Part shown: positions 1 to 64,000 of the stretch, one piece after another | Layout: every line of letters begins with the position of its first letter | Position numbering within the stretch: the stretch's first letter is position 1 | From: Borreliella garinii | Lineage (GTDB): Bacteria; Spirochaetota; Spirochaetia; JABEVK01 | Assembly (NCBI GenBank): GCA_020720765.1 | Contig: DYOB01000001.1 | Span: 45,222-109,221 of the forward strand | Direction of reading: 5' to 3' | Length of the DNA: 64,000 nt | Position numbers and translations under genes: made by a program | Notes under the pieces: model-generated | The model's input: the letters and a program-made list of their open reading frames with translations, nothing else | Told to the model about the DNA's origin: nothing | Database searches by the model: none

Positions 1-106
1 TTTCCCTGATTCCCCCGAAGGCTCGAGGGCGCGCGAAAGGATGGAGGAATTCCAACAGATTCCACAGGGACTTGTCAGACCATCTTTAGGGAGATAGCTT
101 ACATCC

Positions 107-2932
107 ATGGATAAACTCATCATCACGGGCGCACGCCAGCATAACCTTAAAAATATCAGTCTGGAACTGCCCCGGGATAGACTCATTGTGATCACGGGTA
201 AAAGCGGGTCCGGTAAAAGCAGTCTTGCTTTCGATACTATTTTTGCCGAGGGACAAAGGCGGTATATCGAGAGTTTATCGAGTTATGCCCGTCAGTTTCT
301 GGGACAGATGGATAAACCCGATGTCGACGACATCCAGGGGCTTTCTCCGGCTATAGCCATCGAGCAAAAGACGACCAACCGCAACCCCCGCTCGACGGTG
401 GGCACCGTCACCGAGATTTATGACTATTTCCGTCTGCTCTACGCCAGGATCGGGCAGGCGTATTGCCCTACCTGCGGTACACCCATCGAGAAAAGTTCCA
501 TAGACCAGATCCGTCAAACGGTTAATAGTTGGGGGACGGGGCAAAAACTGATGATTCTCTCCCCGGTAGTACGCGGTAAAAAAGGCGAACATCATAAGAT
601 CCTCACCGACGCAAAAAAACTTGGGTACCAGCGCGCACGGATAAACGGTGAAATTGTCGAGCTCGAACAGCCAGTAAACTTGGATAAAAAAAAGAAGCAT
701 ACTATTGAAATCGTGGTTGATAGGCTTGTGAGTTCCGAACAGAACAAGAACAGGCTGAGCGAATCCCTCCAAGCATCGTTGGGTATGGCATCGGGTCAGG
801 TCATAGTGGTCAACATGACAGGAAAGGAAGAGTTGGAACATTTCTTCACAGAAAAAGGTAGTTGTCCCACCTGCGATTTTCAGATGCCGGATCTCGAACC
901 CAGGCTTTTTTCTTTCAACAGTCCCTTCGGTGCTTGCCCGGTTTGTTCGGGGCTGGGGATTACCATGGAGTTCGACCCCAAGCTCATTATCCCGGATCCG
1001 AGCCTGAGTTTTAATGAGCGTGGATTTGTACCTTATAATCCTACCGCGGCTTGGCAGAGGAGCTGGTTTACCGCACTGGCAAAACATTTTCATATCGACC
1101 TCGACACCCCCATCCAGGATTTGCCGCAAGAGGTTTATAACGCCATCCTTTTCGGCACTAAGACCCCGGTGGAATTCGTTTATGAAAACAGGGAAGGCAC
1201 CGGCCGCTTTGAATATAATACCCAATTCCGAGGAATCATCGAAGATCTCAAGAGGCGTTATAAAGAGACAACCTCCCCAGAAATCCGTATCTGGCTTGAA
1301 AAGTTCCAGAGCAGAAAATCGTGTCCAGCCTGTCACGGTCAGAGGCTGAGTACGCAGGCTCTCGCGGTGAAGATCGGTGGAATGAATATCCACGAAGTCA
1401 CAAAACTTTCCGTTGCCGAAAGCAGTAATTTTTTCAATCACCTTGTGCTTTCACCAACTCATAAGATTATTGCTGAGCAGGTCTTTAAGGAAGTCCGCAA
1501 CCGTTTGGGTTTTCTCCAGGATGTGGGTCTTGAGTACTTGACCCTTGAAAGGGAGGCGGGAACCTTGAGCGGGGGTGAGGCCCAGCGCATACGCCTCGCA
1601 ACCCAGATAGGAAGCAGTCTCACCGGTGTTCTTTATATTTTAGATGAACCGACTATAGGTCTGCACCAGAGGGATAATGAAAGGTTAATTAACACTCTGC
1701 ACAAACTCAAGGATTTGGGGAATACTCTTATAGTTGTAGAACACGACGAGCAGACCATCCTTACAGCGGATTATATCGTCGACCTTGGTCCGGGTTCTGG
1801 CATCCACGGTGGAGAGGTCATTGCTAAGGGGACAATCGACCAGATTCTGGGGGACCCGAAAAGCATCACGGGTCAATTCCTTTCAGGAAAAATCACTATT
1901 CCACACCCTGAAGTCCGTAGAAAAGGAAACGGTAATTATCTTGTACTTACAGGGGCTAAAGAGCACAACCTAAAGAACCTTACTGTTTCGTTCCCACTGG
2001 GCACTCTTACTGTTATCACAGGTGTTTCGGGTTCGGGAAAATCCACCCTCCTGGGGGATATCGTACTTCCTGCGCTCCGCAATCGTCTGGACCGACTTGC
2101 GTCACACGAGGACGAGGGAGAATACGATAGCATCACAGGGGTGGAAAACTTGGATAAAGTGATCAGTATCGACCAGAGCCCGATAGGCCGGACCCCCAGG
2201 TCAAATCCGGCGACATACGTAGGTTTGTTTGCACCGATTCGCGACCTCTTTTCCATCCTTCCCGAAAGCAAGGCCAGAGGTTACAAGGCAGGCAGGTTTT
2301 CATTTAATGTTAAAGGTGGACGCTGCGAAGCCTGCGAGGGGGGTGGGATGAAAAAAATAGAAATGCACTTTCTCCCCGATGTCTACGTGGTCTGCGACGT
2401 CTGCCAAGGAAAAAGATTTAACCAGGATACACTTGAAATTCTTTATAAGGGAAAATCCATCCATGATGTCCTTGAGATGTCCGTCGAAGAAGCTATAGAG
2501 TTTTTTTCAGCCCATCCTTCGATTCTTAACAAGTTAAAAACCCTGATGAGCGTGGGTCTCGGGTATATTAAACTCGGGCAAAGTGCACTGACACTTTCCG
2601 GCGGTGAAGCTCAGCGGGTTAAGCTCAGCCTGGAACTCAGCAAAAGGGCAACCGGGAAAACTATCTATGTCATCGATGAACCCACGACCGGCCTCCATTT
2701 TGCCGACGTTAAACAATTAATTGAAACAATTCAGAGACTCGTCGATACCGGGAACACTGCTATCCTTATCGAGCATAACCTCGATGTTATCGCGAACGCC
2801 GATTACCTCGTCGACTTAGGTCCCGAGGGTGGCGATCGAGGAGGAAACCTCGTTGCAGAAGGAACACCTGAACAAGTTTCAAAACATAAAACCTCCTACA
2901 CTGGAAAGTTTCTCAGAGAACATTTGCGATGA
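107..2932 (+). CDS. uvrA: Excinuclease ABC subunit A (UvrA), 941 aa
   Basis: Two ABC ATPase modules with Walker A motifs GKSGSGKSS and GVSGSGKST, zinc-finger Cys pairs (CPTCG, CPTCDF, CEAC...CDVC), LSGGEAQR signature twice; full length typical of UvrA. Confidence 0.95.
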
Positions 2933-5900
2933 AGTGGTTCGGGTTTCCTTTTCTTCTTGGGCTAGTTTTTTCAGCGTCACTTTACGCTCAAGAACCAGTC
3001 GCTGAGGTACCTGAGATAGACTGGAAAACCGAAGTGAACAAAATGGACCTTCAGAGCGTAGACCTGGAAGAGTTGAAAATCTGGGCAAGGACCCTCGGGT
3101 TGGAAGAAACCGGATCCAGAGAAGATTTGGTGAAACGCATTGCTGATAAACTCGGAATAACTTTTGACAGCTCTGAAGCGGCGAACAAGACTGTGAGTAT
3201 CGAAGCTGCTGAAAGTCTCAACACTTTTGAGATGAAAGAGATCGGTGAAGACTACATTCGCATAACAGGAAAAGTCAATATTGTCCTCAACGATAAAGAT
3301 AAGGAAACCTCCCACCGGATAACCGCAGATACTCTTATCCTGAATAAGGCAAGGAACATCCTGGAGGCTAAAGGCAGTGTGGTTTATACATTGACCCGTG
3401 GAACCCAGGTCGAGGTCTTTAGAGGAGATAGTTTGGTATTCCGCCTTGACGACTGGATGGGAGTTTTCTACGGCGGGTCGAGCGAACGCGACCGAACGGT
3501 CTCGGGGAAAACTCTGAGATTCCTTTTTACCGGGGAAGAAATCCACAGGTCAGGCGAGGATGTGGTGATCATGGAGAATGGCCTTATCACTTCCAGCCTT
3601 CCTAAAAATCCCTATTATTCAATACGGGCCAGTAAAATCTGGATTTTAGCGCCGGGTGAATGGGGCTTTCAGAATGCGTTTCTCTATATAGGAAGGGTCC
3701 CTGTTTTTTATTTCCCCATTTATTTCCAGCCGGGCGACGATATGTGGTTCAACCCCGTCATTGGTTTGCCAGAACCTACGGATAGACGCGGGACCTACCT
3801 CCAGACTACAACATATTTTTTTGGGAAGAAGAAAGAAGAGGACAGCCCACTGTCTTTTCTCCAGCTGGGAGAGAGTGATGATACGACACCGCGTGTGATC
3901 AGTGGTCTATACCTAGTCAGGGATACCGACGCACCTCCCGTAACGGCGAATCAGAACTGGACCCTTAAACTTCTGGCCGATCTTTACACAAACCTCGGAG
4001 TATACACAGGACTGGAAGGAAGCCTGACAACCATTGGTTTTCTTGAAAGCTGGACCTTCTTGGCGGGTTTGGGTTTCAGTCGGAATGTTTACCCCGGCGC
4101 CCCTTGGACCCCTTTCTTTTTTCAACCCGAGGCCGGGCTTTGGGAGCAAAGTGTCTGGAATAAAAGCCGGGTCGGTACTCTTGAACTCCCCTTCCGTTAC
4201 AGGCTTGAATCCCGGGCGCAGAGTATGGGGTGGAGCTTAATTTGGGAGTTTTGGTCCGACCCGTTTTTAGGGGAGGATTTTGGAAGTCGTAGCGAAACCT
4301 TCAGTCCATTCGCCCTGATAGGTTTTGGTCCAAAACCTTCAACCGTGACGGAATCAAAGAAAAGCAGTCTCCTCTGGTCCCTGAGTGGGGCGGTGAACCC
4401 CACGGTCCAAATTCTGAACCCTTGGATAACCAGCTTATCTTTCACACCCATTGAGGCCCGCATGGATTATGGGACCAGGACCCATCCTGATTACCTCAGT
4501 CCTGATCCTTCGAGGGAATGGTTTGCCCCGACACGTTTTACACTCCCGAATTTCAGGATTAACCTTGCAGGAGAACTCTTGAATTTTGGTAAAGCCACTT
4601 CAAGAACAAGGCCGGTGCTTTTAGACCCCTTTCGGGAACCAACTCCCGCCCCTGTTCCTGATCCAGGTACAACAGTGCCTGCGGCAGAACCGCCCAAAGT
4701 CGATCCTCTATTTCCCCAACTCCATCTACCGGGACCAGTGTTAGGATCACAAGTTTCCGGGGCACAAACGACTTCAGATAATACATTTGTTCTCAACTAC
4801 ACATGGAACGGTGCTTGGACAACCGACGGCGAGTACAACCAATTGCTTTGGATTCGACCCTATGACGTGGACTGGAGTGTACGGTATGCAAGGAACCAGT
4901 ACAACCAATCGGGTAAACTCGGTTTAACCACCGGTATTCTGGGGCAAACCTTCCGTTCCGAACATTCCTTGAGTTTTTCGGACCGATCGCGCTGGTCGTG
5001 GTTTTTTGATGATAGAGTCTCCGAGACTGATAAGGATACCTTGATAACTTCAGACTACCAAAACGTATCCACCCAGGTTACGAACGCCAATCAAGTGACA
5101 ATTTCGCCCTTGCTTTGGTTATTTCCCTTACGCCTGACTACCACCGCGTACAGTCTGGGACTGCGCCTCTATGAAAAGCGTTACAAGACTTATGACACCA
5201 TCAATAATTCCGGCGTATTCGATGAATACTACCCGGAATGGAAACAGGAGTCTGTGAATCTCCATGAAATCAGTGCGACTCTCCCGTGGACTCCCTTTGA
5301 AGACTCACAGCTCCTTAATATTAACCTTCAGGGAAAAACCTCGTTGGACCCCAGGCCTGTAGAAAGAACCGCGTCGATCAACGTGAGCTCGCGTTGGGAA
5401 ACCTTGTTTTCCTCCCTGAGTGCGGGAATAAAAGGAAACGAGATCGAGTGGCTCCCGGATTTATTGAAATGGACTGCGGAATGGTCTCCATTTTCGTGGA
5501 AATTGTCCAATTCCCTCGACTACGACCTTAAAAAACAAAGGTGGAGCAGCGAAACCGCGACTTTAACCGGATACGGGCTTACTCTTCGCTACTTCCAAAC
5601 CCAAACAGTCCCTTACTATTTCGATACATTGACTAAAAGGTGGATCGCAGGTTTTGAAGGAGGTTCATTCACAGCAGGGGACACTTTTTTTCTGCCTCTT
5701 GAAACTTCTTTGTCCTACCAACTTCCTTCTTTTATCATCACAGACGATCAAAAAATCACAGAATGGAACTTGAGTACTTCGGTTAATGCAAATATTAATA
5801 TCCAGCAGTATACGAATTCCAATTTGAGTTTTCAAACAAGTCTAACTTTTAAAATAATCAACTATCTCGATATGAGTTTCAGCGCCTCAAGTACAAACAG

Positions 5901-6246
5901 GGCGTTTTACAGGTATATCCCAGGGTTGGCTGAGAGCCTTGGCCTTGGGCTTTTCACCCTTAACCCCCTGGAGGATATTCTGAGGGGTTTTTACTTTTGG
6001 GATGAAGAATCAAGACGCAAAAGCACCTTTAAGATTTCACGACTTTCATTCTCTGTTATCCACACCATGCCGGATTGGACTTTAACTTTCAAACTGGAAG
6101 GAACACCTAAACTCGAAGGAGTACCTCTTCAATACATTTGGTCGACAAATTTCTCGGTTCTTCTTGAGTGGAAACCCATTTCAGAAATTCGAAATGATCT
6201 AAAAGTCGATGATAAGGGTGTATGGACAATAAAGACGGATTCTTGA
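2929..6246 (+). CDS. Large secreted outer-membrane protein, LptD/OstA-like (1105 aa); ATGA overlap with uvrA stop
   Basis: N-terminal signal peptide [21 protein letters not shown]; OstA-like N-domain wording (KVNIVLNDKDKETSHRITADTLILNKARNILEAKGSVVYT); long aromatic/Gly-rich C-terminal region consistent with a beta-barrel; sits directly after uvrA as in T. pallidum TP0514/TP0515 (from memory). Confidence 0.55.
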   Translation: MKWFGFPFLLGLVFSASLYAQEPVAEVPEIDWKTEVNKMDLQSVDLEELKIWARTLGLEETGSREDLVKRIADKLGITFDSSEAANKTVSIEAAESLNTFEMKEIGEDYIRITGKVNIVLNDKDKETSHRITADTLILNKARNILEAKGSVVYTLTRGTQVEVFRGDSLVFRLDDWMGVFYGGSSERDRTVSGKTLRFLFTGEEIHRSGEDVVIMENGLITSSLPKNPYYSIRASKIWILAPGEWGFQNAFLYIGRVPVFYFPIYFQPGDDMWFNPVIGLPEPTDRRGTYLQTTTYFFGKKKEEDSPLSFLQLGESDDTTPRVISGLYLVRDTDAPPVTANQNWTLKLLADLYTNLGVYTGLEGSLTTIGFLESWTFLAGLGFSRNVYPGAPWTPFFFQPEAGLWEQSVWNKSRVGTLELPFRYRLESRAQSMGWSLIWEFWSDPFLGEDFGSRSETFSPFALIGFGPKPSTVTESKKSSLLWSLSGAVNPTVQILNPWITSLSFTPIEARMDYGTRTHPDYLSPDPSREWFAPTRFTLPNFRINLAGELLNFGKATSRTRPVLLDPFREPTPAPVPDPGTTVPAAEPPKVDPLFPQLHLPGPVLGSQVSGAQTTSDNTFVLNYTWNGAWTTDGEYNQLLWIRPYDVDWSVRYARNQYNQSGKLGLTTGILGQTFRSEHSLSFSDRSRWSWFFDDRVSETDKDTLITSDYQNVSTQVTNANQVTISPLLWLFPLRLTTTAYSLGLRLYEKRYKTYDTINNSGVFDEYYPEWKQESVNLHEISATLPWTPFEDSQLLNINLQGKTSLDPRPVERTASINVSSRWETLFSSLSAGIKGNEIEWLPDLLKWTAEWSPFSWKLSNSLDYDLKKQRWSSETATLTGYGLTLRYFQTQTVPYYFDTLTKRWIAGFEGGSFTAGDTFFLPLETSLSYQLPSFIITDDQKITEWNLSTSVNANINIQQYTNSNLSFQTSLTFKIINYLDMSFSASSTNRAFYRYIPGLAESLGLGLFTLNPLEDILRGFYFWDEESRRKSTFKISRLSFSVIHTMPDWTLTFKLEGTPKLEGVPLQYIWSTNFSVLLEWKPISEIRNDLKVDDKGVWTIKTDS

Positions 6247-6306
6247 CGCAACAAAACACAACGAGGTACACTGTAAGAGGAGGAAACCCTGGCAATACTT
6301 GAAAAG

Positions 6307-7209
6307 GTGATGATAAGTGAAGAATCCCTAGCTTCGAATATTTGCGGAGTAAACGACATCAACCTCAGGCATCTTGAATCGGTCTTTGGGGGAATCGTTT
6401 TTTCCAGGGGGAATCTGATTATCCTGGATAACGCGAGTGAAGAAAAACGCGAAGGTTTTAGAAAACTTGTCGGGTCCCTTGAGTCTCTTGCGGCGCAGGG
6501 CCACCCGATTCACCCCGACCTCATTTTCAACTCCATCGAAAGGGTTTCCGCCTCGGAAGCTGTAATTTCCATTCCCCATGGTGAAAGTGTTTTTCCACGA
6601 ACCAACAGTCAGAGCCGGATGGTTGTTGCGGTCAGACAAAATAGCGTCACGCTTGCCATCGGACCTTCAGGTACAGGAAAGACCTTTCTGGCAGTAGCCT
6701 TGGGCTTGGCCGACGTTCTAGGAAAAAAGAAACGCAAACTTATTCTCACCCGGCCTGTTGTAGAAGCTGGTGAAAACCTGGGATTCCTACCGGGTGACCT
6801 CTCGCAAAAAATCAGTCCCTACCTAAGGCCCCTCTACGACGCCATGGAAGATTTGGTTCCCTACGAGGTTGTCCAAAGGTTGGAAGAAATGCGACAACTT
6901 GAAATAGCCCCGCTTGCCTATATGCGGGGGAGAAGTTTGAGAAATAGTTTTATCATCCTGGACGAGGCCCAGAATACCACAAAGGGACAGATGAAAATGT
7001 TCTTGACGAGGCTGGGCGAAGGGACCAAAGCTGTAGTTATGGGTGACGTTTCCCAGGTAGATCTTCCACGGAGGGAACAATCCGGTCTGCTTGAAGCTCA
7101 AGAACTTCTTCAAGGCGTTCAGGATATCAGCATCATCAATTTTGATAAGACCGAAGTTATCCGAAGCGCACTCGTTCGTCATATTGTAGAAGCCTATGAG
7201 AAATCTTAA
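6307..7209 (+). CDS. phoH: PhoH-like ATPase (YbeZ family)
   Basis: Walker A GPSGTGKTFLAVA, Walker B ILDEAQN, conserved PhoH C-terminal region; first gene of phoH-pgpH-ybeY-corC cluster. Confidence 0.9.
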   Translation: MMISEESLASNICGVNDINLRHLESVFGGIVFSRGNLIILDNASEEKREGFRKLVGSLESLAAQGHPIHPDLIFNSIERVSASEAVISIPHGESVFPRTNSQSRMVVAVRQNSVTLAIGPSGTGKTFLAVALGLADVLGKKKRKLILTRPVVEAGENLGFLPGDLSQKISPYLRPLYDAMEDLVPYEVVQRLEEMRQLEIAPLAYMRGRSLRNSFIILDEAQNTTKGQMKMFLTRLGEGTKAVVMGDVSQVDLPRREQSGLLEAQELLQGVQDISIINFDKTEVIRSALVRHIVEAYEKS

Positions 7210-9337
7210 TAACAGTTCTTATTCCCGGTTCAGGCTGGATCGATTCGTGCTCGGACTAGTTTTCACTCTAAGTTTCATCATTCTCTTTATGGGGGTGCCA
7301 GGTAATTTCTTTTCTCTTCCCGGGGACGCCGATTTGGTGGTGGGGGAGAAATTGTCTTACCGTGTTGTTTCCGACCGAGAGTACCAATTTGTAGATACTG
7401 TCAATACGCGCCGTAGAATGCTTGCCAGAACCCAGCTTGCCCGGCCTGTTTATAAAATCCGGGAAGATATCACGACAGAGATCCTCGCTTCTTTTGATTA
7501 CGTCGCTCAGACTTTACGTACGGCGAAGGAGAACGGATTAAATCCCTCCGAAGTTTTTTTACAACTTGAGGATATTTACACCGGGAGATTTCGACCCAGC
7601 GATATTCTAAACTTTCTTTCTATGCCTAGCCTCGACACCTTTCTTGACAGGGAAAGAGAAATCCTCGTGGATGTTATGGAACTCGGTGTCCTTGAAGCTA
7701 ATAGTACGCAAATACCTACCCAGGGAATCGAAATGCGTTCCAGCCTCAATTCAGGAGAGGTACGCATCCCCATATCAAGAAATTCCGTCCTGGTTTTTAA
7801 CAAGCATAAACTCCTCTTCAACCAAATGCGCGAGGCTAGAAGTTTACCTTCTGTCGAACCAGGCCTGGCGGACGTCCTTTTACAACCAAATACCTTCTTT
7901 GATAAGGATGCAACGGAAGAAATGCTTGGAAGCATCGAGAGGAATACCCCGCCCGTAATGACCACAATCCGGAAAGGTCAGGTCCTCCTTGAGGATGGTG
8001 AAATCATTACGACTGAAAGCAGGAACCGAATTCTCGAACTTTCCGGATCGTTGCGTGGAAAACTTTTTTCTAAGGGACTGAGTATCGTTATTGTCCTGGT
8101 TTTGGTTTTCGTTCTCTGGTTCACTTTTTTTCCTAAAATCAATTCTTCAGTTTTAAAAGATTATTCTTTTCAGGCAATAACTGCTGTGATATGGATTTTC
8201 TTCCTTACCTATTCGGTTACGAGCGCAGCCTTCTGGCCTTCTTGGGTGGGAATTCTTTTTTCCCCGCTAGGACTTGTGGTCCTGTTTGTCACCTTTCTAT
8301 CACAACCTCTCACTGGAGCCGTGTTTTCCCTTCTTATCAGTCTTCCTGTTCTGTTTTTTGTTTCTCCTTTATCTTTTACGGCATTGGGAATTTCCCAAGC
8401 ACTGACCGCATTTTTTATCACTAAGGTTAAAGGGCGAATCGATCTTTTCAAAGCTGGTCTTCTTCTGGGGGTCCTTAATTTTCTTCTCAGCCTTTCAGGT
8501 CAATTCTGGAGTCCTGACTGGAATTCAGACTGGTTAATCCAGAGCGTTCTTTTCGGGTTAAACGGGTTGTTAACGGGAATTCTTGCGCTCGGCCTGCTCC
8601 CTCCGCTGGAACTCGTTTTGAACTTACCGACACGCTTCAGGCTTCAAGAACTCAGCGACCTCAATGCACCGATTCTGAAAAAAATGTTGAGCCTGGCTCC
8701 CGGGACATACGCCCATTCCGTCAACGTTTCGCATCTTTCGGAAAACGCAGCGCGAGCTATTGGAGCAGATGCTCTTTTATCGCGCGTAGGTGCTATTTAC
8801 CACGATATTGGTAAAATTGAACAAGCCGAGTACTTTGTTGAAAACCAACATGGTTTTAATAAGCATGATGAGCTCAAGCCCAATATGAGTGTCGCAATTC
8901 TTAAGGCCCACGTAAGAAACGGAATTGAAAAGGGCAAGGAACTCAGCCTTCCCCAAAAAATTATGGATATTATTCTCCAGCATCACGGCAACGGGCTGAT
9001 CGAGTTTTTTTATAGTAAGGCGTGTGAAGCTGAAAAAAAGGAATTATCAAAGGATGAATTTCGCTACCCCGGACCCAATCCTCAGTTTAAAGAGAGCGCA
9101 GTAGTGATGTTTGCAGATACGGTTGAAGCAGCCTGCAGAACACTTAAAAATCCAAACAGAAGTACTCTGGAACGGTATATTTCGGATCTAATACAAAAGA
9201 AAGTGAATGAGGAATTGCTTAACGATAGCGGTTTAAGCCTAGGGGAGATTCAAAAAATAAAAGACAGCCTTATCCAAACTATGGCGGGTCAATTCCATTC
9301 ACGCATCGAGTATCCGGACGGTGGAAATGGACGCTGA
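7196..9337 (+). CDS. pgpH: 7TM receptor with intracellular HD hydrolase domain (PgpH/YqfF-like)
   Basis: N-terminal extracellular region, seven hydrophobic helices in the middle, C-terminal HD domain with HDIGK motif and downstream LQHHG; conserved position between phoH and ybeY. Confidence 0.85.
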   Translation: MRNLNNSSYSRFRLDRFVLGLVFTLSFIILFMGVPGNFFSLPGDADLVVGEKLSYRVVSDREYQFVDTVNTRRRMLARTQLARPVYKIREDITTEILASFDYVAQTLRTAKENGLNPSEVFLQLEDIYTGRFRPSDILNFLSMPSLDTFLDREREILVDVMELGVLEANSTQIPTQGIEMRSSLNSGEVRIPISRNSVLVFNKHKLLFNQMREARSLPSVEPGLADVLLQPNTFFDKDATEEMLGSIERNTPPVMTTIRKGQVLLEDGEIITTESRNRILELSGSLRGKLFSKGLSIVIVLVLVFVLWFTFFPKINSSVLKDYSFQAITAVIWIFFLTYSVTSAAFWPSWVGILFSPLGLVVLFVTFLSQPLTGAVFSLLISLPVLFFVSPLSFTALGISQALTAFFITKVKGRIDLFKAGLLLGVLNFLLSLSGQFWSPDWNSDWLIQSVLFGLNGLLTGILALGLLPPLELVLNLPTRFRLQELSDLNAPILKKMLSLAPGTYAHSVNVSHLSENAARAIGADALLSRVGAIYHDIGKIEQAEYFVENQHGFNKHDELKPNMSVAILKAHVRNGIEKGKELSLPQKIMDIILQHHGNGLIEFFYSKACEAEKKELSKDEFRYPGPNPQFKESAVVMFADTVEAACRTLKNPNRSTLERYISDLIQKKVNEELLNDSGLSLGEIQKIKDSLIQTMAGQFHSRIEYPDGGNGR

Positions 9338-9767
9338 CCTTGAAATCCACTGGATAGACGGGGTAGAACCGGTATATTCAAAAGTATTTCATCAATTTTT
9401 AGAATGGATTTGGGTTGAATTAGATATTGAAACAGTGAACTTAGGTATAGTATTCTGTGAAGAAGATATAATGAAGGACTATAACCACAGGTTTCGACAA
9501 AAAGATCAGGTGACAGACGTCTTGTCTTTTCTGAACGATGAACATCCTTCAAAGAGCAGGATTCGGGGGGACCTTCTTCTTTGTCCCAAGTATATTGCCG
9601 AGTCGGCGGATGATGTTAAGGTGGACTTTTTAGATGAGCTTTTACGGGTTACGCTTCACGGAAACTTACATCTTTTAGGATGGGATCATGCGTCGAACGA
9701 TGCTGGCGAACCCATGTTGAGTTTTCAGGAAGAGTTGCTTGGCAGATGGAAAAGGAAAGGAAAGTGA
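9321..9767 (+). CDS. ybeY: Endoribonuclease YbeY (16S rRNA maturation)
   Basis: Metal-binding motif HGNLHLLGWDH; 148 aa; conserved operon position. Confidence 0.9.
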   Translation: MEMDADLEIHWIDGVEPVYSKVFHQFLEWIWVELDIETVNLGIVFCEEDIMKDYNHRFRQKDQVTDVLSFLNDEHPSKSRIRGDLLLCPKYIAESADDVKVDFLDELLRVTLHGNLHLLGWDHASNDAGEPMLSFQEELLGRWKRKGK

Positions 9768-10546
9768 AGAAGAGGGGTTTTTTTGAGGGTTTGTTCGGAA
9801 AGAAGCACGATAAAAGTAGTCCGAGCAGCGATGAGTCTGAAATGATCGAAGGTATCAGGGAATTAGGGGGGACCACCGTCAAGGAAGTTCTGGTCCCAAG
9901 GATTGATACCGTTTTTCTTCCCTCTGTTGTCCTATCCTCAGATTTGTTGAAAATCATGGTGGACAGCGGACATAGCCGCTACCCTGTTTTTCAGGATACC
10001 ATAGACAATGTTGTGGGTGTCCTTTATTTGAAAGATGTGGTGAGATACCTTTACCGCCAGGATTTTAAACTTCCCGACCAGGTTGAACTCGTTTCGTTGT
10101 GCAGGCCGGCTTTCTTTGTCCCGGATTCAAAACGCCTTGACAGCCTCCTCGCTGAGTTTAAACGTAAGCGTGTTCATATTGCCGTAGCCTTGGATGAATA
10201 CGGCGGAGTTTCCGGAGTTGTCTGCATGGAAGACGTCATTGAAATTATCATCGGCGACATCCAAGACGAATTCGACAACGAAGTTGAGGACATCATTGTC
10301 CTTAACCCTACAACCTTCCTCTGCGACGCCCGAGTCTCCATCGAAGAGCTGAACGACCGTCTGAATTTCAATCTCCCCCATACGGATTTCGATACTCTGG
10401 GCGGCTATGTTTTCGATTTATTTGGTAAGATTCCCGTGAGGTTCGAAAAGGCGACTTCCAATGGGATTGAATTTATCATTCAGAGTATGGACGGTCATAA
10501 AATCAAAACAATTAAGATTGTAAAAAATGATACTTATGAAGAATAA
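9746..10546 (+). CDS. corC: CBS-pair plus CorC/HlyC transporter-associated domain protein (CorC-like Mg/Co efflux accessory); ORF opens at 9680, ATG at 9746 preferred to limit overlap with ybeY
   Basis: Tandem CBS-like segments followed by CorC_HlyC-type C-terminal domain (IEFIIQSMDGHKIKTIKIV); standard fourth gene of the ybeZ-ybeY cluster. Confidence 0.8.
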   Translation: MEKERKVKKRGFFEGLFGKKHDKSSPSSDESEMIEGIRELGGTTVKEVLVPRIDTVFLPSVVLSSDLLKIMVDSGHSRYPVFQDTIDNVVGVLYLKDVVRYLYRQDFKLPDQVELVSLCRPAFFVPDSKRLDSLLAEFKRKRVHIAVALDEYGGVSGVVCMEDVIEIIIGDIQDEFDNEVEDIIVLNPTTFLCDARVSIEELNDRLNFNLPHTDFDTLGGYVFDLFGKIPVRFEKATSNGIEFIIQSMDGHKIKTIKIVKNDTYEE

Positions 10547-12731
10547 AATTTTCCTATTTTTCTTTCTTGTAGCAGTAGAAGCTTTCGGGCAGAATGCTTC
10601 GCAGTTTTATCAAGATGCCATGTCCGCCCTCCGGGAACAGGACTTTATAAGGGCTGCCTCGCTGCTTCGCAGAAGCCTTCAAACCAACCCCAATTACCTG
10701 CAAGCCCACGAAGAATTGGCACTCGTTTTTTTTCAACTAGGAGAAGACCGGGAAGCTGAATTTCACGCCAGGGAAGCATCAAGGCTTTCAGGTGAACAAG
10801 GAAGAAGCCAGCTTATTCTTGCTAAAATACTTATGACAAAAGGGCCAGAAGGCGTTCAGAATGCTCAGAATCTTCTTGGAGAAATCACCCTGCGTGAAGG
10901 TGAGGGACCGGAACTTTGGGCGGTGCTTGGGGATCTCGAAGTCATGAAACAAAGGTTGCCTTTGGCCACACGGTATTATACCCAGGTTTTACAGAGGGAT
11001 CCCAGACAATTTAAAGCTCTTTTCTCCCTATTTCAAATAGAAGAGCATCTTGGAAACACCCTGCGTGCCGGTGTGCTTATGGAAAATCTTTTAAGATATC
11101 ACGGAGCCGAACCGGAAGTTCTTTACCGCGCAGCAGTGTTTTTTCAGAATAAGGGTGACCTTGAGCGTGCTGACCAGCTCTTGCTTAGGCTTTCCGAGCT
11201 GTCCGAAAACTGGACCTACCCAGATGTTTTTATCCAAGCATCCCAACAACGGGCGAGGTTCGAACTTGCTAAACATTCCGTCCTTGGAGACGCTGGAACT
11301 TTGGAAAGAGCTATTCCAATCCTGATGAAAGCACTTGAGAAAGGGCCGAATAATGCCATGACCTATTATCTCTTGGGCGCTGTGAACAGTAGATTAAAAA
11401 GGTGGGATGAAGCCCAAAAGGCCATGAAACGAGCCGTCGACTTTGACAAAGATAATGAACTCTTGAGATTGAGTTGGGAAGCGAGTATTTCGCAGCTACC
11501 GGTGGATAATCCATTAAGGGCCATTCCTTCCCAGTACCACCTTGAAATGGCCAGGACGTATAGTGCCAGGAATATGCAGGACTGGGTCCGCGATTCTTAT
11601 AGAAGAGCTCTTTTTATAGACCCTCTGGATAAGGGAGCCCGGTGGGGGTTTACAAGTTCTTGGAAGTCCCTGGGTTTTAAGGGAATGTACCTTGAAAACC
11701 TTCTACGCTTTAGTACAGCGATGTCTTCTGAAAGACAGGCCAGCAGAACCCTGTCGGGCGAGGCCGACCGTGAACTTGGGAGGGAATTAGGGTATTGGCG
11801 TGATAGGTGGTATGTCGATGAGTCTCTAGGTAAAAGTTGGGGTCTGGATCTGGATCAATTCCGAAACTGGCTGGATGTCGGCTCCTGGGCTTTAAATATC
11901 CAGGGCGAGGGCGGTAGAGGTTTTCGAATCGCTGTTTTTACTCGTAGTAGCGGAGTGAAGACAGTAGACTATTCGGACAAGGAAAAAATCCTGACGGAAT
12001 TCCTGGTTTATCAATGGGAAGGCGTGATGGCACCTTGGCCGCGTTCCCGGGCGCAAGGCTCTACGGAAGAAATCCGCGTCGGCATTTTCCCTTCACAGAT
12101 ACTCCCGAGAGACAATTCTACCGGGTTATTCGATAGGGACTCGTCGTTTGTCGAGGAAGAGGAAGAAGCTATAAGGCTTTCAAGAAGGCAAGGAGCGGAT
12201 TTCTTCGTACTTTTAGATTTCTTGGATCTTAACCAGACTTTTACCGTGCAAGCCGGACTACACATGGGGTCAACGGGCAGGCTTGTGCGCCGGATTTCAG
12301 TTTCAAGAAGGGGTAGCGGGAGAATCTTAGGGGCGGTAAGGGAATTTATTCAAAAAATCAGTGAATATTTCCCTTTAAGGGCGGTTTTGGCTCAAAAGCG
12401 TACGCGCAACAATCAAATTCAAGGGTTGATACCCCTTGGTACACTTCATGGCGTAAAAATCGGCGATAAATTTTCGCTTTTAAAGCCGGGGATCGCCAGG
12501 CTTGGTGCGGAATTACCCCTGGTCCAATGGGCCGAAGGCGACCTTTTGGGTATTCTCACTATAACAAAGGTCGAAGATTGGCTGTGCGAAGGTACCATTG
12601 TTCCTTCCGACCATTATGATCTGACAACCCCGGGGGACGAGGTTTTTTTACGAAGAAACACACCAGAAAATCTTGCTCCACTTCCACCAAGTTTGAACGT
12701 GCTTCAAAGGGATGTTTTGAAGGTCCGTTGA
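10527..12731 (+). CDS. Secreted tetratricopeptide-repeat protein (734 aa)
   Basis: Signal peptide MKNKIFLFFFLVAVEAFGQ; multiple 34-residue helical repeats with W/LG/Y/A/F/A/P spacing (e.g. AMTYYLLGAVNSRLKRWDEAQKAMKRAVDFD). Confidence 0.6.
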   Translation: MILMKNKIFLFFFLVAVEAFGQNASQFYQDAMSALREQDFIRAASLLRRSLQTNPNYLQAHEELALVFFQLGEDREAEFHAREASRLSGEQGRSQLILAKILMTKGPEGVQNAQNLLGEITLREGEGPELWAVLGDLEVMKQRLPLATRYYTQVLQRDPRQFKALFSLFQIEEHLGNTLRAGVLMENLLRYHGAEPEVLYRAAVFFQNKGDLERADQLLLRLSELSENWTYPDVFIQASQQRARFELAKHSVLGDAGTLERAIPILMKALEKGPNNAMTYYLLGAVNSRLKRWDEAQKAMKRAVDFDKDNELLRLSWEASISQLPVDNPLRAIPSQYHLEMARTYSARNMQDWVRDSYRRALFIDPLDKGARWGFTSSWKSLGFKGMYLENLLRFSTAMSSERQASRTLSGEADRELGRELGYWRDRWYVDESLGKSWGLDLDQFRNWLDVGSWALNIQGEGGRGFRIAVFTRSSGVKTVDYSDKEKILTEFLVYQWEGVMAPWPRSRAQGSTEEIRVGIFPSQILPRDNSTGLFDRDSSFVEEEEEAIRLSRRQGADFFVLLDFLDLNQTFTVQAGLHMGSTGRLVRRISVSRRGSGRILGAVREFIQKISEYFPLRAVLAQKRTRNNQIQGLIPLGTLHGVKIGDKFSLLKPGIARLGAELPLVQWAEGDLLGILTITKVEDWLCEGTIVPSDHYDLTTPGDEVFLRRNTPENLAPLPPSLNVLQRDVLKVR

Positions 12732-12752
12732 GGTAAAAACATTGCTTTTGTG

Positions 12753-13886
<1,134 letters not shown>

Positions 13887-13896
13887 GGAGCAGGCG

Positions 13897-15153
13897 ATGA
13901 TTAAAACCGTTCGGGATATTTCATTATCTGGCAAAAGCGTCGTGATGAGAGTGGACTTCAATGTTCCTATGAAGGATGGAAAAGTCCAGGATGATACACG
14001 AATACGCGCTGCTCTTCCCACTATCAAGTATGTTCTTGATCAGGGTGTCCGGTCCTTAGTCTTGATGAGTCACTTGGGTGATCCAGATAAAGATTCAAAA
14101 AAGGCTAAGGAAAAGGCTGAAAAAGAGGGAAGAGCTTTTGATATGGAGGCTTATCTCGACGGTAAACATCGTATAAAACCCGTCGCGGAATACCTCGGCG
14201 GGCTCCTTGGAAAACCGGTTGTTTTTTTACCCTCTTGCTTGGGCCAGCTCGAAGCTGTGTCAAATTTACAGGTTGGCGGGATCGCCATGCTTGAAAACAC
14301 CCGATTTCACAAGGAAGAAACCGCTAAAGAGGTTGAAACCCAGCGAGTCCTGGCTGAAGAGCTGGCTTCTTACGGTGAGATTTTTGTCAATGACGCCTTT
14401 GGTACGGCCCATAGGGCCCACGCATCAACTGCGACTATAGCTGAATTTTCCAAGGTTAAGGTTGGAGGGTTTCTGATGGAGAAAGAGGTTCAATACCTCG
14501 CTCCTATCCTTAATAATCCCGCAAAACCTATGATTTCCATCATCGGAGGTGCCAAGGTCAGTTCCAAAATCGCTGTGCTCGAATCTTTATTGAAGAATTC
14601 TTCCGTTTTGATCATCGGCGGTGGAATGGCTTACACCTTTCTCAAGGTTCAAGGTTTTAAGGTGGGAACCAGTCTGGTTGAGGATGATTTTTTAGTCACT
14701 GCAAAGAAACTCCTCGATTCTGCGCTAGCACAGGGAGTAAAAATCCTTCTGCCAGTCGACCACGCTTGCGCTGCGACCTTTGCAGATCAAACTCCCGTGA
14801 TGGTGGATTCGGAAAATATTTCCGACGGTATGATGGGGTTGGATGTCGGACCTAAAACTATTGCACTCTATAAGGAAGCGATTCTTGGTGCCAAAAGCAT
14901 TGTTTGGAACGGTCCGGTCGGTGTTTTTGAGTTCGCAAATTTTGCCGCTGGTACAAAGAAGGTTGCTGAATTCGTTGCAGAAGCCACGGCATCTGGTGCT
15001 ATCAGTGTCGTCGGCGGAGGCGATTCCGTTGCCGCTGTGAACCAGTTCGGTCTTTCTGAGAAAATGAGCCACGTTTCGACTGGCGGTGGTGCCTCCCTCG
15101 AATTTCTTGAGGGACAGGTGCTTCCTGGAATCGCGATTCTGGAAACAAAGTAG
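13897..15153 (+). CDS. pgk: Phosphoglycerate kinase
   Basis: Full-length PGK with conserved N- and C-domain motifs (RVDFNVP, GGGASLE-like GGGDSVAAV). Confidence 0.95.
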
Positions 15154-15162
15154 GGGAGTGAA

Positions 15163-15912
15163 TTGAGACAACTATATATTGCTGGAAACTGGAAGATGTT
15201 TGGTACGGTAGCCGAATGTACATCACTCGCTCGGGCAGTAGCCGACGGTGTGAAGGCTGGTAAGAATAAAACTTTGGTGGCCCCACCTTTTACAGCTTTA
15301 GCTGCTGTAAAGGAAGTCCTGCGTGGCTCAATTGTCCTTCTTGGTGCTCAGAATATGAGTAATATTGAGACTGGGGCAAGGACGGGAGATATTTCGGTTT
15401 TAATGCTGAAAGACCTGGGTGTGGATACAGTTATTCTTGGACATTCGGAACGGAGGCAATTTTTTGCCGAAACCGACGAATTGATCAACGAAAAGGTGCA
15501 TTTAGCTCTTAAGCACGGGCTTGAAGTTATCCTCTGCAATGGCGAAACGCTTGCCGAGAGGGAGGCGGGAAAAGTTGAAGAAGTTGTTTTTCGGCAGACA
15601 GAAGTGGCACTGAAAGGCATCACTTCCGAACAGTTGAAAAAAATTACCATAGCTTATGAGCCTGTTTGGGCGATAGGAACCGGTAAGACGGCTTCTCCCG
15701 AAGACGCAAACGCAGTCCATATCTCGATTCGGGGTCTGATTGAAAAGCTATACGATAAAAAAGCAGCGGATGAAATGATCATACAGTACGGGGGTTCCGT
15801 AAAACCCGAGAACGCCAAGCAATTGATGTCTATGTCGGATATTGACGGCGCTCTGGTCGGCGGTGCATCCTTAAAGGCAGACACATTTCTGCCAATAGCT
15901 TTAGTGGAATAG
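15163..15912 (+). CDS. tpiA: Triosephosphate isomerase
   Basis: AGNWKM N-terminus, catalytic loop AYEPVWAIGTGKTA, GGASLK phosphate loop. Confidence 0.95.
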   Translation: MRQLYIAGNWKMFGTVAECTSLARAVADGVKAGKNKTLVAPPFTALAAVKEVLRGSIVLLGAQNMSNIETGARTGDISVLMLKDLGVDTVILGHSERRQFFAETDELINEKVHLALKHGLEVILCNGETLAEREAGKVEEVVFRQTEVALKGITSEQLKKITIAYEPVWAIGTGKTASPEDANAVHISIRGLIEKLYDKKAADEMIIQYGGSVKPENAKQLMSMSDIDGALVGGASLKADTFLPIALVE

Positions 15913-15920
15913 GAAAGAAA

Positions 15921-16319
15921 ATGATTTTACAAATAGTACAGATTGCCGCTATCGTTGTTTTCGTGCTCAGCGGCCTCCTTCTGGGTTTGCTCGTCCTTAT
16001 ACAGGATGAACAGGGAGATAGCATCGGCGGACTTTTCGGCGGTGGCAGTAACAGTGCGTTTGGTGCACGTTCAGGAAATATTCTTACACGGACGACTACC
16101 GTCCTTGGTGTTATTTTTTTTGGACTTGCCATCTTCTTAGCGGTATGGTTCCGCAGTCCAGGTGGCGATATTCTTCCCGAAGCTCAACCGTCTTCGGAGT
16201 CTCCGGCGGACTGGTTGAACTCTCCTTTAGAAGAAGTATCCCCTTTGGATGATATTCTCACACCTTCTCCTGAAGTTTTGACGCCGCTGGAAAGCCCTGA
16301 GCCCGAGGCAATTCCCTGA
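15921..16319 (+). CDS. secG: Preprotein translocase subunit SecG
   Basis: Two TM helices with SecG signature GLFGGGSNSAFGARSG between them; located after tpiA as in many bacteria. Confidence 0.85.
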   Translation: MILQIVQIAAIVVFVLSGLLLGLLVLIQDEQGDSIGGLFGGGSNSAFGARSGNILTRTTTVLGVIFFGLAIFLAVWFRSPGGDILPEAQPSSESPADWLNSPLEEVSPLDDILTPSPEVLTPLESPEPEAIP

Positions 16320-16330
16320 TCAGAAGTGCC

Positions 16331-16753
16331 TTGGTGCTGTGGCAGACGCCGAAGGAACCTGTTCTCTGGTCTGAGATAGGGAGAAGTGTTTTTTCTGCTT
16401 TACAGCGCCGGGGAGATGTCTTTGTCGACTTGATAAGCTGGCCTGAAGATTTAGAGAAGAAGCTGACTGGATATGAGTTTATTGTCTGGGGTTATCCAGT
16501 TGAAAGCTGGTTCCCAAAGAAACTCCACGAAGGTTGGAAGGAAATGCTCGGTCGAAGCGGGTTCTTGGCGGGAAAAAAAACGGCGGTCTTTTCAGGTCCG
16601 GGAAACTTTGGACTTGAGAAAACCCTAGTTATGGTCATGAATTCACTCGAAGGTGAAGGTATGTTTGTAAGAGATTTTAAAGGTATTTCCAATTCCCGGG
16701 AAGGTTCAGACTTTGCTAAGTTTTTGAAACTGTTGCCCCGGAATGGAGTTTGA
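16331..16753 (+). CDS. Hypothetical protein (possible flavodoxin-like fold); no ATG start, would need TTG/GTG initiation
   Basis: Only ORF filling the 430-bp gap between secG and the PPIase gene; motif GKKTAVFSGPGNFG is flavodoxin-like; start codon uncertain. Confidence 0.35.
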   Translation: MVLWQTPKEPVLWSEIGRSVFSALQRRGDVFVDLISWPEDLEKKLTGYEFIVWGYPVESWFPKKLHEGWKEMLGRSGFLAGKKTAVFSGPGNFGLEKTLVMVMNSLEGEGMFVRDFKGISNSREGSDFAKFLKLLPRNGV

Positions 16754-17814
16754 ATAGTAAGGAGCATGAAATGCAATTGAAAAAGGCTGTGGTTTTGGCT
16801 TTTATGATAGCCTCTACCAGATTAGTTTTTTCCCAGACACCGGACGTTGCAGTGGCAACAGTCAGGTTGGTCAGAACTGAAGTTATCAGTCAGCGTGATT
16901 TTAGAGATAAGGTATCCCGTTTGGAAAGGTTGGCTCAAAAACCCATGGAACCTGCGGACAAGATAAAACTTATTGACGTCCTTGTTTCAGAAGTTCTCCT
17001 GGCACAGGCTGCAGAACGTGCTGGTATCAGGGCCACGGATGCAGAGATAATCGCTTTCGCCAAGTCAACAGCACGGGTTCCTGCTACTGTTCCCGATGCG
17101 GAATTCCGGCGCATGATAGAACAGCAGTCTGGTTCGACTTGGGCAGCTTTTCTTACAGAGGCTCGAAAGTCCTATGTAACTCAAAAATTCATCATGTCTA
17201 AGCCTGAAGCCTCGCACCTTCAGAATGTTGAGATTACAGATGCACGGGTCAATGAATTTTACAATGAAAACAAAGCCCAGTTTATGAACCCCGATCTGGT
17301 ACGCATCAGCCATATTTTCTTCGATACAAAACAACAGCCAAGGGGGACCATAGCTGAAATCCGCGCCAGAGCGACAGCAGCACTGGGTCGCTTGAATTCT
17401 AACCAGGCCACTTTTGAGGAGCTAGTCCGTACTGATTCTGAAGACGAGGGCAGTAAACCCCGTAACGGGGATCTAGGCTTTCTTGCCCGGGGTGATGCAC
17501 AAGCAATCGGTCTCTTCGGCAGGGATTTTGTTGCTCTGCTTTTCGGGATGCGTAAAGGTGCCACCTCAACGACCTTGATGGAAAGCAATGCCGGTCTTCA
17601 CATCGTCCGCATTACTGATAAACTCGATCAGAGATTTCTTGCCATTACAGATAAAATTTCACCTCTTGATACGAGAACAGTCCGCGAATATATACGGTTG
17701 CAGTTGACGGCCCAGGAACAGCAGAAGAAACTCCAGGAATTCATGCAGTCCGTGGTTGATGGATTGAAGGCTGAGACACAAGCCGATATCAAGACTTTTC
17801 CCCAGAATTTCTGA
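16750..17814 (+). CDS. SurA/PrsA-like periplasmic chaperone with parvulin-type PPIase domain
   Basis: Signal peptide MQLKKAVVLAFMIASTRLVFSQ; SurA-N-like helical region followed by parvulin motif GDLGFLARGD...GLHIVRI. Confidence 0.7.
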   Translation: MNSKEHEMQLKKAVVLAFMIASTRLVFSQTPDVAVATVRLVRTEVISQRDFRDKVSRLERLAQKPMEPADKIKLIDVLVSEVLLAQAAERAGIRATDAEIIAFAKSTARVPATVPDAEFRRMIEQQSGSTWAAFLTEARKSYVTQKFIMSKPEASHLQNVEITDARVNEFYNENKAQFMNPDLVRISHIFFDTKQQPRGTIAEIRARATAALGRLNSNQATFEELVRTDSEDEGSKPRNGDLGFLARGDAQAIGLFGRDFVALLFGMRKGATSTTLMESNAGLHIVRITDKLDQRFLAITDKISPLDTRTVREYIRLQLTAQEQQKKLQEFMQSVVDGLKAETQADIKTFPQNF

Positions 17815-18242
17815 TGAAAACCCTACGCCGCGAGGCCCGAGTCGCGGCATTTCAGGGACTTTACATGCTCGAGATCGGTAGATCCGATCTCGAAGCTGTC
17901 CTTCAACTCGACTGGTTGGAGGAGGATAATCCCCTGACCAAGGACGAAGCGCTACAATTTTTTGCCCGTGGTCTCATCAGTGGAACCCACGAAAACCAAG
18001 CTGAAATTGACAGCTTGATAGTAAAACACAGTCCCAGGTGGGAGATAGGACGCATAGGGAAGGTCGACTTATCCTTGATCCGCATGAGTATCTTTTCCCT
18101 TTTCTTCTCCGCTGAGAAACCACCTGTTAAAGTTGTCATCGATGAAGCTGTCGAAATTGCTAAAGAATATAGTACAGATTCAAGTTATCGTTTTGTGAAT
18201 GGAGTGCTTGATGGAATCGTCAAGGCCCAATCGGCAGTCTAA
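17814..18242 (+). CDS. nusB: Transcription antitermination factor NusB
   Basis: RREARVAAFQGLYMLEI N-terminus and overall 142-aa NusB fold pattern. Confidence 0.85.
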   Translation: MKTLRREARVAAFQGLYMLEIGRSDLEAVLQLDWLEEDNPLTKDEALQFFARGLISGTHENQAEIDSLIVKHSPRWEIGRIGKVDLSLIRMSIFSLFFSAEKPPVKVVIDEAVEIAKEYSTDSSYRFVNGVLDGIVKAQSAV

Positions 18243-19995
18243 CCGTTTAATTTTTGGTCTTATGGGGATTCTGTCCTTCCTCATAGTGGTTCTCTTGGGG
18301 TTTATAGTACTTTTTCCAATACTGCGTCCCATGGATTTTAATCCTGAAGAACTCTTCCAACAGGCTACATTGCACTCCAATCAGGGTGATATTCCAGCCC
18401 TTGCCAAGGATTTAACACTTCTTTCTGAATATAGGGGCAACACCCGCTTTCCTGCACAGCGCTGGATTGCCTGGTTAAACCTTGCCCGGGGCTTGGGCCG
18501 CCGGACGAAGGATTTTTCGCTTCTTTTCACATTGGCCCAAAAAGCTCATTCTGAAATCCATGGGAATAACGTTCTTCAAGGATTCCTATGGTACGCAAGG
18601 GTAAAAGCTGGTGATTGGATGACTCTGCCTCCCGAAAGAAGGTCCGGGGATGACCCCTTAGCGAGAATTCAGAATCGCTACAACCTTGAGTACTATTTGA
18701 GAAGTTATAGTACTTCCCGAGGACAAAATATTTTACTGAATCCCGGTGAAATTCTTGATGACAGGTCGTCAAAACTCTGGACCTTCCTTGCGTCAGCCCT
18801 ATCAAGGGATCCGAGTATAGTATCACGTGCTCTTCTCACGAGTGCAAGGGACGAAAACGATCCCGAGTTTCTCCGATTTTACCAGGCTCTTTCGGCATTA
18901 AATATTCTCAAAGAATCGAGCATATCCGCCTCGGTTTGGCAACGGCTCGCAGGTCTAGCTTCTTTTCGACTGGGACGCTGGGATGACGCGGCGACTTATT
19001 TGGAAAAAAGCAGAATAGTCTCTGGAAATGATATCTCTCTTGAACTTCCTCTAGCTGAATCCTACTTCCGATTGGCTATGAACCGAAAATCGGAGGATGT
19101 TTTAATAAATCTTTTTGAAAGACAGAATTTGGATTTGCCTGAGACGTTGAGAGAAGTCCTAATACGGAACTATGCCTTATTATTACTGGAGGCGGAAAAA
19201 GTCGAGCTAGCCTTACAATTTCTTGAAAAAAATAACTTACCCCAACTTGAACAGTTTGCCTTATACCTGCGGACAGCACTTGCTTTTTCCAGAAATGCGT
19301 CAATTGCACCTCTTCAAAATTCTATGGCATCTGTGGCAAGGTCGGAAAGTTCAGGTCTCGAAGAAAAATACCTTTTTTATGCGGCTTTCACAGACCTTAT
19401 CACACAGCCCCAGCTTGTTTCATTGCTCAACAGTGCTAAAGATGACCTAGTGTGGTCGGATGGGATCGCCGAAATGCTTCTCTGGGATATGAACAGAAGG
19501 GGTGAATTTCAAGCGTGTTTGAGTTTCTCCGAAAAGTATCTCAGTGAAAAACCCTACGCGTACAACGTGGTTCGGGAAAGGGTTCTTGCAATGTCCCAGT
19601 TGGGAAATCGCGCCCAGGAGGCTTTCGACCTTTGGAAGAGTCTTCCTCCTTCAGAAAGAGATTTTTTCTGGGAATATAATGCCGGGGTTTTAGCTTCTCT
19701 CACTGTGAAGACGACGAATGAAAGGCGCGACTATTCTCTTGCCCTTGAACACAACAGGAATGCTGAATTCATGCTGAACAGATTCTATTCTTCGAGGTCG
19801 AGACTTTTTCTTCGTGCAAGACTCTTATATATGAGGGCCCAGTGGCTCTATCTTATGGGTGAAAAACAAACGGCAATTGAAACTTTAAACACAGCAAAAA
19901 ACCTTGACTTAAGCGTTCCCGACTCTTCGATACTCTTGGGCAGGTGGAATGAAGAAGGGAGAACTAATGAAACTGAAAACTATCGATCAAATTAA
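18199..19995 (+). CDS. Membrane-anchored helical-repeat (TPR-like) hypothetical protein
   Basis: One N-terminal TM helix (LIFGLMGILSFLIVVLLGFIVLF) followed by about 550 aa of helical repeats; no catalytic motifs seen. Confidence 0.5.
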   Translation: MECLMESSRPNRQSNRLIFGLMGILSFLIVVLLGFIVLFPILRPMDFNPEELFQQATLHSNQGDIPALAKDLTLLSEYRGNTRFPAQRWIAWLNLARGLGRRTKDFSLLFTLAQKAHSEIHGNNVLQGFLWYARVKAGDWMTLPPERRSGDDPLARIQNRYNLEYYLRSYSTSRGQNILLNPGEILDDRSSKLWTFLASALSRDPSIVSRALLTSARDENDPEFLRFYQALSALNILKESSISASVWQRLAGLASFRLGRWDDAATYLEKSRIVSGNDISLELPLAESYFRLAMNRKSEDVLINLFERQNLDLPETLREVLIRNYALLLLEAEKVELALQFLEKNNLPQLEQFALYLRTALAFSRNASIAPLQNSMASVARSESSGLEEKYLFYAAFTDLITQPQLVSLLNSAKDDLVWSDGIAEMLLWDMNRRGEFQACLSFSEKYLSEKPYAYNVVRERVLAMSQLGNRAQEAFDLWKSLPPSERDFFWEYNAGVLASLTVKTTNERRDYSLALEHNRNAEFMLNRFYSSRSRLFLRARLLYMRAQWLYLMGEKQTAIETLNTAKNLDLSVPDSSILLGRWNEEGRTNETENYRSN

Positions 19996-20713
19996 CCGTA
20001 TCCACGATTCTTGCAGGTTGCTATCTCGAATGTTCAAGGAAATTGTCCCTCTTGTTGTGGAAGGAGCCAATCTTCTTGACCTTGATAAATGGTCCCAGGA
20101 TTTTATTACACGGAACAAGGCTAAACCGGCCTTCAAAGGTTTTTTTAATTACCCAGCTACACTGTGTACTTCTGTAAATAATGAGGTGATCCATGGGATC
20201 CCGCGGAATAGAAAGTTAAAAACCGGCGACCTTGTAGGGCTAGACTGCGGTATCAACCTTAACGGGTTTATCAGTGATATGGCATTAACTTTTCCAATAG
20301 GAAAAATCACCCCAAAAGAAGAACTTCTCTTAAAAGTTACCAAGGATGCACTGAATGCGGGGATTGCCGCCATAACACCGAATGGAAGAATGAAGGATAT
20401 TGCGCGCGCTGTTACCGGGGTGGTCAAACCCCATGGTTTCGGAATAGTGCATCAATATTGCGGGCATGGTGTAGGATTTGACGTTCATGAGGACCCGCAG
20501 GTACCCAATAATGTGGGAATAGGTCCGAACCCCAAGCTCCATCCCGGTTTAGTGATAGCAGTCGAACCCATGATCAACTTGGGTACTTCTAATGTTAAGG
20601 TGCTCGAAGACGGTTGGACCGTCGTCACTGAAGACGGAAAAAAGAGTGCGCATTTTGAACATACCGTAGCTGTCCTTGAGGATGGAATCCGAATTCTTAC
20701 CCTAGAAGATTAG
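19949..20713 (+). CDS. map: Methionine aminopeptidase type I (true start may be MKLKT at 19967)
   Basis: Pita-bread fold metal ligands in conserved order (D...D...H...E...E), typical type I length. Confidence 0.9.
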   Translation: MKKGELMKLKTIDQINRIHDSCRLLSRMFKEIVPLVVEGANLLDLDKWSQDFITRNKAKPAFKGFFNYPATLCTSVNNEVIHGIPRNRKLKTGDLVGLDCGINLNGFISDMALTFPIGKITPKEELLLKVTKDALNAGIAAITPNGRMKDIARAVTGVVKPHGFGIVHQYCGHGVGFDVHEDPQVPNNVGIGPNPKLHPGLVIAVEPMINLGTSNVKVLEDGWTVVTEDGKKSAHFEHTVAVLEDGIRILTLED

Positions 20714-20779
20714 TTGAGTTTTCGAATTTTTACTGTAATTTTTCGCAGGTTAGGTGTATTTTCTACAGAGGAGTTTTAA

Positions 20780-22270
20780 ATGATGCATAAGGTAAAATCT
20801 AGAGAAGGATTTTCGATGTTTTTTGTTTTTTTATTCACTGCTCTTGCAGGGATTTCCTGCAGCAGCGGTTCAGGGCCAAGTTCCGATGTCCTTGCCCAAG
20901 AACGCGAAAATAATATTTCGCCTTCCCTTTGGGAAATGCAGAACAGTTTTCGTTCCATAGCGCAAAATGTCCTACCTACAGTTGTCGAAATTCAAACACT
21001 ATCAATCTCTTCCCCAGCCAGTCCCGCTACACCTTTTGGAGAGGACTTCCCCTGGGAGTTTTTCTTTTCCCCCCAAAATACACCCCAGGATACACCAAGG
21101 CAGAGACCACAACCTAGGCAATTTGAAAGCCGCGGTTTGGGTTCTGGGGTTATGTTCAAGCGTGAGGGAAACTTTCTTTTCGCTCTGACAAATAACCACG
21201 TGGTAGACGGTGCGAAGGAGATCAAAATTCTCCTTTATGACGGACGGGAATTCCCCGGGGTTCTTGTCGGAAATGATCAGCGCCGGGATTTGGCGGTGGT
21301 GAAATTTGAAACAAGAGACACCACCATTCCAACCGCTGTTTTCGGTGACTCTTCCAAGCTGGAAGTCGGTGATATCGTCCTGGCCATGGGAAGTCCACTC
21401 GGTCTGGGTTTTTCAGTATCTCAAGGTATAATCAGCGCACTCGGACGCCGAGGGGGCCCTGGTCAAAATATCAACGATTTTATACAGACAGACGCATCTA
21501 TCAATAAAGGCAACAGCGGCGGTCCGCTTGTCAATCTTCAGGGCGAGATCGTCGGGATCAACACATGGATCGAATCGCCAACAGGCGGCAGTGTAGGACT
21601 GGGTTTCGCCATTCCTATCAACAACGCCAAACGACCGATAGAGGGACTTGTCTCGGGCGGTGGTGTGCGATATGGCTGGTTAGGCGTGAGTATAGGGGAT
21701 ATGGACCCAGACAGCACTACGGCCCTCGGATTGGCTGATGCCCGCGGTGCCTTTATCTTCCACCTTTTCAAAAATTCGCCAGCTTCCAAGGCTGGAATTC
21801 TCCCCGGGGACTTTGTTACTTCTCTGAACAACACACCTGTGAAGAATGCTAATGAACTCATACAAATGGTCGGAGAACTTACCCCTGGATCAAGAGCGGT
21901 ATTCCAAATCATCCGCCTGGGTGAACGTTCGACTAAAACTGCAGTTATCGAAGAGCGCCCCAACGAAGAGCGCATCAACGCACAGAATTCCACGATTTGG
22001 CCGGGATTTACCATCATGCAGATCTCTGACGAACTCCGTAACCGTATACCAGAACTCAAAGATGCAAGAGGACTTGTGATTTCCGGTGTGATAGAAAGAA
22101 CTCCGGCTCAAATAGCCGGACTTCGGGAAGGGGACCTCGTAAAAGCCGTAGACGGACGCCCTGTTGACAACTACAGGAATTTTTACGAAGCTCTCAACAG
22201 GGGGACCGGGGAGTTGAAAATTACCATCAAACGGGAAAATGTTGATGTCACCATCGGCATAGGTAGATGA
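20780..22270 (+). CDS. htrA: HtrA/DegP-family periplasmic serine protease with two PDZ domains
   Basis: Signal peptide, catalytic triad context (NNHVVDGA, DLAVVK, GNSGGPLVN), two PDZ segments. Confidence 0.9.
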   Translation: MMHKVKSREGFSMFFVFLFTALAGISCSSGSGPSSDVLAQERENNISPSLWEMQNSFRSIAQNVLPTVVEIQTLSISSPASPATPFGEDFPWEFFFSPQNTPQDTPRQRPQPRQFESRGLGSGVMFKREGNFLFALTNNHVVDGAKEIKILLYDGREFPGVLVGNDQRRDLAVVKFETRDTTIPTAVFGDSSKLEVGDIVLAMGSPLGLGFSVSQGIISALGRRGGPGQNINDFIQTDASINKGNSGGPLVNLQGEIVGINTWIESPTGGSVGLGFAIPINNAKRPIEGLVSGGGVRYGWLGVSIGDMDPDSTTALGLADARGAFIFHLFKNSPASKAGILPGDFVTSLNNTPVKNANELIQMVGELTPGSRAVFQIIRLGERSTKTAVIEERPNEERINAQNSTIWPGFTIMQISDELRNRIPELKDARGLVISGVIERTPAQIAGLREGDLVKAVDGRPVDNYRNFYEALNRGTGELKITIKRENVDVTIGIGR

Positions 22271-22890
22271 CCGATAAATCCTTTATTGGTTTTGAAGAAA
22301 TACGCAACAACGCCCTGCTTCTCGGTAGGGCGATTTTAGATTCCGGGTTCCTCCCGGATGTTCTCTACGTCAGCCTGCGCGGCGGCGCTTACCTAGGGAA
22401 TGTCCTTAGCGAGTACCTCAACCTCCACCGGCCATCTGGGCGCAAGATGCTTTATGCTGCGGTGGTGGCCCATAGTTACACCGATATACGATCCCAACAG
22501 GCAATCCGCGTAGACGGTTGGACCTACGACCCACAGTATCTCAGAAGCGGGGATAAGATTCTTTTTGTGGATGATATCTACGACAGCGGGAGAACAATCA
22601 ACTACCTGGTCGATGTAATTCTGGCTAAGGGACTCCCGCGTTCCGACGTGCGCGTCGCAGTGCACGACTACAAACGCTACGCAGATAGGGATACCTTACC
22701 TATAGTTCCTGATTATTACTGCCGTCTCTGGGATATCTATGAGCCTAAAGATGACCTGTGGATCCACTATCTCAGCCACGAACTCGTAGGGCTGACCATG
22801 GAAGAAATCGAAAGAAATTACCTGAGAAAAGGGCAGGAAGAAAAACTCCAGGAAGTTCTCAGGTCCATTCCTTCACTAAGAAATCCCTAG
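22267..22890 (+). CDS. Type I phosphoribosyltransferase-domain protein
   Basis: PRPP-binding loop ILFVDDIYDSGRT; ATGA overlap with htrA stop; substrate specificity not assignable. Confidence 0.6.
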   Translation: MTDKSFIGFEEIRNNALLLGRAILDSGFLPDVLYVSLRGGAYLGNVLSEYLNLHRPSGRKMLYAAVVAHSYTDIRSQQAIRVDGWTYDPQYLRSGDKILFVDDIYDSGRTINYLVDVILAKGLPRSDVRVAVHDYKRYADRDTLPIVPDYYCRLWDIYEPKDDLWIHYLSHELVGLTMEEIERNYLRKGQEEKLQEVLRSIPSLRNP

Positions 22891-22903
22891 GAGCCTAGAT
22901 ATT

Positions 22904-24010
22904 TTACTCCCAACTCCACCTCTTGTCGTTTTGATTCTGTTTAAAGAGTCCAAAACCCAAGGTTCCGCAATAGGTGAGGGTGCCCTCTGTGTAGAAGGAG
23001 GTGATTGTTGATGTGCTAATTTCAGCTGACAGGTAGTTATCATCCGAAGCAGTGAGGATAGTGGGATTTTGAAGTTTGGCCCCGCCGGCACCGTCGGATA
23101 CTATTTCATAGTATCCTCCTCCGGTTGATCCTGAAACTTTACTACCGGCTACAAGAGTTGTACCGATCTGATGAATTAAACCCAAGATTAGGGGAGTTTC
23201 TCCGGAGTTCCTTGAATGGGCCGCTGTGTATGTCCAAGTATCACCGTTATCCGTAGAGTAGGCAACTTTTCCCGAAGATAAGGTAACGATTATGTCGGTG
23301 TTTGCAACCGGAAAGTTTTGGTTCTGTGTGAAAGTACCTCCTAAATCGGCACCAAAATTTTTATTTAATAATGTCAAGTTATTAACTGGACCCTTAAAAA
23401 GGCGTCCATCACCGAAGGTCAGGTAGAAGTTGGCACCTTCATTTGAGGCGGCTAGCACAGGCTGAGCAGAACGGGCACCGGCTAGGTTGATGGCTGCATT
23501 GATAACACCTGTACCTATATCCAAGTCGTGGACGTCGTATTCGTAGTTGCTTTTTCTGACGCTTAAATACACACCCACAAGGTTTCCTGTTGTACCGTAA
23601 ATTTCAGTTAGTCCTACAGGTGTACCGTTGACTGATCCGGTGCTCGCAGTCCAGGAAGTACCATTATAATGGAAAAGAGAGGTGTTTTCTCCGTTGGCGT
23701 CTGAAACGATAGCAAAAATCCTACCCGATCCGTTTGCGGTATCTAAAACATACGTTCTGCTTCCCCATTCCGGAGGGGTTAAACGTGACCATTCTGAATC
23801 GCCATCAGTTTTCTTAAACAAGGACCTCGCAGAAACGAATGTCGTGGGTAGGAGGCGTGAAATACCGTTGACAGTCACCGAGTTGTTCAGGCTGTCTCCA
23901 GCGTCCGGAATAAGTTCTTCATTCTCCACCGAATAAAAAATACCGGTGGTCATATAGGTACATGAAGTAAGACCCATAATAAAAGCTACATAGACAAATA
24001 AATTATTCAT
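22904..24010 (-). CDS. Lipoprotein with BNR/Asp-box repeats (beta-propeller-like), start refined to MNNLFVYVAFIMGLTSC
   Basis: Strong RBS GGAGG 4 nt upstream of ATG at 24010; lipobox GLTSC; Asp-box S-x-D-x-G-x-T-W present (YSTDNGDTWTY) plus degenerate copies. Confidence 0.6.
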   Translation of the reverse strand: MNNLFVYVAFIMGLTSCTYMTTGIFYSVENEELIPDAGDSLNNSVTVNGISRLLPTTFVSARSLFKKTDGDSEWSRLTPPEWGSRTYVLDTANGSGRIFAIVSDANGENTSLFHYNGTSWTASTGSVNGTPVGLTEIYGTTGNLVGVYLSVRKSNYEYDVHDLDIGTGVINAAINLAGARSAQPVLAASNEGANFYLTFGDGRLFKGPVNNLTLLNKNFGADLGGTFTQNQNFPVANTDIIVTLSSGKVAYSTDNGDTWTYTAAHSRNSGETPLILGLIHQIGTTLVAGSKVSGSTGGGYYEIVSDGAGGAKLQNPTILTASDDNYLSAEISTSTITSFYTEGTLTYCGTLGFGLFKQNQNDKRWSWE

Positions 24011-24023
24011 AAAACCTCCGAGG

Positions 24024-24647
24024 TTAAAAGTGGAAGGACGCCCCGAGGCTGATTTCGAGAAAATTCCCAAATCTGCTATCGGATTCCTTGATGGTGTAGG
24101 ATGAGGATGCTCCATAAATTTGGGGAACCCAAAGGTAGAAAACATTCAATCCGAATCCCCACTGGGAACTCACATTATAGTACGCTGCTCCGCCAATTTG
24201 AGCGGCGAAGTCAACCTGAAGTGCTTCCTTGAAAGCGCTGAAATTGATCCCTGCACCCAAGGTAACAGGAAAACTAAAGGGCCACAGTTTAAACTCGTAA
24301 GTACCCCTGAATAAAATCGGAACAAGAAAGAGGAGGTTCGCATTTGGAGTCCCGCTAAAGGTCCCCCTTAAGGTCCCACCGATACGCACATTGTTGTTGA
24401 GATAGAATTCTAGGTCGAGACCAAGAAGACCCCCCAGGCTCAGGTTTGCTGGTGAAGTATTGCCGCTGAGGTCCTGAAAGAACAAAGGAAGGTTTGTTCC
24501 CAGGTTGATATTCAGAACCCTGTCCCCCAGAACCCTCTGGTCAAAGGCGAAGACCGGGACTTCAGTGATTTCACTTTCCTGACCATAGGCCGCAAATGAA
24601 CTTAAAATTAAAATTACGTGTAAATACCGTTTCATATTTCTCATCAT
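24024..24647 (-). CDS. Small outer-membrane beta-barrel protein (OmpW/OmpA-like family fold), start refined to MMRNMKRYL
   Basis: Signal peptide MKRYLHVILILSSFAAYGQ, alternating amphipathic strands, C-terminal aromatic residue (…GASFHF); RBS AAGGA upstream. Confidence 0.55.
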   Translation of the reverse strand: MMRNMKRYLHVILILSSFAAYGQESEITEVPVFAFDQRVLGDRVLNINLGTNLPLFFQDLSGNTSPANLSLGGLLGLDLEFYLNNNVRIGGTLRGTFSGTPNANLLFLVPILFRGTYEFKLWPFSFPVTLGAGINFSAFKEALQVDFAAQIGGAAYYNVSSQWGFGLNVFYLWVPQIYGASSSYTIKESDSRFGNFLEISLGASFHF

Positions 24648-24723
24648 TTCTTTTTTCCTTAGAAAAATCAAGCCTCTACTTCTCAAAAGAGCCAAGAGTT
24701 GCTACCATGAGAACAGATTTGAA

Positions 24724-25617
24724 GTGAGGCGGTTACATATGACGACACAATTAATGGATGGTAAACACGTTTCTGCCTTTTTGCAGGAAAAAATACGTGC
24801 AGAAACTACTTCCTTTGCCTTGAAAGGTCAGGTTCCGACCCTCGCCGTTATATTAATAGGAGAGGACCCCGCAAGTGTCTCTTACGTGACGGCTAAGGAG
24901 AAAACTTGCCAGGCCATGGGCATGAGATCCATCGACATTAGGCTGCCTGCCGACGCCCAAGAATCGGAGGTCCTTGCTCAAGTAGAAAAACTCAACCTTG
25001 ACCCGAAGGTTCACGGAATCCTTGTTCAACTCCCTTTGCCTCCATCGATGAATGAAAAAAAAATCCTTCAAAAAATCAGGCCTGAAAAGGATGTTGATGG
25101 CTTTCTTCCAGTTTCCATGGGTAAACTTCTTCTTGGTGAACCTTCGTTTGTTGCTTGCACACCTGCTGGAATACTCGAACTCCTTGACTACTATAAGATT
25201 CCTCTGTCAGGAAAACACGCCGTCGTTGTGGGACGTTCCCTTACTGTAGGCAAGCCGGTGGCCTTACTTCTTTTGGACAGAAACTGCACCGTAACCATCT
25301 GTCATAGCAGAACAGAAAACCTAGGCGGTATTACTTCCCAAGCCGATATCCTCATTGCGGCAGCGGGAAAACCTGAATTGATCCGGGGCTCTATGGTGAA
25401 AGAAGGCGCCGTCGTTATCGATGTCGGTGTCAACCGTATCGCTGATGCATCAAAAGCCAAAGGGTTTCGTCTTGTCGGGGATACCTGTTACGGTGAAATG
25501 TTGGGTAAGGCTTCGTTTATCACCCCTGTTCCCGGTGGAGTGGGACCAATGACCATAGCGCTTCTCATGCGGAATACCCTTCGAGCTTTGGAATTATCGA
25601 TTGTTACCGAAAGCTAA
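24724..25617 (+). CDS. folD: Bifunctional methylenetetrahydrofolate dehydrogenase/cyclohydrolase FolD (ATG at 24739 also possible)
   Basis: Conserved FolD motifs (LDGK, VQLPLP, GRS..VGKP, PGGVGPMT). Confidence 0.9.
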   Translation: MRRLHMTTQLMDGKHVSAFLQEKIRAETTSFALKGQVPTLAVILIGEDPASVSYVTAKEKTCQAMGMRSIDIRLPADAQESEVLAQVEKLNLDPKVHGILVQLPLPPSMNEKKILQKIRPEKDVDGFLPVSMGKLLLGEPSFVACTPAGILELLDYYKIPLSGKHAVVVGRSLTVGKPVALLLLDRNCTVTICHSRTENLGGITSQADILIAAAGKPELIRGSMVKEGAVVIDVGVNRIADASKAKGFRLVGDTCYGEMLGKASFITPVPGGVGPMTIALLMRNTLRALELSIVTES

Positions 25618-25674
25618 CTAACCGGACTCGACAAAAGGACGAAATGTTGTATACTCTTTTAAGGCGGTAAATAG

Positions 25675-27264
25675 GTGGAAAATTTTTCGGCCCAGCAGTT
25701 AGCTTCTCTCGTTAAAAAAAACCCTATGGGACACGTGATTTTTAACGAGTCCAACAAGGCTCTTTATGTCAATGAAGCCCTTCTCACCATAACGGGATTA
25801 AAAAGCGAAGATTTGCTGTATGAAGGTTTTATTCAGAACTTTGTCAAATCCCCCGATCATATCAAGCGCCTTCAGGATAAACTCACATCGGCGTTCTCCG
25901 AATCCTTTGACGACTTAGACATGGTTCTTCTGAGGAAGGACGGCGAAAAGCGGAGTTTTCACTTTTTTGCCTTTCCCTGGAAAGAGGACGGAAAAGATTT
26001 TGTCTGCTTGCTGGTCCAGGATGTCACGGATAAAAAAGCTTTTGAAAGGGTTATTGAAAGCAGTTTTGACAACTTTGTAGATATCACGCTCAAACTTGAC
26101 GAAGCCATGCGTACTATCCAAGAACAAAAGACACAATTGGAAGACTACCAGTCTAAGATGAAGCGTGAGCTTCAGATTGCCACCGGAGTCCAGCGCGCTA
26201 TCATTCCAAGAATATTTCCTAAAATCCCTGGTTTTGACATGTACGGAACCTCGCTTCCGTCGGAGGAACTCGGAGGGGATTATTTTGACTACTTTGTCCT
26301 TGATGATAAAAAGTTAGGTATTCTGATAGCGGACGTTTCGGGCCACGGTGTTCCGAGTTCTTTGATAACCACTATGGTGAAGGCGTATTTCGAGTACTAT
26401 ACCAAGAGGTTTATCGAACCCCAGGAAGTCCTACAGCACGTTAACCATGACATAGCCGGCATCATTATGGACACGGGATTTTACCTCACTGCATACTATG
26501 CTGTTCTGGATCTCGACAAAATGGAGATCAGAGTTGCTTCGGCAGGTCACGATTCCGCCATTTGTTCCATAAAAGGTGAAAATGAAGTCACCAGGCTTGG
26601 AGGTGAAGGTGCGGACGGCACCATACTTGGTATTTTTCAGGACGCCGAGTACCAGGCGGTTACCTACCCCGTTAAGAAGGGGAGTAAGATCATCATTTAT
26701 ACCGATGGAATAACGGAAGCCAGGGCTGATTCAGGCGAGTTTTTCGGAGCGGAAAAGTTAGAGGAATTTTTACAGAAATCCCATGGACTTAGCAGCCGAG
26801 AAACAGGGGAAAAACTTATCGAAGCGGTAGACTCGTTTTATGGAACCAATAAACCCAACGATGATAGAACTTTTGTAGTTTTTGATATTCTTCCGGATGG
26901 GGAGTCGGCCTTCCAATCCGCCGAGTCCCTGAGGCACGGGAAGAAGTTTTTCCTTGAGAAAAATTTCAGGCTGGCTTATTCCGAGTTTATCCATTTCTTG
27001 GAATACGAACCCGAAAATATCGAGGTGAATTATCTAGCTGGACAGTCGGCCAGCCATTTAGGCGATTTCCGACAGGCTGCAGAGCATTTGAACAATACAG
27101 TGAGACTGGATCCAAAGCATATTAAGGCCTACTATTACCTGGGCCTGGCGCATTATAACAATAGGAACCATTCTGAGGCCGCTACCGCTTGGCAGAAAGT
27201 CCTGGAAATGACCGGCGGCTTTAAAGATACAAAAAAACTACTGGATAAAATTTCTAAGAAATAA
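25675..27264 (+). CDS. PAS sensor - PP2C/SpoIIE-type Ser phosphatase - TPR fusion protein (RsbU-like)
   Basis: N-terminal PAS-like segment, PP2C metal-binding aspartates (GGDYFD...DVSGHG...YTDGITE), C-terminal TPR repeats. Confidence 0.75.
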   Translation: MENFSAQQLASLVKKNPMGHVIFNESNKALYVNEALLTITGLKSEDLLYEGFIQNFVKSPDHIKRLQDKLTSAFSESFDDLDMVLLRKDGEKRSFHFFAFPWKEDGKDFVCLLVQDVTDKKAFERVIESSFDNFVDITLKLDEAMRTIQEQKTQLEDYQSKMKRELQIATGVQRAIIPRIFPKIPGFDMYGTSLPSEELGGDYFDYFVLDDKKLGILIADVSGHGVPSSLITTMVKAYFEYYTKRFIEPQEVLQHVNHDIAGIIMDTGFYLTAYYAVLDLDKMEIRVASAGHDSAICSIKGENEVTRLGGEGADGTILGIFQDAEYQAVTYPVKKGSKIIIYTDGITEARADSGEFFGAEKLEEFLQKSHGLSSRETGEKLIEAVDSFYGTNKPNDDRTFVVFDILPDGESAFQSAESLRHGKKFFLEKNFRLAYSEFIHFLEYEPENIEVNYLAGQSASHLGDFRQAAEHLNNTVRLDPKHIKAYYYLGLAHYNNRNHSEAATAWQKVLEMTGGFKDTKKLLDKISKK

Positions 27265-27273
27265 GAGGTAAAA

Positions 27274-27963
27274 GTGGGTCTCAATACCGTCTACACCGTC
27301 CCTGACAGGGTGAAAGTTCAAACTGTTCTCGTGAGCGTATCAGATAAGTCAGGCCTTGAAAATCTTTTTTCGTTACTTTTTGAAGTAAATCCCCTACTTA
27401 AGGTATTTTCCACCGGAGGGACGCTTACAGCCTTAAAAACCGCCTTTCCAACCAGAGTCTCTCAGGTCTATACAGTGGAAGACCTGACGAGTAACCCCGA
27501 AATTCAGGGAGGCTTGGTTAAAACCCTCGATTACAAGATCTATTTGGGACTGCTTACTGAACCTTTTAACCAGGAACACCAGGAATCTCTTAAACAGAAT
27601 AATGTGCCCTCGATCGACCTTGTTGTAGTCAATCTCTACCCCTTTGCCCAGACGGTGGCGCAACCCGGTGCAGACCTTGAAAAAGCCAGGGCGAATATCG
27701 ATATAGGCGGTCCAACCATGATCCGGGCTTCGGCTAAAAATTTCCATCGTGTTTGCGTCCTCAGCAACCCTGAAGATTACCTGGATTTCTCTGCGAGTTT
27801 TCGGGAGAACGGCGGGGAAACCACGTTGGAAACTCGTTTCACCCTTGCTGGGAAGGCGTTTCATCATATAGCTGAATATGACAGAGCCATCGACGAGTAC
27901 CTCGTATCAACAGGTAAAGGCGGGCTTGACGCTTATAAATTTCAAGGATGGACGAATGGCTAA
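27274..27963 (+). CDS. purH: IMP cyclohydrolase (MGS-like N-terminal half of PurH) encoded as a separate gene
   Basis: MGS-like domain motifs (ALVSVSDK-like VLVSVSDKSG, STGGT, GGPTMIRASAKN); stop TAA overlaps ATG of next ORF. Confidence 0.8.
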   Translation: MGLNTVYTVPDRVKVQTVLVSVSDKSGLENLFSLLFEVNPLLKVFSTGGTLTALKTAFPTRVSQVYTVEDLTSNPEIQGGLVKTLDYKIYLGLLTEPFNQEHQESLKQNNVPSIDLVVVNLYPFAQTVAQPGADLEKARANIDIGGPTMIRASAKNFHRVCVLSNPEDYLDFSASFRENGGETTLETRFTLAGKAFHHIAEYDRAIDEYLVSTGKGGLDAYKFQGWTNG

Positions 27964-29203
27964 GAATTTTTCTTCGATTTACCGTGAGATCCAGGATGAA
28001 GATTTTCCCCAGGATATGGAAATCCATATGGGTAAAGGAGAAAATCAACAGATCCTAAGGTATAAAAAAACCACCTGGAAACTTGAAGAAGGCGAAAAAG
28101 GCCTCAGGTACGGAGAGAATCCCGACCAGGGAGCGGCACTTTACCATTTGGTGGACGGGGGTTTTTCGGCTGGAGGGACCAACCATTTTCCCCCGAATTC
28201 CTTTCTTTCATCACAGCCCGAACTTCTACAGTCAGGAAAACACCCGAGCAAGATCAATATAACAGATACAGATGCCGCACTCGGTATTCTCAGGTGGTTT
28301 GATGACCCGGCCTGTGCCATCATAAAACACAACAACCCGTGCGGAGTGGCACTTGCCGGCAGTATCGGCGAAGCTTTTTCAAGAGCATACCATGCTGACA
28401 GGGTGGCTGCGTTTGGCGGGTGTGTGGGCCTCAATAGAATCCTGGAAAAAGAAACCGCTGAAAAAATCCTAGACGGTTACGTCGAAGTAGTTTTAGCCCC
28501 GGATTTCGAGGAAGGAGTTATGGGTTTGTTTGCTAAGAAGCCCAACGTAAGGGTTCTTCGCATTCCAAATATCGAATATCTTCGGAAATGGGCTGATAAG
28601 AAAGTACTTGAATGGAAAACTTTAGCCGACGGCGGCTTGATAGCCCAGTGGAGTTTCGTCCCCCAGGCGCGTAAGCCAGAGGATTTCTATCCCGCTGAAA
28701 CGGTTTACAAGGGACAAACCTATACCTGCGACCGCCAGCCGAACGAATCGGAGTGGAAGGATATTATCTTCGGCTGGCTGGTTGAGAGCGGCGTGACAAG
28801 TAATTCGGTTATCTATGTAAAAGACCAGGTGACCGTCGGTATCGGAACGGGTGAACAGGACCGGGTAGGGGTGGCGGAAATAGCGAGGGATAAGGCTTAC
28901 CGTAAACTTCAGGACAGACTTTCATGGGAGGCTTTCTCACTTAATTTCTCCCAACTTACCGATCAGGATAAAAAGAGAGAAATAGAAAAGTCAGTCAAGG
29001 CGATGAATGGCGGGTTGAAGGGGGCTGTTATGGTTTCAGATGCTTTCTTTCCTTTTCGCGACGGAATTGATATTGGGTTGAACGAGGGGGTGTCGGCCGT
29101 GGTTCAGCCCGGAGGCTCGCTCAGGGATTTCGAATCCATCCAAGCATGCAACGAAAAAAAATCTACAATGGTTTTCACTGGACAGAGAAGTTTTCGCCAT
29201 TAA
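27956..29203 (+). CDS. purH: AICAR formyltransferase (C-terminal half of PurH) as separate gene; start MAKNF with AAGGA RBS, ATGGCTAA overlap with upstream stop
   Basis: AICARFT signature LRYGENPDQ, downstream conserved KHNNPCG and GGS-like regions; ORF opens at 27878 but first ATG with RBS is 27956. Confidence 0.8.
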   Translation: MAKNFSSIYREIQDEDFPQDMEIHMGKGENQQILRYKKTTWKLEEGEKGLRYGENPDQGAALYHLVDGGFSAGGTNHFPPNSFLSSQPELLQSGKHPSKINITDTDAALGILRWFDDPACAIIKHNNPCGVALAGSIGEAFSRAYHADRVAAFGGCVGLNRILEKETAEKILDGYVEVVLAPDFEEGVMGLFAKKPNVRVLRIPNIEYLRKWADKKVLEWKTLADGGLIAQWSFVPQARKPEDFYPAETVYKGQTYTCDRQPNESEWKDIIFGWLVESGVTSNSVIYVKDQVTVGIGTGEQDRVGVAEIARDKAYRKLQDRLSWEAFSLNFSQLTDQDKKREIEKSVKAMNGGLKGAVMVSDAFFPFRDGIDIGLNEGVSAVVQPGGSLRDFESIQACNEKKSTMVFTGQRSFRH

Positions 29204-29234
29204 AATGTAGTATATTAAATATAGGGGGGATATT

Positions 29235-29582
29235 ATGGGTGAAATAGTAGAAAATAAAGGCATTGATAATAAGAGTGTTGTGACAAGGGGTGTAACAAGC
29301 ATCATAGGCGGTGGCTTAGTTTTTTTTGCTTTGGGAATTCTAGGCGCATTCTGGCCGGTTACGCTGGTCTTGGGCTTGGGGCTCTTTGGCGGCGGAATAA
29401 TTATGGCGAGAAACAACGTCAATAAAGTCCTTGCTTTTCTGATGTTAGTCGTGGGTTTTATTATTTTGATACGGTTTATTCCCTTCGTTGGGAATTTCAT
29501 TGATTTAGTACTTTACATCGGAGCTGGAGCTTTGGTTCTTATAGGTGTCTTAACGCTTTTTAATCACTACAACCGGAAGTAA
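29235..29582 (+). CDS. Small integral membrane protein (3-4 TM), hypothetical
   Basis: 115 aa, hydrophobic segments, G-rich RBS AGGGGGGA upstream. Confidence 0.5.
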   Translation: MGEIVENKGIDNKSVVTRGVTSIIGGGLVFFALGILGAFWPVTLVLGLGLFGGGIIMARNNVNKVLAFLMLVVGFIILIRFIPFVGNFIDLVLYIGAGALVLIGVLTLFNHYNRK

Positions 29583-29585
29583 ACG

Positions 29586-29876
29586 ATGAAACCAGGAATG
29601 CGGTTCTTTTTTCTTATAACGACGCTTGTCTACGGGCTTTTCTTTATAGGGTTTAATCTCGGTAAAACCACCGAGATTTCCCTTGTTGTGTGGAATTTTG
29701 AAAAGGCTCCGACCTTTTTTGTCGTGATCACTGCGTTTATACTCGGAATACTTTTCACCTTGCCCTTCCTGCTAATAACAAGTTCTAAAAAACCCCAGGA
29801 AAGGAAAAAACCTTCCGATCCTGCTAAAATTGTCGAAGAACCCGGCAAGGATAAGATTCAAACTGTACATTCCTAG
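29586..29876 (+). CDS. Small membrane protein, LapA/DUF1049-like (2 TM)
   Basis: 96 aa with two TM helices and basic C-terminal tail; 3 nt after previous gene. Confidence 0.5.
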   Translation: MKPGMRFFFLITTLVYGLFFIGFNLGKTTEISLVVWNFEKAPTFFVVITAFILGILFTLPFLLITSSKKPQERKKPSDPAKIVEEPGKDKIQTVHS

Positions 29877-30519
29877 ACTTTCGGTTTGTTTTTTTTGTTT
29901 ATTAGCTTCAACACTTTTTCCTCAAACTACCTCGAACCCACGTATTCAGGTTGAGGATTTTTTGCGCCAGAATCCTCAAGCGGGGGCATTCTGGAACAAC
30001 CCGGATTTTTGGAGAAGCGATGCCGATCAGCTTTGGCGTGTATACCATTCTCGATTGCCTGGTATCGTCGGCGATACTTGGCTAAGGGCACTTTTGCGGG
30101 ACTCCGAATTTAGGGGAGATGGACAAAGGTGGAGGGCTTTGGCTACTGATTTTGTCAAAACTCTCAGTGTTACGCCCTATAAAGATTCACTGTCTTTATT
30201 ACTCTTGGAACAGCATCTTTTTCATGATTTTTCCCTCCCTGATCCGTGGATCCGATCTTGGATGGATTCACCATATAAAGAAGACACACCGCGGGAAAGA
30301 ATTCTCAGGATACTATACCTGGAAAAAACCCAAAATATTCCCGAAGAGTATTACCAGGAAATGATCAATCCTCAACAGCCTTTATGGCACTTATTCCTTC
30401 TTTCAAGGAAAAAAATTTCAATAGCGCCTTTATTTGGTCCCGAGGGTGGCTTTTTTTCAAGTAAGACAAGGTTTCTTGGAGGGATGGAAAGTGAGGACCA
30501 GTTTAACGCGGTGCGTTGA
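29830..30519 (+). CDS. Hypothetical secreted protein; TTG start inferred, overlaps previous ORF by 47 bp
   Basis: Only long ORF in this 650-bp interval; N-terminal hydrophobic segment LSVCFFCLLASTLF; no ATG near start. Confidence 0.3.
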   Translation: MSKNPARIRFKLYIPRLSVCFFCLLASTLFPQTTSNPRIQVEDFLRQNPQAGAFWNNPDFWRSDADQLWRVYHSRLPGIVGDTWLRALLRDSEFRGDGQRWRALATDFVKTLSVTPYKDSLSLLLLEQHLFHDFSLPDPWIRSWMDSPYKEDTPRERILRILYLEKTQNIPEEYYQEMINPQQPLWHLFLLSRKKISIAPLFGPEGGFFSSKTRFLGGMESEDQFNAVR

Positions 30520-31966
30520 GAATCTCAATTTGCTGTAAACGGACTGCATTTCCCTCTTTAGGACGAATCCCGGAAACCGTGAGGTTGACCGGGGTAAGAA
30601 GGAGTTCCCGCTTAATCTGAATACTCTCTTTATCTTCGAAAAAATCGACTTTGAAGTTCGATGTCCCTAAGGGTCTCCCATTGGGAGAAATGGATTTAAG
30701 TTGGAGAATCCATTCATTGAGGTAAAAAAGCGAATAACCACCTTCAAGTTTTTCTGTTGCGTTATGCCAAACATAAAAAGGTTTTTGAAAATCCATACTG
30801 ATACCACTCTCATTGGCGTAGGTTCCGGAAAGTTCAAATGGCGTAGTCCTTTCTATTTTCTCTTCTTGAAAACTCTCGACTCTGGTATAGGTACCGGGCA
30901 TATTTTCCTCAGGGAAGGAGGAAAGTAACATTATTCTATTTCTATTGACAAAAATTAAGGAGTATTGGATTTGGAGAGGAAATTTTTTCTCGATAGTCAG
31001 GACATTGACTCCCTGGATCGTTAACCCGTTGGGACGGGTGCGAATGGTATTTGTCCATTGATAGATTTCCTGAATAGCGGCCGTACTGAAAATAATCGAT
31101 TTCTGGGTTGGTTGAAAATCCAGAATTACTTCTGGTACGCTGTCCCTTCTCCATATTCCTTCAAGGATGAGTTTCAGATTCTCCGTGGAGGAAGGGGCAA
31201 ATTCTGCCGCTCCGGTTACCTGTATGGCTTGACGTTGGATTTTTTCTATCTGCGAAGGAACAAAAGTATTCTCCTGGAACCGCCAGATATACGTGGTTCT
31301 CAGAGTGTCGAGAGGACCCACCTCTGGATCGGGATCTTTTTCCTCTATAATTATTGGAAAGGAAACGTCCTCTATCTGTCCCATATTATAGGCGTCTGAA
31401 CGGGGAATTTGCTGAATCTCGATAACACCAAGGGCTGTTTGGGAAAAAATATTCTCATAGACCAGACTTTGTTGGCGGGTTGACGGAGTTTGTCTGAAAA
31501 TATCGAGAGTTTGTTTTCCAGATGCGTCCATTCCCATAAACACTATCTCCAAAATATGGTCTCCGATTAAATCCATAGTTTCAAGGGCAATATGGTTTTT
31601 TGAGCCGGCATTAATACTGGTCTTCCAGCTAACATAATAAATAGACCGTGTTTCATCCCTGTCCACAACCAGGATTTGGAGTTCATTCTTCCCGGAAAGA
31701 GTTTCTGCTATGATAAGTATCTGTTCTTCAAAACGATCTTCATCCAGGTTGATTTTCTTTACTAAAAGCAGTTCCTGGGCTGATTCCAAATCAATATACG
31801 GTTTTTCCAAGACAGCAGAGCCGGGAACGCCTTCTGTTGTGAAAATTTCTGTTTCAGAAAGCTGGTTGCTTTGATTTCCACAGGAAATCCCAAAGAAAAG
31901 GGGGAGGAGGATTATTAAATTTTTTGTAGATTTTCTATTCTTCATCGAGTAATTGGGTGAGGTCAT
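30503..31966 (-). CDS. Hypothetical lipoprotein (487 aa)
   Basis: Lipobox LPLFFGISC after basic N-terminus; no recognisable catalytic motif; downstream of nrnA on minus strand. Confidence 0.55.
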   Translation of the reverse strand: MTSPNYSMKNRKSTKNLIILLPLFFGISCGNQSNQLSETEIFTTEGVPGSAVLEKPYIDLESAQELLLVKKINLDEDRFEEQILIIAETLSGKNELQILVVDRDETRSIYYVSWKTSINAGSKNHIALETMDLIGDHILEIVFMGMDASGKQTLDIFRQTPSTRQQSLVYENIFSQTALGVIEIQQIPRSDAYNMGQIEDVSFPIIIEEKDPDPEVGPLDTLRTTYIWRFQENTFVPSQIEKIQRQAIQVTGAAEFAPSSTENLKLILEGIWRRDSVPEVILDFQPTQKSIIFSTAAIQEIYQWTNTIRTRPNGLTIQGVNVLTIEKKFPLQIQYSLIFVNRNRIMLLSSFPEENMPGTYTRVESFQEEKIERTTPFELSGTYANESGISMDFQKPFYVWHNATEKLEGGYSLFYLNEWILQLKSISPNGRPLGTSNFKVDFFEDKESIQIKRELLLTPVNLTVSGIRPKEGNAVRLQQIEILNAPR

Positions 31967-32945
31967 TTAAAACTCTCTGTTTGATTTGTTCAAGCCCCTC
32001 CTGGACTGTAAATCCAGCTGCATTGGTATGACCTCCACCGCCAAAGCTCTGCGCAAAGGTTGCCATGTCGAGGTTGCCTTTCGAACGCAAAGAAACCTTT
32101 ACAGTTCCGTCGGGTATTTCACGGAAAAAAACGGAAATCACCACAGAGGAGCATTTTAAAGGATAATTGATCATATTATCCGAATCTGAGCTTTCAGCCC
32201 CGGTTTTTTTAAGAATTTCTTTTGTTAGGGTTTGAAAAGCAATTTGATCCTTGTACAGGATTTCAAAGCCTGCTTGGACCTCGGCTAGCAGTCTGAGTTT
32301 TTGAGGGGTCATTTTTTCATAAAGTTGTGAATGTACTTCTTTGGGTTTTACACCCAGACTCAGAAGGGTTTCAGCCATTTGGAAACTCGCACCGGTTGTT
32401 TTTGGGTAGACAAAGGAGCCGGTATCGAAAACTAAACCAGTAAAAAGTCCCCATGCTACGTCGGGGGGAATTTCGAGTTTCCAGTGTTCAAACAGCCGAA
32501 AAAGAATCTCTGTCGTCGCGGCAGAAGTGGGGTCAATATAAGAATTGAGAATATCTTTCCTTGTGTTATGGTGATCGATGATAAAAATATCTTTAGCATA
32601 GGGAACAAGTTCGGTCTTACCCGCCCCCATATGGTCGAAATCGCTATTGTCCACCATAATGAGCGCAAAATCCTTAATATCCTTAGAAAAAGAATTCCCT
32701 AAGGTATGAAAAACATCCCTCTCCTTATAGTATGTAAATCGTGGATCCGGGGGATCGGGGTTGATGATCTTCGCTTTCTTCCCTTTTTCCTGGAGTGCAT
32801 AGAGTAGGGCATATTCACTTCCTGTGGCATCTGCGTCTGGTTCGTGATGGCTTGTGATGACAAAGTTTTCCCATCTCTGAATAAAAGAGTCGAATTCTTC
32901 AAATGTGTGCTCTTTGACAGTCTTTCTCACTCCACTATGATACAC
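31935..32945 (-). CDS. nrnA: DHH/DHHA1-family phosphoesterase (NrnA-like nanoRNase / pAp phosphatase)
   Basis: DHH motif IIDHHNT, metal-binding Asp motifs, DHHA1 motif GGGGH near C-terminus. Confidence 0.85.
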   Translation of the reverse strand: MYHSGVRKTVKEHTFEEFDSFIQRWENFVITSHHEPDADATGSEYALLYALQEKGKKAKIINPDPPDPRFTYYKERDVFHTLGNSFSKDIKDFALIMVDNSDFDHMGAGKTELVPYAKDIFIIDHHNTRKDILNSYIDPTSAATTEILFRLFEHWKLEIPPDVAWGLFTGLVFDTGSFVYPKTTGASFQMAETLLSLGVKPKEVHSQLYEKMTPQKLRLLAEVQAGFEILYKDQIAFQTLTKEILKKTGAESSDSDNMINYPLKCSSVVISVFFREIPDGTVKVSLRSKGNLDMATFAQSFGGGGHTNAAGFTVQEGLEQIKQRVLNDLTQLLDEE

Positions 32946-33129
32946 ATATTTTGGAGTTCTGTCAGGCAGTCAAATAAAAAAAGGGGGTTGCCGGGTAAAA
33001 ATATCAGATTCTTTTTTTGTTCAAACACTGACTTTCGTTTTTTTTTTGAATTAGGCCAAAAAAATAGAAAAAGGCTTTACATTCTACCTGTTCGTCGAGA
33101 TAATTCACAGTAGATAAGAGATAAGGAGT

Positions 33130-35163
33130 ATGCCCATGGGAGCAATTGATTTACCTACGAGTCCAAACGTGTTTCACCCCGAAAAACCGAGTGCGGTCGG
33201 TTCTAGAAACTCTTTGGCCCAGGAATACCGCGACCAACAGTCCGAAGTAGACGGACTATTAACTGAAGAAGTAGATAAGGTTATGAACCATCTTACTTCA
33301 AGGTTGCCCAGGGAGGTTCTTGAGCGCCTTGATGTTATGGGAGGTGTTAAAGAGAAGCTTTTTAACTACTTTAACCAGAACTATCAGAATATGTTCAACC
33401 GGTATTTGACAACTTCTGAAGATGAAATGGTGAAGAAAGTCAGAAACTTCGTTGATAAGGAAGAGGCTAAGACCCTTGCCCGCTACACTCCGAAACAACT
33501 TGCTGAGCTTTTGGATCAGGTCGGCGGCGCGGATAAGTTCAACACCGGAGAGATCGAAAAGTCCATCATCAACATGTATGGTCACCTTCAGGGTCACATC
33601 CAGCGCGGTGTGAACGACCTCGAAAACCTCACAAACGCACTTCTTCGTCAAAAAACAGATGTTGGAGCGTTTATCAGAGGAGAGATGGCCTACAGTATCG
33701 TGAAGTGTTCTTTCAAGGATAACGTTCACAAACCCAAAACAGTTTCCGACGTGAAACTTTCCATCAACATTCTTGATTCAGAACTCATTTCTCCGATTTT
33801 CCACTACCAGGTCACGGTTGAGTTCCTGATTAAGGAAATCTTGGCCAAGCACATTATGGACGAGATCGACAAGGAACTTGATAAGTTGAAGGACACCCTT
33901 CTCGACGAGGGTAAAGAAGAACTTTCCCCCGGATCTATCATGTTTGAAAGGTTTAAAAAGGTTGAAAAGTTCACCGACGACGATAAAGACAGTGCTAAAT
34001 CAGCCCGATACTCCGTTGTAAGCAAGACTTTGATCGACAAAATTGCAGGTCTTCGTGCTGAAATAGACCCCATTGAGTTTGACCAGCTCAATATCCGCGA
34101 AAACCTGAAGCGCATTGTGGATATCGAAAATATCCGTAACCGTGGTTTCAACACTGCGATTAACTCGGTGACTTCTATCCTCGATACCTCTAAAATGGGT
34201 TATCAGTATATCGAAAACCTCAAGAATGCCCGCGAACTTATCATTCGCGAGTATGAGGATTCCGATGCTGACCACCTTCCCGACGAGCGGTATCAGATCC
34301 GCTTGCGCTACTATGATAACGCACAGCTGATTGCAGAACAGAAAGCTTACAGCATCCAGGCTAAGGCCTTCGAAATCCAGGTGAAGCAGTTGTGGGACGT
34401 TCTCGAACAAGTCTACGCTGATTCCAAGTTTTTCAAACGCATCAGTGACTATGAAGATCTTTCGAAAATTTATCAGCAGAAGATCCAGAGAAGCGCCGCC
34501 CTTTCCGGCGAAAGCGCTGAAGATACTACTGGTTTCGATGACATCAAGAAACAGTGGGATGAAATCTCCTTTGTAAACTCTGAGGATACTCCAGTCGAGG
34601 AATACAACAGAACTTACTTGTGGGAAAAGAATAAAATTAAACGCCGTATTATCCTGATGAAAGAAAAGCTTCAGCACATGTACGGCTTCCGTTACCCTAT
34701 TGAGCGCCGTGTACTCGAAGAAAGAATGGTCTTCCTTGAAAAAGAGTTTGCCAAGTTTGAGTACATGATCAACCCGTACCATATCCAGCCCGGTCTTTTG
34801 CTTGATGTGGATATTACTTCCATCAAACGCAAGAAAGCGACTTTGGACGGTATGGCAAACGTGTTGAACGAATTCCTTCATGGCGTTTCTAAGGGTTTCC
34901 AGGACGCAGCATTCGCCAGCTTCAGTAGGCGCCGTTCCACGGTTAGGGAAGACATTGCCCAGAGCTTTGCTTCTCAACCTGCGGAAGAAGGTGCTGCCGG
35001 TGTTGTTCCTGATTATCTCGAAGAAATTAATAATCCTCCACCAAAATCTTCGGTGGTTGCTCCTGCCTCCAAATCGGGTTCAGCCCGAGGTAAGCAGGGC
35101 GGTCCCAAGGCCACTGGGACTTCCCGTGGCGGACGCAAATCTGGCGGATTGAGCGAGATCTAA
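33130..35163 (+). CDS. Long alpha-helical/coiled-coil protein with Gly/Ser/basic C-terminal tail; candidate cytoplasmic filament protein CfpA-like
   Basis: 677 aa, highly charged helical sequence lacking enzymatic motifs; length and position (hypothetical + ppdK downstream) match my recollection of T. pallidum TP0748-TP0746; not verifiable here. Confidence 0.5.
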
Positions 35164-35169
35164 AATTAC

Positions 35170-35204
35170 ATTTTAAGGGTCCCTTTTTAAGGGGGCCCTT
35201 TTTT
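35170..35204 (+). terminator. Probable intrinsic terminator after cfpA-like gene (tandem AAGGGnCCCTTTTT units)
   Basis: AAGGGTCCCTTTTTAAGGGGGCCCTTTTTT directly after stop codon; short GC stems followed by T runs. Confidence 0.4.
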
Positions 35205-35222
35205 ATTTCCTAGGGGGATGCT

Positions 35223-36341
35223 ATGGGTAACTTGGAAGAATTCGAAGGGTTTTCCACACGGGAAAGTTTTAATAAATCCTTGCGGCATTTTAATCTAGTC
35301 ATGGAAGTGATCAAAGAATTTGAAAGCGGCTTTAATCTTGCCGATGTGATAAACGCTTTTCTTTCCAATGGTAAAATGACTGGAAGTCAGATTGCACCGG
35401 TTTTAAGTGCATTGCTTGTAGACAAATACAAGTACTACTTTTCATCTTTTAACATGTCATTAACAGTCACTGAACTTTCACCGATCGCTGATACTGTAGC
35501 CAAATGGACAGCTGCAGATCTTGTGGTGAGTTATTACCACCCTGAAACCGGACTTCTTGTCCTCAACCCCAAGAATGCCGCTCATTGGAAGCAATTGGAC
35601 AGTCTAAAGAAATACGAGATGGTTACCGTTTATTCGGGTGGGATGAAGGATAATATCAAACTTAAAGAGAAGAAAGAGTTTTCGCCATTATTAAAAACAG
35701 TTGCGGATAAACTTTCAGATATTCTTCAAGGAAATAAGATCAAGGCTCCTCCGGTTTTTTTAACGGGGAGTTTTAAAATTAAAAAGTTTTCAACAGGTGC
35801 AGTTCAGGAGTCTCCGAAACAAGTTGCCGGAAAAAGGACGTCATCTGTTAAGAAAAGCGGTGTGTCTCAGTCCCCCTCGGTTTCTAGCGGTGTACAGCTT
35901 GTGGTAAGTTCTGCTGGAACCATGCGGACGGCCTCTGTTGCTCCACAAACTGCCGGTCAACAAACTGGTATTGGGGCGCCACCACCCGTAGCACGCGGTG
36001 GAAGATTAAACAAAATTGGTCCTTTTGGTGTTGTTGTTACAAACGAGCTCTTCCATAATGGAAATGTAGAGGCGTGGAAGAGAATAATTTTCAGCTACTC
36101 CAGCAAATATACAACTTATCAAGTACAAGTTTATTACGATGGGGAAGTTATTCATGACCTGAATAGCTTGTTCAAATGGGGTAAGGTTAAACACGGTACA
36201 GCCATCCTTGTAGCCATCAGCGGTCCGGACCAACAGATACAAGACGTTTCAAAATTGAGGAAGTATTTGTCGGAAGGTGCCAGCCCGAGGTTTGAGCAAT
36301 TTTTACATGGCATTCCGGGTAAAGACCTGGGATTGTTCTAG
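35223..36341 (+). CDS. Hypothetical protein (372 aa) with central Ser/Gly/Gln-rich linker
   Basis: Intact ORF with GGGGGA-like RBS; no recognisable motifs. Confidence 0.5.
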   Translation: MGNLEEFEGFSTRESFNKSLRHFNLVMEVIKEFESGFNLADVINAFLSNGKMTGSQIAPVLSALLVDKYKYYFSSFNMSLTVTELSPIADTVAKWTAADLVVSYYHPETGLLVLNPKNAAHWKQLDSLKKYEMVTVYSGGMKDNIKLKEKKEFSPLLKTVADKLSDILQGNKIKAPPVFLTGSFKIKKFSTGAVQESPKQVAGKRTSSVKKSGVSQSPSVSSGVQLVVSSAGTMRTASVAPQTAGQQTGIGAPPPVARGGRLNKIGPFGVVVTNELFHNGNVEAWKRIIFSYSSKYTTYQVQVYYDGEVIHDLNSLFKWGKVKHGTAILVAISGPDQQIQDVSKLRKYLSEGASPRFEQFLHGIPGKDLGLF

Positions 36342-36350
36342 GGGGAACTC

Positions 36351-39032
36351 ATGAAAGATCATATTATATTTTTTGAAGCAGGAAAGAACGCTAAATCAGC
36401 TGACTTGCTTCAGGATTCAGTTGGTGTTCGTGGAAAACAAATATTGGAACTTGCTGAATTGGGTTTACCCATCCCACCAGGCTTTATTCTTTCTAAAGAA
36501 GTGGCTTCCACGTTTAAAGACAATGACTTACAGGTGGAAATTCAGAAGCAATTAAAAATAGTTAATACGAAAATGGGTAAGAGTTATGGGGATATAAAAG
36601 TTCCTCTACTTTTAAAGCTTGTGATCAGCCCCCCGCTTCAAATAAGTTCCTATCCCTCCATCCACAACGTTGGTTTAACCCAGAAAACTCTGATGGGTTT
36701 TGCTACCAACACCTCAAATATCTTTGCCATAGGCGAGTTTCTTTTTCTGATGAAAGGTGTTCTTGATTTGGAACTCAAGATTCTCAGTGTTAAGGATGAT
36801 AAAGTACTGAGGACAAAAATTGAAAAGGCGGTAAAAGAATACGCTGATTTGAGGAAAAAACCTCCTGTTGCAGATAAATTAGAGTCTTTAGAAAAATCTT
36901 TTTCACTTTTATCAGCACCTGGTGCCGCGCTTTTTCCTAAAGATTTCTTTATTGATCCCATGGTTCAATTGAACCACCTACTTATGAGAATTCGTGATCT
37001 TCTGGCCCTAGAAGAGATCACCGAGGGCTCCGGAGAGAATGACACCGCCATTATTGTTCAACCGATGGTATACGGAAACTTTGGAACAAACTCTTCCAGT
37101 GGTAACTTCTTCACACGTGATGTTATAACCGGGGAAGCAAAGATTCAAGGGAATTTTCACAAAGGCGTGTTCAGCGGAGAAGGCGATGGAATCGATATTG
37201 AAAAACTGGATAAGGCCAATTATTCAGCGCTGACAACCGTCGCACAAAAGCTCGAGTCGCACCTTAAAGAAATACGGCATATCAGGTTTACCATTGAGAA
37301 TGGAAAGCTTTACATTATTGAACAGAAAAATGTAGCGGATAAAAGCACGCGTGCAGATATTTCCATTCTCTTAGACCTCCTTGGCAAGAAAAAGGTTACC
37401 GAAGAGTTTGTTGTTACTTCGATAAAAACAAGCCAGCTCGACGAACTTCTTCACCCTATTATTAAGCCTATTTCTGTTAAAACTTTTCCTGCTTATAAGG
37501 GGGGAATCAGCGGCGCTCCCGGAGCAGCCATCGGTAGGGTCTATTTTAGTGCGGATGAACTTATTGCCGCTCAAAAAAATGCACAAAAAAATGGTGAAGA
37601 CCACAGCATGATCCTTGTTATGACTGCCACCTACGCCAACGATGTAAAAGGTGTTGAAGCCGCTAAAGGTGTTCTTTCTTCCGAAGGCGGGTATTCGGCG
37701 CACGCAAGCGTAGTCGCCCGCCAGTATGGTAAGGTTTCCCTTGTAAGACCGGAGATCAAGATCCTTTATGATCAGAAAAAGGTTGTCATAGGAAGCCATA
37801 CCATCAAGGAAGGCGATTATATAACCCTAAATGTTCCGCACTACGGCGATCCTACTATTTATATCGGAAAAGCCGAGCTGATGGAAAACGAGCCGGAATC
37901 ATCCGGACTCTTAAGTTTTTTAAAGATCGTTAAGAGCTTTGTTAAAGATTTCCATGTAAGAAGCAATGCAGATTCAGTGGCTTCAGCCGAGCTGTCCCTG
38001 AAATTCGGTGCTGAAGGTATAGGTCTCTGCCGTACCGAACACATGTTCTTTGATCCTGCCAGAATCAACGTTTTCCGGGAGATGATTTTCGCTGACGACA
38101 GGGAAGAAAGGGTTAAAGTCCTTAAGAAGCTCGGAGTAATGCAGAAAAAAGATTTCACAGGAATTCTTAAGACTATGGCTGGAAAAGAAGTTACTATTCG
38201 ACTTCTTGACGCCCCCTTCCATGAGTTTCTTCCACATAATAAAGAAGAAGCTGGTGAATACCTTGAATACAGCAAGGGAAAAACCGGTACTGCTGCGAGC
38301 ACCTTGAAAGACATCCTTACGAGGACCGAAGACCTTTTCGAGTTCAACCCCATGCTTGGACACCGCGGTTCAAGAATTGCAGTATCCTACCCTGAAATTT
38401 ACGAAATGCAGGTGACGGCGATTCTCGAAGCCGCTTACGAACTGAAAAAGCAGGGATTGGACGTAAGACCGGAGATTATGCTTCCTGTCATTATGAACGA
38501 AAACGAACTTAAGCTCTTGATTTTCGGAAAGAAAATCGAAGGTGCTTCGTATAAGGGTTTGATCGACGTAGCTGAAGAAGTTGCAGCCCGGTATAAGGAT
38601 CAAAAACCCATCCATTTTAAAGTGGGGACTATGGTTGAGATCCCGGCTGCGGCGGTTTCTGCTGGAAAACTTGCGAAGTACGCTGAGTTCTTTTCCTTCG
38701 GAACCAATGATTTAACCCAAACGACCCTTGGCCTATCGAGGGATGACTTTAACAGTTTTATGCCTGATTATACCCAATTGGATTTACTCAACGGCAACCC
38801 ATTCAAATTTCTTGATGAAGCAGTGAAAGAGATGGTAGCAATGGCTGTTAGGCGAGGAAAGCTGACTAGACCTGATATTATTTCAGGTCTTTGTGGTGAA
38901 CACGGAGCAGTACCGGAAAATATCGAGTTTTGTATGAAAGTAGGTTTGGATTACGTTTCGTGTTCTCCCTACCAAATCCCTAACGCAATGCTGGCTGTGG
39001 CCCAGCTGAATATCAAAAACGGTAAGGTATAA
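36351..39032 (+). CDS. ppdK: Pyruvate, phosphate dikinase
   Basis: N-terminal ATP-grasp region (GLPIPPGF), phospho-His domain (GGYSAHASVVARQYGK), PEP-utilising C-domain (GLCRTEHMFF...); 893 aa. Confidence 0.9.
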   Translation: MKDHIIFFEAGKNAKSADLLQDSVGVRGKQILELAELGLPIPPGFILSKEVASTFKDNDLQVEIQKQLKIVNTKMGKSYGDIKVPLLLKLVISPPLQISSYPSIHNVGLTQKTLMGFATNTSNIFAIGEFLFLMKGVLDLELKILSVKDDKVLRTKIEKAVKEYADLRKKPPVADKLESLEKSFSLLSAPGAALFPKDFFIDPMVQLNHLLMRIRDLLALEEITEGSGENDTAIIVQPMVYGNFGTNSSSGNFFTRDVITGEAKIQGNFHKGVFSGEGDGIDIEKLDKANYSALTTVAQKLESHLKEIRHIRFTIENGKLYIIEQKNVADKSTRADISILLDLLGKKKVTEEFVVTSIKTSQLDELLHPIIKPISVKTFPAYKGGISGAPGAAIGRVYFSADELIAAQKNAQKNGEDHSMILVMTATYANDVKGVEAAKGVLSSEGGYSAHASVVARQYGKVSLVRPEIKILYDQKKVVIGSHTIKEGDYITLNVPHYGDPTIYIGKAELMENEPESSGLLSFLKIVKSFVKDFHVRSNADSVASAELSLKFGAEGIGLCRTEHMFFDPARINVFREMIFADDREERVKVLKKLGVMQKKDFTGILKTMAGKEVTIRLLDAPFHEFLPHNKEEAGEYLEYSKGKTGTAASTLKDILTRTEDLFEFNPMLGHRGSRIAVSYPEIYEMQVTAILEAAYELKKQGLDVRPEIMLPVIMNENELKLLIFGKKIEGASYKGLIDVAEEVAARYKDQKPIHFKVGTMVEIPAAAVSAGKLAKYAEFFSFGTNDLTQTTLGLSRDDFNSFMPDYTQLDLLNGNPFKFLDEAVKEMVAMAVRRGKLTRPDIISGLCGEHGAVPENIEFCMKVGLDYVSCSPYQIPNAMLAVAQLNIKNGKV

Positions 39033-39034
39033 AA

Positions 39035-39061
39035 AACTGGCCCTAGCGGCCAGTTTTTTTT
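39035..39061. terminator. Bidirectional rho-independent terminator between convergent ppdK and minus-strand gene
   Basis: AACTGGCC-ctagc-GGCCAGTT perfect 8-bp stem flanked by AAAAAA on the left and TTTTTTTT on the right. Confidence 0.8.
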
Positions 39062-39072
39062 GTTTAAAGAAA

Positions 39073-39621
39073 CTAAAAGGTAAAGGAAAGTTTGTGAAGG
39101 TTTTCGGTGATAGTTTTAGCTGCTGCTTTAGCGTTAATCTGTGGAACCCCAGCTTCACGGTTTAAAGTTTTCTGAAAAAAAGTATCCAGACTCTCATAGA
39201 CATCGGGCAAATTGTAGAACACAAAAGCAAAATTCACCCCCACCGGTTTGAGAACTGTAAAACTAGAATAGGTGGAAACGGGATCTTTACTGACGTAGAG
39301 TTTTGCTTCATTCTTGCAGGTAAAGAGAATCATTTCATTGTATCGGTGGGGGACAGATTCACCTGCGGATCTGTGAATAGGTTCGACGTGTTTGTTAGCG
39401 TAGGATGACGGTTCGACAAGGATGTGAAGTTTTTTTCCATCGCTCTGAAAAGTTAGCCCTTCAGTGGAGTTGAAAATATTTTTAACCCCGTTATAACTGA
39501 TGATTTCGTACCGGGAATAGCTCGAGTTATCCGAAAAGAAGCTTGTAACAATGTAACCACCCTCACGGGGGAGTTGGTTTGACTGAAAGGCTTGAAACAA
39601 GTCTTGTGCTTTTGTCGACAT
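39073..39621 (-). CDS. Hypothetical protein (182 aa), start refined to MSTKAQ with GGAGG RBS
   Basis: ORF with strong SD 6 nt upstream of internal ATG; no motif recognised. Confidence 0.5.
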   Translation of the reverse strand: MSTKAQDLFQAFQSNQLPREGGYIVTSFFSDNSSYSRYEIISYNGVKNIFNSTEGLTFQSDGKKLHILVEPSSYANKHVEPIHRSAGESVPHRYNEMILFTCKNEAKLYVSKDPVSTYSSFTVLKPVGVNFAFVFYNLPDVYESLDTFFQKTLNREAGVPQINAKAAAKTITENLHKLSFTF

Positions 39622-39668
39622 AGTGACCTCCATCTAGCAGTTTAAAGTATTTTTTCATTTATAGAAAG

Positions 39669-41495
39669 TCATTTCTTAGTATTTTTAGCTGAAATAATTT
39701 TTTCAGATTCCGAGATAGCTCTGAGCGTTTGGGGATGACCGGGAAAAAACTTTAAAACATAACGGAAAAGTTGGAGGGCTTGGGTGTGATCACCCGATTT
39801 TTGATGTGCCTTTCCAAAAGAATATCTAAGGAGAGGATCGGCAATAAGAGAAAAAACACGGGTTTGGAATCGAGATGCTCTGTCGTGGGCTTTAATTTTT
39901 AATAAACAAAATAACACTTGCACCAAGTAAAACGTATTTCTATTGTCACGTTGAAGTAAGGATGAGTAGATTTCTAAAGCTTCCTGGTAATGGCGTACGG
40001 CTTTTTCGATGTGGGCCATAAGCTCCCAGCCACGTCGTGACCCAGGTACTAAACTAAGATAATAGTTAAGGTGGACAAGAGCTTTTTTCCAGTTGTTTTT
40101 GTGAGCATATCGCCCGGAGAGCCATAATGCCAATTGCACCTGTTTTTCCTTTCTTTCTTCTATGATCTTTTCCCAGTGGTCTAATTCTTCCTCGAGAGGG
40201 AAAATCGGAAGGAGTAGTTCTATTGCCTCATCGTCTTGTGGAAGGAGTTTGATAGTCCTCCATAGCCATGGCCAAGCCAAATCCTGCCGCTTTGCTTTAA
40301 GGTATTCTTTTCCTAGGGCTTTCATCAGTCTAGGATCGGGTCCGCGTACATGAACTTGGTTTTGAAGTAAGGAAATATTTTGTTCGGTATTTTCGGAAGT
40401 TTGGCTTTCAATAAGTGCTTTAAAATATTCACCGAAAGAATCCTGGGGGTGGAGACGCTGAAAACGCAGGACCTCCTGACGGCATTCTACCCATTGTTGT
40501 GATTCCCAAAGGACTTGAATGAGAGAGTAAAAAATTTCAGGAGCACTGATTTTTTCCTTGGCTCTTCTAAGGTGGTTGGCGGCTTTTTGGCTCTGACCCA
40601 GATTTCTATAGGACTCTCCTATGAGGAAATGCATATGGGGGTTGCCGGTTTTTTTTAGTTCCACGAGAGCGTAGTGAATGGCTGCGTGGTATTGTTTTTC
40701 CTGAAAGGCATTCCAGGCTAGCATCGTGGGAATTTCGCTAAAACTAGGTATGGAAAAATTCGGGAAAGAGACCTTTAGATTTTCCGAAATTTGGTTTCGC
40801 AAACCCGAGTCTTTCAAATGCAGGGAACATTCCATTAGGTGGACAAGGAGGCTTGGATCCTCGGGATTTTCACCGCTCAGTTCAGTATATACTTCTGTTG
40901 CTGAACTCCATTTGTTTAAGGCGCGGAAGGAACCCGCTAGGTATAATTTAATCAAGGGATTTTGATAGTTATTACTTAATAGGAAAACCATAACATCGCG
41001 GGACATTTCAAAATTCTCACCCCTGAAACAACTGATCCCATAGACCAAAAGGCTGTTTAAATAACCCTGGTAAATGGACTTGTTCTGCGGGTGTTGCTCG
41101 ACAGCAAGCCTTAGGTATTCCTGTGCTGGTTCGGGACGCCTGGATTTGAGGTACGCATAGCCTAGTAGTACCGAGAGGAATCTATGCCTCGACCCGAGTT
41201 TTTTTGCTTGTTCAAGACTTTTTATACCCCGAGGATAATTTCCTAAACTGAGGAAAGATCGACCAAGATGAAAGTACCCCTCTGGATCTTCCGGAAATTT
41301 CAGTAAATAGGTTTCTAAACTGAATAGGGCTTTCGAATAGAGTTTTAATCCATGGTAACACCTTCCTATCCAGAGCCATGCTTCCGGGTGCCCTTCCATG
41401 GACCACTGGGAGAAGGAAAAAAGGGCAGATTTGTATTGTCTGTTCTTACCTTCTTTGAGTCCTTTTTCAAACCAGTTCTCGACTTTCTCAGCCAT
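39669..41495 (-). CDS. Tetratricopeptide-repeat protein (608 aa)
   Basis: Numerous TPR-like 34-mers (e.g. AWLWIGRCYHGLKLYSKALFSLETYLLKFPEDPE). Confidence 0.6.
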   Translation of the reverse strand: MAEKVENWFEKGLKEGKNRQYKSALFSFSQWSMEGHPEAWLWIGRCYHGLKLYSKALFSLETYLLKFPEDPEGYFHLGRSFLSLGNYPRGIKSLEQAKKLGSRHRFLSVLLGYAYLKSRRPEPAQEYLRLAVEQHPQNKSIYQGYLNSLLVYGISCFRGENFEMSRDVMVFLLSNNYQNPLIKLYLAGSFRALNKWSSATEVYTELSGENPEDPSLLVHLMECSLHLKDSGLRNQISENLKVSFPNFSIPSFSEIPTMLAWNAFQEKQYHAAIHYALVELKKTGNPHMHFLIGESYRNLGQSQKAANHLRRAKEKISAPEIFYSLIQVLWESQQWVECRQEVLRFQRLHPQDSFGEYFKALIESQTSENTEQNISLLQNQVHVRGPDPRLMKALGKEYLKAKRQDLAWPWLWRTIKLLPQDDEAIELLLPIFPLEEELDHWEKIIEERKEKQVQLALWLSGRYAHKNNWKKALVHLNYYLSLVPGSRRGWELMAHIEKAVRHYQEALEIYSSLLQRDNRNTFYLVQVLFCLLKIKAHDRASRFQTRVFSLIADPLLRYSFGKAHQKSGDHTQALQLFRYVLKFFPGHPQTLRAISESEKIISAKNTKK

Positions 41496-41550
41496 AATCT
41501 AATTTAACATATCCCTTTGACAAAAAGGAGATGAATGTCTAGGATAGCAC

Positions 41551-42981
41551 ATGGAAACACGTCAAATTTATAAAAATATTTCCCCGCTTGACCATAGGTA
41601 TTCCCAATCAAGCCCGGAACTCTTTGAAGCGTTGTCTAAACGCCTTTCGGAAGAGGCTTCCATTTATTACTGTGCTTGCTGCGAATCAAGTTTGCTCAAG
41701 GTCCACCTAAGACATTTCTTTTCTCAAGAAGACCAAAATCGTTTTTTTCCAATACTGGAATCTCTAGCCTCCCAGGTGTCTCCAGCAGAGGTCTATGAAG
41801 AAGAAGCAAAAACCCGTCATAATATTCGGGCGCTTGTCAACGTTATCAAACGAAAAGTCCCCCCTGAACTCTCGGCTTACGTCCATTTGGGCGCGACAAG
41901 CGTAGATATTCTGGATACAGCAACCGCCTTAAAAATCAGAGATACGGTAAAGGATGTCTTGGTTCCTTTACTGAAAAAAAATCTTATGGTTCTTGCCCAG
42001 CTTTCCTTGAAGAACTCTGGAACCCCGCAGACAGGCAGGACTCATGGGCAATGGGCGGTACCCCTGACTTTTGGATACGCTGTCGCCGAGTATGTTTCAA
42101 GACTAGGGAAATCTTTGCGTGAAATCTTAAGACTTTCAGATGACCTACGCGGGAAATGGTCCGGTGCTGTCGGAGCATACAACGCCCTCTCTATGATGAG
42201 TTCCGACCCGAGGTCTTTGGAAAAAGAATACTTGGATGAACTTGGATTAAAACCCAGCGATCATTCTACACAACTCGTTGAACCCGAATATGTTCTGCGC
42301 CTGCTCTTAGAGATCAACGTGGCTTTCGGGATTCTTGCCAACCTGGCTGACGACCTGAGGCACCTTCAAAGGTCCGAGATCCAAGAGGTGCGTGAATTTT
42401 TCGCTGAGGACCAGGTAGGTTCTTCCACCATGCCGCAAAAGCGCAACCCCTGGAACTGCGAACATATCAAAAGCCTATGGAAGGAGTTCAGCCCTCGTGT
42501 TTTGACTTTCTTTATGGATCAGATCAGCGAGCATCAGAGGGATTTGACCAACTCTGCGAGCGGACGTTTTATAGCAGAATTTCTCACAGGCTTTGCTTTG
42601 GCATCCTCGAGAATGCTCAGTGTCCTGGAGGGCCTTTTCGTCGACGCTGAGAGAATGATGAAAACACTTCTTCAGTCCGGTGATTCTGTTCTGGCGGAGG
42701 CTGTATATATTCTTCTGGCCTTAGAGGCGGATGCCCATGCCCACGAGACAGTCAGGCTTGTGACCCTAGAAATGGAGAAGACGAAAAAATCCCTTGTGCA
42801 GGTTCTTCAGGAACACCCGGATGCATGGGAGAGACTGAACAATGGACTCAAGCGTGTCGGACGCGGCGACGCACAAGAATTTTTCTCCAGTCCTGAAAAG
42901 TATTTAGGGTTGGCAAAAGAAAGGGCAATAGAGATTTCCAACGAGTGGATGATATGGGTAGAATCCCAAGGGGGGCAATGA
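41551..42981 (+). CDS. purB: Adenylosuccinate lyase
   Basis: Fumarate-lyase family signature GSSTMPQKRNP and PurB-type N-terminal region. Confidence 0.85.
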   Translation: METRQIYKNISPLDHRYSQSSPELFEALSKRLSEEASIYYCACCESSLLKVHLRHFFSQEDQNRFFPILESLASQVSPAEVYEEEAKTRHNIRALVNVIKRKVPPELSAYVHLGATSVDILDTATALKIRDTVKDVLVPLLKKNLMVLAQLSLKNSGTPQTGRTHGQWAVPLTFGYAVAEYVSRLGKSLREILRLSDDLRGKWSGAVGAYNALSMMSSDPRSLEKEYLDELGLKPSDHSTQLVEPEYVLRLLLEINVAFGILANLADDLRHLQRSEIQEVREFFAEDQVGSSTMPQKRNPWNCEHIKSLWKEFSPRVLTFFMDQISEHQRDLTNSASGRFIAEFLTGFALASSRMLSVLEGLFVDAERMMKTLLQSGDSVLAEAVYILLALEADAHAHETVRLVTLEMEKTKKSLVQVLQEHPDAWERLNNGLKRVGRGDAQEFFSSPEKYLGLAKERAIEISNEWMIWVESQGGQ

Positions 42982-44417
42982 TGCAGATACCAGAGACCTT
43001 AAGTTACGATGATGTTTTACTCGTACCCTCGTACGCCGATTTCCTTCCCACGGAGGCCGATGTACGTACTAGGGTGGCGGGTAATCTTTTCCTCAATGTC
43101 CCTGTATTATCAGCGGCCATGGATACTGTCACCGAAGACCAGCTGGCCATAGCGCTCGCACTCGAAGGCGGTGCAGGGATAATCCACCGTAACCTAAGCC
43201 CCGAGGTTCAGGCTGAACACGTGAGCAGGGTGAAACGCTACCTGAATTGGGTTATCGAAAACCCCATTGTCATTGAGAAAGGAAAGACAGTCGACGAGGT
43301 ATATAAGCTCATGGACCGCTATAAGGTTTCGGGCTTGCCGGTCGTCGATAAGGGGATCCTTGTCGGGATTATTACGGGGCGCGACATGCGGTTCTGCTCC
43401 GATTATTCCCAGCTTGTTGAAAATGTTATGACGCCTAATCCTGTTGTAGAAACCCCACCGGTAAGCATGAATACCGCCCAGGATAAATTCAACAAATATA
43501 AAATCGAGAAGCTTCCTGTTGTAGACGATCAAAAAAGGCTTATCGGCCTTATAACAGTTAAGGATATGGAAAAGCACCAGCAGTTTCCGCAAGCCTCGAC
43601 CGACGAGAATGGACGGTTGATAGTCGGGGCTGCAGTGTCTCCGCAGGACTACCAGAAAAGGCTTCCACTTTTAATGGAAAGCCGTGTCGACTTCATCGTT
43701 ATCGATACCGCGCACGGGGATAGCCTCAACGTGATGAAAACCATAGAAGCCATTAAAAAACAGTCAAAAGTCCTTATTATTGCAGGAAATGTTGCCACCG
43801 CCGAAGGCACGAGGCGGCTGATCGAGGCTGGAGCCGATGCGGTGAAGGTAGGAGTCGGCCCCGGTAGTATCTGCACGACACGTATCGTTGCGGGTATCGG
43901 TATGGCCCAGTTCAGCGCGGTATGGGAATGTTCGGAAGAAGGAGCAAAGCACAACATTCCCATCATAGCAGACGGCGGGATAAAGTTTTCCGGAGATATC
44001 ACTAAAGCGATAGGTGCGGGGGCTTCCACCGTGATGATAGGAAATCTTTTTGCAGGCTTAAAGGAAGCTCCAGGCCGAGAAATTATTTTCGAGGGCAGGT
44101 ACTTCAAGGAATATCGCGGTATGGGTTCGATCAGTGCTGTCAAAGACGGAGGAGGCGATAGGTACAATATGAACGTAGGATCTCCTGTGGTTCCCGAGGG
44201 AATCGAGGGGAGGGTTCCCTACAAGGGTGAACTTAAGAGCTTCCTCCACCAGCTTGTTATGGGGTTGAAAAAAGGCATGGGTTATACCGGATGCAAAACG
44301 ATTGACGAACTCAGGCTTTACAAAAAATTTGTGAAGATCACCTCTGCAGGTCTGAGGGAAAGCCACGCACACGACGTGACCATCACCCAAGAGTCCCCCA
44401 ACTATTCCAGGAATTAG
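42978..44417 (+). CDS. guaB: IMP dehydrogenase with CBS pair (start set at MMQIPE, ATGA overlap with purB stop; ORF opens at 42945)
   Basis: IMPDH active-site loop GVGPGSICTTR, CBS domains, C-terminal flap. Confidence 0.9.
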   Translation: MMQIPETLSYDDVLLVPSYADFLPTEADVRTRVAGNLFLNVPVLSAAMDTVTEDQLAIALALEGGAGIIHRNLSPEVQAEHVSRVKRYLNWVIENPIVIEKGKTVDEVYKLMDRYKVSGLPVVDKGILVGIITGRDMRFCSDYSQLVENVMTPNPVVETPPVSMNTAQDKFNKYKIEKLPVVDDQKRLIGLITVKDMEKHQQFPQASTDENGRLIVGAAVSPQDYQKRLPLLMESRVDFIVIDTAHGDSLNVMKTIEAIKKQSKVLIIAGNVATAEGTRRLIEAGADAVKVGVGPGSICTTRIVAGIGMAQFSAVWECSEEGAKHNIPIIADGGIKFSGDITKAIGAGASTVMIGNLFAGLKEAPGREIIFEGRYFKEYRGMGSISAVKDGGGDRYNMNVGSPVVPEGIEGRVPYKGELKSFLHQLVMGLKKGMGYTGCKTIDELRLYKKFVKITSAGLRESHAHDVTITQESPNYSRN

Positions 44418-44426
44418 GAGCTTAAA

Positions 44427-45650
44427 ATGAATATAGCAGTCGTCGGCGCCCAATGGGGTGATGAAGGTAAAGGGAAAATCGTGGATTTTCTGGCGGAGCA
44501 GGCTAAGGTCGTCGTAAGGTTCTCAGGAGGTGCCAACGCAGGGCACACGATCCAAGCAGGCGGGCAAACCTACAAACTCCACCTTGTCCCCTCCGGGATT
44601 ATCCACGAGGATAAACTCGCAGTCCTTGGAACGGGTATGGTCATTGACCCTGAGGCCCTTTTTGCAGAACTCGAAACCATCGAAAAACAGGGTGTCAAAT
44701 GGCAGGGGCGTATTTGGCTGTCTGACAGGGCGCATATAGTACTGCCGAGCTATAAGGCCATGGATAAGGCCATGGAAGCAAGAAGATTAAAACCCTTGGG
44801 TACGACGGGCCGAGGGATTGGTGTGAGTTACGCCATGAAAGCCCAGCGGGACGGCTTGAGGGCAGGTGATATTTTTACTCCTGTTTACGACACACTTCCA
44901 GCGGACGATAAAATATTTCTTGAACCTTTCAGGGAGAGACTAAAAACCCTTCTTGTTGACCTCCCCCATTTTCTCCGCGATTACGAATCTATGAACGTCC
45001 TTTTTGAGGGGGCCCAAGGGGTCTTACTCGACCTCGATTTAGGAACCTACCCTTATGTATCTTCGGGCAACAGCAGTGCCTCCGGTGCTTGTTCCGGAGG
45101 CGGTATAGGTCCAAGGCACCTGGATAAGGTCTACGGGGTCTTTAAGGCTTACAGTACAAGGGTTGGAAATGGTCCTTTCCCTTCCGAATTCCTTGATGAG
45201 CGGGACGGCAACCTGGGGCATCAGATCCGTGAGATAGGCAATGAATACGGTGTTACCACAGGTAGGCCGAGACGCTGCGGATACCTAGACTTGGTGGCTC
45301 TAAGGTACGCATGCTGGACCAATTCTTTTGATTCTTTAGTTCTCACCCACCCTGATGTCTACGACGGGTTCGATGAAATCTTTGTTTGTACAGCCTATAG
45401 GGTCAATGGCGAGGAATCGGATATTTTTCCGTCAACCGTTTATGGCTTGGAAAAAGCTGAACCCGTTCTTAAACGATTCCCGGGGTGGAAAAAATCTCTT
45501 GGGACCTGTACTTCTTTCGAAGGTCTCCCTGCCGAAGCTCTGGACTATGTGAAATTTATTGAAGAGTATACGCAGACACCCATCGAAGTTCTCAGTGTCG
45601 GTCCCGATCGTAACCAGACCTTTTTCAGGAAACAGCCTTGGATAAAATAG
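44427..45650 (+). CDS. purA: Adenylosuccinate synthetase
   Basis: N-terminal GAQWGDEGKGKIVD P-loop, GTTGRGIG motif. Confidence 0.95.
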   Translation: MNIAVVGAQWGDEGKGKIVDFLAEQAKVVVRFSGGANAGHTIQAGGQTYKLHLVPSGIIHEDKLAVLGTGMVIDPEALFAELETIEKQGVKWQGRIWLSDRAHIVLPSYKAMDKAMEARRLKPLGTTGRGIGVSYAMKAQRDGLRAGDIFTPVYDTLPADDKIFLEPFRERLKTLLVDLPHFLRDYESMNVLFEGAQGVLLDLDLGTYPYVSSGNSSASGACSGGGIGPRHLDKVYGVFKAYSTRVGNGPFPSEFLDERDGNLGHQIREIGNEYGVTTGRPRRCGYLDLVALRYACWTNSFDSLVLTHPDVYDGFDEIFVCTAYRVNGEESDIFPSTVYGLEKAEPVLKRFPGWKKSLGTCTSFEGLPAEALDYVKFIEEYTQTPIEVLSVGPDRNQTFFRKQPWIK

Positions 45651-47200
45651 TCATTCTGGACTTTGGGGGGCAGACTTGCCAACTGATTGGCAGGCGTCTT
45701 CGGGAGGGGGGGTATTATGCCGAAATCGTTCCCCACGATACCGAATTGACCCAGACCTTTTTAAGCTCTGTGAAAGGTGTGATCCTTTCAGGGTCCCCTT
45801 ACTCGGTCTATGAAAAAGAATCTCTCAAGGCCAGTATTTTATTTAAAGACTTGGAAGTTCCTGTGATGGGAATTTGTTATGGAATCCAGTGGCTCACCAC
45901 GGAAGACGGTGGACTGGTGGAAAGTATGCCCCAGAGGGAATACGGAAAGATGGAAGTCGCCTGCGCAGGACCAGCCTCAGGGCACTCACAAATGTTCTTA
46001 AAAGGTCTTCCGGAAAAGTGGGCGACTTGGATGAGCCACGGGGACAGTATCGTCAAACCTGGTTTGAATTGGGAGGTGATCGGGTGGAGTCAAAACCATC
46101 CGGCGGTTTTAACCCATAAAACCAAGCCTTGGTTCGGGGTTCAATTCCATCCCGAGATCAGCCACAGCGATTTTGGGAATCAGATTCTCTGGAACTTCGC
46201 CGAGATTTGTCAAATGAAAAAAGATTGGAACGCCCAGACTTTTATCAGACTCGAACAGGAGAAGGTTTTGAAGCAGGTTGGCAGTAAACCTGTTCTGCTC
46301 CTTATCAGCGGCGGCGTCGATTCCAGCGTTGCGGCAGCCCTGCTCTTAAAAACCCTGGACCCGGAAAAAGTTTTTCTGATGTATATCGATACCGGTCTTA
46401 TGCGGGAAAATGAAACTGCGGAAGTCGCTAATAATCTCAGGTCTCTCGGTGCCAAACATCTAACCCTGGTGGATGCAAGGGTGCGGTTTCTTGAAGCGCT
46501 CAAAGGGATAAGTGATCCCGAACTTAAACGAAAAACTATCGGTGATACCTTTATCCTTGTACAGGAGGAGGAGACCCGGAAATTAGGTTTAAGCGGGGAT
46601 GAACTTCTGGCCCAAGGCACCCTGTATACCGACCTGATAGAAAGCGGAAGGGGCGTGGGGAAGAAGGCCCACGTCATAAAAACCCACCACAACGTCTCAA
46701 GCCCCCTTGTGGAAGCTAAACGCAAGTCGGGCATGATCGTCGAGCCTTTATCCATGCTTTACAAAGATGAGGTCAGGGATATGGGGAGGTCGTTGGGACT
46801 TTCACCCTCTCTAGTGGATCGACACCCCTTTCCAGGGCCGGGTCTCGGGGTAAGAATTTTGGGAGAAATAACGGAACAAAAACTCTCTATCCTTCGCAGA
46901 GCTGACGCAATTTTTATTCAGGAGCTGAGAAACCGGAATCTCTACAAGGATATCTGGCAGGCCTTCTGTGTACTGCTCTCCGTTCAGAGTGTAGGAGTAA
47001 CAGGAGACGCACGAAAATACGGGTACGTCCTGGCTATTCGGGCGGTGACTTCCCTCGACGGGATGAGTGCGGACGTTTATACCTTTCCCATGAAAGACTT
47101 GCTTGAAATTTCGACATTGATAGTCAATTCTGTCACAGAAATCGGCAGGGTGGTTTATGATACGACTTCCAAGCCGCCGGCAACCATCGAATGGGAATAA
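45638..47200 (+). CDS. guaA: GMP synthase (glutamine-hydrolysing)
   Basis: GATase domain (ILDFGGQ, GICYG catalytic Cys), PP-loop SGGVDSSV, C-terminal dimerisation domain. Confidence 0.9.
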   Translation: MDKIVILDFGGQTCQLIGRRLREGGYYAEIVPHDTELTQTFLSSVKGVILSGSPYSVYEKESLKASILFKDLEVPVMGICYGIQWLTTEDGGLVESMPQREYGKMEVACAGPASGHSQMFLKGLPEKWATWMSHGDSIVKPGLNWEVIGWSQNHPAVLTHKTKPWFGVQFHPEISHSDFGNQILWNFAEICQMKKDWNAQTFIRLEQEKVLKQVGSKPVLLLISGGVDSSVAAALLLKTLDPEKVFLMYIDTGLMRENETAEVANNLRSLGAKHLTLVDARVRFLEALKGISDPELKRKTIGDTFILVQEEETRKLGLSGDELLAQGTLYTDLIESGRGVGKKAHVIKTHHNVSSPLVEAKRKSGMIVEPLSMLYKDEVRDMGRSLGLSPSLVDRHPFPGPGLGVRILGEITEQKLSILRRADAIFIQELRNRNLYKDIWQAFCVLLSVQSVGVTGDARKYGYVLAIRAVTSLDGMSADVYTFPMKDLLEISTLIVNSVTEIGRVVYDTTSKPPATIEWE

Positions 47201-47202
47201 AA

Positions 47203-48291
47203 CTAGAGCTCTGTTATTTCTTCTAATACTTCTTCAGCCAGGCTTTCCTGAATACCGGCTTTTTTAAATAAAGGAAATGCATGGTTTTTTATCCATTCTT
47301 TTCGGGTTACTTCTGGTGTAAGTGCCGAGATGAAGGATAGAAGGGAGGTTCTCACGATATCACGATCGGACCAATTGCCCTGAGAAAAAATAAGGTTATA
47401 TTCCATGGAAAGGTTTGTCAGACTGACAAGGCGGTTATCTGTATTTAAAGTGACCCTGATACCCTGTTTGAGATAGTTCCTGAATGGGTAGGTTTCAAGT
47501 GTTTTCCAGGCCCCTGTCTGGAAATTGGATGAAGGGCACATTTCGAGACAGACTCTTCGTTTTAGTATTTCCTTGGTCAGTATTCCAGGTGAGCCATTCG
47601 ACCATTCTTCAATGAGCCTTGTCCCGTGCCCTAGTCTCCCTGCCCCCATAAGGAGGGCATCGCCTATGGATGAAGGACCTCCGTCTTCACCCGCATGGAT
47701 GGTGATGGGTATTTTTAACTGTCTTGCTTCGGAGAAAACCCTGGAAAACCTGGAGGGTGGAAAATTCCCTTCAGGACCAGCTAGGTCGATTGCCACGACA
47801 CCTTTTAAATGAAACCGTTGAAAGAGTTCAAGGGCAAGGTCTCCGTTGTCCCTGTGTCTCATCATGCACAGAATAAGACCCCAATGCGTACCAGTAACCT
47901 TTTCACCCTGTGCCAGCCCTTCGAGAACAGCACCTACGGCGTCAGAACCCGACATACCACCTTCGAGGTGAAGCTCGGGGGCGAACCGTACCTCTCCGTA
48001 GAGGATACCCTGGCTATGCCAATCGAGGATAGTTTCTTCCGCTGCACGTTTAAGGTATTCAGGCTTTTGAAGCAACGAGACGGTAAGGTTGAAAATGCTC
48101 AGATACTCGTTAAGACTGCCCCCTCGCTTTTCGAGGATCCAGTCCTGAAGGGTTGCTTCATTATAAAAAGGAAGAGGGAGATTTTCTGATTTTGCGGTCT
48201 CAAAAAGAAACGCCGGTCTTAGGCTCCCGTCAAGGTGTTCATGTAGCTCGGCCTTCGGTAAGTTGCGAAAAAAGGATAAATCCTGGGTCAT
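47203..48291 (-). CDS. add: Adenosine deaminase
   Basis: Metal-binding HEHLDGS, ITIHAGE, SLNTDN-like motifs. Confidence 0.85.
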   Translation of the reverse strand: MTQDLSFFRNLPKAELHEHLDGSLRPAFLFETAKSENLPLPFYNEATLQDWILEKRGGSLNEYLSIFNLTVSLLQKPEYLKRAAEETILDWHSQGILYGEVRFAPELHLEGGMSGSDAVGAVLEGLAQGEKVTGTHWGLILCMMRHRDNGDLALELFQRFHLKGVVAIDLAGPEGNFPPSRFSRVFSEARQLKIPITIHAGEDGGPSSIGDALLMGAGRLGHGTRLIEEWSNGSPGILTKEILKRRVCLEMCPSSNFQTGAWKTLETYPFRNYLKQGIRVTLNTDNRLVSLTNLSMEYNLIFSQGNWSDRDIVRTSLLSFISALTPEVTRKEWIKNHAFPLFKKAGIQESLAEEVLEEITEL

Positions 48292-48307
48292 TACAGTATT
48301 TTATACT

Positions 48308-49441
48308 ATGCAGGGCAAGAAATCCAGATATAATACGTTTATGGACCTGCATAAAGGAATTCTTAAATCCCTCGGTTTACCTGAACTGGATTATCATAAT
48401 TCGTTCAACCACTTTGATTTTACCATCCCTGAAAGAAGAATTCTCGTCGTTGGTCCAATGGGGAGCGGAAAAACAGAATTCAGCGCTAAGGTTTGGAGGG
48501 ATGCCCAGGTGCTCCAGCATAAATCCAAACATTTCTCCCAGCGTACAAGTGAAGGGGTTGTTGATAGGCGGCATGTATTTTTTGTCAGGTCCCAGCTCGA
48601 TAAGAAACGTTTTCCTGGTTATCCACCCGATGCCCTAGCTTTCCGAAGCGGTTATGAAAAGCTTGGTGAACAAATTGCCTCGGTTTCGGATACTTGGGAA
48701 CTCGAGGGTCTTATCGAGGCGCAAAAAAAATTCGGGACTTGGATCATTGACGAAGCAAGTTTTTATGAGGAAAGGATAGCGTATTTAATCCAGCGATTAG
48801 GAGAGAGTAAACACCTTACATTTATACTGCCGACACTGATCTTAAATTTTAGGAATGAAATATTTAATCAGACGGCAAGACTCCTTCTGGATGTATCGAC
48901 CGATATATTTCCTTTGACCGCTTATTGCGAACACCCTGACTGCGCAGACGACGCCTGTTTTACTTACCGATATTATCTTATGGGGGACCAGGAGATTCCT
49001 GCCCCATATTTTGATCCGTTGATTATCGTAGGAGGCGACACCCGGCACCACGACGGAAGGGAACCCAATTACGAGACCCGTTGCGGAAGACATCATTTTC
49101 TACCTGCGAAGGAATACACTTTCCTGGTTCTCAAACCCCTCGCCGAACTTTACAGAAGGGGAAAAGAGAGAGAACTTATCCAGGAACTGACAGCGCTGTC
49201 TCTCACTCCGGTGGAAAGCCTTCTAGGCACAGAAATACGTAAGGAAGGCGAGCAGTCCTTACCGCTTATTGGGTTGCCGGTACTTGCGGAAAGAGCCTTG
49301 GTTTACCTCTGCGCTGAATCCCACCTTATGAGTTTTTCAGAAGCTGTGAAACTCTGCAGGAACCTGGACCTCGACGAGGTGTATTTCCGGAGCCGAATTC
49401 ATGATCAACACGGCTACCAGAACGAAAAGGAGAGAAAATGA
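48308..49441 (+). CDS. Thymidine-kinase-family P-loop protein with about 170-aa C-terminal extension (ORF opens at TTG 48263; ATG 48308)
   Basis: P-loop VVGPMGSGKTE (TK: GPMFSGKT), IDEASF (TK: IDEAQF), Cys cluster CEHPDC...C...RCGRHH resembling TK zinc ribbon; salvage-gene neighbourhood (add, deoC). Confidence 0.55.
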   Translation: MQGKKSRYNTFMDLHKGILKSLGLPELDYHNSFNHFDFTIPERRILVVGPMGSGKTEFSAKVWRDAQVLQHKSKHFSQRTSEGVVDRRHVFFVRSQLDKKRFPGYPPDALAFRSGYEKLGEQIASVSDTWELEGLIEAQKKFGTWIIDEASFYEERIAYLIQRLGESKHLTFILPTLILNFRNEIFNQTARLLLDVSTDIFPLTAYCEHPDCADDACFTYRYYLMGDQEIPAPYFDPLIIVGGDTRHHDGREPNYETRCGRHHFLPAKEYTFLVLKPLAELYRRGKERELIQELTALSLTPVESLLGTEIRKEGEQSLPLIGLPVLAERALVYLCAESHLMSFSEAVKLCRNLDLDEVYFRSRIHDQHGYQNEKERK

Positions 49442-50109
49442 CCCCAAAAGACCTTGCACAAAAAATTGATCACACCCTGCTGAAACCCGAGGCAAGTCAA
49501 AAGGATATAGAGAAACTCTGCGATGAAGCGGTGACCCATGGGTTTTGGTCCGTGTGCATACAACCGTTTTGGGTTAAATACGCACGTGAGTATTTGGGGA
49601 AATCACCTGTAAAGATTTGTACGGTTATTGGATTTCCACATGGCCAAAATATTTCTGCTGTAAAAGCCTTTGAAGCCACTCAGGCCATTCTTGACGGTGC
49701 CGATGAACTAGATATGGTTATTAATGTTGGAGCTGTGAAATCGGGATTCTGGGATAGGGTCGAAGAAGATATCGGCGGCGTCGTGAAGTCGACAGATGGA
49801 AAATTAGTTAAGGTGATCCTGGAAACATGTTTATTGACAAATGAAGAAATTCAACTCGCCTGCGGTTGTGCCGAAAGAGCGGGTGCCGGTTTTGTAAAAA
49901 CCTCGACAGGGTTCTCCGGTCCCGGAGCGACAATCGAAGCGGTCAAGCTAATGCGTGCCAGCGTACCTTCGGGTATGATGGTAAAAGCCAGCGGAGGAAT
50001 TCGCGATAAGGAGACAGCGCTCGCCATGTTGGAAGCCGGAGCCCAGCGGCTCGGTATGAGTGCGGGTATAGCAGTGCTGAAGGGTTTAAGTTCAGAGTCG
50101 GATTATTAG
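49438..50109 (+). CDS. deoC: Deoxyribose-phosphate aldolase
   Basis: Schiff-base lysine context GAGFVKTSTGF, 223 aa. Confidence 0.85.
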   Translation: MTPKDLAQKIDHTLLKPEASQKDIEKLCDEAVTHGFWSVCIQPFWVKYAREYLGKSPVKICTVIGFPHGQNISAVKAFEATQAILDGADELDMVINVGAVKSGFWDRVEEDIGGVVKSTDGKLVKVILETCLLTNEEIQLACGCAERAGAGFVKTSTGFSGPGATIEAVKLMRASVPSGMMVKASGGIRDKETALAMLEAGAQRLGMSAGIAVLKGLSSESDY

Positions 50110-50118
50110 GAGTTGAAA

Positions 50119-51909
50119 ATGACCATTAGAAACCGTTTGGTTCTTAACATATTGATTGTCATCATATCCCTTGGTCTGGTACTTGGACTAAGCTCTTTGT
50201 TTCTGATGAACATTTCTGATGCTGGTAAGGCGAACGACAAAGCTCTTCATGATTACCAAAGCGGCACGGCCATACTGCAGAACAGCGCCTCGACGCAAAT
50301 AGCCTTTCTGGATCTTTTTTCTTTGTATATTCAGAGACGAACACCCGAAGAACTTGTAGGAGTCAGAAAAGTTTTAACTGAGAACCAGAGCCTCCTGACA
50401 CAAAGTGTTGAGGCTCTTAACGTCGGACTTCTGGACAATACCTTTCAATTTCCCATTCGAGAAGTTCTGGGAGCCTACGGGGATTATCATTCATGGCTCA
50501 GTCAACTTCTTCTCAGACTGGATTCGAACACTGATTTGGAATCACTTTATCTGCTTTCAAAAAACCTCACAAACAGATTCTATGTGTTGCAGAATAAAAT
50601 TCGAAATTTACAAAACTCACTCGAAGTCACTGCGGCGAAGGCATCCCAGAAAATCACTGATTCCAGTGACGCTGCACGAAAGACCATCTTGTTTATCAGC
50701 ATTTTTTCTATTTCAGGAATCACGGCATTTCTCCTTTTTACACGAAGGCGAATCCTCAAGTCCCTCCAGGTTTTCTTTCAGGGTTTCGACCAAGCGGCTT
50801 CCGGAAACTTAAAAGTAAAAATCAATTTGCACACAAACGACGAGATTTCCCAACTTGCCAGAAGGTTTGAAACATTCCTGGAAAAACTAGAAGATCTTGC
50901 AGGGGTTATGCGTGTTTCTACACGAAAGACCGTTGAACATGGACAACTCCTTGTCGCTTCTTCCCAGGAGAGCGGGGCTACCCTTGAAGAAATTACAAGG
51001 AACGCCGAAGGGCTGAAAAAACAGACGGAACGTCTGGATAGGGCAGTCTCTTCTGCAAAAAAGAGCAGTGACTCGGTTAGCGAGCAGGTAAAAAAAACCG
51101 AGGCGAGCATGCATTCCCAAAATACTTTCCTTTTTGCTTCGACCGAATCGGCACACAAAATCAGCGCAAGTATTAAAGAGGTTTCACGGCAGACTAAGGT
51201 GATGCTCGAAACAGTTCAGGAACTTCAGGAAAGTACGCGGGAAGGCGACAAGAATATCTCTTCCGCTCTTGCTACTATCAACAAAACCTCCGACAGCGCC
51301 CAGATTATTTTCGACCTGCTAACCGTCATCAATGACATCGCTGAAAGAACGAATATGCTGGCTATGAATGCAGCTATCGAAGCGGCCCACGCAGGGACCA
51401 CCGGGAAAGGATTTGCTGTAGTTGCCGCAGAAATCCGAAAGCTGGCTGAATCGAGTGCAAGCAACGCCAAGAACATAGAATTTAGCCTCAAAGGGGTTCT
51501 TGAAGACATTAGAAACAGCCGTGATGCGGCAATGAGAACGGGTTCCATCTTTGAAAGTATCTTCGTGAAAGTGTACGGGGTCGGTGAAAAGATGGAGGCG
51601 GAGCGCAAAGCAGTTCAAGACCTCACCATTGATATCTACCAGGTGGAAAAAAACCTGGACCAGCTGGTAAAAAATTCCCAAGAGGTGAATCTTGCGTCGA
51701 AAGAAATCGATGAAAGTATTTTTACCATCGACAAGACCCTTTCAGAAGTTGTACAAATCTCCTCCGAGACTAAAATTGGCATGGATGAAATCAATAATGC
51801 TGTGCGTGACATCCTCCACGCGGTAAAAGAAATCCACAGCGTCGGACTTATCAGCAGCGATAATGCAAAGGTATCGGAGGAAGCGCTAAAAAGCATCAGC
51901 TCCGAATAA
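50119..51909 (+). CDS. Methyl-accepting chemotaxis protein (start at ATG after GGAG RBS; ORF opens at TTG 50113)
   Basis: N-terminal TM, second TM, HAMP, and highly conserved MA signalling domain ([38 protein letters not shown]). Confidence 0.9.
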
Positions 51910-53452
51910 ATTTCTTGAGGATGGAACGGGCTTCGGGTATTTTTAGAACAACCGTGAAAAAAAAGTAGGTAGTAAAAAACACAGTGGTGCCAATCGCTAT
52001 TCTGATGACGCTATCCCATTTTCCTTCAATATAAATAGGCAGCAGTTGTCGTATGAGTTCCGCAATAAAACTCGAAACCAGACCAGCGGTAAGCAAAAGG
52101 GAAAAATCTTTTGCGATGTTGGTAGCGGCTAGCCGTAACTCTGGTTTCTTTATCAGAAAACCTAGTAACATAAGCGCCTGAAAAGTCCACCCAGCCGTTC
52201 GGCCCGCAGAAAGAGAGGCGATTCCCAAACTTGACAAGGTCCATTGGGTTACTGCAATAGTGAGAAGAACGCCTAGAATTGCAGCGACGAGGGGGAAAAT
52301 ACTTTTACGCACCGCATAGTAAAACCTTACGAGAAGGACTGTCATATTAAAAAATAAAGCACCTGGTGCCAGCCAGAGAAGAGTTGTAGCGGTTAAAGAG
52401 ACATCAGCCGGTGTGAACCTCAGATAGCCTACGAGAAGGTCGGGTGTTTCAAACCTTAACACACCGGGAAGGAAGCACGCTGGAATAGCAAGAAAGACGA
52501 GAAGCCTGAGCTTATCCCTGAGCGTATTCCCAAGTTCAACCCAGTCGGAGTTATTGAAGGATTTGATAAAAAGAGGGAAGGCTGTAGTGGCAATGCTCGC
52601 CGCAACAAGGCCGTGTGAAACGAGGGCTAAATTTTCTGCATTATCGTAGATCAGCAGGGACCCTAGAGCAAGAAAGCTCCCCAGACTGACAAGCGCTACC
52701 CGTGCTGACTGCTCTGCTGCGAGGGCTCCAACCCTTGGTATCGCGTTCAGGAGAAGGTCTTTTAACTCTTTCGTCCAAACAGGTAGAACGGGCTTCCATC
52801 TCCAGCCATTGCGGATGGAGCCCAAACCCATAAACGATGCGTGGGTGAGTGCTCCAAGTACGACTCCCCAGCTGACCCCGTGGATTCCCCACCATTGGCT
52901 GAATACCGCTAGCCCGACAATGATCCCGGCGTTGTAGGAAAGCATGGCGAATGAGTAGGATTTGTAGGTCTGGAGTGCGTTGAGGTGGCTACCAAAAACT
53001 GAAGAGACCGTCATCAGTAGAACTTGGAGGAGAAGAATTCTTGTAAGATCTGTGGCAACTTTCCTGAGGCTTTCATCCTGCCAACCTTGGAGAAGGACAT
53101 TGTCCACGAGCCAAGGGGCGGTAAAAAACATGACGAGGAGAATGATCGAAAGTACGATAAGAAAAAGATTGATAAAACCGGAAACCGCCCGGTTGAGTTC
53201 TTCCCTGTCCTCGAGCCTTTTCATAAAATACGGGATCAGTACGACAGCTGTCATCCCGGAAATCACAAGTGTGAAAACAATATCGGGTATTTTAAAAGCC
53301 GCAGTGTAGGCGTCGGCTAATCCTTCCCCGTTTGTAGCACCGTAGAAGGCACTAAGCAAGGAACTCCTTAAAAGGCCTAAGATTCTGGAGAAAAATGTTG
53401 CAACCGCGACGAGTAGAGTGGACTGTAGGAATTTCTTAGAATGATCAGACAC
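51896..53452 (-). CDS. murJ: Lipid II flippase MurJ (MviN)
   Basis: MOP-superfamily MurJ N-terminus ([20 protein letters not shown]), 14 predicted TM segments, about 520 aa. Confidence 0.85.
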
Positions 53453-53557
53453 ATATCTTTCTACCCTTTAGGGCTTTTTCGGTCAAGAAGGGTAAATTGA
53501 AGTCCTTTGTCTTGACGGATATCTCGACTCTGGTTCATATTGTGAGGCGGAGGAACT

Positions 53558-53770
53558 ATGGAAAACCTTATAAAAGGTCTTATTGTTTCAGGACTCGGAA
53601 TCTTCTGGGTCTATTCTTTTCTGATTATCATGATACTTTCGATGAAAGTCTTTTCATTCGCCGTTAATAAGGTCCTAAAATTGAAAGAAAAAAATAACCA
53701 GCTCTCCTCAAAACCCGCAGTCGCTGCAGCAGCTTGGTCCCTCCACCACCATAAGGAAACACAGGAATGA
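53558..53770 (+). CDS. oadG: Oxaloacetate decarboxylase gamma subunit
   Basis: 70-aa single-TM protein immediately upstream of and overlapping oadA (ATGA). Confidence 0.65.
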   Translation: MENLIKGLIVSGLGIFWVYSFLIIMILSMKVFSFAVNKVLKLKEKNNQLSSKPAVAAAAWSLHHHKETQE

Positions 53771-55554
53771 AAAAACATATCCACACAATGATCACCGCCT
53801 TTCGGGATGGGTTCCAGAGTTGTTACGGTGCCAGGGTTTTAACCGATGATTTTCTGCCTGCGGTGACCGAGGCCGTGAATTCGGGTTTAACCCACTTGGA
53901 GATAGGCGGAGGGGCTCGTTTTCAGAGTCTCTACTTTTATTGCAACGAAGACGCTTTTACCATGATGGACCGTGTCCGAGCCGCTGCGGGTCCCGAGGCA
54001 AACCTTCAAACCCTCAGCAGGGGGATCAATGTCGTCGGTTTGGATAGCCAGCCTAAGGAGATCATCAAGCTCCACGCCGAACTTTTTAAAAAACACGGTG
54101 TGACGACCATCCGTAACTTTGACGCACTCAACGATGTGGACAACCTTCTTTACAGCGCAAAGTGCATCAAGGATGCCGGGTTAAAACATGAAGTTTGTAT
54201 AACAGTGATGGAATTGCCCCCTGGAAACAGTGGGGCCCACAACGAAACTTTTTATACAGCGGTTCTTAAAAAAATCCTGGATTCGGGTCTGTCCTTTGAT
54301 TCTGTCTGTTATAAAGACGCAACAGGAACTTTGACGCCGGCCACTGTCTTTTCAAGCCTTAAAGCCGCCCGGAACCTGCTGGGTGATAAGGTCCGCCTGG
54401 CTTTCCACAACCATGAAACAGCGGGAATCGGTACGCTTTCCTACCGTGCAGCCCTCGATGCAGGTGTAGATCAGATCGACCTGAGTCTCGCCCCTGTCAG
54501 CGGAGGAACCTGCCAGACCGACGTTGTGGTGATGTGGCATGCCTTGAGGGGCACGGATTACGACCTTGGACTGGATATTCAAAAAATCATGAAGCTCGAA
54601 GAGAACTTCAAGGAGAGCATGAAAGGTTATTTTCTGCCGCCTGAAGCGACCAGGGTTGAACCCCTGATCCCTTTTAGTCCGATGCCGGGCGGCGCTCTAA
54701 CTGCAAATACACAGATGCTCAGGGACAACGGCCTTATGGACCGCTACCCCGAGGTTATAGCAGCGATGGAGGAAGTCGTTGCCAAAGGCGGCTACGGCAC
54801 GAGCGTGACGCCGGTCAGCCAGTTTTATTTCCAGCAAGCATTTTCCAACGTGATGCATGGGCCGTGGAAAAAAATCAGCGACGGATACGGCCGTATGGTT
54901 CTCGGTTACTTCGGAAAGACACCTGTTCCACCCGACCCGGCCGTGGTGAAGCTCGCTTCGGAACAATTGAAGCTCCCGCAGACTTCGGAATCTGCTTTGG
55001 AACTCACTGAAAAAGACCCTGAAAAAAGCTTGGATAAGGCCCGTTTGATGTTAAAAAACGCTTTCCTGCCCGAGACCCAGGAAAATCTTTTTATCGCCGC
55101 AACCTGCCTCGAAAAAGGCATCAGTTTTCTTAAAGGCGAGGCAAAGGTGAACGTCAGAAAGAGAATGAAGTCTGACGGGCATTATTCCGTGACCTCGGGC
55201 GGCAAAAGTTTCAAGGTTCTTGTGAAGGAGAATTCAGTTATCGTAGACGGGGAGGAAATCCAGGTTTCCCAAGAAGGTTCAATGTCCGCACCACAAGTGT
55301 CCAGCCACCATCCCGCGGTCCAAAGCGGTGACGGTGAAGGCACTGGAATTACCGCACCGTTACCGGGTCTTGTGATCCGGTTTCTTAAAAAGCCTGGTGA
55401 AAAGATCAATAAAGGAGATATGGTCCTTGTCCTTGAATCCATGAAGGAAGAACACACCATACCATCGGGTTCATCGGGTACGTTAAAATCCTGGCTTGTT
55501 GCCCAGGGCGATCAGGTAAGCGCGGGGCATAAACTCGCCGAGTTGGGGGAATAA
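53767..55554 (+). CDS. oadA: Oxaloacetate decarboxylase alpha subunit (carboxyltransferase + biotin carrier domain)
   Basis: TIM-barrel carboxyltransferase domain (pyruvate carboxylase 5S-like), C-terminal biotinyl domain with lysine in LESMKEE context. Confidence 0.85.
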   Translation: MKKHIHTMITAFRDGFQSCYGARVLTDDFLPAVTEAVNSGLTHLEIGGGARFQSLYFYCNEDAFTMMDRVRAAAGPEANLQTLSRGINVVGLDSQPKEIIKLHAELFKKHGVTTIRNFDALNDVDNLLYSAKCIKDAGLKHEVCITVMELPPGNSGAHNETFYTAVLKKILDSGLSFDSVCYKDATGTLTPATVFSSLKAARNLLGDKVRLAFHNHETAGIGTLSYRAALDAGVDQIDLSLAPVSGGTCQTDVVVMWHALRGTDYDLGLDIQKIMKLEENFKESMKGYFLPPEATRVEPLIPFSPMPGGALTANTQMLRDNGLMDRYPEVIAAMEEVVAKGGYGTSVTPVSQFYFQQAFSNVMHGPWKKISDGYGRMVLGYFGKTPVPPDPAVVKLASEQLKLPQTSESALELTEKDPEKSLDKARLMLKNAFLPETQENLFIAATCLEKGISFLKGEAKVNVRKRMKSDGHYSVTSGGKSFKVLVKENSVIVDGEEIQVSQEGSMSAPQVSSHHPAVQSGDGEGTGITAPLPGLVIRFLKKPGEKINKGDMVLVLESMKEEHTIPSGSSGTLKSWLVAQGDQVSAGHKLAELGE

Positions 55555-56772
55555 ATGGATTTTTTATCGGCACTTTCAGAAATCTGGAAAAGCACGGGCA
55601 TCGTGGGCTTTATTCATGAAGGCGGTTACCTGAACCTTATTATGATAGGTATCAGTCTGCTACTGATTTACCTTGCAGTCGCAAAAAACTTCGAACCTCT
55701 CCTCCTCCTACCTATAGGTTTCGGGGGGATCCTCGCCAACCTGCCCTTAACGGGTATTCTCACCCATACTATCAGCATGATCGACCCCAGCGGGACGGCG
55801 CCGTGGGCAGTGAGCGTTCTCGAATACGGCGGTTTTCTCGGACAGATCTACGACTTCGGCCTTCAGAGCGGGCTCTTTCCCATCATGATCTTTATGGGGG
55901 TCGGTGCCATGACCGACTTCGGGCCGTTGATCGCCAACCCCATCACCGCACTCCTCGGTGGAGCCGCCCAGATAGGAATCTTTGGAGCGCTTACCGGTGC
56001 CCTTGCCCTGACTATGACAGGGTTGTTCCAATTCGATCTTCGGGACGCCGCCAGCATCGGAATCATCGGGGGTGCGGACGGACCTACGGCCATCTACCTC
56101 ACCACCCGGCTTTCTAAGGATCTCCTTGGTGCCGTGGCGGTCGCAGCTTACAGTTATATGGCTTTGGTACCCATCATCCAGCCCCCCATTATGAGGGCCT
56201 TGACGACGAAAAAAGAACGCGCAATCAAGATGGATCAATTGAGAACCGTGAGCAAGACCGAAAAGGTACTATTCCCTATCCTGGTCCTGATCCTGACGGG
56301 TCTTTTTCTCCCGAGCGCTGTTCCTTTGATCGGTGCTCTTATGTTTGGAAACCTTGCCCGCGAGACAGGTGTTGTTCAAAGGCTTTCCGAAACCATGCAG
56401 AACTCCCTGATCAACATTGTAACGATATTTCTCGGGCTCTCTGTGGGCTCCAAACTCCAGGCCGAGGTGTTTCTGAGGCCGGAAACCTTAGCCATCCTTG
56501 TTTTGGGACTCTTTGCCTTTTCCATGGGTACAGCAGGTGGGGTTCTGATGGCAAAACTCATGAACCTTTTTCTGAAAAAGAAAATCAATCCTCTGATCGG
56601 GGCGGCCGGTGTTTCAGCGGTTCCCATGGCTGCTCGTGTTGTGAACAAGGTGGGGTTGGAGACCGACCCCCAGAATTACCTTCTCATGCACGCTATGGGT
56701 CCCAATGTTTCGGGGGTTATTGGAAGCGCTGTGGCAGCCGGCCTGATGCTTTCGATTGTTCCTTTGATGTAA
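55555..56772 (+). CDS. oadB: Oxaloacetate decarboxylase beta subunit (Na+ pump)
   Basis: Polytopic membrane protein with OadB-family conserved helices; follows oadA by 0 nt. Confidence 0.85.
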
Positions 56773-56836
56773 GGATAAACTTGACCTGAAACTCTTGGAG
56801 CATTAGACTTAACGTAACTTTAGATAAGGAGCATGT

Positions 56837-57913
56837 ATGGGTATTTTTGAAAAACTTAAACCAGGGGTTATTTACGGCAAGGATCTTGCCACCCTTTTCC
56901 AAATATGTAAGGACCAGGATTTTGCCTTACCCGCTGTCAACTGCGTGAATACCGAAAGTGTGAATGCAGCTATGGAAGTTGCCAAGGCTGTCAACAGTCC
57001 TATCATCATCCAGTTTTCCAACGGCGGAGCCCAATTTTACGCTGGAAAAGGTTTGAAGCTCGAGGGGCAGGAAGCTGCAATTCTCGGTGGAGTCAGCGCT
57101 GCCAAGCACGTTCACCTCCTCGCTGAGAAATACGGTGTGGCAGTCGTCCTTCACACCGACCATTGTGCCAAGAAACTCCTTCCTTGGGTGGACGGACTTC
57201 TCGACCACGGAGAGAAGTTTTATAAGGAAACAGGAAGACCCCTTTTCTCCAGCCACATGCTGGACCTGAGCGAGGAACCCATCGCAGAGAACATTGAAAT
57301 CAGCAAAAAATACCTTGAGAGGATGACCAAACTCGAAATGTTCCTTGAAATCGAACTTGGAGTGACTGGTGGTGAAGAGGATGGTGTTGATAATTCCGGC
57401 ACACCCGAAGAAGACCTTTATTCCAAACCCGAAGAGATTGATTTTGCCTACACGGAACTTCTCAAGGTCAGCCCCAATTTTACCATTGCCGCAGCTTTCG
57501 GAAACGTCCACGGTGTTTACAAACCCGGAAACGTTAAATTGACACCCAAGATTTTGGACAAGAGCCAGAAGTATGTTGTTGAAAAACACAAGACAGCAAG
57601 CCACGAACCCGTCACATACGTTTTTCACGGAGGATCAGGTTCTACCCGTGCTGAAATCCGCGAGGCCATCAGCTACGGTGTGGTGAAGATGAACATCGAT
57701 ACCGACACTCAGTGGGCAACTTGGGAAGGTATCCTGAACTACTACAAGCAGAACGAAGGTTACCTCCAGGGACAATTGGGCAACCCCACGGGTCCAGATG
57801 CCCCCAACAAAAAATTCTATGATCCGAGGGTCTGGTTGAGAAAGGCCCAGGAAACCATGATAGCCAGGCTTAAACTGGCCTATGAGGACCTGGATTCGCT
57901 TAACAGAAACTAA
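56837..57913 (+). CDS. fba: Fructose-bisphosphate aldolase class II
   Basis: Class II FBA motifs (PVILQFSNGG-like PIIIQFSNGG, HTDHC, GVTGGEEDG). Confidence 0.9.
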   Translation: MGIFEKLKPGVIYGKDLATLFQICKDQDFALPAVNCVNTESVNAAMEVAKAVNSPIIIQFSNGGAQFYAGKGLKLEGQEAAILGGVSAAKHVHLLAEKYGVAVVLHTDHCAKKLLPWVDGLLDHGEKFYKETGRPLFSSHMLDLSEEPIAENIEISKKYLERMTKLEMFLEIELGVTGGEEDGVDNSGTPEEDLYSKPEEIDFAYTELLKVSPNFTIAAAFGNVHGVYKPGNVKLTPKILDKSQKYVVEKHKTASHEPVTYVFHGGSGSTRAEIREAISYGVVKMNIDTDTQWATWEGILNYYKQNEGYLQGQLGNPTGPDAPNKKFYDPRVWLRKAQETMIARLKLAYEDLDSLNRN

Positions 57914-57932
57914 GATTCTTCGGGACTTAACA

Positions 57933-57958
57933 AACCGGCCTGGTGGCCGGTTTTTTTA
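57933..57958. terminator. Bidirectional rho-independent terminator between convergent fba and NifX-like gene
   Basis: AACCGGCC-tggt-GGCCGGTT 8-bp stem followed by TTTTTTT; A-run on the other side. Confidence 0.8.
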
Positions 57959-58360
57959 TTGATGTTCGTGTCTAAGTCCTGAATTTCCAGGACCATGGTG
58001 CGCATCGTGTTCCTCACAGGCACCGCTGGCAATCTCCTTGAGCTTCCCTTCCTCAAAAAGCAAGGCGGTCTGGGCCAAGGTTCCAGAACGAGGCGCTTGG
58101 TAGACTTTTATTCCCTTCACCTTGAGATTTGCTACAGCTCCGGCGCCTATTCCTCCGGTGATCACAACCTCTGCCCCGGTAATCTCGAGCGCTTCAGCCG
58201 GTTTGCAGTGGCCGTGCGGGTGTGATTGGTGGGTGTTGGCCACAACCGTCCAAAGCCTGCTTTCTGTATCGAACACCCCAAAAAACGGCGCCGAGCCGAA
58301 ATGCATGTAAACCTGTTCTTGCGGTCCGGAACCTTCGCCCATTGGCAAAGCAATCTTCAT
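57956..58360 (-). CDS. NifB/NifX-family (dinitrogenase FeMo-cofactor-binding-like) domain protein with His-rich C-terminus
   Basis: MKIALP...HFGSAPFF...VVITGGIGAGA pattern typical of Nitro_FeMo-Co domain; C-terminal EEHDAHHGPGNSGLRHEHQ. Confidence 0.7.
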   Translation of the reverse strand: MKIALPMGEGSGPQEQVYMHFGSAPFFGVFDTESRLWTVVANTHQSHPHGHCKPAEALEITGAEVVITGGIGAGAVANLKVKGIKVYQAPRSGTLAQTALLFEEGKLKEIASGACEEHDAHHGPGNSGLRHEHQ

Positions 58361-58656
58361 AAATTCTCCTTGTGAGTTATGCTCACTTCCATGGATATCG
58401 CGAACCCTCCAAGAAGGGCACGTGCCGTTTTCTTTCTAGCTGACTCAATAATATTTGCAAAAGTGGCTCGGGAAATTCCCATCAGCCCTGCCGCTTCAAC
58501 CTGGTACAGCCCATCGAGATCCGCGAGTCTAAGCGCCTCTATCTCATCCGTTTTAAGCGAAATGACCTCCAGATCCATCATCGGGATGCCCTGGGGTTTA
58601 AAAAACCTGGAGCGCGGGTTCGCTTGGATACATCTCTGTTTCCTCGGCCGGGACAT
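58357..58656 (-). CDS. DUF134/UPF0251-family small DNA-binding protein
   Basis: MSRPRKQR...FKPQG...EIEALRLADLDGLYQVEAAGLMGISRATFANIIESARKKTA matches the DUF134 consensus (sigma-70 region-4-like HTH); ATGA overlap with downstream NifX-like gene. Confidence 0.7.
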   Translation of the reverse strand: MSRPRKQRCIQANPRSRFFKPQGIPMMDLEVISLKTDEIEALRLADLDGLYQVEAAGLMGISRATFANIIESARKKTARALLGGFAISMEVSITHKENL

Positions 58657-58673
58657 GTTTCTTTATAGTCCAA

Positions 58674-58693
58674 TTATTGACATATGTCAATAA
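58674..58693. promoter_or_regulatory. 20-bp perfect palindrome TTATTGACATATGTCAATAA in divergent DUF134/mnmG intergenic region
   Basis: Exact inverted repeat; contains TTGACA on both strands; followed by second IR GTCGAgttcTCGAC and T-run. Confidence 0.5.
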
Positions 58694-58742
58694 CTCGGGT
58701 CGAGTTCTCGACATTTTTTCGAATTTATAGTAATTCTAAGGT

Positions 58743-60605
58743 ATGGATTTTCAAGCTCTCGTTGTGGGTGGTGGTCACGCAGGCATAGAAGCGGCCTTGG
58801 TGCTCTCAAGGCTGGGTTTTTCAACCCTCATGATCACTCAGAATTTGGACAGCATCGGTCGAATGAGCTGTAACCCGGCGGTAGGCGGTTTGGCGAAAGG
58901 CAACATGGTACGCGAGATCGACGCGCTGGGCGGGGAGATGGGCCGCTTGATTGATGCGACCATGATCCAATTCAGAATTCTCAACAAAAGCCGCGGGCCG
59001 GCTGTCCAGGCGCCAAGAGCCCAGGCTGATAAGGTTGCGTATCAAATAAAAGCTAAACAAACCCTGGAGGACCAGAAAAATCTCACCTTATTTATGGATA
59101 CCGTTGTAGAAATTCTTCTCGATGGTTCGGGAAAGAAAGCCATTGGCGTTCGCACACTGAGGGGGCGGGAATTCATGGCGCGTGTGGTGGTTCTTACAAC
59201 GGGAACTTTCCTGGCCGGCAAGCTGTTTATCGGTGAAACAATTCTCGATGGCGGCCGTCTGGGTGAACCCGGGGCGTACGGTCTTGATAAACAACTCAGG
59301 AATCTGGGGTTTACTGTTGGTAGGATGAAAACTGGGACTCCCGCGCGTGTCCATAGGGATTCGTTGGATTTTTCCAGGATGGAAGAGCAGTTCGGTGACG
59401 AGGATATCGTACCTTTTTCGTTCAGCGGCGGCCCCGTCGAAAGACCGCAGCTTTCGTGCTACATCACGTGGACCAATGAAAAGACGCACAAGATCCTGCG
59501 TACCAATATGCACCGTTCACCCTTGTTTTCGGGGCAAATCGTCGGCCTTGGACCAAGGTATTGTCCCAGTATCGAGGATAAGGTTAAAAAATTTGCAGAG
59601 CGGGAGCGGCATCAGGTGTTTGTGGAACCCGAAGGCGCAGGTACAAAGGAAATGTATCTCAACGGGATCAGTTCCAGCATGCCCGAAGACGTCCAAGAGG
59701 CGATGATCCATTCCATACCCGGTCTTGAGAAAGCCGTGATCATGAGGCCGGGCTACGCTGTGGAATACGACTATCTGGACCCATCCCAGCTCTTCCCCAG
59801 TCTGGAGACAAAACGCATCGAGGGACTTTTCACGGCAGGTCAAACAAATGGTACGAGTGGATACGAAGAAGCAGCGGCGCAAGGACTTATGGCGGGCATC
59901 AATGCGGCCAGGAAACTCCAAAAAAAGGAACCCGTGATCCTCTCAAGGAGCGAGGCCTACGTCGGGGTTCTTATCGACGACTTGGTGACTTTAGGGACAG
60001 AAGAACCTTACCGGATGTTTACAAGCAGGGCCGAACACAGGCTCAACCTTCGCCACGACAGTTCGGACCAGCGGCTTTATGCGAAGGGTTACGAGATCGG
60101 ATTGCACTCCGGGAAAACCTGGGAGCTCTTTCAGGAAAAACTCCGGAAGATCGACGAAGTAAAAGAAATCCTTTCCAAAAGGCGTTTGAAAACTCCCGAG
60201 GCCCAATTCAACCCTATCCTTGTCAAGCATATTGGATCTACTTTTCAAACCCTTCTCAAGGACCCCGAGGTTAAGGTGGAAGATATCCTTCTCTGTGAAC
60301 CCCTTCTTGAAAATATTCCGATGGATTGGTTAAAGCACCTTGAGCTTGATATTAAATACGAGGGTTATATTCAGAAACAGGATAGGCAAGTAGAAAAATT
60401 TGAACGCCTTGAGGATATGAGTATTCCCCGTGATTTCGATTACCAGGCACTGGCGGGTCTATCCAGGGAAGCCAGGGAAAAGTTCTCGAAGATTCAACCC
60501 CTCTCGGTTGGTCAGGCTTCCCGTATCAGCGGCGTACGTTCAAGCGATATAGCACTCCTTATGACCGCTGCGGTCCGGTTTCAAAAAAACAGTGAACCAG
60601 CCTGA
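58743..60605 (+). CDS. mnmG: tRNA uridine-5-carboxymethylaminomethyl modification enzyme MnmG (GidA)
   Basis: FAD-binding [12 protein letters not shown], conserved MnmG core and C-terminal helical domain. Confidence 0.95.
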
Positions 60606-61239
60606 TCCTGAAGGTTTACTCTTTGACGGTCTAAAAAATTTGGGGATCGATCCCTCCTTTGTACCGGGATTTTTCCTTTATTGGCGGGAACTCGTCAAAC
60701 ACAACACCCGTTACGGCCTGGTAAGTGCTACCGATGAGGAATTGATTTCGCGGCATATCATAGACTCGCTCGGTCCGTGGAAAACTCTTCTGGAGGGAAG
60801 TCCTCAAACGGTGGTCGACCTTGGGAGCGGGGGAGGGTTGCCGGGTATTCCTCTCAGTCTGCTCTTAAGAAATCTTTTACCTAACTCGAAAATGATTCTC
60901 GCTGAAAGGATGGACAAGCGAGCGGTATTCCTCGAAGGAACCCGTGCCAGGTTAGGATTAGGCCAAGTGGAAATCTTTTCATCTTCGATAGAAAAATTAA
61001 CTGTTTCGAAAGCCGATCTCCTCGTCAGCAGGGCTTTTATGCCCATGGGTGAAGAACTTGTCCAATTGTGTTCACCTCTTCTGAGAGATGGTGGGCGTCT
61101 CGCTGTCTACGTAGGAAAAAAGGAGGAAGCCCTATCCTTACTCTCCGGGGACCTGAAAAGTCAGGTCGAATGGTTTAAATATTCCTTACCGGGTCTTTCT
61201 CATGAAAGGTGGCTAGCCGTGTGGGTAAAAAAGTCTTAA
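60592..61239 (+). CDS. rsmG: 16S rRNA m7G527 methyltransferase RsmG (GidB)
   Basis: SAM-binding [13 protein letters not shown] motif; overlaps mnmG end. Confidence 0.9.
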
Positions 61240-61691
61240 AACCTGCCACTTAAAAAGGTATTCGATCAAAGCGTGCGGGATGGTAAGATGGTAAAGCTCT
61301 ATTATTTCTAAACCTGTTTGATCCCCAAATTCACCCTAAATTCATTTTACTTCTAGTTTTTCAACCACAGGCCTCACTACGTTCGGCTTCACAGGCGGTC
61401 TACGACCGCTGCAAGGCCCCTAGCATACCTGTTTCCCTCGAAAGGTGCGCCTTGCTTTTTAGTGGGGTGTGAGAGGTTCCAAAATCACCAATATTAAAAT
61501 ATCTCCACCCATTTATATCTCGTAAGTAACCCCACTTGTCGCAGGTTTGAAACAATGGTGCTACTGGTCTGTGTGTGGAGCATTGAAACATAATGTACCT
61601 CTTACTCGTGTTGCTATAATCATTATCAATACAATCAAAATGAAAGACGGAACTAACAACATCCATAGATACATAAAATATTCACCTCTGC

Positions 61692-62435
61692 TTACTCTTT
61701 TAGGGTCCTGAATTCTTCAAGAAGTAACAATGGATCATCTGTGTAGCCAGCCGGTTTAATACGCAATGCTTCGATAAAACGAGCCCAATAATTAACTTTA
61801 GCTGAAAGAGCCGCTATTGCTACTATTTCCTCATGAGAAAAGAGACTGCGAATATCTGACAAAAGATTCGTATCAAAACTAACAGGGGTTTGTGTTATAG
61901 CAACTGCATATTTGAGTGCGGCTTTTTCTTCTTGTGTAAATGATGACACACTCTCAATTGGGGTTATTCCCTGCATTGCCCGTAATTCATCCTCGTTTAT
62001 TAAGTTTTCTTTATATTTCGCAGAGTTTACGTCAATGGCAAAAGGGCACGAAACGGTATATGAGACTTGCATACGTAAGAGAGTTACCAACCGCGGATCA
62101 AGAATTTTAGCAACACCCTTTTCGATATAAAGCTCAAGAGCTCCAGAGGCAATCCCAAGATCCTCGGACCAAGTAAGTATGCGTCCAGGTAATAACTCAA
62201 CCCCAAACTCTTTTTCTGCAAAACACAATAAAAATCCAGAAAATGCGGGAATTTCAGAAGGTGGGCTAATAAAACTCCTTGCCTGAGTATCTATATCTGC
62301 CGTCCAATCTGTTCCACCACCAGGAATAGGTTCATATTCATTCGCCGTTTTATGTGGTTTTATACTATTACAAGAAAAGATACTAAAAAATGTCAATAAT
62401 ATAGCTACAATCCTGAAAATAACGCTATTATTCAT
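61692..62435 (-). CDS. Secreted/lipoprotein carboxymuconolactone-decarboxylase (AhpD-like) family protein
   Basis: N-terminal signal peptide MNNSVIFRIVAILLTFFSIFSC; C-terminal CMD-domain-like region; about 30% GC codon usage. Confidence 0.5.
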   Translation of the reverse strand: MNNSVIFRIVAILLTFFSIFSCNSIKPHKTANEYEPIPGGGTDWTADIDTQARSFISPPSEIPAFSGFLLCFAEKEFGVELLPGRILTWSEDLGIASGALELYIEKGVAKILDPRLVTLLRMQVSYTVSCPFAIDVNSAKYKENLINEDELRAMQGITPIESVSSFTQEEKAALKYAVAITQTPVSFDTNLLSDIRSLFSHEEIVAIAALSAKVNYWARFIEALRIKPAGYTDDPLLLLEEFRTLKE

Positions 62436-62680
62436 CTTGGTTTCTTTTTCATAGCAACAATAATTTTAGGTATAATGAAAAGCAGGACACCAGTTATCAT
62501 TAGGAACAACATGATTAATGATTGTCCCATAAAAACAAATTTTATTGATGATTCTACTTCTGGCGCTATTATTCTAATAATAATGATTGCCGGTATAAGA
62601 ATTATTGTTGGGTATGCTAAGAATCTATGAGCCTTCCGTGCAAATGTATACCACCATTTAAAGTTCATTCTTTCCTCCAA
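62432..62680 (-). CDS. Small 2-TM membrane protein (82 aa), hypothetical
   Basis: Two hydrophobic helices; ATGA-type overlaps with both neighbours suggest co-translation in marR operon. Confidence 0.45.
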   Translation of the reverse strand: MEERMNFKWWYTFARKAHRFLAYPTIILIPAIIIIRIIAPEVESSIKFVFMGQSLIMLFLMITGVLLFIIPKIIVAMKKKPR

Positions 62681-63096
62681 TAGTTGAGAATCTTTAGCAT
62701 GCTTCGGCCAATGTGTTCGATTTCATCTTTATTTAAAACTGAAAATATTTTTTCAATTTTTTGTGAACGGTATTCATTAATTGACTTAATCATTTGGACA
62801 CCTTCGTCTGTTAGGTATAAATGCATTCGCCTGAAGTCATTTTTTTCTTTTTCTCGACGAATAATACCCTTCTCAGCCATATCTTTTACAATCAAACTGA
62901 CAGTTGGTTTAGCTAGCCCAGTATTCTTTGATATTTCTAATACTCCAACACCATTCTCATGGTCCACAAAACGTAATACTTGGAAGGTCCCAGGCGAAAT
63001 ATTAATAGAATGTCCGGCTACATCAAGTAGCCCAGCCTTATGCATCAAATCAATAACTGAAATAAATAAACCTGTTGAGTCTTCAAGACGATCCAT
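62665..63096 (-). CDS. MarR-family transcriptional regulator
   Basis: Winged-HTH MarR pattern (GTFQVLRFVDHENGVGVLEISKNTGLAKPTVSLIVKDMAEKGIIRREK...DFRRMHLYLTDEG); AAAGGAG RBS. Confidence 0.75.
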   Translation of the reverse strand: MDRLEDSTGLFISVIDLMHKAGLLDVAGHSINISPGTFQVLRFVDHENGVGVLEISKNTGLAKPTVSLIVKDMAEKGIIRREKEKNDFRRMHLYLTDEGVQMIKSINEYRSQKIEKIFSVLNKDEIEHIGRSMLKILNYWRKE

Positions 63097-63135
63097 AGTT
63101 GAAATCCAAACTCCTTTTGTTTGTCTTATAAACTA

Positions 63136-63164
63136 ACTATATCATATAATTTCATGACAGTCAA
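63136..63164 (-). promoter_or_regulatory. Sigma70-like promoter for marR operon (TTGACT-17-TATAGT) overlapped by palindrome TATATgATATA
   Basis: Minus-strand TTGACT at about 63159-63164, 17-nt spacer, TATAGT at about 63136-63141, about 35 nt upstream of marR ATG; 11-bp IR at about 63138-63148 overlaps the -10. Confidence 0.5.
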
Positions 63165-63235
63165 GACTTTTAAATAAAAATTAAGAAAATTGGCATTTCT
63201 CTTTTTAAGGGACGGATTCTGGGGAAAATTCAAGG

Positions 63236-63427
63236 TTATATACCCCCGGCACCGCCTTCAAAGGCAATGTCGATATCGAAGTCCAGGATCGATTGTTTAC
63301 CGTTCGCGACTGAGCCGAAGAGCCAAAACCGCTTGACGCCAGGTTCACACAGAAGAGTTTCTGCGAGCCGGGAAGCCACTTGCCTAGCCCGGGTCAATTT
63401 TTGAGCGATGATTTCTTTTTCTGCCAA
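63236..63427 (-). pseudogene. Truncated minimal nucleotidyltransferase (MNT antitoxin-like) gene fragment, 63 aa
   Basis: N-terminal MNT motif KRFWLFGSVANGKQSILDFDIDIAF present but ORF stops about 6 aa later, about 40 aa short of typical MNT; stop coincides with start of AT-rich insert. Confidence 0.5.
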
Positions 63428-63506
63428 GTTTTGTTACCGCAAAGAATCGCTATAGCGGCTTGGATTAAAATCGCTCATAGCTGGTTTGAAATGGCGAACA
63501 ATTTGC

Positions 63507-63770
63507 TCACATAGTGAGTATGAGAAATGTTAAAAATCTCTCTGCATTTTCCAAATGTCCTTGTACTTCCATAGTTTGTTTGGGTTCTAATTCATCCGCG
63601 TACAGATTCCTAAATCGATTCCGGAATTTCAATAAACTCATCAGCGAAGAAAACAGTTCAGCATCTTCTAATAGAACAGGACGAAGGCCTGGAATGTCCA
63701 GTTTCATTCTCTCCAAAAGTGTCCGGTGCCAGCTTTCTTTAGGAGCCTGTTGCGCTTGAGATTTTGACAC
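63507..63770 (-). CDS. Small ORF (GTG start) with weak resemblance to C-terminal half of HEPN/nucleotidyltransferase-substrate-binding proteins; possibly a decayed remnant
   Basis: LLKFRNRFRNLYADELEP resembles the R-x4-6-H-x-Y region of HEPN domains but lacks the His; upstream stop 8 codons before GTG. Confidence 0.3.
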   Translation of the reverse strand: MSKSQAQQAPKESWHRTLLERMKLDIPGLRPVLLEDAELFSSLMSLLKFRNRFRNLYADELEPKQTMEVQGHLENAERFLTFLILTM

Positions 63771-64000
63771 AGGACCGGGGAGCTGGGATGCTCAGGGCGC
63801 CCGGAAACCCTGGTCTGTGTCAAAAAGCCTGAAAGAGTGCCTATTCTACCCTTTATCTGACCAAAACCGCCAATCTTTTAAGGTTATAAGCACAGCTCAC
63901 CAACTGCCACTCCAAGTTGACTTTATTCAGACCCCGAAGCAAAAACTGCCGGAAGCCCAAGACCATCATACTTACTTCGGCATCCACTACCGCTTGGGCG

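Follow-up and report, generated by a model that had tools for sequence, protein, structure and literature searches.

In this work we ask whether two adjacent reading frames in a spirochete genome, which between them resemble the bifunctional protein PurH, are a broken or misread purH gene or two genes in their own right, and which role in purine metabolism they would then serve. The distinction has practical consequences, as the use of two frames could mislead an annotation pipeline into calling a purH pseudogene and concluding that the organism "cannot make IMP", whereas the locus is intact. An initial annotation of the window (the whole 64,000-nucleotide stretch of DNA that was analysed) had proposed a purH split into two intact, coupled genes, and our results bear out the intactness of both: neither gene is disrupted, both domains are complete and their catalytic residues are conserved. 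We consider it very probable that the locus is a purJ-purV pair, in which the two catalytic domains of PurH are made as separate polypeptides that would replace PurH.

Extent and identity of the two genes

The features at the junction are as follows.

27263 to 27268, forward strand: Shine-Dalgarno-like AAGAGG for purJ, 5 nt before the GTG; it overlaps the preceding gene's stop codon
27274 to 27963, forward strand: purJ, predicted standalone IMP cyclohydrolase, 229 aa, GTG start, TAA stop at 27961-27963
27944 to 27948, forward strand: Shine-Dalgarno-like AAGGA for purV, within the purJ coding region, with a spacer of 7 nt to the ATG
27956 to 27963, forward strand: 8-nt start/stop overlap ATGGCTAA, read from the sequence, with the purV ATG at 27956-27958 and the purJ TAA at 27961-27963
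27956 to 29203, forward strand: purV, predicted standalone 10-formyl-THF-dependent AICAR formyltransferase, 415 aa, ATG start

The two domains lie in different frames, as had been noted. The first reading frame (ORF1, purJ) matches the MGS-like domain PF02142 (E 2.6e-10) together with the first 60 positions of PF01808, covers positions 3-196 of the 510-position PurH model NF002049 in a profile search, and is matched by the N-domains of solved PurH/ATIC structures in the PDB at E-values of 1e-33 to 7.5e-40. The second (ORF2, purV), in the +1 frame, contains the LRYGENPDQ motif, matches positions 68-311 of PF01808 (E 3.7e-61) and covers positions 210-510 of NF002049. Furthermore, an AlphaFold2 model of PurV (pLDDT 82.5) found only PurH/ATIC chains among its significant PDB matches (E <= 0.001), including Mycobacterium tuberculosis PurH (4a1o; E 8e-29, TM 0.64). 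Judged from their sequences, ORF1 is a complete IMP cyclohydrolase domain and ORF2 a complete AICAR formyltransferase domain.

Although the overlap of TAA and ATG and the AAGGA 7 nt upstream were described correctly in the initial annotation, its coordinate for the ATG was not: a start at 27957 falls in the wrong frame, which holds 19 stop codons, and the ATG lies at 27956-27958. An in-frame ATG further upstream, at 27878, was rejected as the purV start, since the N-termini of 19 homologues line up with 27956 and three gene callers chose that position.

The break between the genes falls where it had been placed, in the interdomain linker, between NF002049 positions 196 and 210. A fused 550-aa PurH relative (P0287) aligns through residues 3-197 with ORF1 residues 16-215, and through residues 199-549, continuously, with ORF2 residues 3-415. 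The two reading frames thus tile the fused protein without loss, which identifies the N-terminal residues of PurV, previously taken for about 25 extra residues on the formyltransferase, as the normal and conserved interdomain linker, here carrying a 12-residue insertion. At the other side of the junction, Tyr221 in the C-terminal tail of PurJ is almost invariant in the homologue alignment, indicating that this tail is real coding sequence.

Conservation of the split and of the overlap

A first alternative is that purH has been frameshifted here, the locus being a pseudogene or else a truly fused gene interrupted by a 1-nt sequencing or assembly error. Adjacent frames with a mere 8-nt overlap do resemble the product of a single indel, and purH is fused in most bacteria according to the survey of Cruz et al. 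(2019, Genome Biol Evol 11:1235; PMC6486802). Several independent observations stand against this explanation. Identical PurJ and PurV protein sequences are called in JGI, Logan and NCBI assemblies. The best 120 matches to ORF1 are all standalone proteins of 216-235 aa (51-60% identity), in which, as in PurJ itself, the AICAR formyltransferase domain is absent from the polypeptide, and the best 120 matches to ORF2 are standalone proteins of 409-422 aa (58-69% identity, 98-100% query coverage); these orthologues end and start at the same positions as the two reading frames. In all, standalone homologues of about 225 and about 416 aa number in the hundreds and match along their whole length, with identities of 52-69%. 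Moreover, the tail of PurJ is conserved in its own frame, and so is the N-terminus of PurV.

Gene order points in the same direction. Among the 76 species with enough DNA upstream of purV, purJ lies directly upstream on the same strand in 65, with a stop codon after the purJ domain in each. The gap between the two genes in these 65 species has a median of 31 nt, extends from -8 to +516 nt and takes in all three relative frames, so that no single indel could explain the split. A short gap, not an overlap, is the usual state in the family, and in Desulfoluna butyratoxydans the gap measures 81 nt. In two spirochete relatives (L089 and L090) we found the same split and the same gene order, folD - PAS/SpoIIE - purJ (229 aa) - purV (414 aa), with an overlap that is also 8 nt long, there as TTGGCTAA with a TTG start. 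Protein identity to these relatives is 67-69% and the DNA around the overlap has diverged, yet the overlap itself has been kept. The frameshift reading is thereby effectively refuted; this spirochete lineage has conserved the overlap, and many other species the split.

A related possibility is a fused PurH-like product, made by programmed ribosomal frameshifting where the genes overlap. The +1 frame difference and the conservation of the overlap in three members of the lineage would suit such a mechanism, but no slippery heptamer precedes the purJ TAA (GGATGGACGAATGGCTAA), and purV has a start codon and a Shine-Dalgarno motif of its own. In most relatives, furthermore, intergenic DNA separates the genes in any frame, which argues that the family works as two proteins, and we regard frameshifting as exceedingly improbable.

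The geometry of the junction, in which the purV start overlaps the purJ stop and the Shine-Dalgarno motif lies inside purJ, suggests that the separate genes purJ and purV are probably translationally coupled. The purV start precedes the purJ stop by 3 nt and is served by a Shine-Dalgarno motif of its own, so ribosomes ending purJ could begin again on purV; this would help to keep the amounts of the two proteins matched. A GGAG/AGGA-type motif is present upstream of purV in most related loci, within the sequence shown for each.

The nearest homologues outside the spirochetes belong to the Desulfobacterales, one locus of which (L083) also has an 8-nt overlap. A recent horizontal transfer from Desulfobacterota was considered, but a rough neighbour-joining tree without support values gave no sign of one: sequences grouped largely by phylum, with the clade of the window near the base of the family.

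Catalytic residues and relation to known systems

Genes of this kind were named purJ and purV by Cruz et al. (PMC6486802), whose survey reports purV/purJ pairs in 44 of 1,266 bacterial genomes, generally ones without purH, and as the rule in Desulfobacterales (an order in which they are reported to be universal), Desulfovibrionales, Thermodesulfobacteria, Prevotellaceae and Fervidobacteriaceae. Like those pairs, the genes described here would be a standalone IMP cyclohydrolase and a standalone AICAR formyltransferase, homologous to the domains of PurH and found together. The view that a natural split is uncommon is therefore fair, but it does not make the locus novel: the split is real and conserved, has been known since 2019 and occurs in many bacteria. 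In contrast to the pairs in that text, the host here is an uncultured spirochete; the sections cited name Spirochaetes for purO only, not for purV/purJ. The 8-nt overlap together with the folD - PAS/SpoIIE context also sets this spirochete lineage apart from other purJ/purV pairs. Our analysis thus extends the distribution of purJ/purV by one uncultured spirochete lineage; the phylogeny of these genes was deferred in the survey (PMC6486802).

Compared with bifunctional PurH/ATIC (E. coli b4006, human ATIC), the pair retains both folds, the catalytic residues and the N-to-C order of the domains. Of the catalytic residues listed in PMC3261824, PurJ keeps Lys66, Tyr104, Asp125 and Lys137 (human numbering). 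Among its best 120 homologues, the motifs containing the last three are present in 118-120, and GGLVKTL, the motif of the Lys66 loop, in every one. ORF1 has GGLVKTL, NLYPF, NIDIGG and ASAKN as well as the phosphate-binding motifs SVSDK and STGGT, each also found in 115-120 of the best 120 homologues. In PurV, the motifs RYGENP, KHNNPCG, TSNS, EQDRV, FFPFRD and terminal RSF[KR]H recur in 117-120 of the best 120, and R51, Y52, K124, H125, N283, R303, F364/F365 and R411 are invariant in a 20-sequence alignment. Set against the published list of catalytic and AICAR-contact residues (PMC3261824), PurV has Arg208, Tyr209, Lys267, His268, the Asn of the SN motif, the Arg of GxxxRV, the Phe of FFPF and the C-terminal Arg.

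The differences from PurH/ATIC, beyond the two polypeptides, lie in a loop of PurJ and in insertions of PurV. Across the PurJ family the loop reads QGGLVKTLD[FY][KR]IYLG, as against GGRVKTLHPxIHGG in fused PurH, with the changes Arg64 to Leu, His69 to Asp, Pro70 to Phe/Tyr, His73 to Tyr and Gly74 to Leu; position 64 is Leu in ORF1 and in all of its best 120 homologues, and Arg in 49 of 51 fused representatives. Aligned with E. coli PurH, PurV shows several insertions, one of them of about 35 residues at 315-349. No NCBIfam model gives either reading frame a score at its curated cut-off: against NF002049, which with TIGR00355 describes bifunctional PurH, the scores are 205 bits for ORF1 and 286 bits for ORF2 (cut-off 402).

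Such remodelling could mean that PurJ and PurV are paralogues whose function has diverged, in substrate, formyl donor or regulation, a reading to which the family-wide loop, the PurV insertions and the low model scores would lend themselves. We consider it very unlikely, given that every reported catalytic or substrate-contacting residue is kept, that position 64 is Leu in the fused relative P0287 as well, that the pairs occur mostly in genomes without purH in the survey (PMC6486802), and that the proximity of folD and fhs is in keeping with a need for 10-formyl-THF. For the preferred purJ-purV pair with PurH-like activities, unaltered kinetics and specificity of PurJ are nevertheless an assumption, because its active-site loop has been remodelled. 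A further proposal, to which we give a low probability, is that the family is more than a PurH cut in two, and that loop, tail and linker mediate a non-covalent complex or change catalysis or regulation; the elements behind it are the invariant substrate-closing loop, the conserved C-terminal tail of PurJ, and the former linker, which PurV retains as a conserved N-terminal helix and hairpin.

That an IMP cyclohydrolase domain works alone follows from Archaeoglobus fulgidus AF1811, a naturally unfused enzyme that is active and complements an E. coli strain in which purH no longer provides the IMP cyclohydrolase function (PMC6797443). Like AF1811, which is of PurH2 type, PurJ would be an unfused IMP cyclohydrolase of the PurH N-domain type; unlike PurJ, AF1811 is archaeal and is thought to partner formate-dependent PurP-like proteins, not a PurV. 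Each half of avian PurH is active by itself (PMC3261824), and one monomer contributes the whole of the IMP cyclohydrolase site (PMC9525906). ORF2 resembles NF005492 (PRK07106, 390 aa) in being a standalone protein of AICAR formyltransferase type, but its score against that model is 112.3 bits (cut-off 415) and the best-matching stretch comprises only the C-terminal 80 or so residues, which places ORF2 in a different standalone lineage. ForH (PDB 6nko, 216 aa), which we take to come from a nucleoside-antibiotic (formycin) pathway, is likewise a standalone MGS-like protein of IMP cyclohydrolase type, similar in size to ORF1; it matches ORF1 at E 1.3e-23 and is a more distant match than the N-domains of housekeeping PurH. 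In the literature searched we found no biochemically characterised bacterial PurJ/PurV pair of this family.

A curated annotation model for the family appears to be lacking. At NCBI, PurV-type proteins bear the name 'IMP cyclohydrolase', which is the activity of the partner, and PurJ-type proteins are called 'hypothetical protein'. As a clean case from nature, the locus lends itself to asking why the two enzymes are fused in most organisms, although it opens no new question.

Genomic context and metabolic role

The wider neighbourhood contains the following features.

24724 to 25617, forward strand: folD (methylene-THF dehydrogenase / methenyl-THF cyclohydrolase; PF00763, PF02882), two genes upstream of purJ
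25675 to 27264, forward strand: PAS / SpoIIE (PP2C-type phosphatase) / TPR gene, assigned from Pfam, between folD and purJ and 9 nt upstream of purJ
41551 to 47200, forward strand: purB-guaB-purA-guaA cluster (IMP to AMP and GMP; locus L006), 12 kb downstream, context only

In the proposed pathway, the product of folD would supply the 10-formyl-tetrahydrofolate from which PurV would transfer the formyl group to AICAR, giving FAICAR, and PurJ would cyclise FAICAR to IMP. The gene order, with the predicted IMP cyclohydrolase first, retains the domain order of fused purH. As folD, the PAS/SpoIIE gene, purJ and purV lie on one strand, they are probably transcribed together; the PAS/SpoIIE gene, which holds the same position in L089 and L090, probably belongs to the same operon as purJ. 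Nine related loci, drawn from Spirochaetia, Verrucomicrobiota, Latescibacterota and Lentisphaerota, have a same-strand folD upstream of purJ/purV or of purV, and in one locus fhs is a neighbour; such recurrent neighbours are expected if PurV, as predicted, uses 10-formyl-THF.

Many host-associated spirochetes lack de novo purine synthesis. It could accordingly be that the two enzymes have their usual activities but that the earlier de novo steps are absent, and that the pair only recycles AICAR, for example from histidine synthesis, to IMP. No purF, purD, purN, purL, purM, purE, purK or purC was identified among the genes across the 64-kb window, as this reading would predict. The window is, however, a small part of the genome and pur genes are often scattered; in the survey, 63% of purV/purJ/purO genes do not adjoin other pur genes (PMC6486802). 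Its authors propose that the purJ/purV pair takes over the steps of purH in the de novo pathway. The neighbours fit either role. Here the description of purH and purB as the only pur genes nearby proves incomplete: folD lies two genes upstream of purJ, and purB heads a purB-guaB-purA-guaA cluster, identified from Lyase_1 and ASL_C, IMPDH, Adenylsucc_synt, and GATase and GMP_synt_C, respectively. On balance we hold a role confined to AICAR recycling to be unlikely, and a purJ-purV pair that would replace PurH in de novo synthesis to be the better reading.

Regulatory signals were also sought. An Rfam scan of the whole window at gathering thresholds gave no match, including none to ZTP/pfl or purine riboswitches, and a riboswitch or leader RNA upstream of folD, purJ or purV was rejected as a candidate, with a single chance-level Rfam match in 24000-29400. 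Counts from a promoter and terminator scan of 24400-30000 were not above those of shuffled sequence.

One related locus (L084) has the order folD - folE2-like - purV, without purJ. A FolE2-type GTP cyclohydrolase replacing the absent purJ was considered and set aside, as the same gene also occurs near purJ-bearing loci (L009, L014 and L030); the folE2-like gene is more simply a folate-synthesis neighbour.

The purJ-purV junction

Judged by homology, ORF1 and ORF2 are a purJ-purV pair, encoding a predicted standalone IMP cyclohydrolase (PurJ) and a predicted standalone AICAR formyltransferase (PurV):

27274-27963, + strand: ORF1 (purJ), 229 aa, GTG start at 27274 and TAA stop at 27961-27963
27956-29203, + strand: ORF2 (purV), ATG start at 27956-27958, +1 frame relative to ORF1
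27956-27963, + strand: 8-nt overlap of the purV start and purJ stop, ATGGCTAA
27944-27948, + strand: AAGGA, a Shine-Dalgarno motif inside purJ, spaced 7 nt from the purV ATG

The initial annotation described a coupled-gene geometry here, and both of its elements, the overlap and the AAGGA 7 nt upstream, are present in the sequence. The ORF2 start had been placed one base later (27957), in a frame that holds 19 stop codons; the ATG at 27956-27958 is the start that agrees with all of the evidence. Since an overlap with an internal Shine-Dalgarno is the classic geometry of translational coupling, translation of purV would be coupled to that of purJ.

Evidence for a genuine split and its distribution

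The main point of the initial annotation, that these are two intact genes and not a frameshifted pseudogene, is upheld by five agreeing lines of evidence: the purJ/purV split is real, and a purH disrupted by an indel or pseudogenization is rejected. Identical ORF1 and ORF2 proteins are called in the JGI, Logan and NCBI assemblies, a weak point alone as these may share reads. The best 120 database matches of ORF1 are all standalone (216-235 aa, 51-60% identity), as are the best 120 of ORF2 (409-422 aa, 58-69% identity, query coverage 98-100%). A scan that used aligned ORF2 homologues as query, with each species represented by a single genome, yielded 80 loci, 76 with sufficient upstream DNA; a purJ-type gene lies directly upstream of purV on the same strand in 65 of these 76. 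The spacing has a median of 31 nt, extends from -8 to +516 nt and covers all three relative frames. The gap in Desulfoluna butyratoxydans is 81 nt. Because spacing and frame vary, a single indel cannot merge such pairs into one ORF. The split was also sought in related spirochetes, and two syntenic relatives (L089 and L090; proteins 67-69% identical) carry it, with the same gene order as the window (folD, PAS/SpoIIE, purJ of 229 aa, purV of 414 aa) and, despite divergence of the flanking DNA, the 8-nt overlap, where the start is TTG (TTGGCTAA). The PurJ C-terminal tail (Tyr221) and the PurV N-terminus (Tyr9, Phe17, Glu22, Gln32, Trp41) are each conserved in their own frame. Programmed frameshifting at the junction is unlikely, given that a slippery sequence is absent before the TAA of purJ and that intergenic spacers separate purJ from purV in most relatives.

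In the survey of 1,403 genomes by Cruz et al. 2019 (PMC6486802), the standalone genes are named purJ (IMP cyclohydrolase) and purV (AICAR formyltransferase), occur together in 44 bacterial genomes, generally ones without purH, and are the rule in Desulfobacterales, Desulfovibrionales, Thermodesulfobacteria, Prevotellaceae and Fervidobacteriaceae. Our 80-locus scan found the same purV family in many Spirochaetia MAGs. At 11 loci (L013, L018, L026, L059, L060, L066, L076, L080, L084, L087 and L088; L numbers denote purV-family loci from other genomes), belonging to Kiritimatiellia, Verrucomicrobiota, Lentisphaerota/Victivallales, Latescibacterota and one Spirochaetia, purV has no purJ beside it or anywhere within 3 kb. 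As the published pairs and the scan show the same family, the arrangement is already known and the window locus is a further case of it, in an uncultured spirochete; the split purH here matters mainly for correct annotation.

Domain content, active sites and annotation

Profile searches match ORF1 to the MGS-like domain, to Pfam AICARFT_IMPCHas over its first 60 positions and to NF002049, the 510-position bifunctional PurH model, over positions 3-196. They match ORF2 to AICARFT_IMPCHas positions 68-311 and NF002049 positions 210-510; the break thus falls in the interdomain linker (between model positions 196 and 210), where it had originally been placed. Both ORFs match solved structures of PurH/ATIC, each across its expected half. 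P0287, a fused relative of 550 aa, aligns through residues 3-197 with ORF1 16-215 and through 199-549 with ORF2 3-415, so that together the ORFs tile the fused enzyme, no part of it lost or doubled. The ~25 extra residues earlier ascribed to the ORF2 N-terminus prove to be normal linker plus a 12-residue insertion (compare E. coli ...GRFPRTLNLNF...MRYGENSHQ). This N-terminus forms a short helix followed by beta-strands in an AlphaFold2 model (pLDDT 82.5, pTM 0.86), whose significant PDB matches (E <= 0.001) are PurH/ATIC chains only. Among solved structures, ORF1 matches best to chain DA of PDB 9ou7, a bifunctional PurH within an entry for the Methanosarcina acetivorans 50S ribosomal subunit dimer, where a purine enzyme is unexpected.

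The residues important for IMP cyclohydrolase (Lys66, Tyr104, Asp125 and Lys137; Brown et al., PMC3261824) are all in ORF1, and 118-120 of 120 homologues carry them as motifs. For the AICAR formyltransferase key residues listed in the same paper, the ORF2 counterparts R51, Y52, K124, H125, N283, R303, F364/365 and R411 are invariant in a 20-sequence family alignment, with matching motifs in 117-120 of 120 homologues. The PurJ family also has an invariant loop, QGGLVKTLD[FY][KR]IYLG, whose counterpart in fused PurH is GGRVKTLHPxIHGG:

~27505-27549, + strand: PurJ-family loop, ORF1 residues 78-92

All of the 120 PurJ matches have Leu at position 64, where 49 of 51 fused representatives have Arg; P0287, the closest fused relative found, is the sole fused protein with Leu. 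The counterpart loop of ATIC (residues 56-71) changes position when ligand binds (PMC9525906). The P0287 linker (YLVRMGR followed by MEDLSSMYRTV) matches a PurJ end plus a PurV start, while P0256, a fused relative of 600 aa, joins a PurV-like C-domain to a degenerate N-domain (RVRSL for RVKTL, DVYDF for NLYPF); both bear on the origin of the split, as fission or ancestral state.

ORF2 is not a member of NF005492, the other curated standalone AICAR formyltransferase family (112 bits vs a cut-off of 415), which on profile scores implies that there must be at least two standalone lineages. Both window ORFs score below every NCBIfam cut-off, and among their homologues NCBI gives the name 'IMP cyclohydrolase' to the ~416-aa AICAR formyltransferase type and 'hypothetical protein' to the ~226-aa proteins, which are the ones truly of the IMP cyclohydrolase type; together these look like a systematic annotation gap.

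Proposed function and gene neighbourhood

PurV would formylate AICAR with 10-formyl-THF as donor, and PurJ would then close the ring to yield IMP. That the two work as separate proteins is plausible on published precedent: either half of avian PurH shows activity by itself (PMC3261824), the IMP cyclohydrolase site is contained in one monomer (PMC9525906), and an archaeal IMP cyclohydrolase that is unfused in nature has activity and can complement E. coli (PMC6797443). In the window, folD lies two genes upstream of purJ on the same strand, among these neighbours:

25675-27264, + strand: PAS, SpoIIE (PP2C phosphatase) and TPR protein, 529 aa, between folD and purJ, 9 nt before purJ
L089 7725-9317 and L090 2346-3938: PAS/SpoIIE gene at the equivalent position
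29235-29582, + strand: small hydrophobic ORF, 115 aa, directly downstream of purV
29586-29876, + strand: small hydrophobic ORF, 96 aa, after the 115-aa ORF
41551-47200, + strand: purB-guaB-purA-guaA cluster (adenylosuccinate lyase, IMP dehydrogenase, adenylosuccinate synthetase, GMP synthase)

The folD product makes 10-formyl-THF, so the gene context fits the role proposed for PurV. Short gaps of 57 nt and 9 nt, followed by the -8 nt overlap, suggest that folD, PAS/SpoIIE, purJ and purV form one operon. In other Spirochaetia loci, too, folD is found upstream in the same orientation, whether or not purJ is adjacent. Loci from Verrucomicrobiota, Latescibacterota and Lentisphaerota have folD next to purV, and one of these (L013) also contains fhs, in the order fhs-folD-purV. 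At L061, L068 and L069 (Spirochaetia), folD is ~0.7 kb upstream of purV, a space that fits purJ only. Several loci (L084, L088, L009, L014, L030) have a gene for a GTP cyclohydrolase I of the FolE2 type (PF02649) beside purV or purJ, and at L084 (2167-2955, + strand) it sits between folD and purV, where other Spirochaetia have purJ. Its presence also near loci possessing purJ makes it a probable folate-synthesis neighbour rather than a substitute for purJ. A search for regulatory RNAs found none, and the 115-aa and 96-aa ORFs have no Pfam matches; the positions of both are kept in L089 and L090 (113/91 aa and 115/86 aa).

The initial annotation, which saw only purB beside purH, took this as consistent with AICAR recycling or salvage. 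While purB is present, guaB, purA and guaA also lie in the window, in one cluster whose genes overlap or abut. This cluster takes IMP to AMP and GMP, and is uninformative on the source of AICAR. The genes identified in the 64-kb window include no other de novo pur gene, but that is a small sample of the genome, and pur genes are often scattered (PMC6486802). A role for purJ and purV in recycling only is rather improbable.

Assignment of the locus to a spirochete rests on the neighbours CfpA, TP_0126, pallilysin-like and TP_0747-like. Genes for the gamma, alpha and beta subunits of an oxaloacetate decarboxylase Na+ pump (53767-56772, + strand), together with V-type ATPase genes that the JGI contig carries shortly before the window begins, suggest sodium-based energetics in the host spirochete.

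Follow-up and report, generated by a model that had tools for sequence, protein, structure and literature searches.

Small dimeric repressors of the ArsR/SmtB, CsoR and NikR families sit on a dyad over their own promoter and are co-transcribed with a metal-handling protein; their sensing site lies within the repressor itself. In archaea, the Tfx family member EnfR (TON_1525; PDB 8HNO) is a repressor too. This small protein carries a sigma-70-region-4-like helix–turn–helix (HTH) and, as a dimer, binds a pseudo-palindrome that overlaps both the promoter and the region of the start codon; its N-terminal loop takes part in the recognition of DNA (PMC10570040). EnfR lacks a ligand-binding domain, which led its authors to suspect the existence of a partner protein (PMC10570040). 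OrpR, a sigma-54 enhancer-binding protein with the site GGGCGYRTTTTGCGCCC, senses through an Fe-S cluster (PMC6345978, PMC8359166). IssA binds thioferrate, ORP a Mo-Cu-S cluster and the MrpORP domain an Fe-S cluster (PMC6345978, PMC8351635). Structural genomics raised the question of NifX-like proteins in non-diazotrophs (TM1290, MTH1175), which has stayed open since then, as have the ORP and IssA systems.

The stretch of DNA analysed here, 64 kb from an uncultured spirochaete and referred to as the window throughout, contains a DUF134 gene followed by a NifX-like gene (Table 1). A preliminary description of the locus held that this pair has no established function, and the literature that we searched agrees with it, in that we found no paper on a DUF134 operator or on the regulation, function or DNA target of the family. 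From a comparison of sequences across genomes we suggest that DUF134 most likely represses its own promoter by binding a 20-bp palindrome, a design that would recur in mostly uncultured bacteria from many phyla.

Table 1 Features of the DUF134/NifX-like locus in the coordinates of the window
Feature	Position	Strand	Remarks
Intrinsic terminator, bidirectional	57929..57956	both	common to fba (+) and the DUF134/NifX-like operon (-)
NifX-like (Nitro_FeMo-Co domain) gene	57956..58360	-	134 aa ORF, Pfam PF02579
DUF134 (UPF0251) gene	58357..58656	-	99 aa ORF, Pfam PF02001
Shine-Dalgarno box AAGGAG of NifX-like gene	58366..58371	-	read from sequence; within DUF134 3' end
Predicted -10 box TATAAA	58662..58667	-	5 nt before DUF134 ATG (58656)
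Putative operator TTATTGACATATGTCAATAA	58674..58693	both	two 10-bp half-sites TTATTGACAT; comparative matrix score
Predicted -35 box TTGACA of DUF134 promoter	58685..58690	-	read from sequence; inside putative operator
Second inverted repeat GTCGAgttcTCGAC	58699..58712	+	hairpin 5 bp, -5.7 kcal/mol
mnmG	58743..60605		divergent from DUF134/NifX-like pair
rsmG	60592..61239		divergent from DUF134/NifX-like pair

The DUF134 and NifX-like genes

Both members of the pair, first proposed from the letters of the sequence, are recovered by HMM search. The upstream open reading frame matches Pfam PF02001 over residues 2–88 (E 1.2e-20, 74.3 bits against a gathering cut-off of 27 bits) and the downstream one matches PF02579 (E 2.5e-19, 69.8 bits, gathering cut-off 26.3 bits). 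The DUF134 protein of the window scores only 57 bits with the NCBIfam model PRK04217, which has a cut-off of 115, and it is therefore not the equivalog described by that model. Both hallmarks of the family are present: the N-terminal RPxKxR...FKPxGIP arm, basic in the window protein (MSRPRKQR), and the SRxTF recognition helix (S62-R-A-T-F-A-N68-I) of an HTH that resembles region 4 of sigma-70. Residues R3, P4, R8, P21, E40, L44, D46, S62, R63 and T65 are invariant among 28 aligned DUF134 sequences, that of the window included. The AF2 model (pLDDT 83) places helices at 36–47, 52–59 and 63–83, and its matches in Foldseek are sigma region 4, the HTH of DeoR and EnfR. A role as a sigma factor can be ruled out; Pfam and Foldseek find the region-4-like domain alone, and a protein without sigma region 2 cannot be a sigma factor.

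DUF134 is a large family, comprising 3,867 clusters at 50% identity (E 1e-10 or better) that, among the matches listed, are spread over many phyla of mostly uncultured bacteria. About 39 of 120 DUF134 proteins carry a Cys-rich zinc-ribbon tail of their own. We considered whether these forms dispense with a NifX neighbour and rejected the idea, a NifX gene adjoining 18 of the 39 compared with 38 of 69 short forms.

The relatives of the NifX-like protein in the PDB are TM1290 (1T3V/1O13, E 2e-11), TM1816, MTH1175 and ORP (2WFB). Its HFG motif (H20-F21-G22) is kept across 94 DUF134-linked relatives together with H47, H49, G50, C52, C115 and H118. The His-rich C-terminal tail noticed earlier is present, ending in ...GACEEHDAHHGPGNSGLRHEHQ, and is acidic as well (HDAHHGPGNSGLRHEHQ). 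GMGRG-type tails were seen in other proteins linked to DUF134.

Three assignments of the NifX-like protein were tried and rejected. It is not a true NifX, NafY or NifB of FeMo-cofactor biosynthesis: the NCBIfam models of these proteins gave no match to it at E 0.01 or better, and in the window the genes flanking the pair are fba and mnmG, not nif genes. It is not a member of an MrpORP/ORP complex either, as the C-terminal domain alone aligns (36 bits against a cut-off of 450) and the window holds no such neighbours. Finally, it does not belong with IssA in thioferrate storage, its tail being His-rich and acidic rather than cationic and Gly/Arg-rich.

The overlap of the two genes is the ATGA reported before (TCAT on the + strand at 58357-58360), the DUF134 stop and the NifX-like start sharing 4 nt, and the AAGGAG box lies 5 nt before the NifX-like ATG. 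At the other end of the operon, the terminator has a stem of 9 bp and a predicted stability of about -16 kcal/mol on each strand. The arrangement recurs: a NifX-like gene lies directly 3' of DUF134 in 56 of 120 cases, and in 12 of 120 the two are fused, with several different linkers. Many DUF134 genes have no adjoining NifX gene in the DNA examined.

The palindrome and its copies in other genomes

The 20-bp palindrome described upstream of DUF134 proved to be exact, and TTGACA is embedded on both of its strands (58677-58682 on the + strand and 58690-58685 on the - strand). It is the longest perfect palindrome of the 64 kb and the sole match to its own sequence there at up to 3 mismatches. By length it is only marginally unusual, since shuffling the window by dinucleotides gave palindromes of at least 20 bp 3 times in 100. 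Its significance comes from comparative evidence and not from its length.

This palindrome is the local copy of a family motif, TTAT-[G/T][A/G][G/A]-CAT·ATG-...-ATAA (26.5 bits), which has the general consensus GAGCATATGCTC upstream of DUF134 genes. With a matrix made from 119 further sites upstream of DUF134 genes it scores 26.8 bits, compared with 7.7 bits for the runner-up in the 64 kb. A second matrix, trained on metagenome sites alone, was applied to 80 species genomes, which are the GTDB representatives among the matches listed and do not include the species of the window. A site of at least 12 bits lies within 130 nt upstream of DUF134 in 61 of the 80, and the other 570,159 positions contain 6 matches only, an enrichment upstream of DUF134 of ~640-fold. 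Desulfobacterota, Planctomycetota, Omnitrophota, Elusimicrobia, Bacteroidota, Ignavibacteria, Acidobacteriota and Spirochaetota are among the phyla represented, and the neighbour genes upstream of DUF134 are almost all different in these 80 genomes among the matches listed. In about a quarter of the 80 loci, the stretch upstream of DUF134 lacks a site.

When metagenome contigs were scanned blindly for TTATNNRCATATGYNNATAA, 121 sites came up; a DUF134 start lies at most 200 nt downstream of 58 of them, and three further sites are upstream of NifX-like or DUF5320 genes. The exact 20-mer of the window was found in four other places (L113, L143, L161 and L184), all adjoining DUF134 genes. The only loci with the same DUF134 protein cluster (L001, L202 and L203) are silent on conservation because they are 99% identical to the window.

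The sites also vary together with the protein. In all 120 pairs of protein and operator, Arg at residue 68 accompanies a purine at operator position 5 and a residue other than Arg accompanies a pyrimidine, in both half-sites; the runner-up among the alignment columns reaches 77% in predicting position 5. The window has Asn68 and T. On a tree from which the helix was left out, the association spans ~13 changes, a figure to be read in the light of the noise in a tree of so short a protein and of the relatedness of the sequences. The columns with the highest mutual information are 68, 64 and 67, all three inside the recognition helix. Residues 64 and 67 do not give a clean prediction of position 7 (A in the window), as A64/A67 occurs with both G and A. 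As residue 68 tracks position 5 in every pair, the covariation points to DUF134 itself as the protein that binds the palindrome. Thus, the suggestion that the palindrome is an autoregulatory operator of DUF134 is supported in silico by the occurrence of the motif in many phyla, by the blind scan and by the covariation with the recognition helix.

Predicted promoter overlap and competing explanations

The predicted promoter of the window DUF134 gene, TTGACA-N17-TATAAA-N5-ATG, has a score of 11/12 by E. coli-type consensus rules, which are valid only partly in these phyla and give predictions rather than mapped starts. A simple scanner misses the DUF134 promoter of the window, whose -10 box ends in A. 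With the -10 box 5 nt before the ATG, the mRNA is predicted to be leaderless or nearly so and would therefore have no Shine-Dalgarno box. At 22 other DUF134 loci a near-consensus promoter ends at most 8 nt before the start codon. The JGI gene caller missed the predicted leaderless start of the window DUF134 gene.

In every case the site overlaps with a predicted core promoter of the sigma-70 type, and it does so in three registers. In the first, of 36 loci, the operator begins 15 nt ahead of the -10 box (TTGACA-17-TATAAT-6-ATG, leaderless); in the second, with the window among its 7 loci, it begins 26 nt ahead; and in the third, of ~40 loci, it begins 2 to 12 nt past the box. The predicted promoters are near consensus (at least 10/12) in 75 of 120 loci and should for this reason need no activator, and those of about a fifth of DUF134 loci are poor. 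The locus has the features of an autoregulated HTH repressor, namely a conserved dyad upstream of its own gene, a predicted overlap with the core promoter and covariation between regulator and site. Because the site overlaps the predicted core promoter in the window we infer autorepression, taking repression over activation solely from where the site lies.

If DUF134 were instead to activate the operon from the palindrome, for example by replacing or assisting -35 recognition as a class II or MerR-type activator, its fold would be apt, since sigma recognizes -35 boxes through its region 4, and so would the overlap of the window site with such a box and the poor promoters of about a fifth of the loci. 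We consider activation unlikely. In 36 loci the promoter has consensus TTGACA/TATAAT boxes at the optimal 17-nt spacing and the site occupies both the spacer and the -10 box, and in ~40 the site covers the predicted transcription start; both positions are typical of repressors; moreover, a MerR-type mode requires spacers of 19–20 nt, and consensus promoters need no activator.

The preliminary description also suggested that the operator may gate the divergent mnmG-rsmG promoter, and this part of it is not supported. The three closest relatives found (L204–L206), in which MnmG is 76–79% identical, have a VWA gene in place of DUF134 upstream of mnmG and no operator-like site there, and they nevertheless keep the mnmG-proximal block TCTCGAC...ATTTATAGTAA (58706-58712 and 58723-58733 in the window). 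These relatives rule out gating of mnmG as a conserved feature, and the retention of the block in them suggests that the mnmG promoter is self-sufficient. Control of mnmG in addition to autoregulation is improbable in the window as well. Although the centre of the operator is only ~59 bp from the mnmG ATG and one TTGACA reads towards that gene, there is no good -10 box 17 nt past this + strand TTGACA (the sequence there is TCGAGT), and the upstream neighbours of DUF134 vary in nearly all of the 80 genomes among the matches listed. For the window, the proposed tie of a DUF134 switch to tRNA modification therefore falls away. The second inverted repeat that had been pointed out, GTCGAgttcTCGAC, is present and followed by ATTTTTT but is weak. 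Its right arm, TCTCGAC, belongs to the mnmG promoter block and the repeat is not inverted in the three relatives; it is probably outside the DUF134 switch.

There is very little room for a reading of the palindrome as the site of another, unlinked regulator of DUF134 operons, such as a metal or Fe-S sensor of the ArsR/SmtB, Fur or Rrf2 type. Sites of the GAACATATGTTC type presumably resemble the operators of some ArsR/SmtB repressors, and metal-related neighbours of DUF134 do occur (a cation-efflux gene, Mrp/NBP35, thioredoxin), but it is residue 68 of DUF134 that position 5 tracks in 120 of 120 pairs and over ~13 changes, the site accompanies DUF134 across many phyla, and no other regulator gene is consistently linked to it in the 80 genomes among the matches listed. 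A function of the palindrome as RNA, either as a leader hairpin for translation or stability or as a terminator, is harder still to credit. The RNA is predicted to form a hairpin of 10–12 bp (-11.9 kcal/mol), but imperfect copies of the site (33 G-U, 29 A-C and 63 other) do not favour G-U above A-C or other mismatches, the would-be loop CATATG is among the most conserved parts of the site, and an Rfam scan of the whole window gave no family match. Furthermore, as the predicted starts fall inside or downstream of the site, the full hairpin would not be transcribed. That the palindrome is due to chance, or is just two back-to-back -35 boxes of divergent promoters, is scarcely conceivable: the frequency of such palindromes in shuffled windows is outweighed by the score against a matrix from other genomes, by the enrichment upstream of DUF134 and by a general consensus that is not a -35 box.

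Proposed regulation and relation to known systems

Our preferred explanation is that the unit is probably a self-contained, negatively autoregulated two-gene operon. A DUF134 dimer would sit on the palindrome with one monomer per half-site, each monomer reading the DNA with the recognition helix of its sigma-region-4-like HTH. Residue 68 would read base pair 5, residues 64 and 67 would influence base pair 7, and the basic N-terminal arm may assist on the AT-rich flanks. The operon is predicted to have a strong promoter of the sigma-70 type whose -35 box lies within the operator and from which the transcript would start at or beside the DUF134 ATG. Because the operator contains this box, bound DUF134 would exclude RNA polymerase, giving less DUF134 and less of the translationally coupled NifX-like protein.

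The NifX-like partner may be a metal- or cluster-sensing module. With its His/Cys set and His-rich tail it could bind a metal or an iron-sulfur-type cluster and, as the signal-sensing partner, would shift the affinity of DUF134 for DNA; we offer both this sensing role and the nature of the ligand as a hypothesis. Given the conserved His and Cys positions and the DUF134–NifX fusions, responsiveness of the pair to metal or Fe-S is plausible. The sensor could sit elsewhere, since ~39 of 120 DUF134 proteins have a zinc ribbon of their own and many have no adjoining NifX gene. More tentatively, the two proteins could be the halves of a split, in some lineages fused, transcription factor, in which the Nitro_FeMo-Co domain senses a metal or a cluster of the Fe-S/Mo-S type on behalf of the sigma-region-4-like DNA-binding domain. 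If that possibility is correct, this would be, to our knowledge, the first regulator family with a Nitro_FeMo-Co domain as its sensor, and a widespread switch for cluster-handling genes of the ORP and IssA type in mostly anaerobe-associated lineages, with a code running from residue 68 to base 5.

For the DUF134 family, the precise 20-bp putative operator provides a concrete, testable DNA target. The predicted contact between residue 68 and base pair 5 is open to specificity-swap testing, the promoter designs, many of them leaderless by prediction, predict repression, and the fusions single out the NifX-like domain as the candidate for receiving the signal. With operator, contact, promoter designs and fusions in hand, the function of both families becomes testable by simple experiments and their regulons predictable from genomes.

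The best structural and sequence matches to the DNA-binding core of DUF134 are region 4 of sigma-70/ECF factors and the N-terminal HTH of the DeoR/SorC proteins. It differs from region 4 in reading a dyad, by our proposal, rather than a single -35 box, and from DeoR/SorC in having no sugar-binding domain. EnfR is also similar, 8HNO aligning to the DUF134 model with 38% identity over 48 columns in Foldseek, and 8HNO was not retrieved by a PDB profile search with DUF134. Membership of the Tfx/EnfR family was rejected: Pfam places EnfR in another family and gives the DUF134 protein no match to the TFX_C domain, and the HTH core alone superposes, not the 'eighth note' fold. The site of EnfR is a loose 36-bp repeat, unlike the tight 20-bp palindrome of DUF134, and EnfR is not tied to a NifX-like gene.

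The genes around many DUF134 genes resemble the ORP clusters of Desulfovibrio and encode single-domain Nitro_FeMo-Co proteins, Orp3/Orp4-like P-loop proteins with two 4Fe-4S motifs and Mrp/NBP35. The pair in the window differs in having no adjoining Orp3, Orp4 or Mrp genes, and OrpR differs from DUF134 both as a sigma-54 enhancer-binding protein and in its site, which is unlike the palindrome. The NifX-like protein shares its fold family and HFG motif with those of non-diazotrophs (TM1290, TM1816, MTH1175, PH0822, ORP and Pyrococcus IssA), and the tail of TM1290 (...EVHDHHHH) is like that of the window protein (...CEEHDAHH). It lacks, however, the Gly/Arg/Met-rich cationic tail of IssA and the CxHFGHCE motif of MrpORP, and none of these six proteins is known to be tied to a transcription factor. 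With the ArsR/SmtB, CsoR and NikR repressors the DUF134 unit has the same logic in common but no homology; the sensing site that we propose for it would be found not in the repressor but in a separate, sometimes fused, Nitro_FeMo-Co domain.

The DUF134/NifX-like pair and its palindrome

The preliminary description paired a DUF134 gene with a NifX-like gene, and both match their Pfam models above cut-off (see table). The ATGA coupling reported for them is present as an overlap of the DUF134 stop with the NifX-like start, an AAGGAG box lies 5 nt 5' of the NifX-like ATG, and the NifX-like protein does end in a His-rich tail. Gene callers disagree over both starts in two loci 99% identical to the window, the JGI call beginning DUF134 at internal Met26 (74 aa) and the NCBI call placing the NifX-like start 6 codons too far downstream (128 aa); the 25 N-terminal DUF134 residues omitted by JGI are conserved family-wide. 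At 53767-57913, upstream of the pair, are the alpha and beta subunit genes of a Na+-pumping oxaloacetate decarboxylase and fba, which encodes a class II fructose-bisphosphate aldolase.

The exact 20-bp palindrome described upstream of the DUF134 gene, TTATTGACATATGTCAATAA, is confirmed. It is the longest perfect palindrome of the window and has no second copy there at up to 3 mismatches. Palindromes reaching 20 bp occurred in 3 of 100 window shuffles, so that its length alone is only marginally unusual. Scored with a matrix from which the window site was excluded, it reaches 26.8 bits, the runner-up in the 64 kb having 7.7 bits. Two lesser sequences may be recorded: an exact operator half-site within an ORF (7.7 bits), its second half missing, of a kind expected by chance about 0.12 times per window; and the second-longest perfect palindrome, of 16 bp, a length often matched in shuffles.

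Coordinates of the features (window coordinates unless a locus, L, is named)
Feature	Position	Strand	Remarks
DUF134 gene, 99 aa	58357..58656	-	PF02001, 74.3 bits (cut-off 27)
NifX-like gene (Nitro_FeMo-Co domain), 134 aa	57956..58360	-	PF02579, 69.8 bits (cut-off 26.3)
Strong bidirectional terminator separating pair from convergent fba	57929-57956	both	about -16 kcal/mol each
mnmG + rsmG	from 58743		divergent from pair
Operator palindrome	58674-58693		TTATTGACATATGTCAATAA
Predicted -35 box, TTGACA	58690-58685	coding strand of DUF134	within operator
Predicted -10 box, TATAAA	58667-58662	coding strand of DUF134	17-nt spacer; then GAAAC, ATG (58656)
mnmG block	58706-58712; 58723-58733		TCTCGAC; ATTTATAGTAA
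mnmG block, L204, L205, L206	about 3455-3500
Oxaloacetate decarboxylase alpha	ORF 53767..55554		HMGL-like/PYC_OADA/Biotin_lipoyl, as matched in the 99%-identical loci
Oxaloacetate decarboxylase beta	55555..56772
Operator half-site	62380-62399		ATGTCAATAA (= TTATTGACAT on - strand), in ORF 61692..62435
16-bp palindrome	36961-36976		TGGTTCAATTGAACCA
JGI DUF134 call	L203 4001-4225
NCBI NifX-like call	L202 4315-4701
TAnnTTTG-type boxes	L058, L064, L070, L071, just 5' of ~3964-3975		read by eye
GMGRG-tailed/DUF5320 genes	L102 2126-2701; L189 1987-2598; L126 2978-3439; L085 4683-5084; L096 1493-1807
Other recurrent palindromes, TTATGCGCATATGCGCATAA, TTATCAACATATGTGGATAA	L159, L168, L175, L191; L094, L115, L181, L183		listed together

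A conserved predicted operator and its likely binding protein

Inverted repeats were sought in the upstream regions of 80 DUF134 genes among the matches listed, from one-genome-per-species collections spanning many phyla (proteins 47-61% identical to that of the window). A 20-bp dyad recurred, for example TTATGAGCATATGCTCATAA, TTATTAGCATATGCTAATAA and TTATTGGCATATGCCAATAA, starting 26 to 46 nt 5' of the start codon. Its consensus, TTAT-[G/T][A/G][G/A]-CAT|ATG-...-ATAA, carries 26.5 bits of information. With a matrix trained on independent metagenome sites only, a site of at least 12 bits is present within 130 nt upstream of DUF134 in 61 of the 80 loci. All other positions, 570,159 in number, hold 6 such sites, so that the upstream regions are enriched about 640-fold; several of the outliers stand before a NifX-like gene instead. 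By sequence comparison, the window palindrome belongs to a motif that is widely conserved.

The converse scan of metagenome contigs for TTATNNRCATATGYNNATAA, blind to proteins, returned at least 121 sites in at least 120 loci. A DUF134 start lies within 200 nt downstream of 58 of the 121 sites listed, and ten more of these are at contig ends. Since DUF134 genes number at most a few per genome, chance would be expected to produce such adjacency on the order of once in 10,000, by our own estimate. The exact window 20-mer occurs in four other loci among those listed (L113, L143, L161 and L184), in each case beside a DUF134 gene whose type is Clostridia-like and differs from that of the window; in L184 this gene is fused to a NifX-like domain. 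Some sites without DUF134 are followed by Nitro_FeMo-Co or DUF5320 genes, and in L096 a stand-alone DUF5320 gene begins right at an operator-like site. Two further palindrome-like sequences recurred in the scan, with no DUF134 nearby in the eight loci tabulated; they may be bound by other regulators or belong to repeated elements.

Covariation between site and protein was analysed in 120 non-identical DUF134 proteins (116 columns), each with its best upstream site. The highest mutual information, 0.85 bits, links operator position 5 to residue 68, the next column reaching 0.44; position 7 is best linked to residues 64 and 67. All three residues fall within the predicted recognition helix, S62-R-x-T-F-x-x68-I. 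Position 5 is purine-rich with Arg68 (G 121, A 29 and T 10 of 160 half-sites) and T with Asn68 (50 of 50 half-sites). A two-state rule, by which Arg68 is matched by a purine in one half at least and any other residue by pyrimidines in both halves, holds for 120/120 pairs; the best of the other columns predicts the state in 77%. Each character changes about 13 times on a neighbour-joining tree calculated with the helix columns left out. In the window, Asn68 is paired with T at position 5 of both operator halves. The circumstantial evidence is strong, but relatedness among the sequences and noise in the tree keep it short of proof. DUF134 itself is the likely binder of the operator, and very probably binds the window site; the proposal that the palindrome is its operator is strongly supported in silico by conservation, reverse scan and covariation.

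As RNA, the palindrome would fold into a hairpin. Mismatches in imperfect copies are 33 G-U, 29 A-C and 63 other, with no preference for G-U, and the CATATG centre is among the most conserved parts of the operator; a hairpin predicts neither, which argues that the site acts in DNA.

Overlap with predicted promoters, and the mnmG side

Promoters were predicted by sigma-70-type scoring, and TTGAC boxes take three preferred offsets relative to the operator. In the first register (36 loci) the operator begins 15 nt 5' of the -10 box, and the order is TTGACA, 2-3 nt, an operator ending in TATAAT, and ATG 6 nt on: in prediction, the operator supplies both the spacer and the -10 box of a textbook leaderless promoter. 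In the second (about 40 loci) the operator covers the start point, its first bases being shared with the -10 box. The third (7 loci including the window) has the -35 box within the operator. The window DUF134 promoter scores 11 of 12, its -10 box ends 5 nt before the ATG and there is no Shine-Dalgarno box there (58654-58667); the mRNA is predicted to be leaderless. Bacteroidota and Ignavibacteria use a -7 promoter element of the TAnnTTTG type. In four of their loci such a box lies immediately 5' of the operator, so the overlap appears to be kept despite the other promoter type. Because the predicted promoters are near consensus an activator would be unnecessary, and because the operator sits inside the polymerase footprint its occupation should repress; autorepression of the DUF134 operon is the probable outcome.

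The suggestion that the operator may also gate mnmG-rsmG is unsupported. The best named relatives of the window MnmG are Spirochaetota (64-69% identity), and uncultured relatives reach 76-79%, which assigns the window to an uncultured spirochaete. The three closest found, at 76-79%, keep mnmG-rsmG with a VWA-domain gene upstream, and in them DUF134 and any operator-like site are absent (best scores at most 6 bits). They nevertheless share with the window a block upstream of mnmG, TCTCGAC-N10-ATTTATAGTAA, common to these four Spirochaetota genomes, in which TCGACA and TATAGT are only 12 nt apart, closer than a standard -35/-10 pair would allow. The shared block divides the 86-bp intergenic region into one half that belongs to DUF134 and another, self-sufficient, that belongs to mnmG. 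Synteny with these relatives ends exactly at the block. The second inverted repeat of the preliminary description is present but weak (-5.7 kcal/mol), and combines the conserved TCTCGAC with a left arm specific to the window; it is not inverted in the relatives. Adjacency to the tRNA-modification genes looks incidental.

The partner protein and comparison with known systems

At 56 of 120 operator-bearing DUF134 proteins a NifX-like gene follows directly 3' on the same strand, and 12 of 120 are fusions, in one constant order with several unrelated linkers; the recurrence of such fusions argues for joint action of the two domains. Of the 120, 39 end in a Cys-rich zinc ribbon; the window DUF134 lacks it and has one Cys. 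Relatives of the window NifX-like protein are TM1290, TM1816, MTH1175, ORP and PH0822; with TM1290 it shares a C-terminus of the form E-x-HD-HH. Positions conserved in 94 DUF134-linked relatives (H20-F21-G22, H47, H49, G50, C52, C115 and H118) are all found in it. Ligands of the Nitro_FeMo-Co family include thioferrate (IssA), a Mo-Cu-S cluster (ORP) and an Fe-S cluster (MrpORP domain) (PMC6345978, PMC8351635). Long GMGRG-rich tails matching DUF5320 on some NifX-like genes near DUF134 operators recall the cationic tail of IssA. Should the window DUF134 respond to a signal, its NifX-like partner would be the obvious candidate for the sensor; this is a tentative hypothesis, somewhat less probable than not.

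Further downstream genes elsewhere encode Orp3/Orp4-like P-loop/4Fe-4S, Mrp/NBP35, radical SAM, TrmO-like, cation-efflux and thioredoxin proteins. This set is known from the ORP cluster of Desulfovibrio, where the sigma-54 activator OrpR controls it (PMC8359166).

The AlphaFold model of DUF134 (mean pLDDT 83) has a floppy basic N-terminal arm and a three-helix core with a long third helix. Its Foldseek matches are ECF sigma region 4, the DeoR HTH and Thermococcus EnfR (8HNO, aligned over 48 columns at 38% identity); a sequence profile search of the PDB gave only DeoR HTH above noise, and no DUF134 structure. At an E-value of 1e-10 or below, the family counts 3,867 clusters of 50% identity. As far as our literature search reached, curated regulon databases lying outside it, the operator for this family, its recognition rule, the leaderless promoter designs and the proposal of a Nitro_FeMo-Co domain as a regulator's signal module are new. 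The kind of system, a small dimeric HTH repressor at a dyad in its own promoter, is already familiar. EnfR, a Tfx-family dimer, represses from a pseudo-palindrome at a promoter and recognises DNA through an N-terminal loop plus the HTH; it lacks an effector domain, for which reason a partner protein was proposed by its authors (PMC10570040), and it is a useful analogue for DUF134.

Follow-up and report, generated by a model that had tools for sequence, protein, structure and literature searches.

A low-GC marR operon downstream of rsmG of an uncultured spirochaete, coding for a predicted AhpD-fold lipoprotein that lacks the redox motif

The variable region directly after rsmG in an uncultured spirochaete carries three genes on the minus strand, coding for a MarR-family repressor, a small membrane protein and an AhpD-like predicted lipoprotein (Table 1). 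The start codon of each following gene overlaps the stop codon of the preceding one in a 4-nt ATGA at both junctions; the genes form a real three-gene operon, as tightly coupled as a first-pass annotation had stated. Within the 64-kb stretch of DNA that was analysed (the window), the block at 61470-63235 has a GC content of 35.8%, compared with 46.4% for the whole window, and it is the lowest-GC stretch of 1766 bp in the 64 kb, ∼3.6 standard deviations under the mean. A dip had been claimed before, from about 50% to about 30%; the dip is present, but that last figure was too low. Per-gene GC was 0.386, 0.317 and 0.352, and 0.288 in the promoter region. Third-position GC (GC3), which depends little on the amino acids encoded, was 0.278-0.285 in the three genes against 0.472 ± 0.063 in 49 long ORFs of the window. 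It lies ∼3 standard deviations under the window mean in all three genes, soluble MarR included. Elsewhere in the window, GC dips to ∼41%.

Table 1. Features of the operon and its flanks (window positions).
Feature	Position	Strand	Basis
ICMT/PEMT-like membrane methyltransferase remnant, 37 codons and stop	61561-61674	-	tblastn with the L012 protein
Predicted lipoprotein, 247 aa, AhpD/CMD-like all-helical fold	61692-62435	-	PDB sequence and fold matches
Two-helix inner-membrane protein, 78 aa	62432-62668	-	hydropathy; start ATG overlaps marR stop (ATGA)
marR, winged-helix MarR-family repressor, 143 aa	62665-63096	-	Pfam MarR_2 and MarR
Candidate MarR operator, TAGTTAGTTT-ata-AGACAAAC	63119-63139	-	block conserved upstream of marR in five loci
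Sigma-70-type promoter of the operon	63136-63164	-	10/12 consensus matches
Truncated MNT-type nucleotidyltransferase (antitoxin) stump, 63 aa	63236-63427	-	partial profile matches
HepT-like (HEPN toxin) gene, 87 aa	63507-63770	-	Pfam HepT-like_2, E 4.7e-12, above cut-off
DDE_Tnp_1_6 transposase C-terminal remnant, running past the window end	63853-64000	-	read in L001

The regulator passed the Pfam thresholds for MarR_2 (34.3 bits, cut-off 27; E 2.8e-8) and MarR (31.9 bits, cut-off 24.6; E 1.3e-7), which confirms its earlier identification. Subfamily matches to HpaR (the closest NCBIfam model, 1e-12), TcaR and BilQ were all far under their cut-offs, as was a weak match to OhrR (E 3.9e-5). Four other contigs have an orthologue of exactly 143 aa upstream of their lipoprotein gene, and three of these orthologues are 42-50% identical to the window copy. 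The window protein contains no cysteine at all and the four orthologues have none in common, so that it cannot be a thiol sensor of the OhrR type. A metal-dependent, AdcR-like MarR was also considered and dropped, with only one invariant histidine (H19) seen when five sequences were compared by eye and an E value of 0.0045 for the AdcR model.

The promoter that had been read upstream of the operon is present, with a −35 element TTGACT (63164-63159), a 17-nt spacer and a −10 element TATAGT (63141-63136) that has TG just before it. Promoter-like sites are no more frequent in the AT-rich stretch than chance predicts (6 found, 6.9 expected); the GAC core of the −35 element is invariant among five homologous loci, where its spacing to the operator is constant too. 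Overlapping the −10 box is a 21-bp pseudo-palindrome with the consensus TAGwTwGTTT-N3-AAACwAaCTA, a block found upstream of marR in the window and in the unrelated contigs L129, L010, L012 and L014. In L129 it is a perfect 11-5-11 palindrome; the left half-site of the window copy is identical to that of L129 and the right one is degenerate (7/11). The pattern occurs once in the 64-kb window and gave no match in 100 shuffles. The TATATgATATA palindrome previously proposed as operator does exist, but it is absent from the four homologous loci and the conserved element adjoins it. From this conservation, the 21-bp pseudo-palindrome rather than TATATgATATA is the likely MarR operator. A marR gene in first position with a palindromic operator over the promoter is likewise found in the autoregulated OhrR-Ohr, MarRAB, HpaR and TcaR stress operons; OhrR senses through a cysteine, and the lack of a sensing cysteine in the window MarR excludes oxidation sensing of that type.

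The second gene had been described as coding for an 82-aa protein with two membrane helices. Two hydrophobic segments are indeed present, but the start codon is the ATG at 62668, which gives 78 aa. The protein is predicted to have both termini in the cytoplasm (N-in/C-in) and carries an R-x-x-H-R motif ahead of the first transmembrane segment (TM1). It is 47% identical to a 77-aa ORF at the equivalent position in L012/L013 and 53% identical to an 89-aa ORF in L129. The family is tiny, since an exhaustive HMMER search retrieved 10 representatives among 1.8 billion sequences; R11, H14, R15, A18, P20 and P26 are invariant among them. A word-indexed homologue search returned the query itself only, and a Pfam scan assigned the protein to no family.

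Assignment of the 247-aa protein to the CMD/AhpD family, as first annotated, was upheld by sequence search of the PDB and by fold, but not by Pfam CMD (PF02627), for which the score of 16.4 bits (E 0.0089) lies under the 23-bit gathering threshold; a precomputed PF02627 match exists for 2 of 112 homologues. We therefore place it in the superfamily on its PDB and fold matches. The sequence search matched Atu0492 (2gmy) at 2e-6, and 4e-10 was reached with the family profile. When the AF2 model (pLDDT 92.3) was compared with the PDB using Foldseek, all matches at E≤1e-3 were AhpD-like or CMD chains, with target-normalised TM scores up to 0.83. The top match was the CMD-family debrominase Bmp8 (6ohi/6ohj; E 3.5e-6 and target-normalised TM 0.76 for 6ohi; 179-188 aligned columns at ∼20% identity), followed by mlr4105, Atu0492, PA0269 and DR1765. 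Short AhpD-like proteins (M. tuberculosis AhpD, 1knc; PA0269, 2ijc/7xw1; Atu0492, 2gmy; D. radiodurans DR1765, 6k40) share the same all-helical fold, with target-normalised TM scores of 0.76-0.83, core-profile E values of 4e-10 to 2e-9 and the active-site helix in register. These proteins are cytoplasmic and carry C-x-x-C plus His, whereas the 247-aa family reads [C/S]-x-x-A...N and has a predicted lipoprotein signal, a tether of ∼25 residues and an extra N-terminal helical region.

The N-terminus is compatible with the signal peptide or lipobox noted before. A hydrophobic segment (residues 3-21) within a predicted signal peptide (1-21) is followed by S-I-F-S-C22 and by a flexible tether that reaches to about residue 45. 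The putative lipobox Cys22, kept in 87 of 98 homologues, is the only well-conserved cysteine of the family. Most homologues read [AG][GS]C at this place. The strict PROSITE-like pattern [LVI][ASTVI][GAS]C fits 23 of the 98 and does not fit the window copy, which has Phe at −2; spirochaete lipoboxes are known to be relaxed. On these sequence features, the 247-aa protein is probably an exported member of the AhpD/CMD superfamily, predicted to be a lipoprotein.

The AhpD motif C-x-x-C...H aligns to C130-P-F-A133-I-D-V-N137. Among the 98 homologues, position 130 is Cys in 50 and Ser in 48, position 133 is Ala in 94 and position 137 is Asn in all 98. With [C/S]-x-x-A...N as the family pattern, no dithiol chemistry is possible, and the serine in about half of the sequences makes even the first motif cysteine dispensable. 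About 25 residues are invariant, including many with charged or polar side chains (R85, E101, E105, R115, R121, S125, D135, N137, E150, E170 and Y176). The family comprises at least 112 sequence clusters with source annotations across several phyla, labelled Spirochaetes, Deltaproteobacteria, Clostridia and Bacteroidetes. A literature search turned up no relevant work on AhpD-like or CMD lipoproteins that are exported, and the family appears uncharacterised, as had been suspected of the combination with an exported CMD protein.

Parts of the operon recur elsewhere. The marR and lipoprotein genes occur together in L010/L011, L012/L013, L014/L015 and L129, and the two-helix (2-TM) gene is found in the window, L012/L013 and L129. 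Directly after the lipoprotein gene, L012/L013 and L003/L004 contain an intact ICMT-like gene of 174-180 aa, above cut-off for Pfam ICMT and PEMT; in L098 the ICMT-like gene after the lipoprotein gene is cut at the contig end. The L012 and L003 proteins match models of isoprenylcysteine methyltransferase and of LmtA weakly, with equivalog scores far under cut-off. Leptospira LmtA is a lipid A 1-phosphate methyltransferase of the ICMT/PEMT family, and the window keeps just 37 codons of an ICMT-like gene. On this comparison, the full module would consist of four genes: marR, the 2-TM gene and those for the AhpD-fold lipoprotein and an ICMT-like methyltransferase. In L010 the module has 52.9% GC against flanks of ∼43%, a GC-rich patch in a GC-poor contig. 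Beyond the closest subclade (at least 63% identity) the lipoprotein gene has no constant neighbour, and its tie to MarR, 2-TM and ICMT-like genes may therefore be recent or incidental. Neighbours of distant homologues include an RND pump, ABC-2 exporters and PadR and ArsR regulators, which are typical xenobiotic-response genes, as well as TetR-like and GntR-like ORFs, judged on N-terminal sequence only.

Gene stumps were found at both edges of the block. In tblastn against the window, residues 1-37 of the L012 ICMT-like protein matched at 57% identity (E 1.8e-8) and nothing matched past residue 37; by homology, this remnant would mark the left edge of imported DNA. At the other side, the MNT stump covers only positions 8-38 of 93 of the NTP_transf_2 profile and 5-31 of 106 of MntA, and it ends at the GC drop, its own 0.516 giving way to 0.288 in the promoter region next to it. 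No remainder of the ICMT-like or the MNT gene was found in 61240-61560, other frames included; this 320-bp spacer has normal GC. The statement that there is no integrase or transposase is true inside the block, but a transposase remnant starts at about 63853, ∼0.6 kb away; its ORF in L001 (8314-8595) scored 28.1 bits for DDE_Tnp_1_6 (cut-off 25.1) over profile positions 72-124 of 125. In and around the block we detected no integrase, tRNA, Rfam match, target-site duplication or meaningful terminal repeats. The HEPN/MNT neighbour also led us to consider a defence system, a reading that was rejected: in PADLOC neither the lipoprotein nor the 2-TM protein had a match, and MarR had just generic winged-helix ones.

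The module is absent after rsmG in ∼35 related spirochaete mnmG-rsmG loci, which are distant (MnmG 59-77% identity). Nor is parAB there, contrary to the expectation that it usually follows mnmG-rsmG; most of the nine loci with listed downstream ORFs have a convergent gene of ∼460 aa, which in the two loci scanned encodes a TPR+Mrr_cat protein. These usual genes are absent from the window and from ∼9 kb past its end. Searches for a close relative with an empty site, with RsmG against GTDB species genomes and JGI metagenomes and also by exact-sequence look-up and in a database of 5.8 billion proteins, returned the source contigs only; since none of them gave a sister genome that lacks the block, insertion is inferred, not observed. 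Close relatives were likewise absent from the PLSDB plasmids, which gave just generic CMD genes of 28-32% identity, and from the IMG/VR viral contigs. The earlier view of a horizontally acquired insert is backed by atypical GC and GC3, stumps at the edges and relatives without the module, with the missing mobility genes and repeats on the other side. Taking GC and GC3, truncated edges, absence from relatives and occurrence in unrelated contexts together, we consider horizontal acquisition likely.

Our preferred explanation, which we hold to be probable, is that the block is a partly eroded copy, of foreign composition, of a small mobile operon coding for a ligand-induced, non-redox envelope module. 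A cysteine-free MarR dimer would bind the 21-bp pseudo-palindrome over the −10 box and repress its own operon, until released by a small ligand, probably lipophilic or aromatic-anionic, rather than by thiol oxidation. A single mRNA would then be translated with ATGA coupling, the 78-aa protein would insert into the inner membrane and the 247-aa protein would be exported, receive a lipid at Cys22 and stay tethered on the periplasmic side. In that location, the AhpD-derived pocket, formed by Ser/Cys 130 with the invariant D135, N137, R85/R115/R121 and E101/E105/E150/E170, would bind or act on a small molecule by non-redox chemistry, and in intact modules it probably works together with the membrane methyltransferase. 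Because the methyltransferase gene is lost, the module is incomplete in the window genome. Handling of a small molecule in the envelope, induced by ligand and not by redox, is the most likely function that these sequences suggest; whether the 247-aa protein is enzyme or binder, and of which ligand, we infer entirely.

Two precedents indicate what such a fold may do. Bmp8 acts on a halogenated pyrrole, so that the fold is able to process small lipophilic aromatics, not peroxides. Its catalysis, to judge from the entry name C82A, depends on Cys82, and half of the 247-aa family carries Ser at the equivalent position; no export signal is recorded here for Bmp8, whereas the 247-aa protein carries a predicted one. 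Gamma-carboxymuconolactone decarboxylase (PcaC), from which Pfam CMD takes its name, performs non-redox, cofactor-free chemistry on the CMD fold. PcaC works in the cytoplasm, in the beta-ketoadipate pathway; its similarity to the 247-aa protein would be superfamily-level only, and no pca genes lie near the operon.

The 247-aa protein might be no enzyme but a small-molecule-binding or structural envelope protein, signalling via, or anchored by, its 2-TM partner. Eukaryotic sestrins have reused the AhpD fold as a ligand-binding module, and loss of all three canonical catalytic residues, Ser/Cys interchange at position 130 and the solitary state of most homologues, without an enzymatic partner, fit such a role. 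We regard it as unlikely though worth keeping in mind, as the many charged or polar residues among the ∼25 invariant ones suit a binding site no better than a catalytic pocket, and repeated adjacency to a membrane methyltransferase suggests a common substrate. It is quite unlikely that the operon is a decaying remnant without present function, brought in by an old insertion and now eroding. All three ORFs have the full length seen in homologues (143 aa; 78 aa, where homologues have 75-99 aa; 247 aa, aligned end to end), and both overlaps, the −35 and −10 elements and the left half-site shared with L129 are retained; the fourth gene cut to 37 codons, the degenerate right half-site and the neighbouring MNT and transposase stumps are nevertheless what decay would leave, and the operon may be decaying. 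We think it highly unlikely that the block is native, its low GC arising from the AT-rich codons that membrane and secreted proteins use, or from a local bias in mutation close to where a syntenic block ends: GC3 is low even in soluble MarR, stumps lie at both edges with toxin-antitoxin and IS remnants adjoining, and the module recurs in unrelated contexts with the GC contrast reversed while related spirochaetes lack it, despite the want of a mobility gene in the block, of flanking repeats and tRNA, and of an empty-site genome among the collections searched, and despite the other dips to ∼41% GC in the window. Hardly credible is the OhrR/Ohr-like logic of the first-pass annotation, a periplasmic organic-peroxide or redox defence with MarR as thiol sensor and the exported CMD protein reducing peroxides, for which the 'antioxidant defence' AhpD-like proteins nearest in fold and structure, the weak OhrR match and the Cys130 retained at the peroxidatic position of the window protein might speak, but which is unsupported because the C-x-x-C...H motif is lost (resolving Cys to Ala in 94/98, catalytic His to Asn in 98/98, Cys130 to Ser in 48/98) and MarR is Cys-free, and in which a periplasmic lipoprotein would have no obvious reductant and the operon offers no thioredoxin, DsbD, AhpC or Ohr partner.

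'Alkylhydroperoxidase' and 'antioxidant defence' are the routine annotations of AhpD/CMD proteins. For the 247-aa family the automatic label 'alkylhydroperoxidase' is misleading, since these proteins have probably left the cytoplasm and have lost the redox motif but kept a highly conserved pocket; RcsA and DR1765 are described in the literature as Cys-dependent AhpD-family proteins. As a speculation to which we give a small chance, the family could represent a new class of exported, cysteine-independent AhpD-fold enzymes using Ser/Cys-130, Asp-135 and Asn-137, which with the 2-TM and ICMT-like proteins would make a periplasm-facing system for small-molecule or lipid modification or detoxification, switched by a MarR ligand and crossing phyla. 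For the window genome the significance is modest: the variable region beside rsmG holds a probably acquired stress-response cassette, which is small and partly eroded. For the superfamily, a substrate, if found, would add a non-redox extracytoplasmic activity to AhpD/CMD proteins and would explain the repeated link of the 247-aa family to ICMT-like membrane methyltransferases.

The block at 61470-63235 carries three minus-strand genes, for a MarR regulator, a small membrane protein and a 247-aa CMD-like protein, with ATGA stop/start overlaps at both junctions, a classic signature of translational coupling. The coupled operon described by the first-pass annotation, with its TTGACT-17-TATAGT promoter, was borne out; the membrane protein, given there as 82 aa, has 78. 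An upstream TTG was ruled out as its start, gene callers and homologues favouring the ATG.

Features of the block and its edges
Feature	Position	Strand	Remarks
Promoter TTGACT-17-TATAGT	63164-63136	-	
Candidate operator	63139-63119		TAGTTAGTTTATAAGACAAAC; overlaps -10 box
marR	63096-62665	-	143 aa
Small membrane protein gene	start ATG 62668	-	78 aa; gene callers and homologues agree
247-aa ORF	62435-61692	-	
ICMT/PEMT-like methyltransferase stump	61674-61561		37 codons; begins 17 nt past the 247-aa gene stop
MNT-type nucleotidyltransferase stump	63427-63236	-	63 aa; profile positions 8-38 of 93 only
HepT-like (HEPN) gene	right of MNT stump, within 63236-63770		
DDE_Tnp_1_6 transposase, C-terminal remnant	63853-64000		continues in L001:8314-8595

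With 35.8% GC against a window mean of 46.4%, the block is the lowest 1766-bp stretch of the 64 kb (∼3.6 sd under the mean), so that the dip noted earlier stands, at ∼36% and not ∼30%. GC was 0.386 in the 247-aa gene, 0.352 in marR, 0.317 in the small membrane protein gene and 0.288 in the promoter region. Because third-position GC of the operon genes was also low (0.278-0.285, versus 0.472 ± 0.063 across 49 long window ORFs), the dip is real and no artefact of amino-acid composition. Other moderately low stretches (∼41%; ∼29150-32000, 35100-36100 and 38350-39300) were much weaker.

Identical DNA was also present in MAG GCA_974321985.1 and the Logan assembly of SRR1560848. MnmG placed the host among uncultured Spirochaetales/Spirochaetia (best match 77% identity), and no close relative of the window RsmG turned up in any collection searched, so that the host lineage is effectively unsampled. 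Divergently upstream of mnmG, a DUF134 gene and a Nitro_FeMo-Co-family gene (57956-58656) overlap by 4 nt (58357-58360). In ∼35 related spirochaete loci mnmG is followed by rsmG, with no gene for the 247-aa predicted lipoprotein, MarR, MNT or HepT within 6 kb. The usual next gene is not the parAB that had been supposed: in most of the nine loci with downstream ORFs listed, out of the set L016-L054, it is a convergent ∼460-aa gene, encoding a TPR+Mrr_cat protein in both loci scanned (L025 and L016), and a ∼470-aa unannotated gene comes after it. The latter has 472 aa and no Pfam match in L025, where an SLT transglycosylase gene follows. Since the genes usual after rsmG are absent from the window and ∼9 kb past its end, synteny with related spirochaetes breaks right after rsmG.

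Both edges of the block are marked by gene fragments. The MNT stump ORF is GC-normal and ends at the point where GC falls; on the left, the 37-codon ORF matched residues 1-37 of an ICMT/PEMT-like membrane methyltransferase (57% identity, E 1.8e-8). The presumably imported segment is thus bracketed by two fragments, one host-side and one its own. An intact methyltransferase gene (174-180 aa) lies directly 3′ of the homologous lipoprotein gene at two other loci (L012/L013 and L003/L004), and at a third, L098, it also follows the lipoprotein gene and is cut by the contig end. By this comparison, the full module has four genes and the block is an incomplete copy of it, possibly a decaying remnant. 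Native AT-rich DNA is unlikely, and the suggested horizontal acquisition is likely on the low GC and GC3, the edge fragments, the absence from related loci and the recurrence of the module in unrelated contexts. Searches for tRNAs, Rfam families, terminal repeats and target duplications at the edges found none.

The HepT-like and MNT-type genes (63236-63770) form a toxin-antitoxin pair, probably defunct because the MNT gene is a stump. Such pairs usually have MntA first; here HepT lies upstream of MNT. An 18-nt inverted repeat (63762-63825; 83% complementary, 28-nt spacer), running from the HepT-like gene 5′ end into the upstream DNA, could be a toxin-antitoxin operator or a terminator. Past the transposase remnant, L001, the contig continuing this DNA, gave Pfam matches to DNA_alkylation, MFS_1 (weak), SelO, SEC-C, Exo_endo_phos and Na_H_Exchanger, and none of the genes concerned is in synteny with related spirochaetes. 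A 320-bp GC-normal stretch (61240-61560) separates the methyltransferase stump from the rsmG stop; it has no gene, tRNA or Rfam match and contains a perfect hairpin, GCGGTC-GTA-GACCGC (61395-61409), without a T-run.

The module recurs elsewhere. A 143-aa MarR lies upstream of the lipoprotein gene at L010/11, L012/13, L014/15 and L129, with 42-50% identity to the window MarR at the first three, the ones measured, and flanking genes differ completely among the four. The marR-lipoprotein pair at L010:3645-4926 has 52.9% GC versus ∼43% for its contig, which suggests that it is foreign there as well; this contrast is opposite to that in the window and points to more than one transfer. Homologues at ≤61% identity showed no constant neighbours of the lipoprotein gene; recurring types were an RND pump, ABC-2 exporters, and PadR and ArsR regulators, with two more ORF types TetR-/GntR-like from N-terminal sequence alone. 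Neither plasmids nor viral contigs yielded a member of the lipoprotein family.

The TATATgATATA palindrome proposed as operator exists in the window and was not found at the other loci. Immediately downstream lies a pseudo-palindrome, TAGwTwGTTT-N3-AAACwAaCTA, conserved at all five loci, where its spacing from a likewise conserved -35 is constant; the L129 copy is a perfect 11-5-11 palindrome, TATAGTTAGTT-tgtat-AACTAACTATA. The pattern occurs only once in the 64 kb, and 100 shuffles gave 0 matches. The five MarR proteins have an almost identical recognition helix, TGLAKPT[VA]SL[IL]VK, which fits a common operator, with this element as the candidate. The window MarR contains no cysteine and its orthologues have none in common, which excludes OhrR-type thiol-oxidation sensing; ligand binding is the default inference.

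The 78-aa protein has two hydrophobic segments with positive charges at both ends, from which an N-in/C-in topology is predicted. Among 1.8 billion representatives, an exhaustive HMMER search found only ten relatives, and R11, H14, R15, A18, P20 and P26 were invariant in an alignment including nine of them (75-99 aa each). At L012/L013 and L129 a relative lies between marR and the lipoprotein gene. The 78-aa protein is a genuine, though very rare, small membrane protein. Translational coupling marks more distant relatives (∼37% identity; L130, L131), whose partners are a BON-domain gene or Cupin_2 and CopD-like genes; the small protein could be a membrane partner that is put to repeated use.

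The 247-aa protein scored 16.4 bits with Pfam CMD, below the threshold of 23. Phmmer against the PDB found Atu0492, PA0269 and Bmp8, and a family profile improved PDB matches to 4e-10. A confident AF2 model (pLDDT 92.3; 38 homologues as input) matched AhpD-like or CMD structures only, best the Bmp8 debrominase (E 3.5e-6, target-normalised TM 0.76-0.78), then mlr4105, Atu0492, PA0269 and DR1765; as modelled, fold membership is solid. Export of the protein, as claimed earlier, is likewise predicted: residues 3-21 are strongly hydrophobic and precede S-I-F-S-C22, and a low-complexity tether links C22 to the folded domain. Cys22 is the sole well-conserved cysteine of the family (87/98), and most homologues read ...[AG][GS]-C there, the pattern expected of a lipoprotein family; the window lipobox is non-canonical, with Phe at -2.

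F132, D135 and N137 show little or no variation, and the same is true of ∼20 further positions (e.g. R85, W89, E101, E105, R115, R121, S125, E150, E170, Y176, T183, P184), evidence that a functional pocket or interface has been conserved. A purely binding or structural lipoprotein is a less likely alternative. In the profile alignment the AhpD motif G-C-A-F/Y-C-V-D/N-M-H stands opposite S-C130-P-F-A133-I-D-V-N137. Among 98 full-length homologues, position 130 is Cys in 50 and Ser in 48, 133 is Ala in 94 and 137 is Asn in all, so the dithiol and the catalytic His have been lost, and the family can do without even the first Cys. With the CxxC/His motif lost and a cysteine-free MarR, the suggested peroxide/OhrR logic fails and a thiol peroxidase system is poorly supported.

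Beyond the anatomy, fold, motif loss, conserved cis-element and module recurrence reported here, we propose that MarR would repress at the candidate operator until released by a small ligand, probably lipophilic or aromatic-anionic. The coupled transcript would yield a 2-TM protein of the inner membrane, together with a lipoprotein facing the periplasm whose AhpD-derived pocket may bind or convert a small molecule without redox chemistry. The membrane methyltransferase of intact modules probably shares the substrate; the window copy has lost the gene for it. The first-pass annotation was largely right but imprecise. The family, clustered at 90% identity, comprises at least 112 groups; source labels, where given, are Spirochaetes, Deltaproteobacteria, Clostridia, Bacteroidetes or Haliovirga, and the only names are 'CMD family' or 'alkylhydroperoxidase family'. 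All in all, the 247-aa protein appears to represent an uncharacterised, cysteine-independent branch of a known superfamily, predicted to be exported, in the setting of an ordinary MarR-type cassette.
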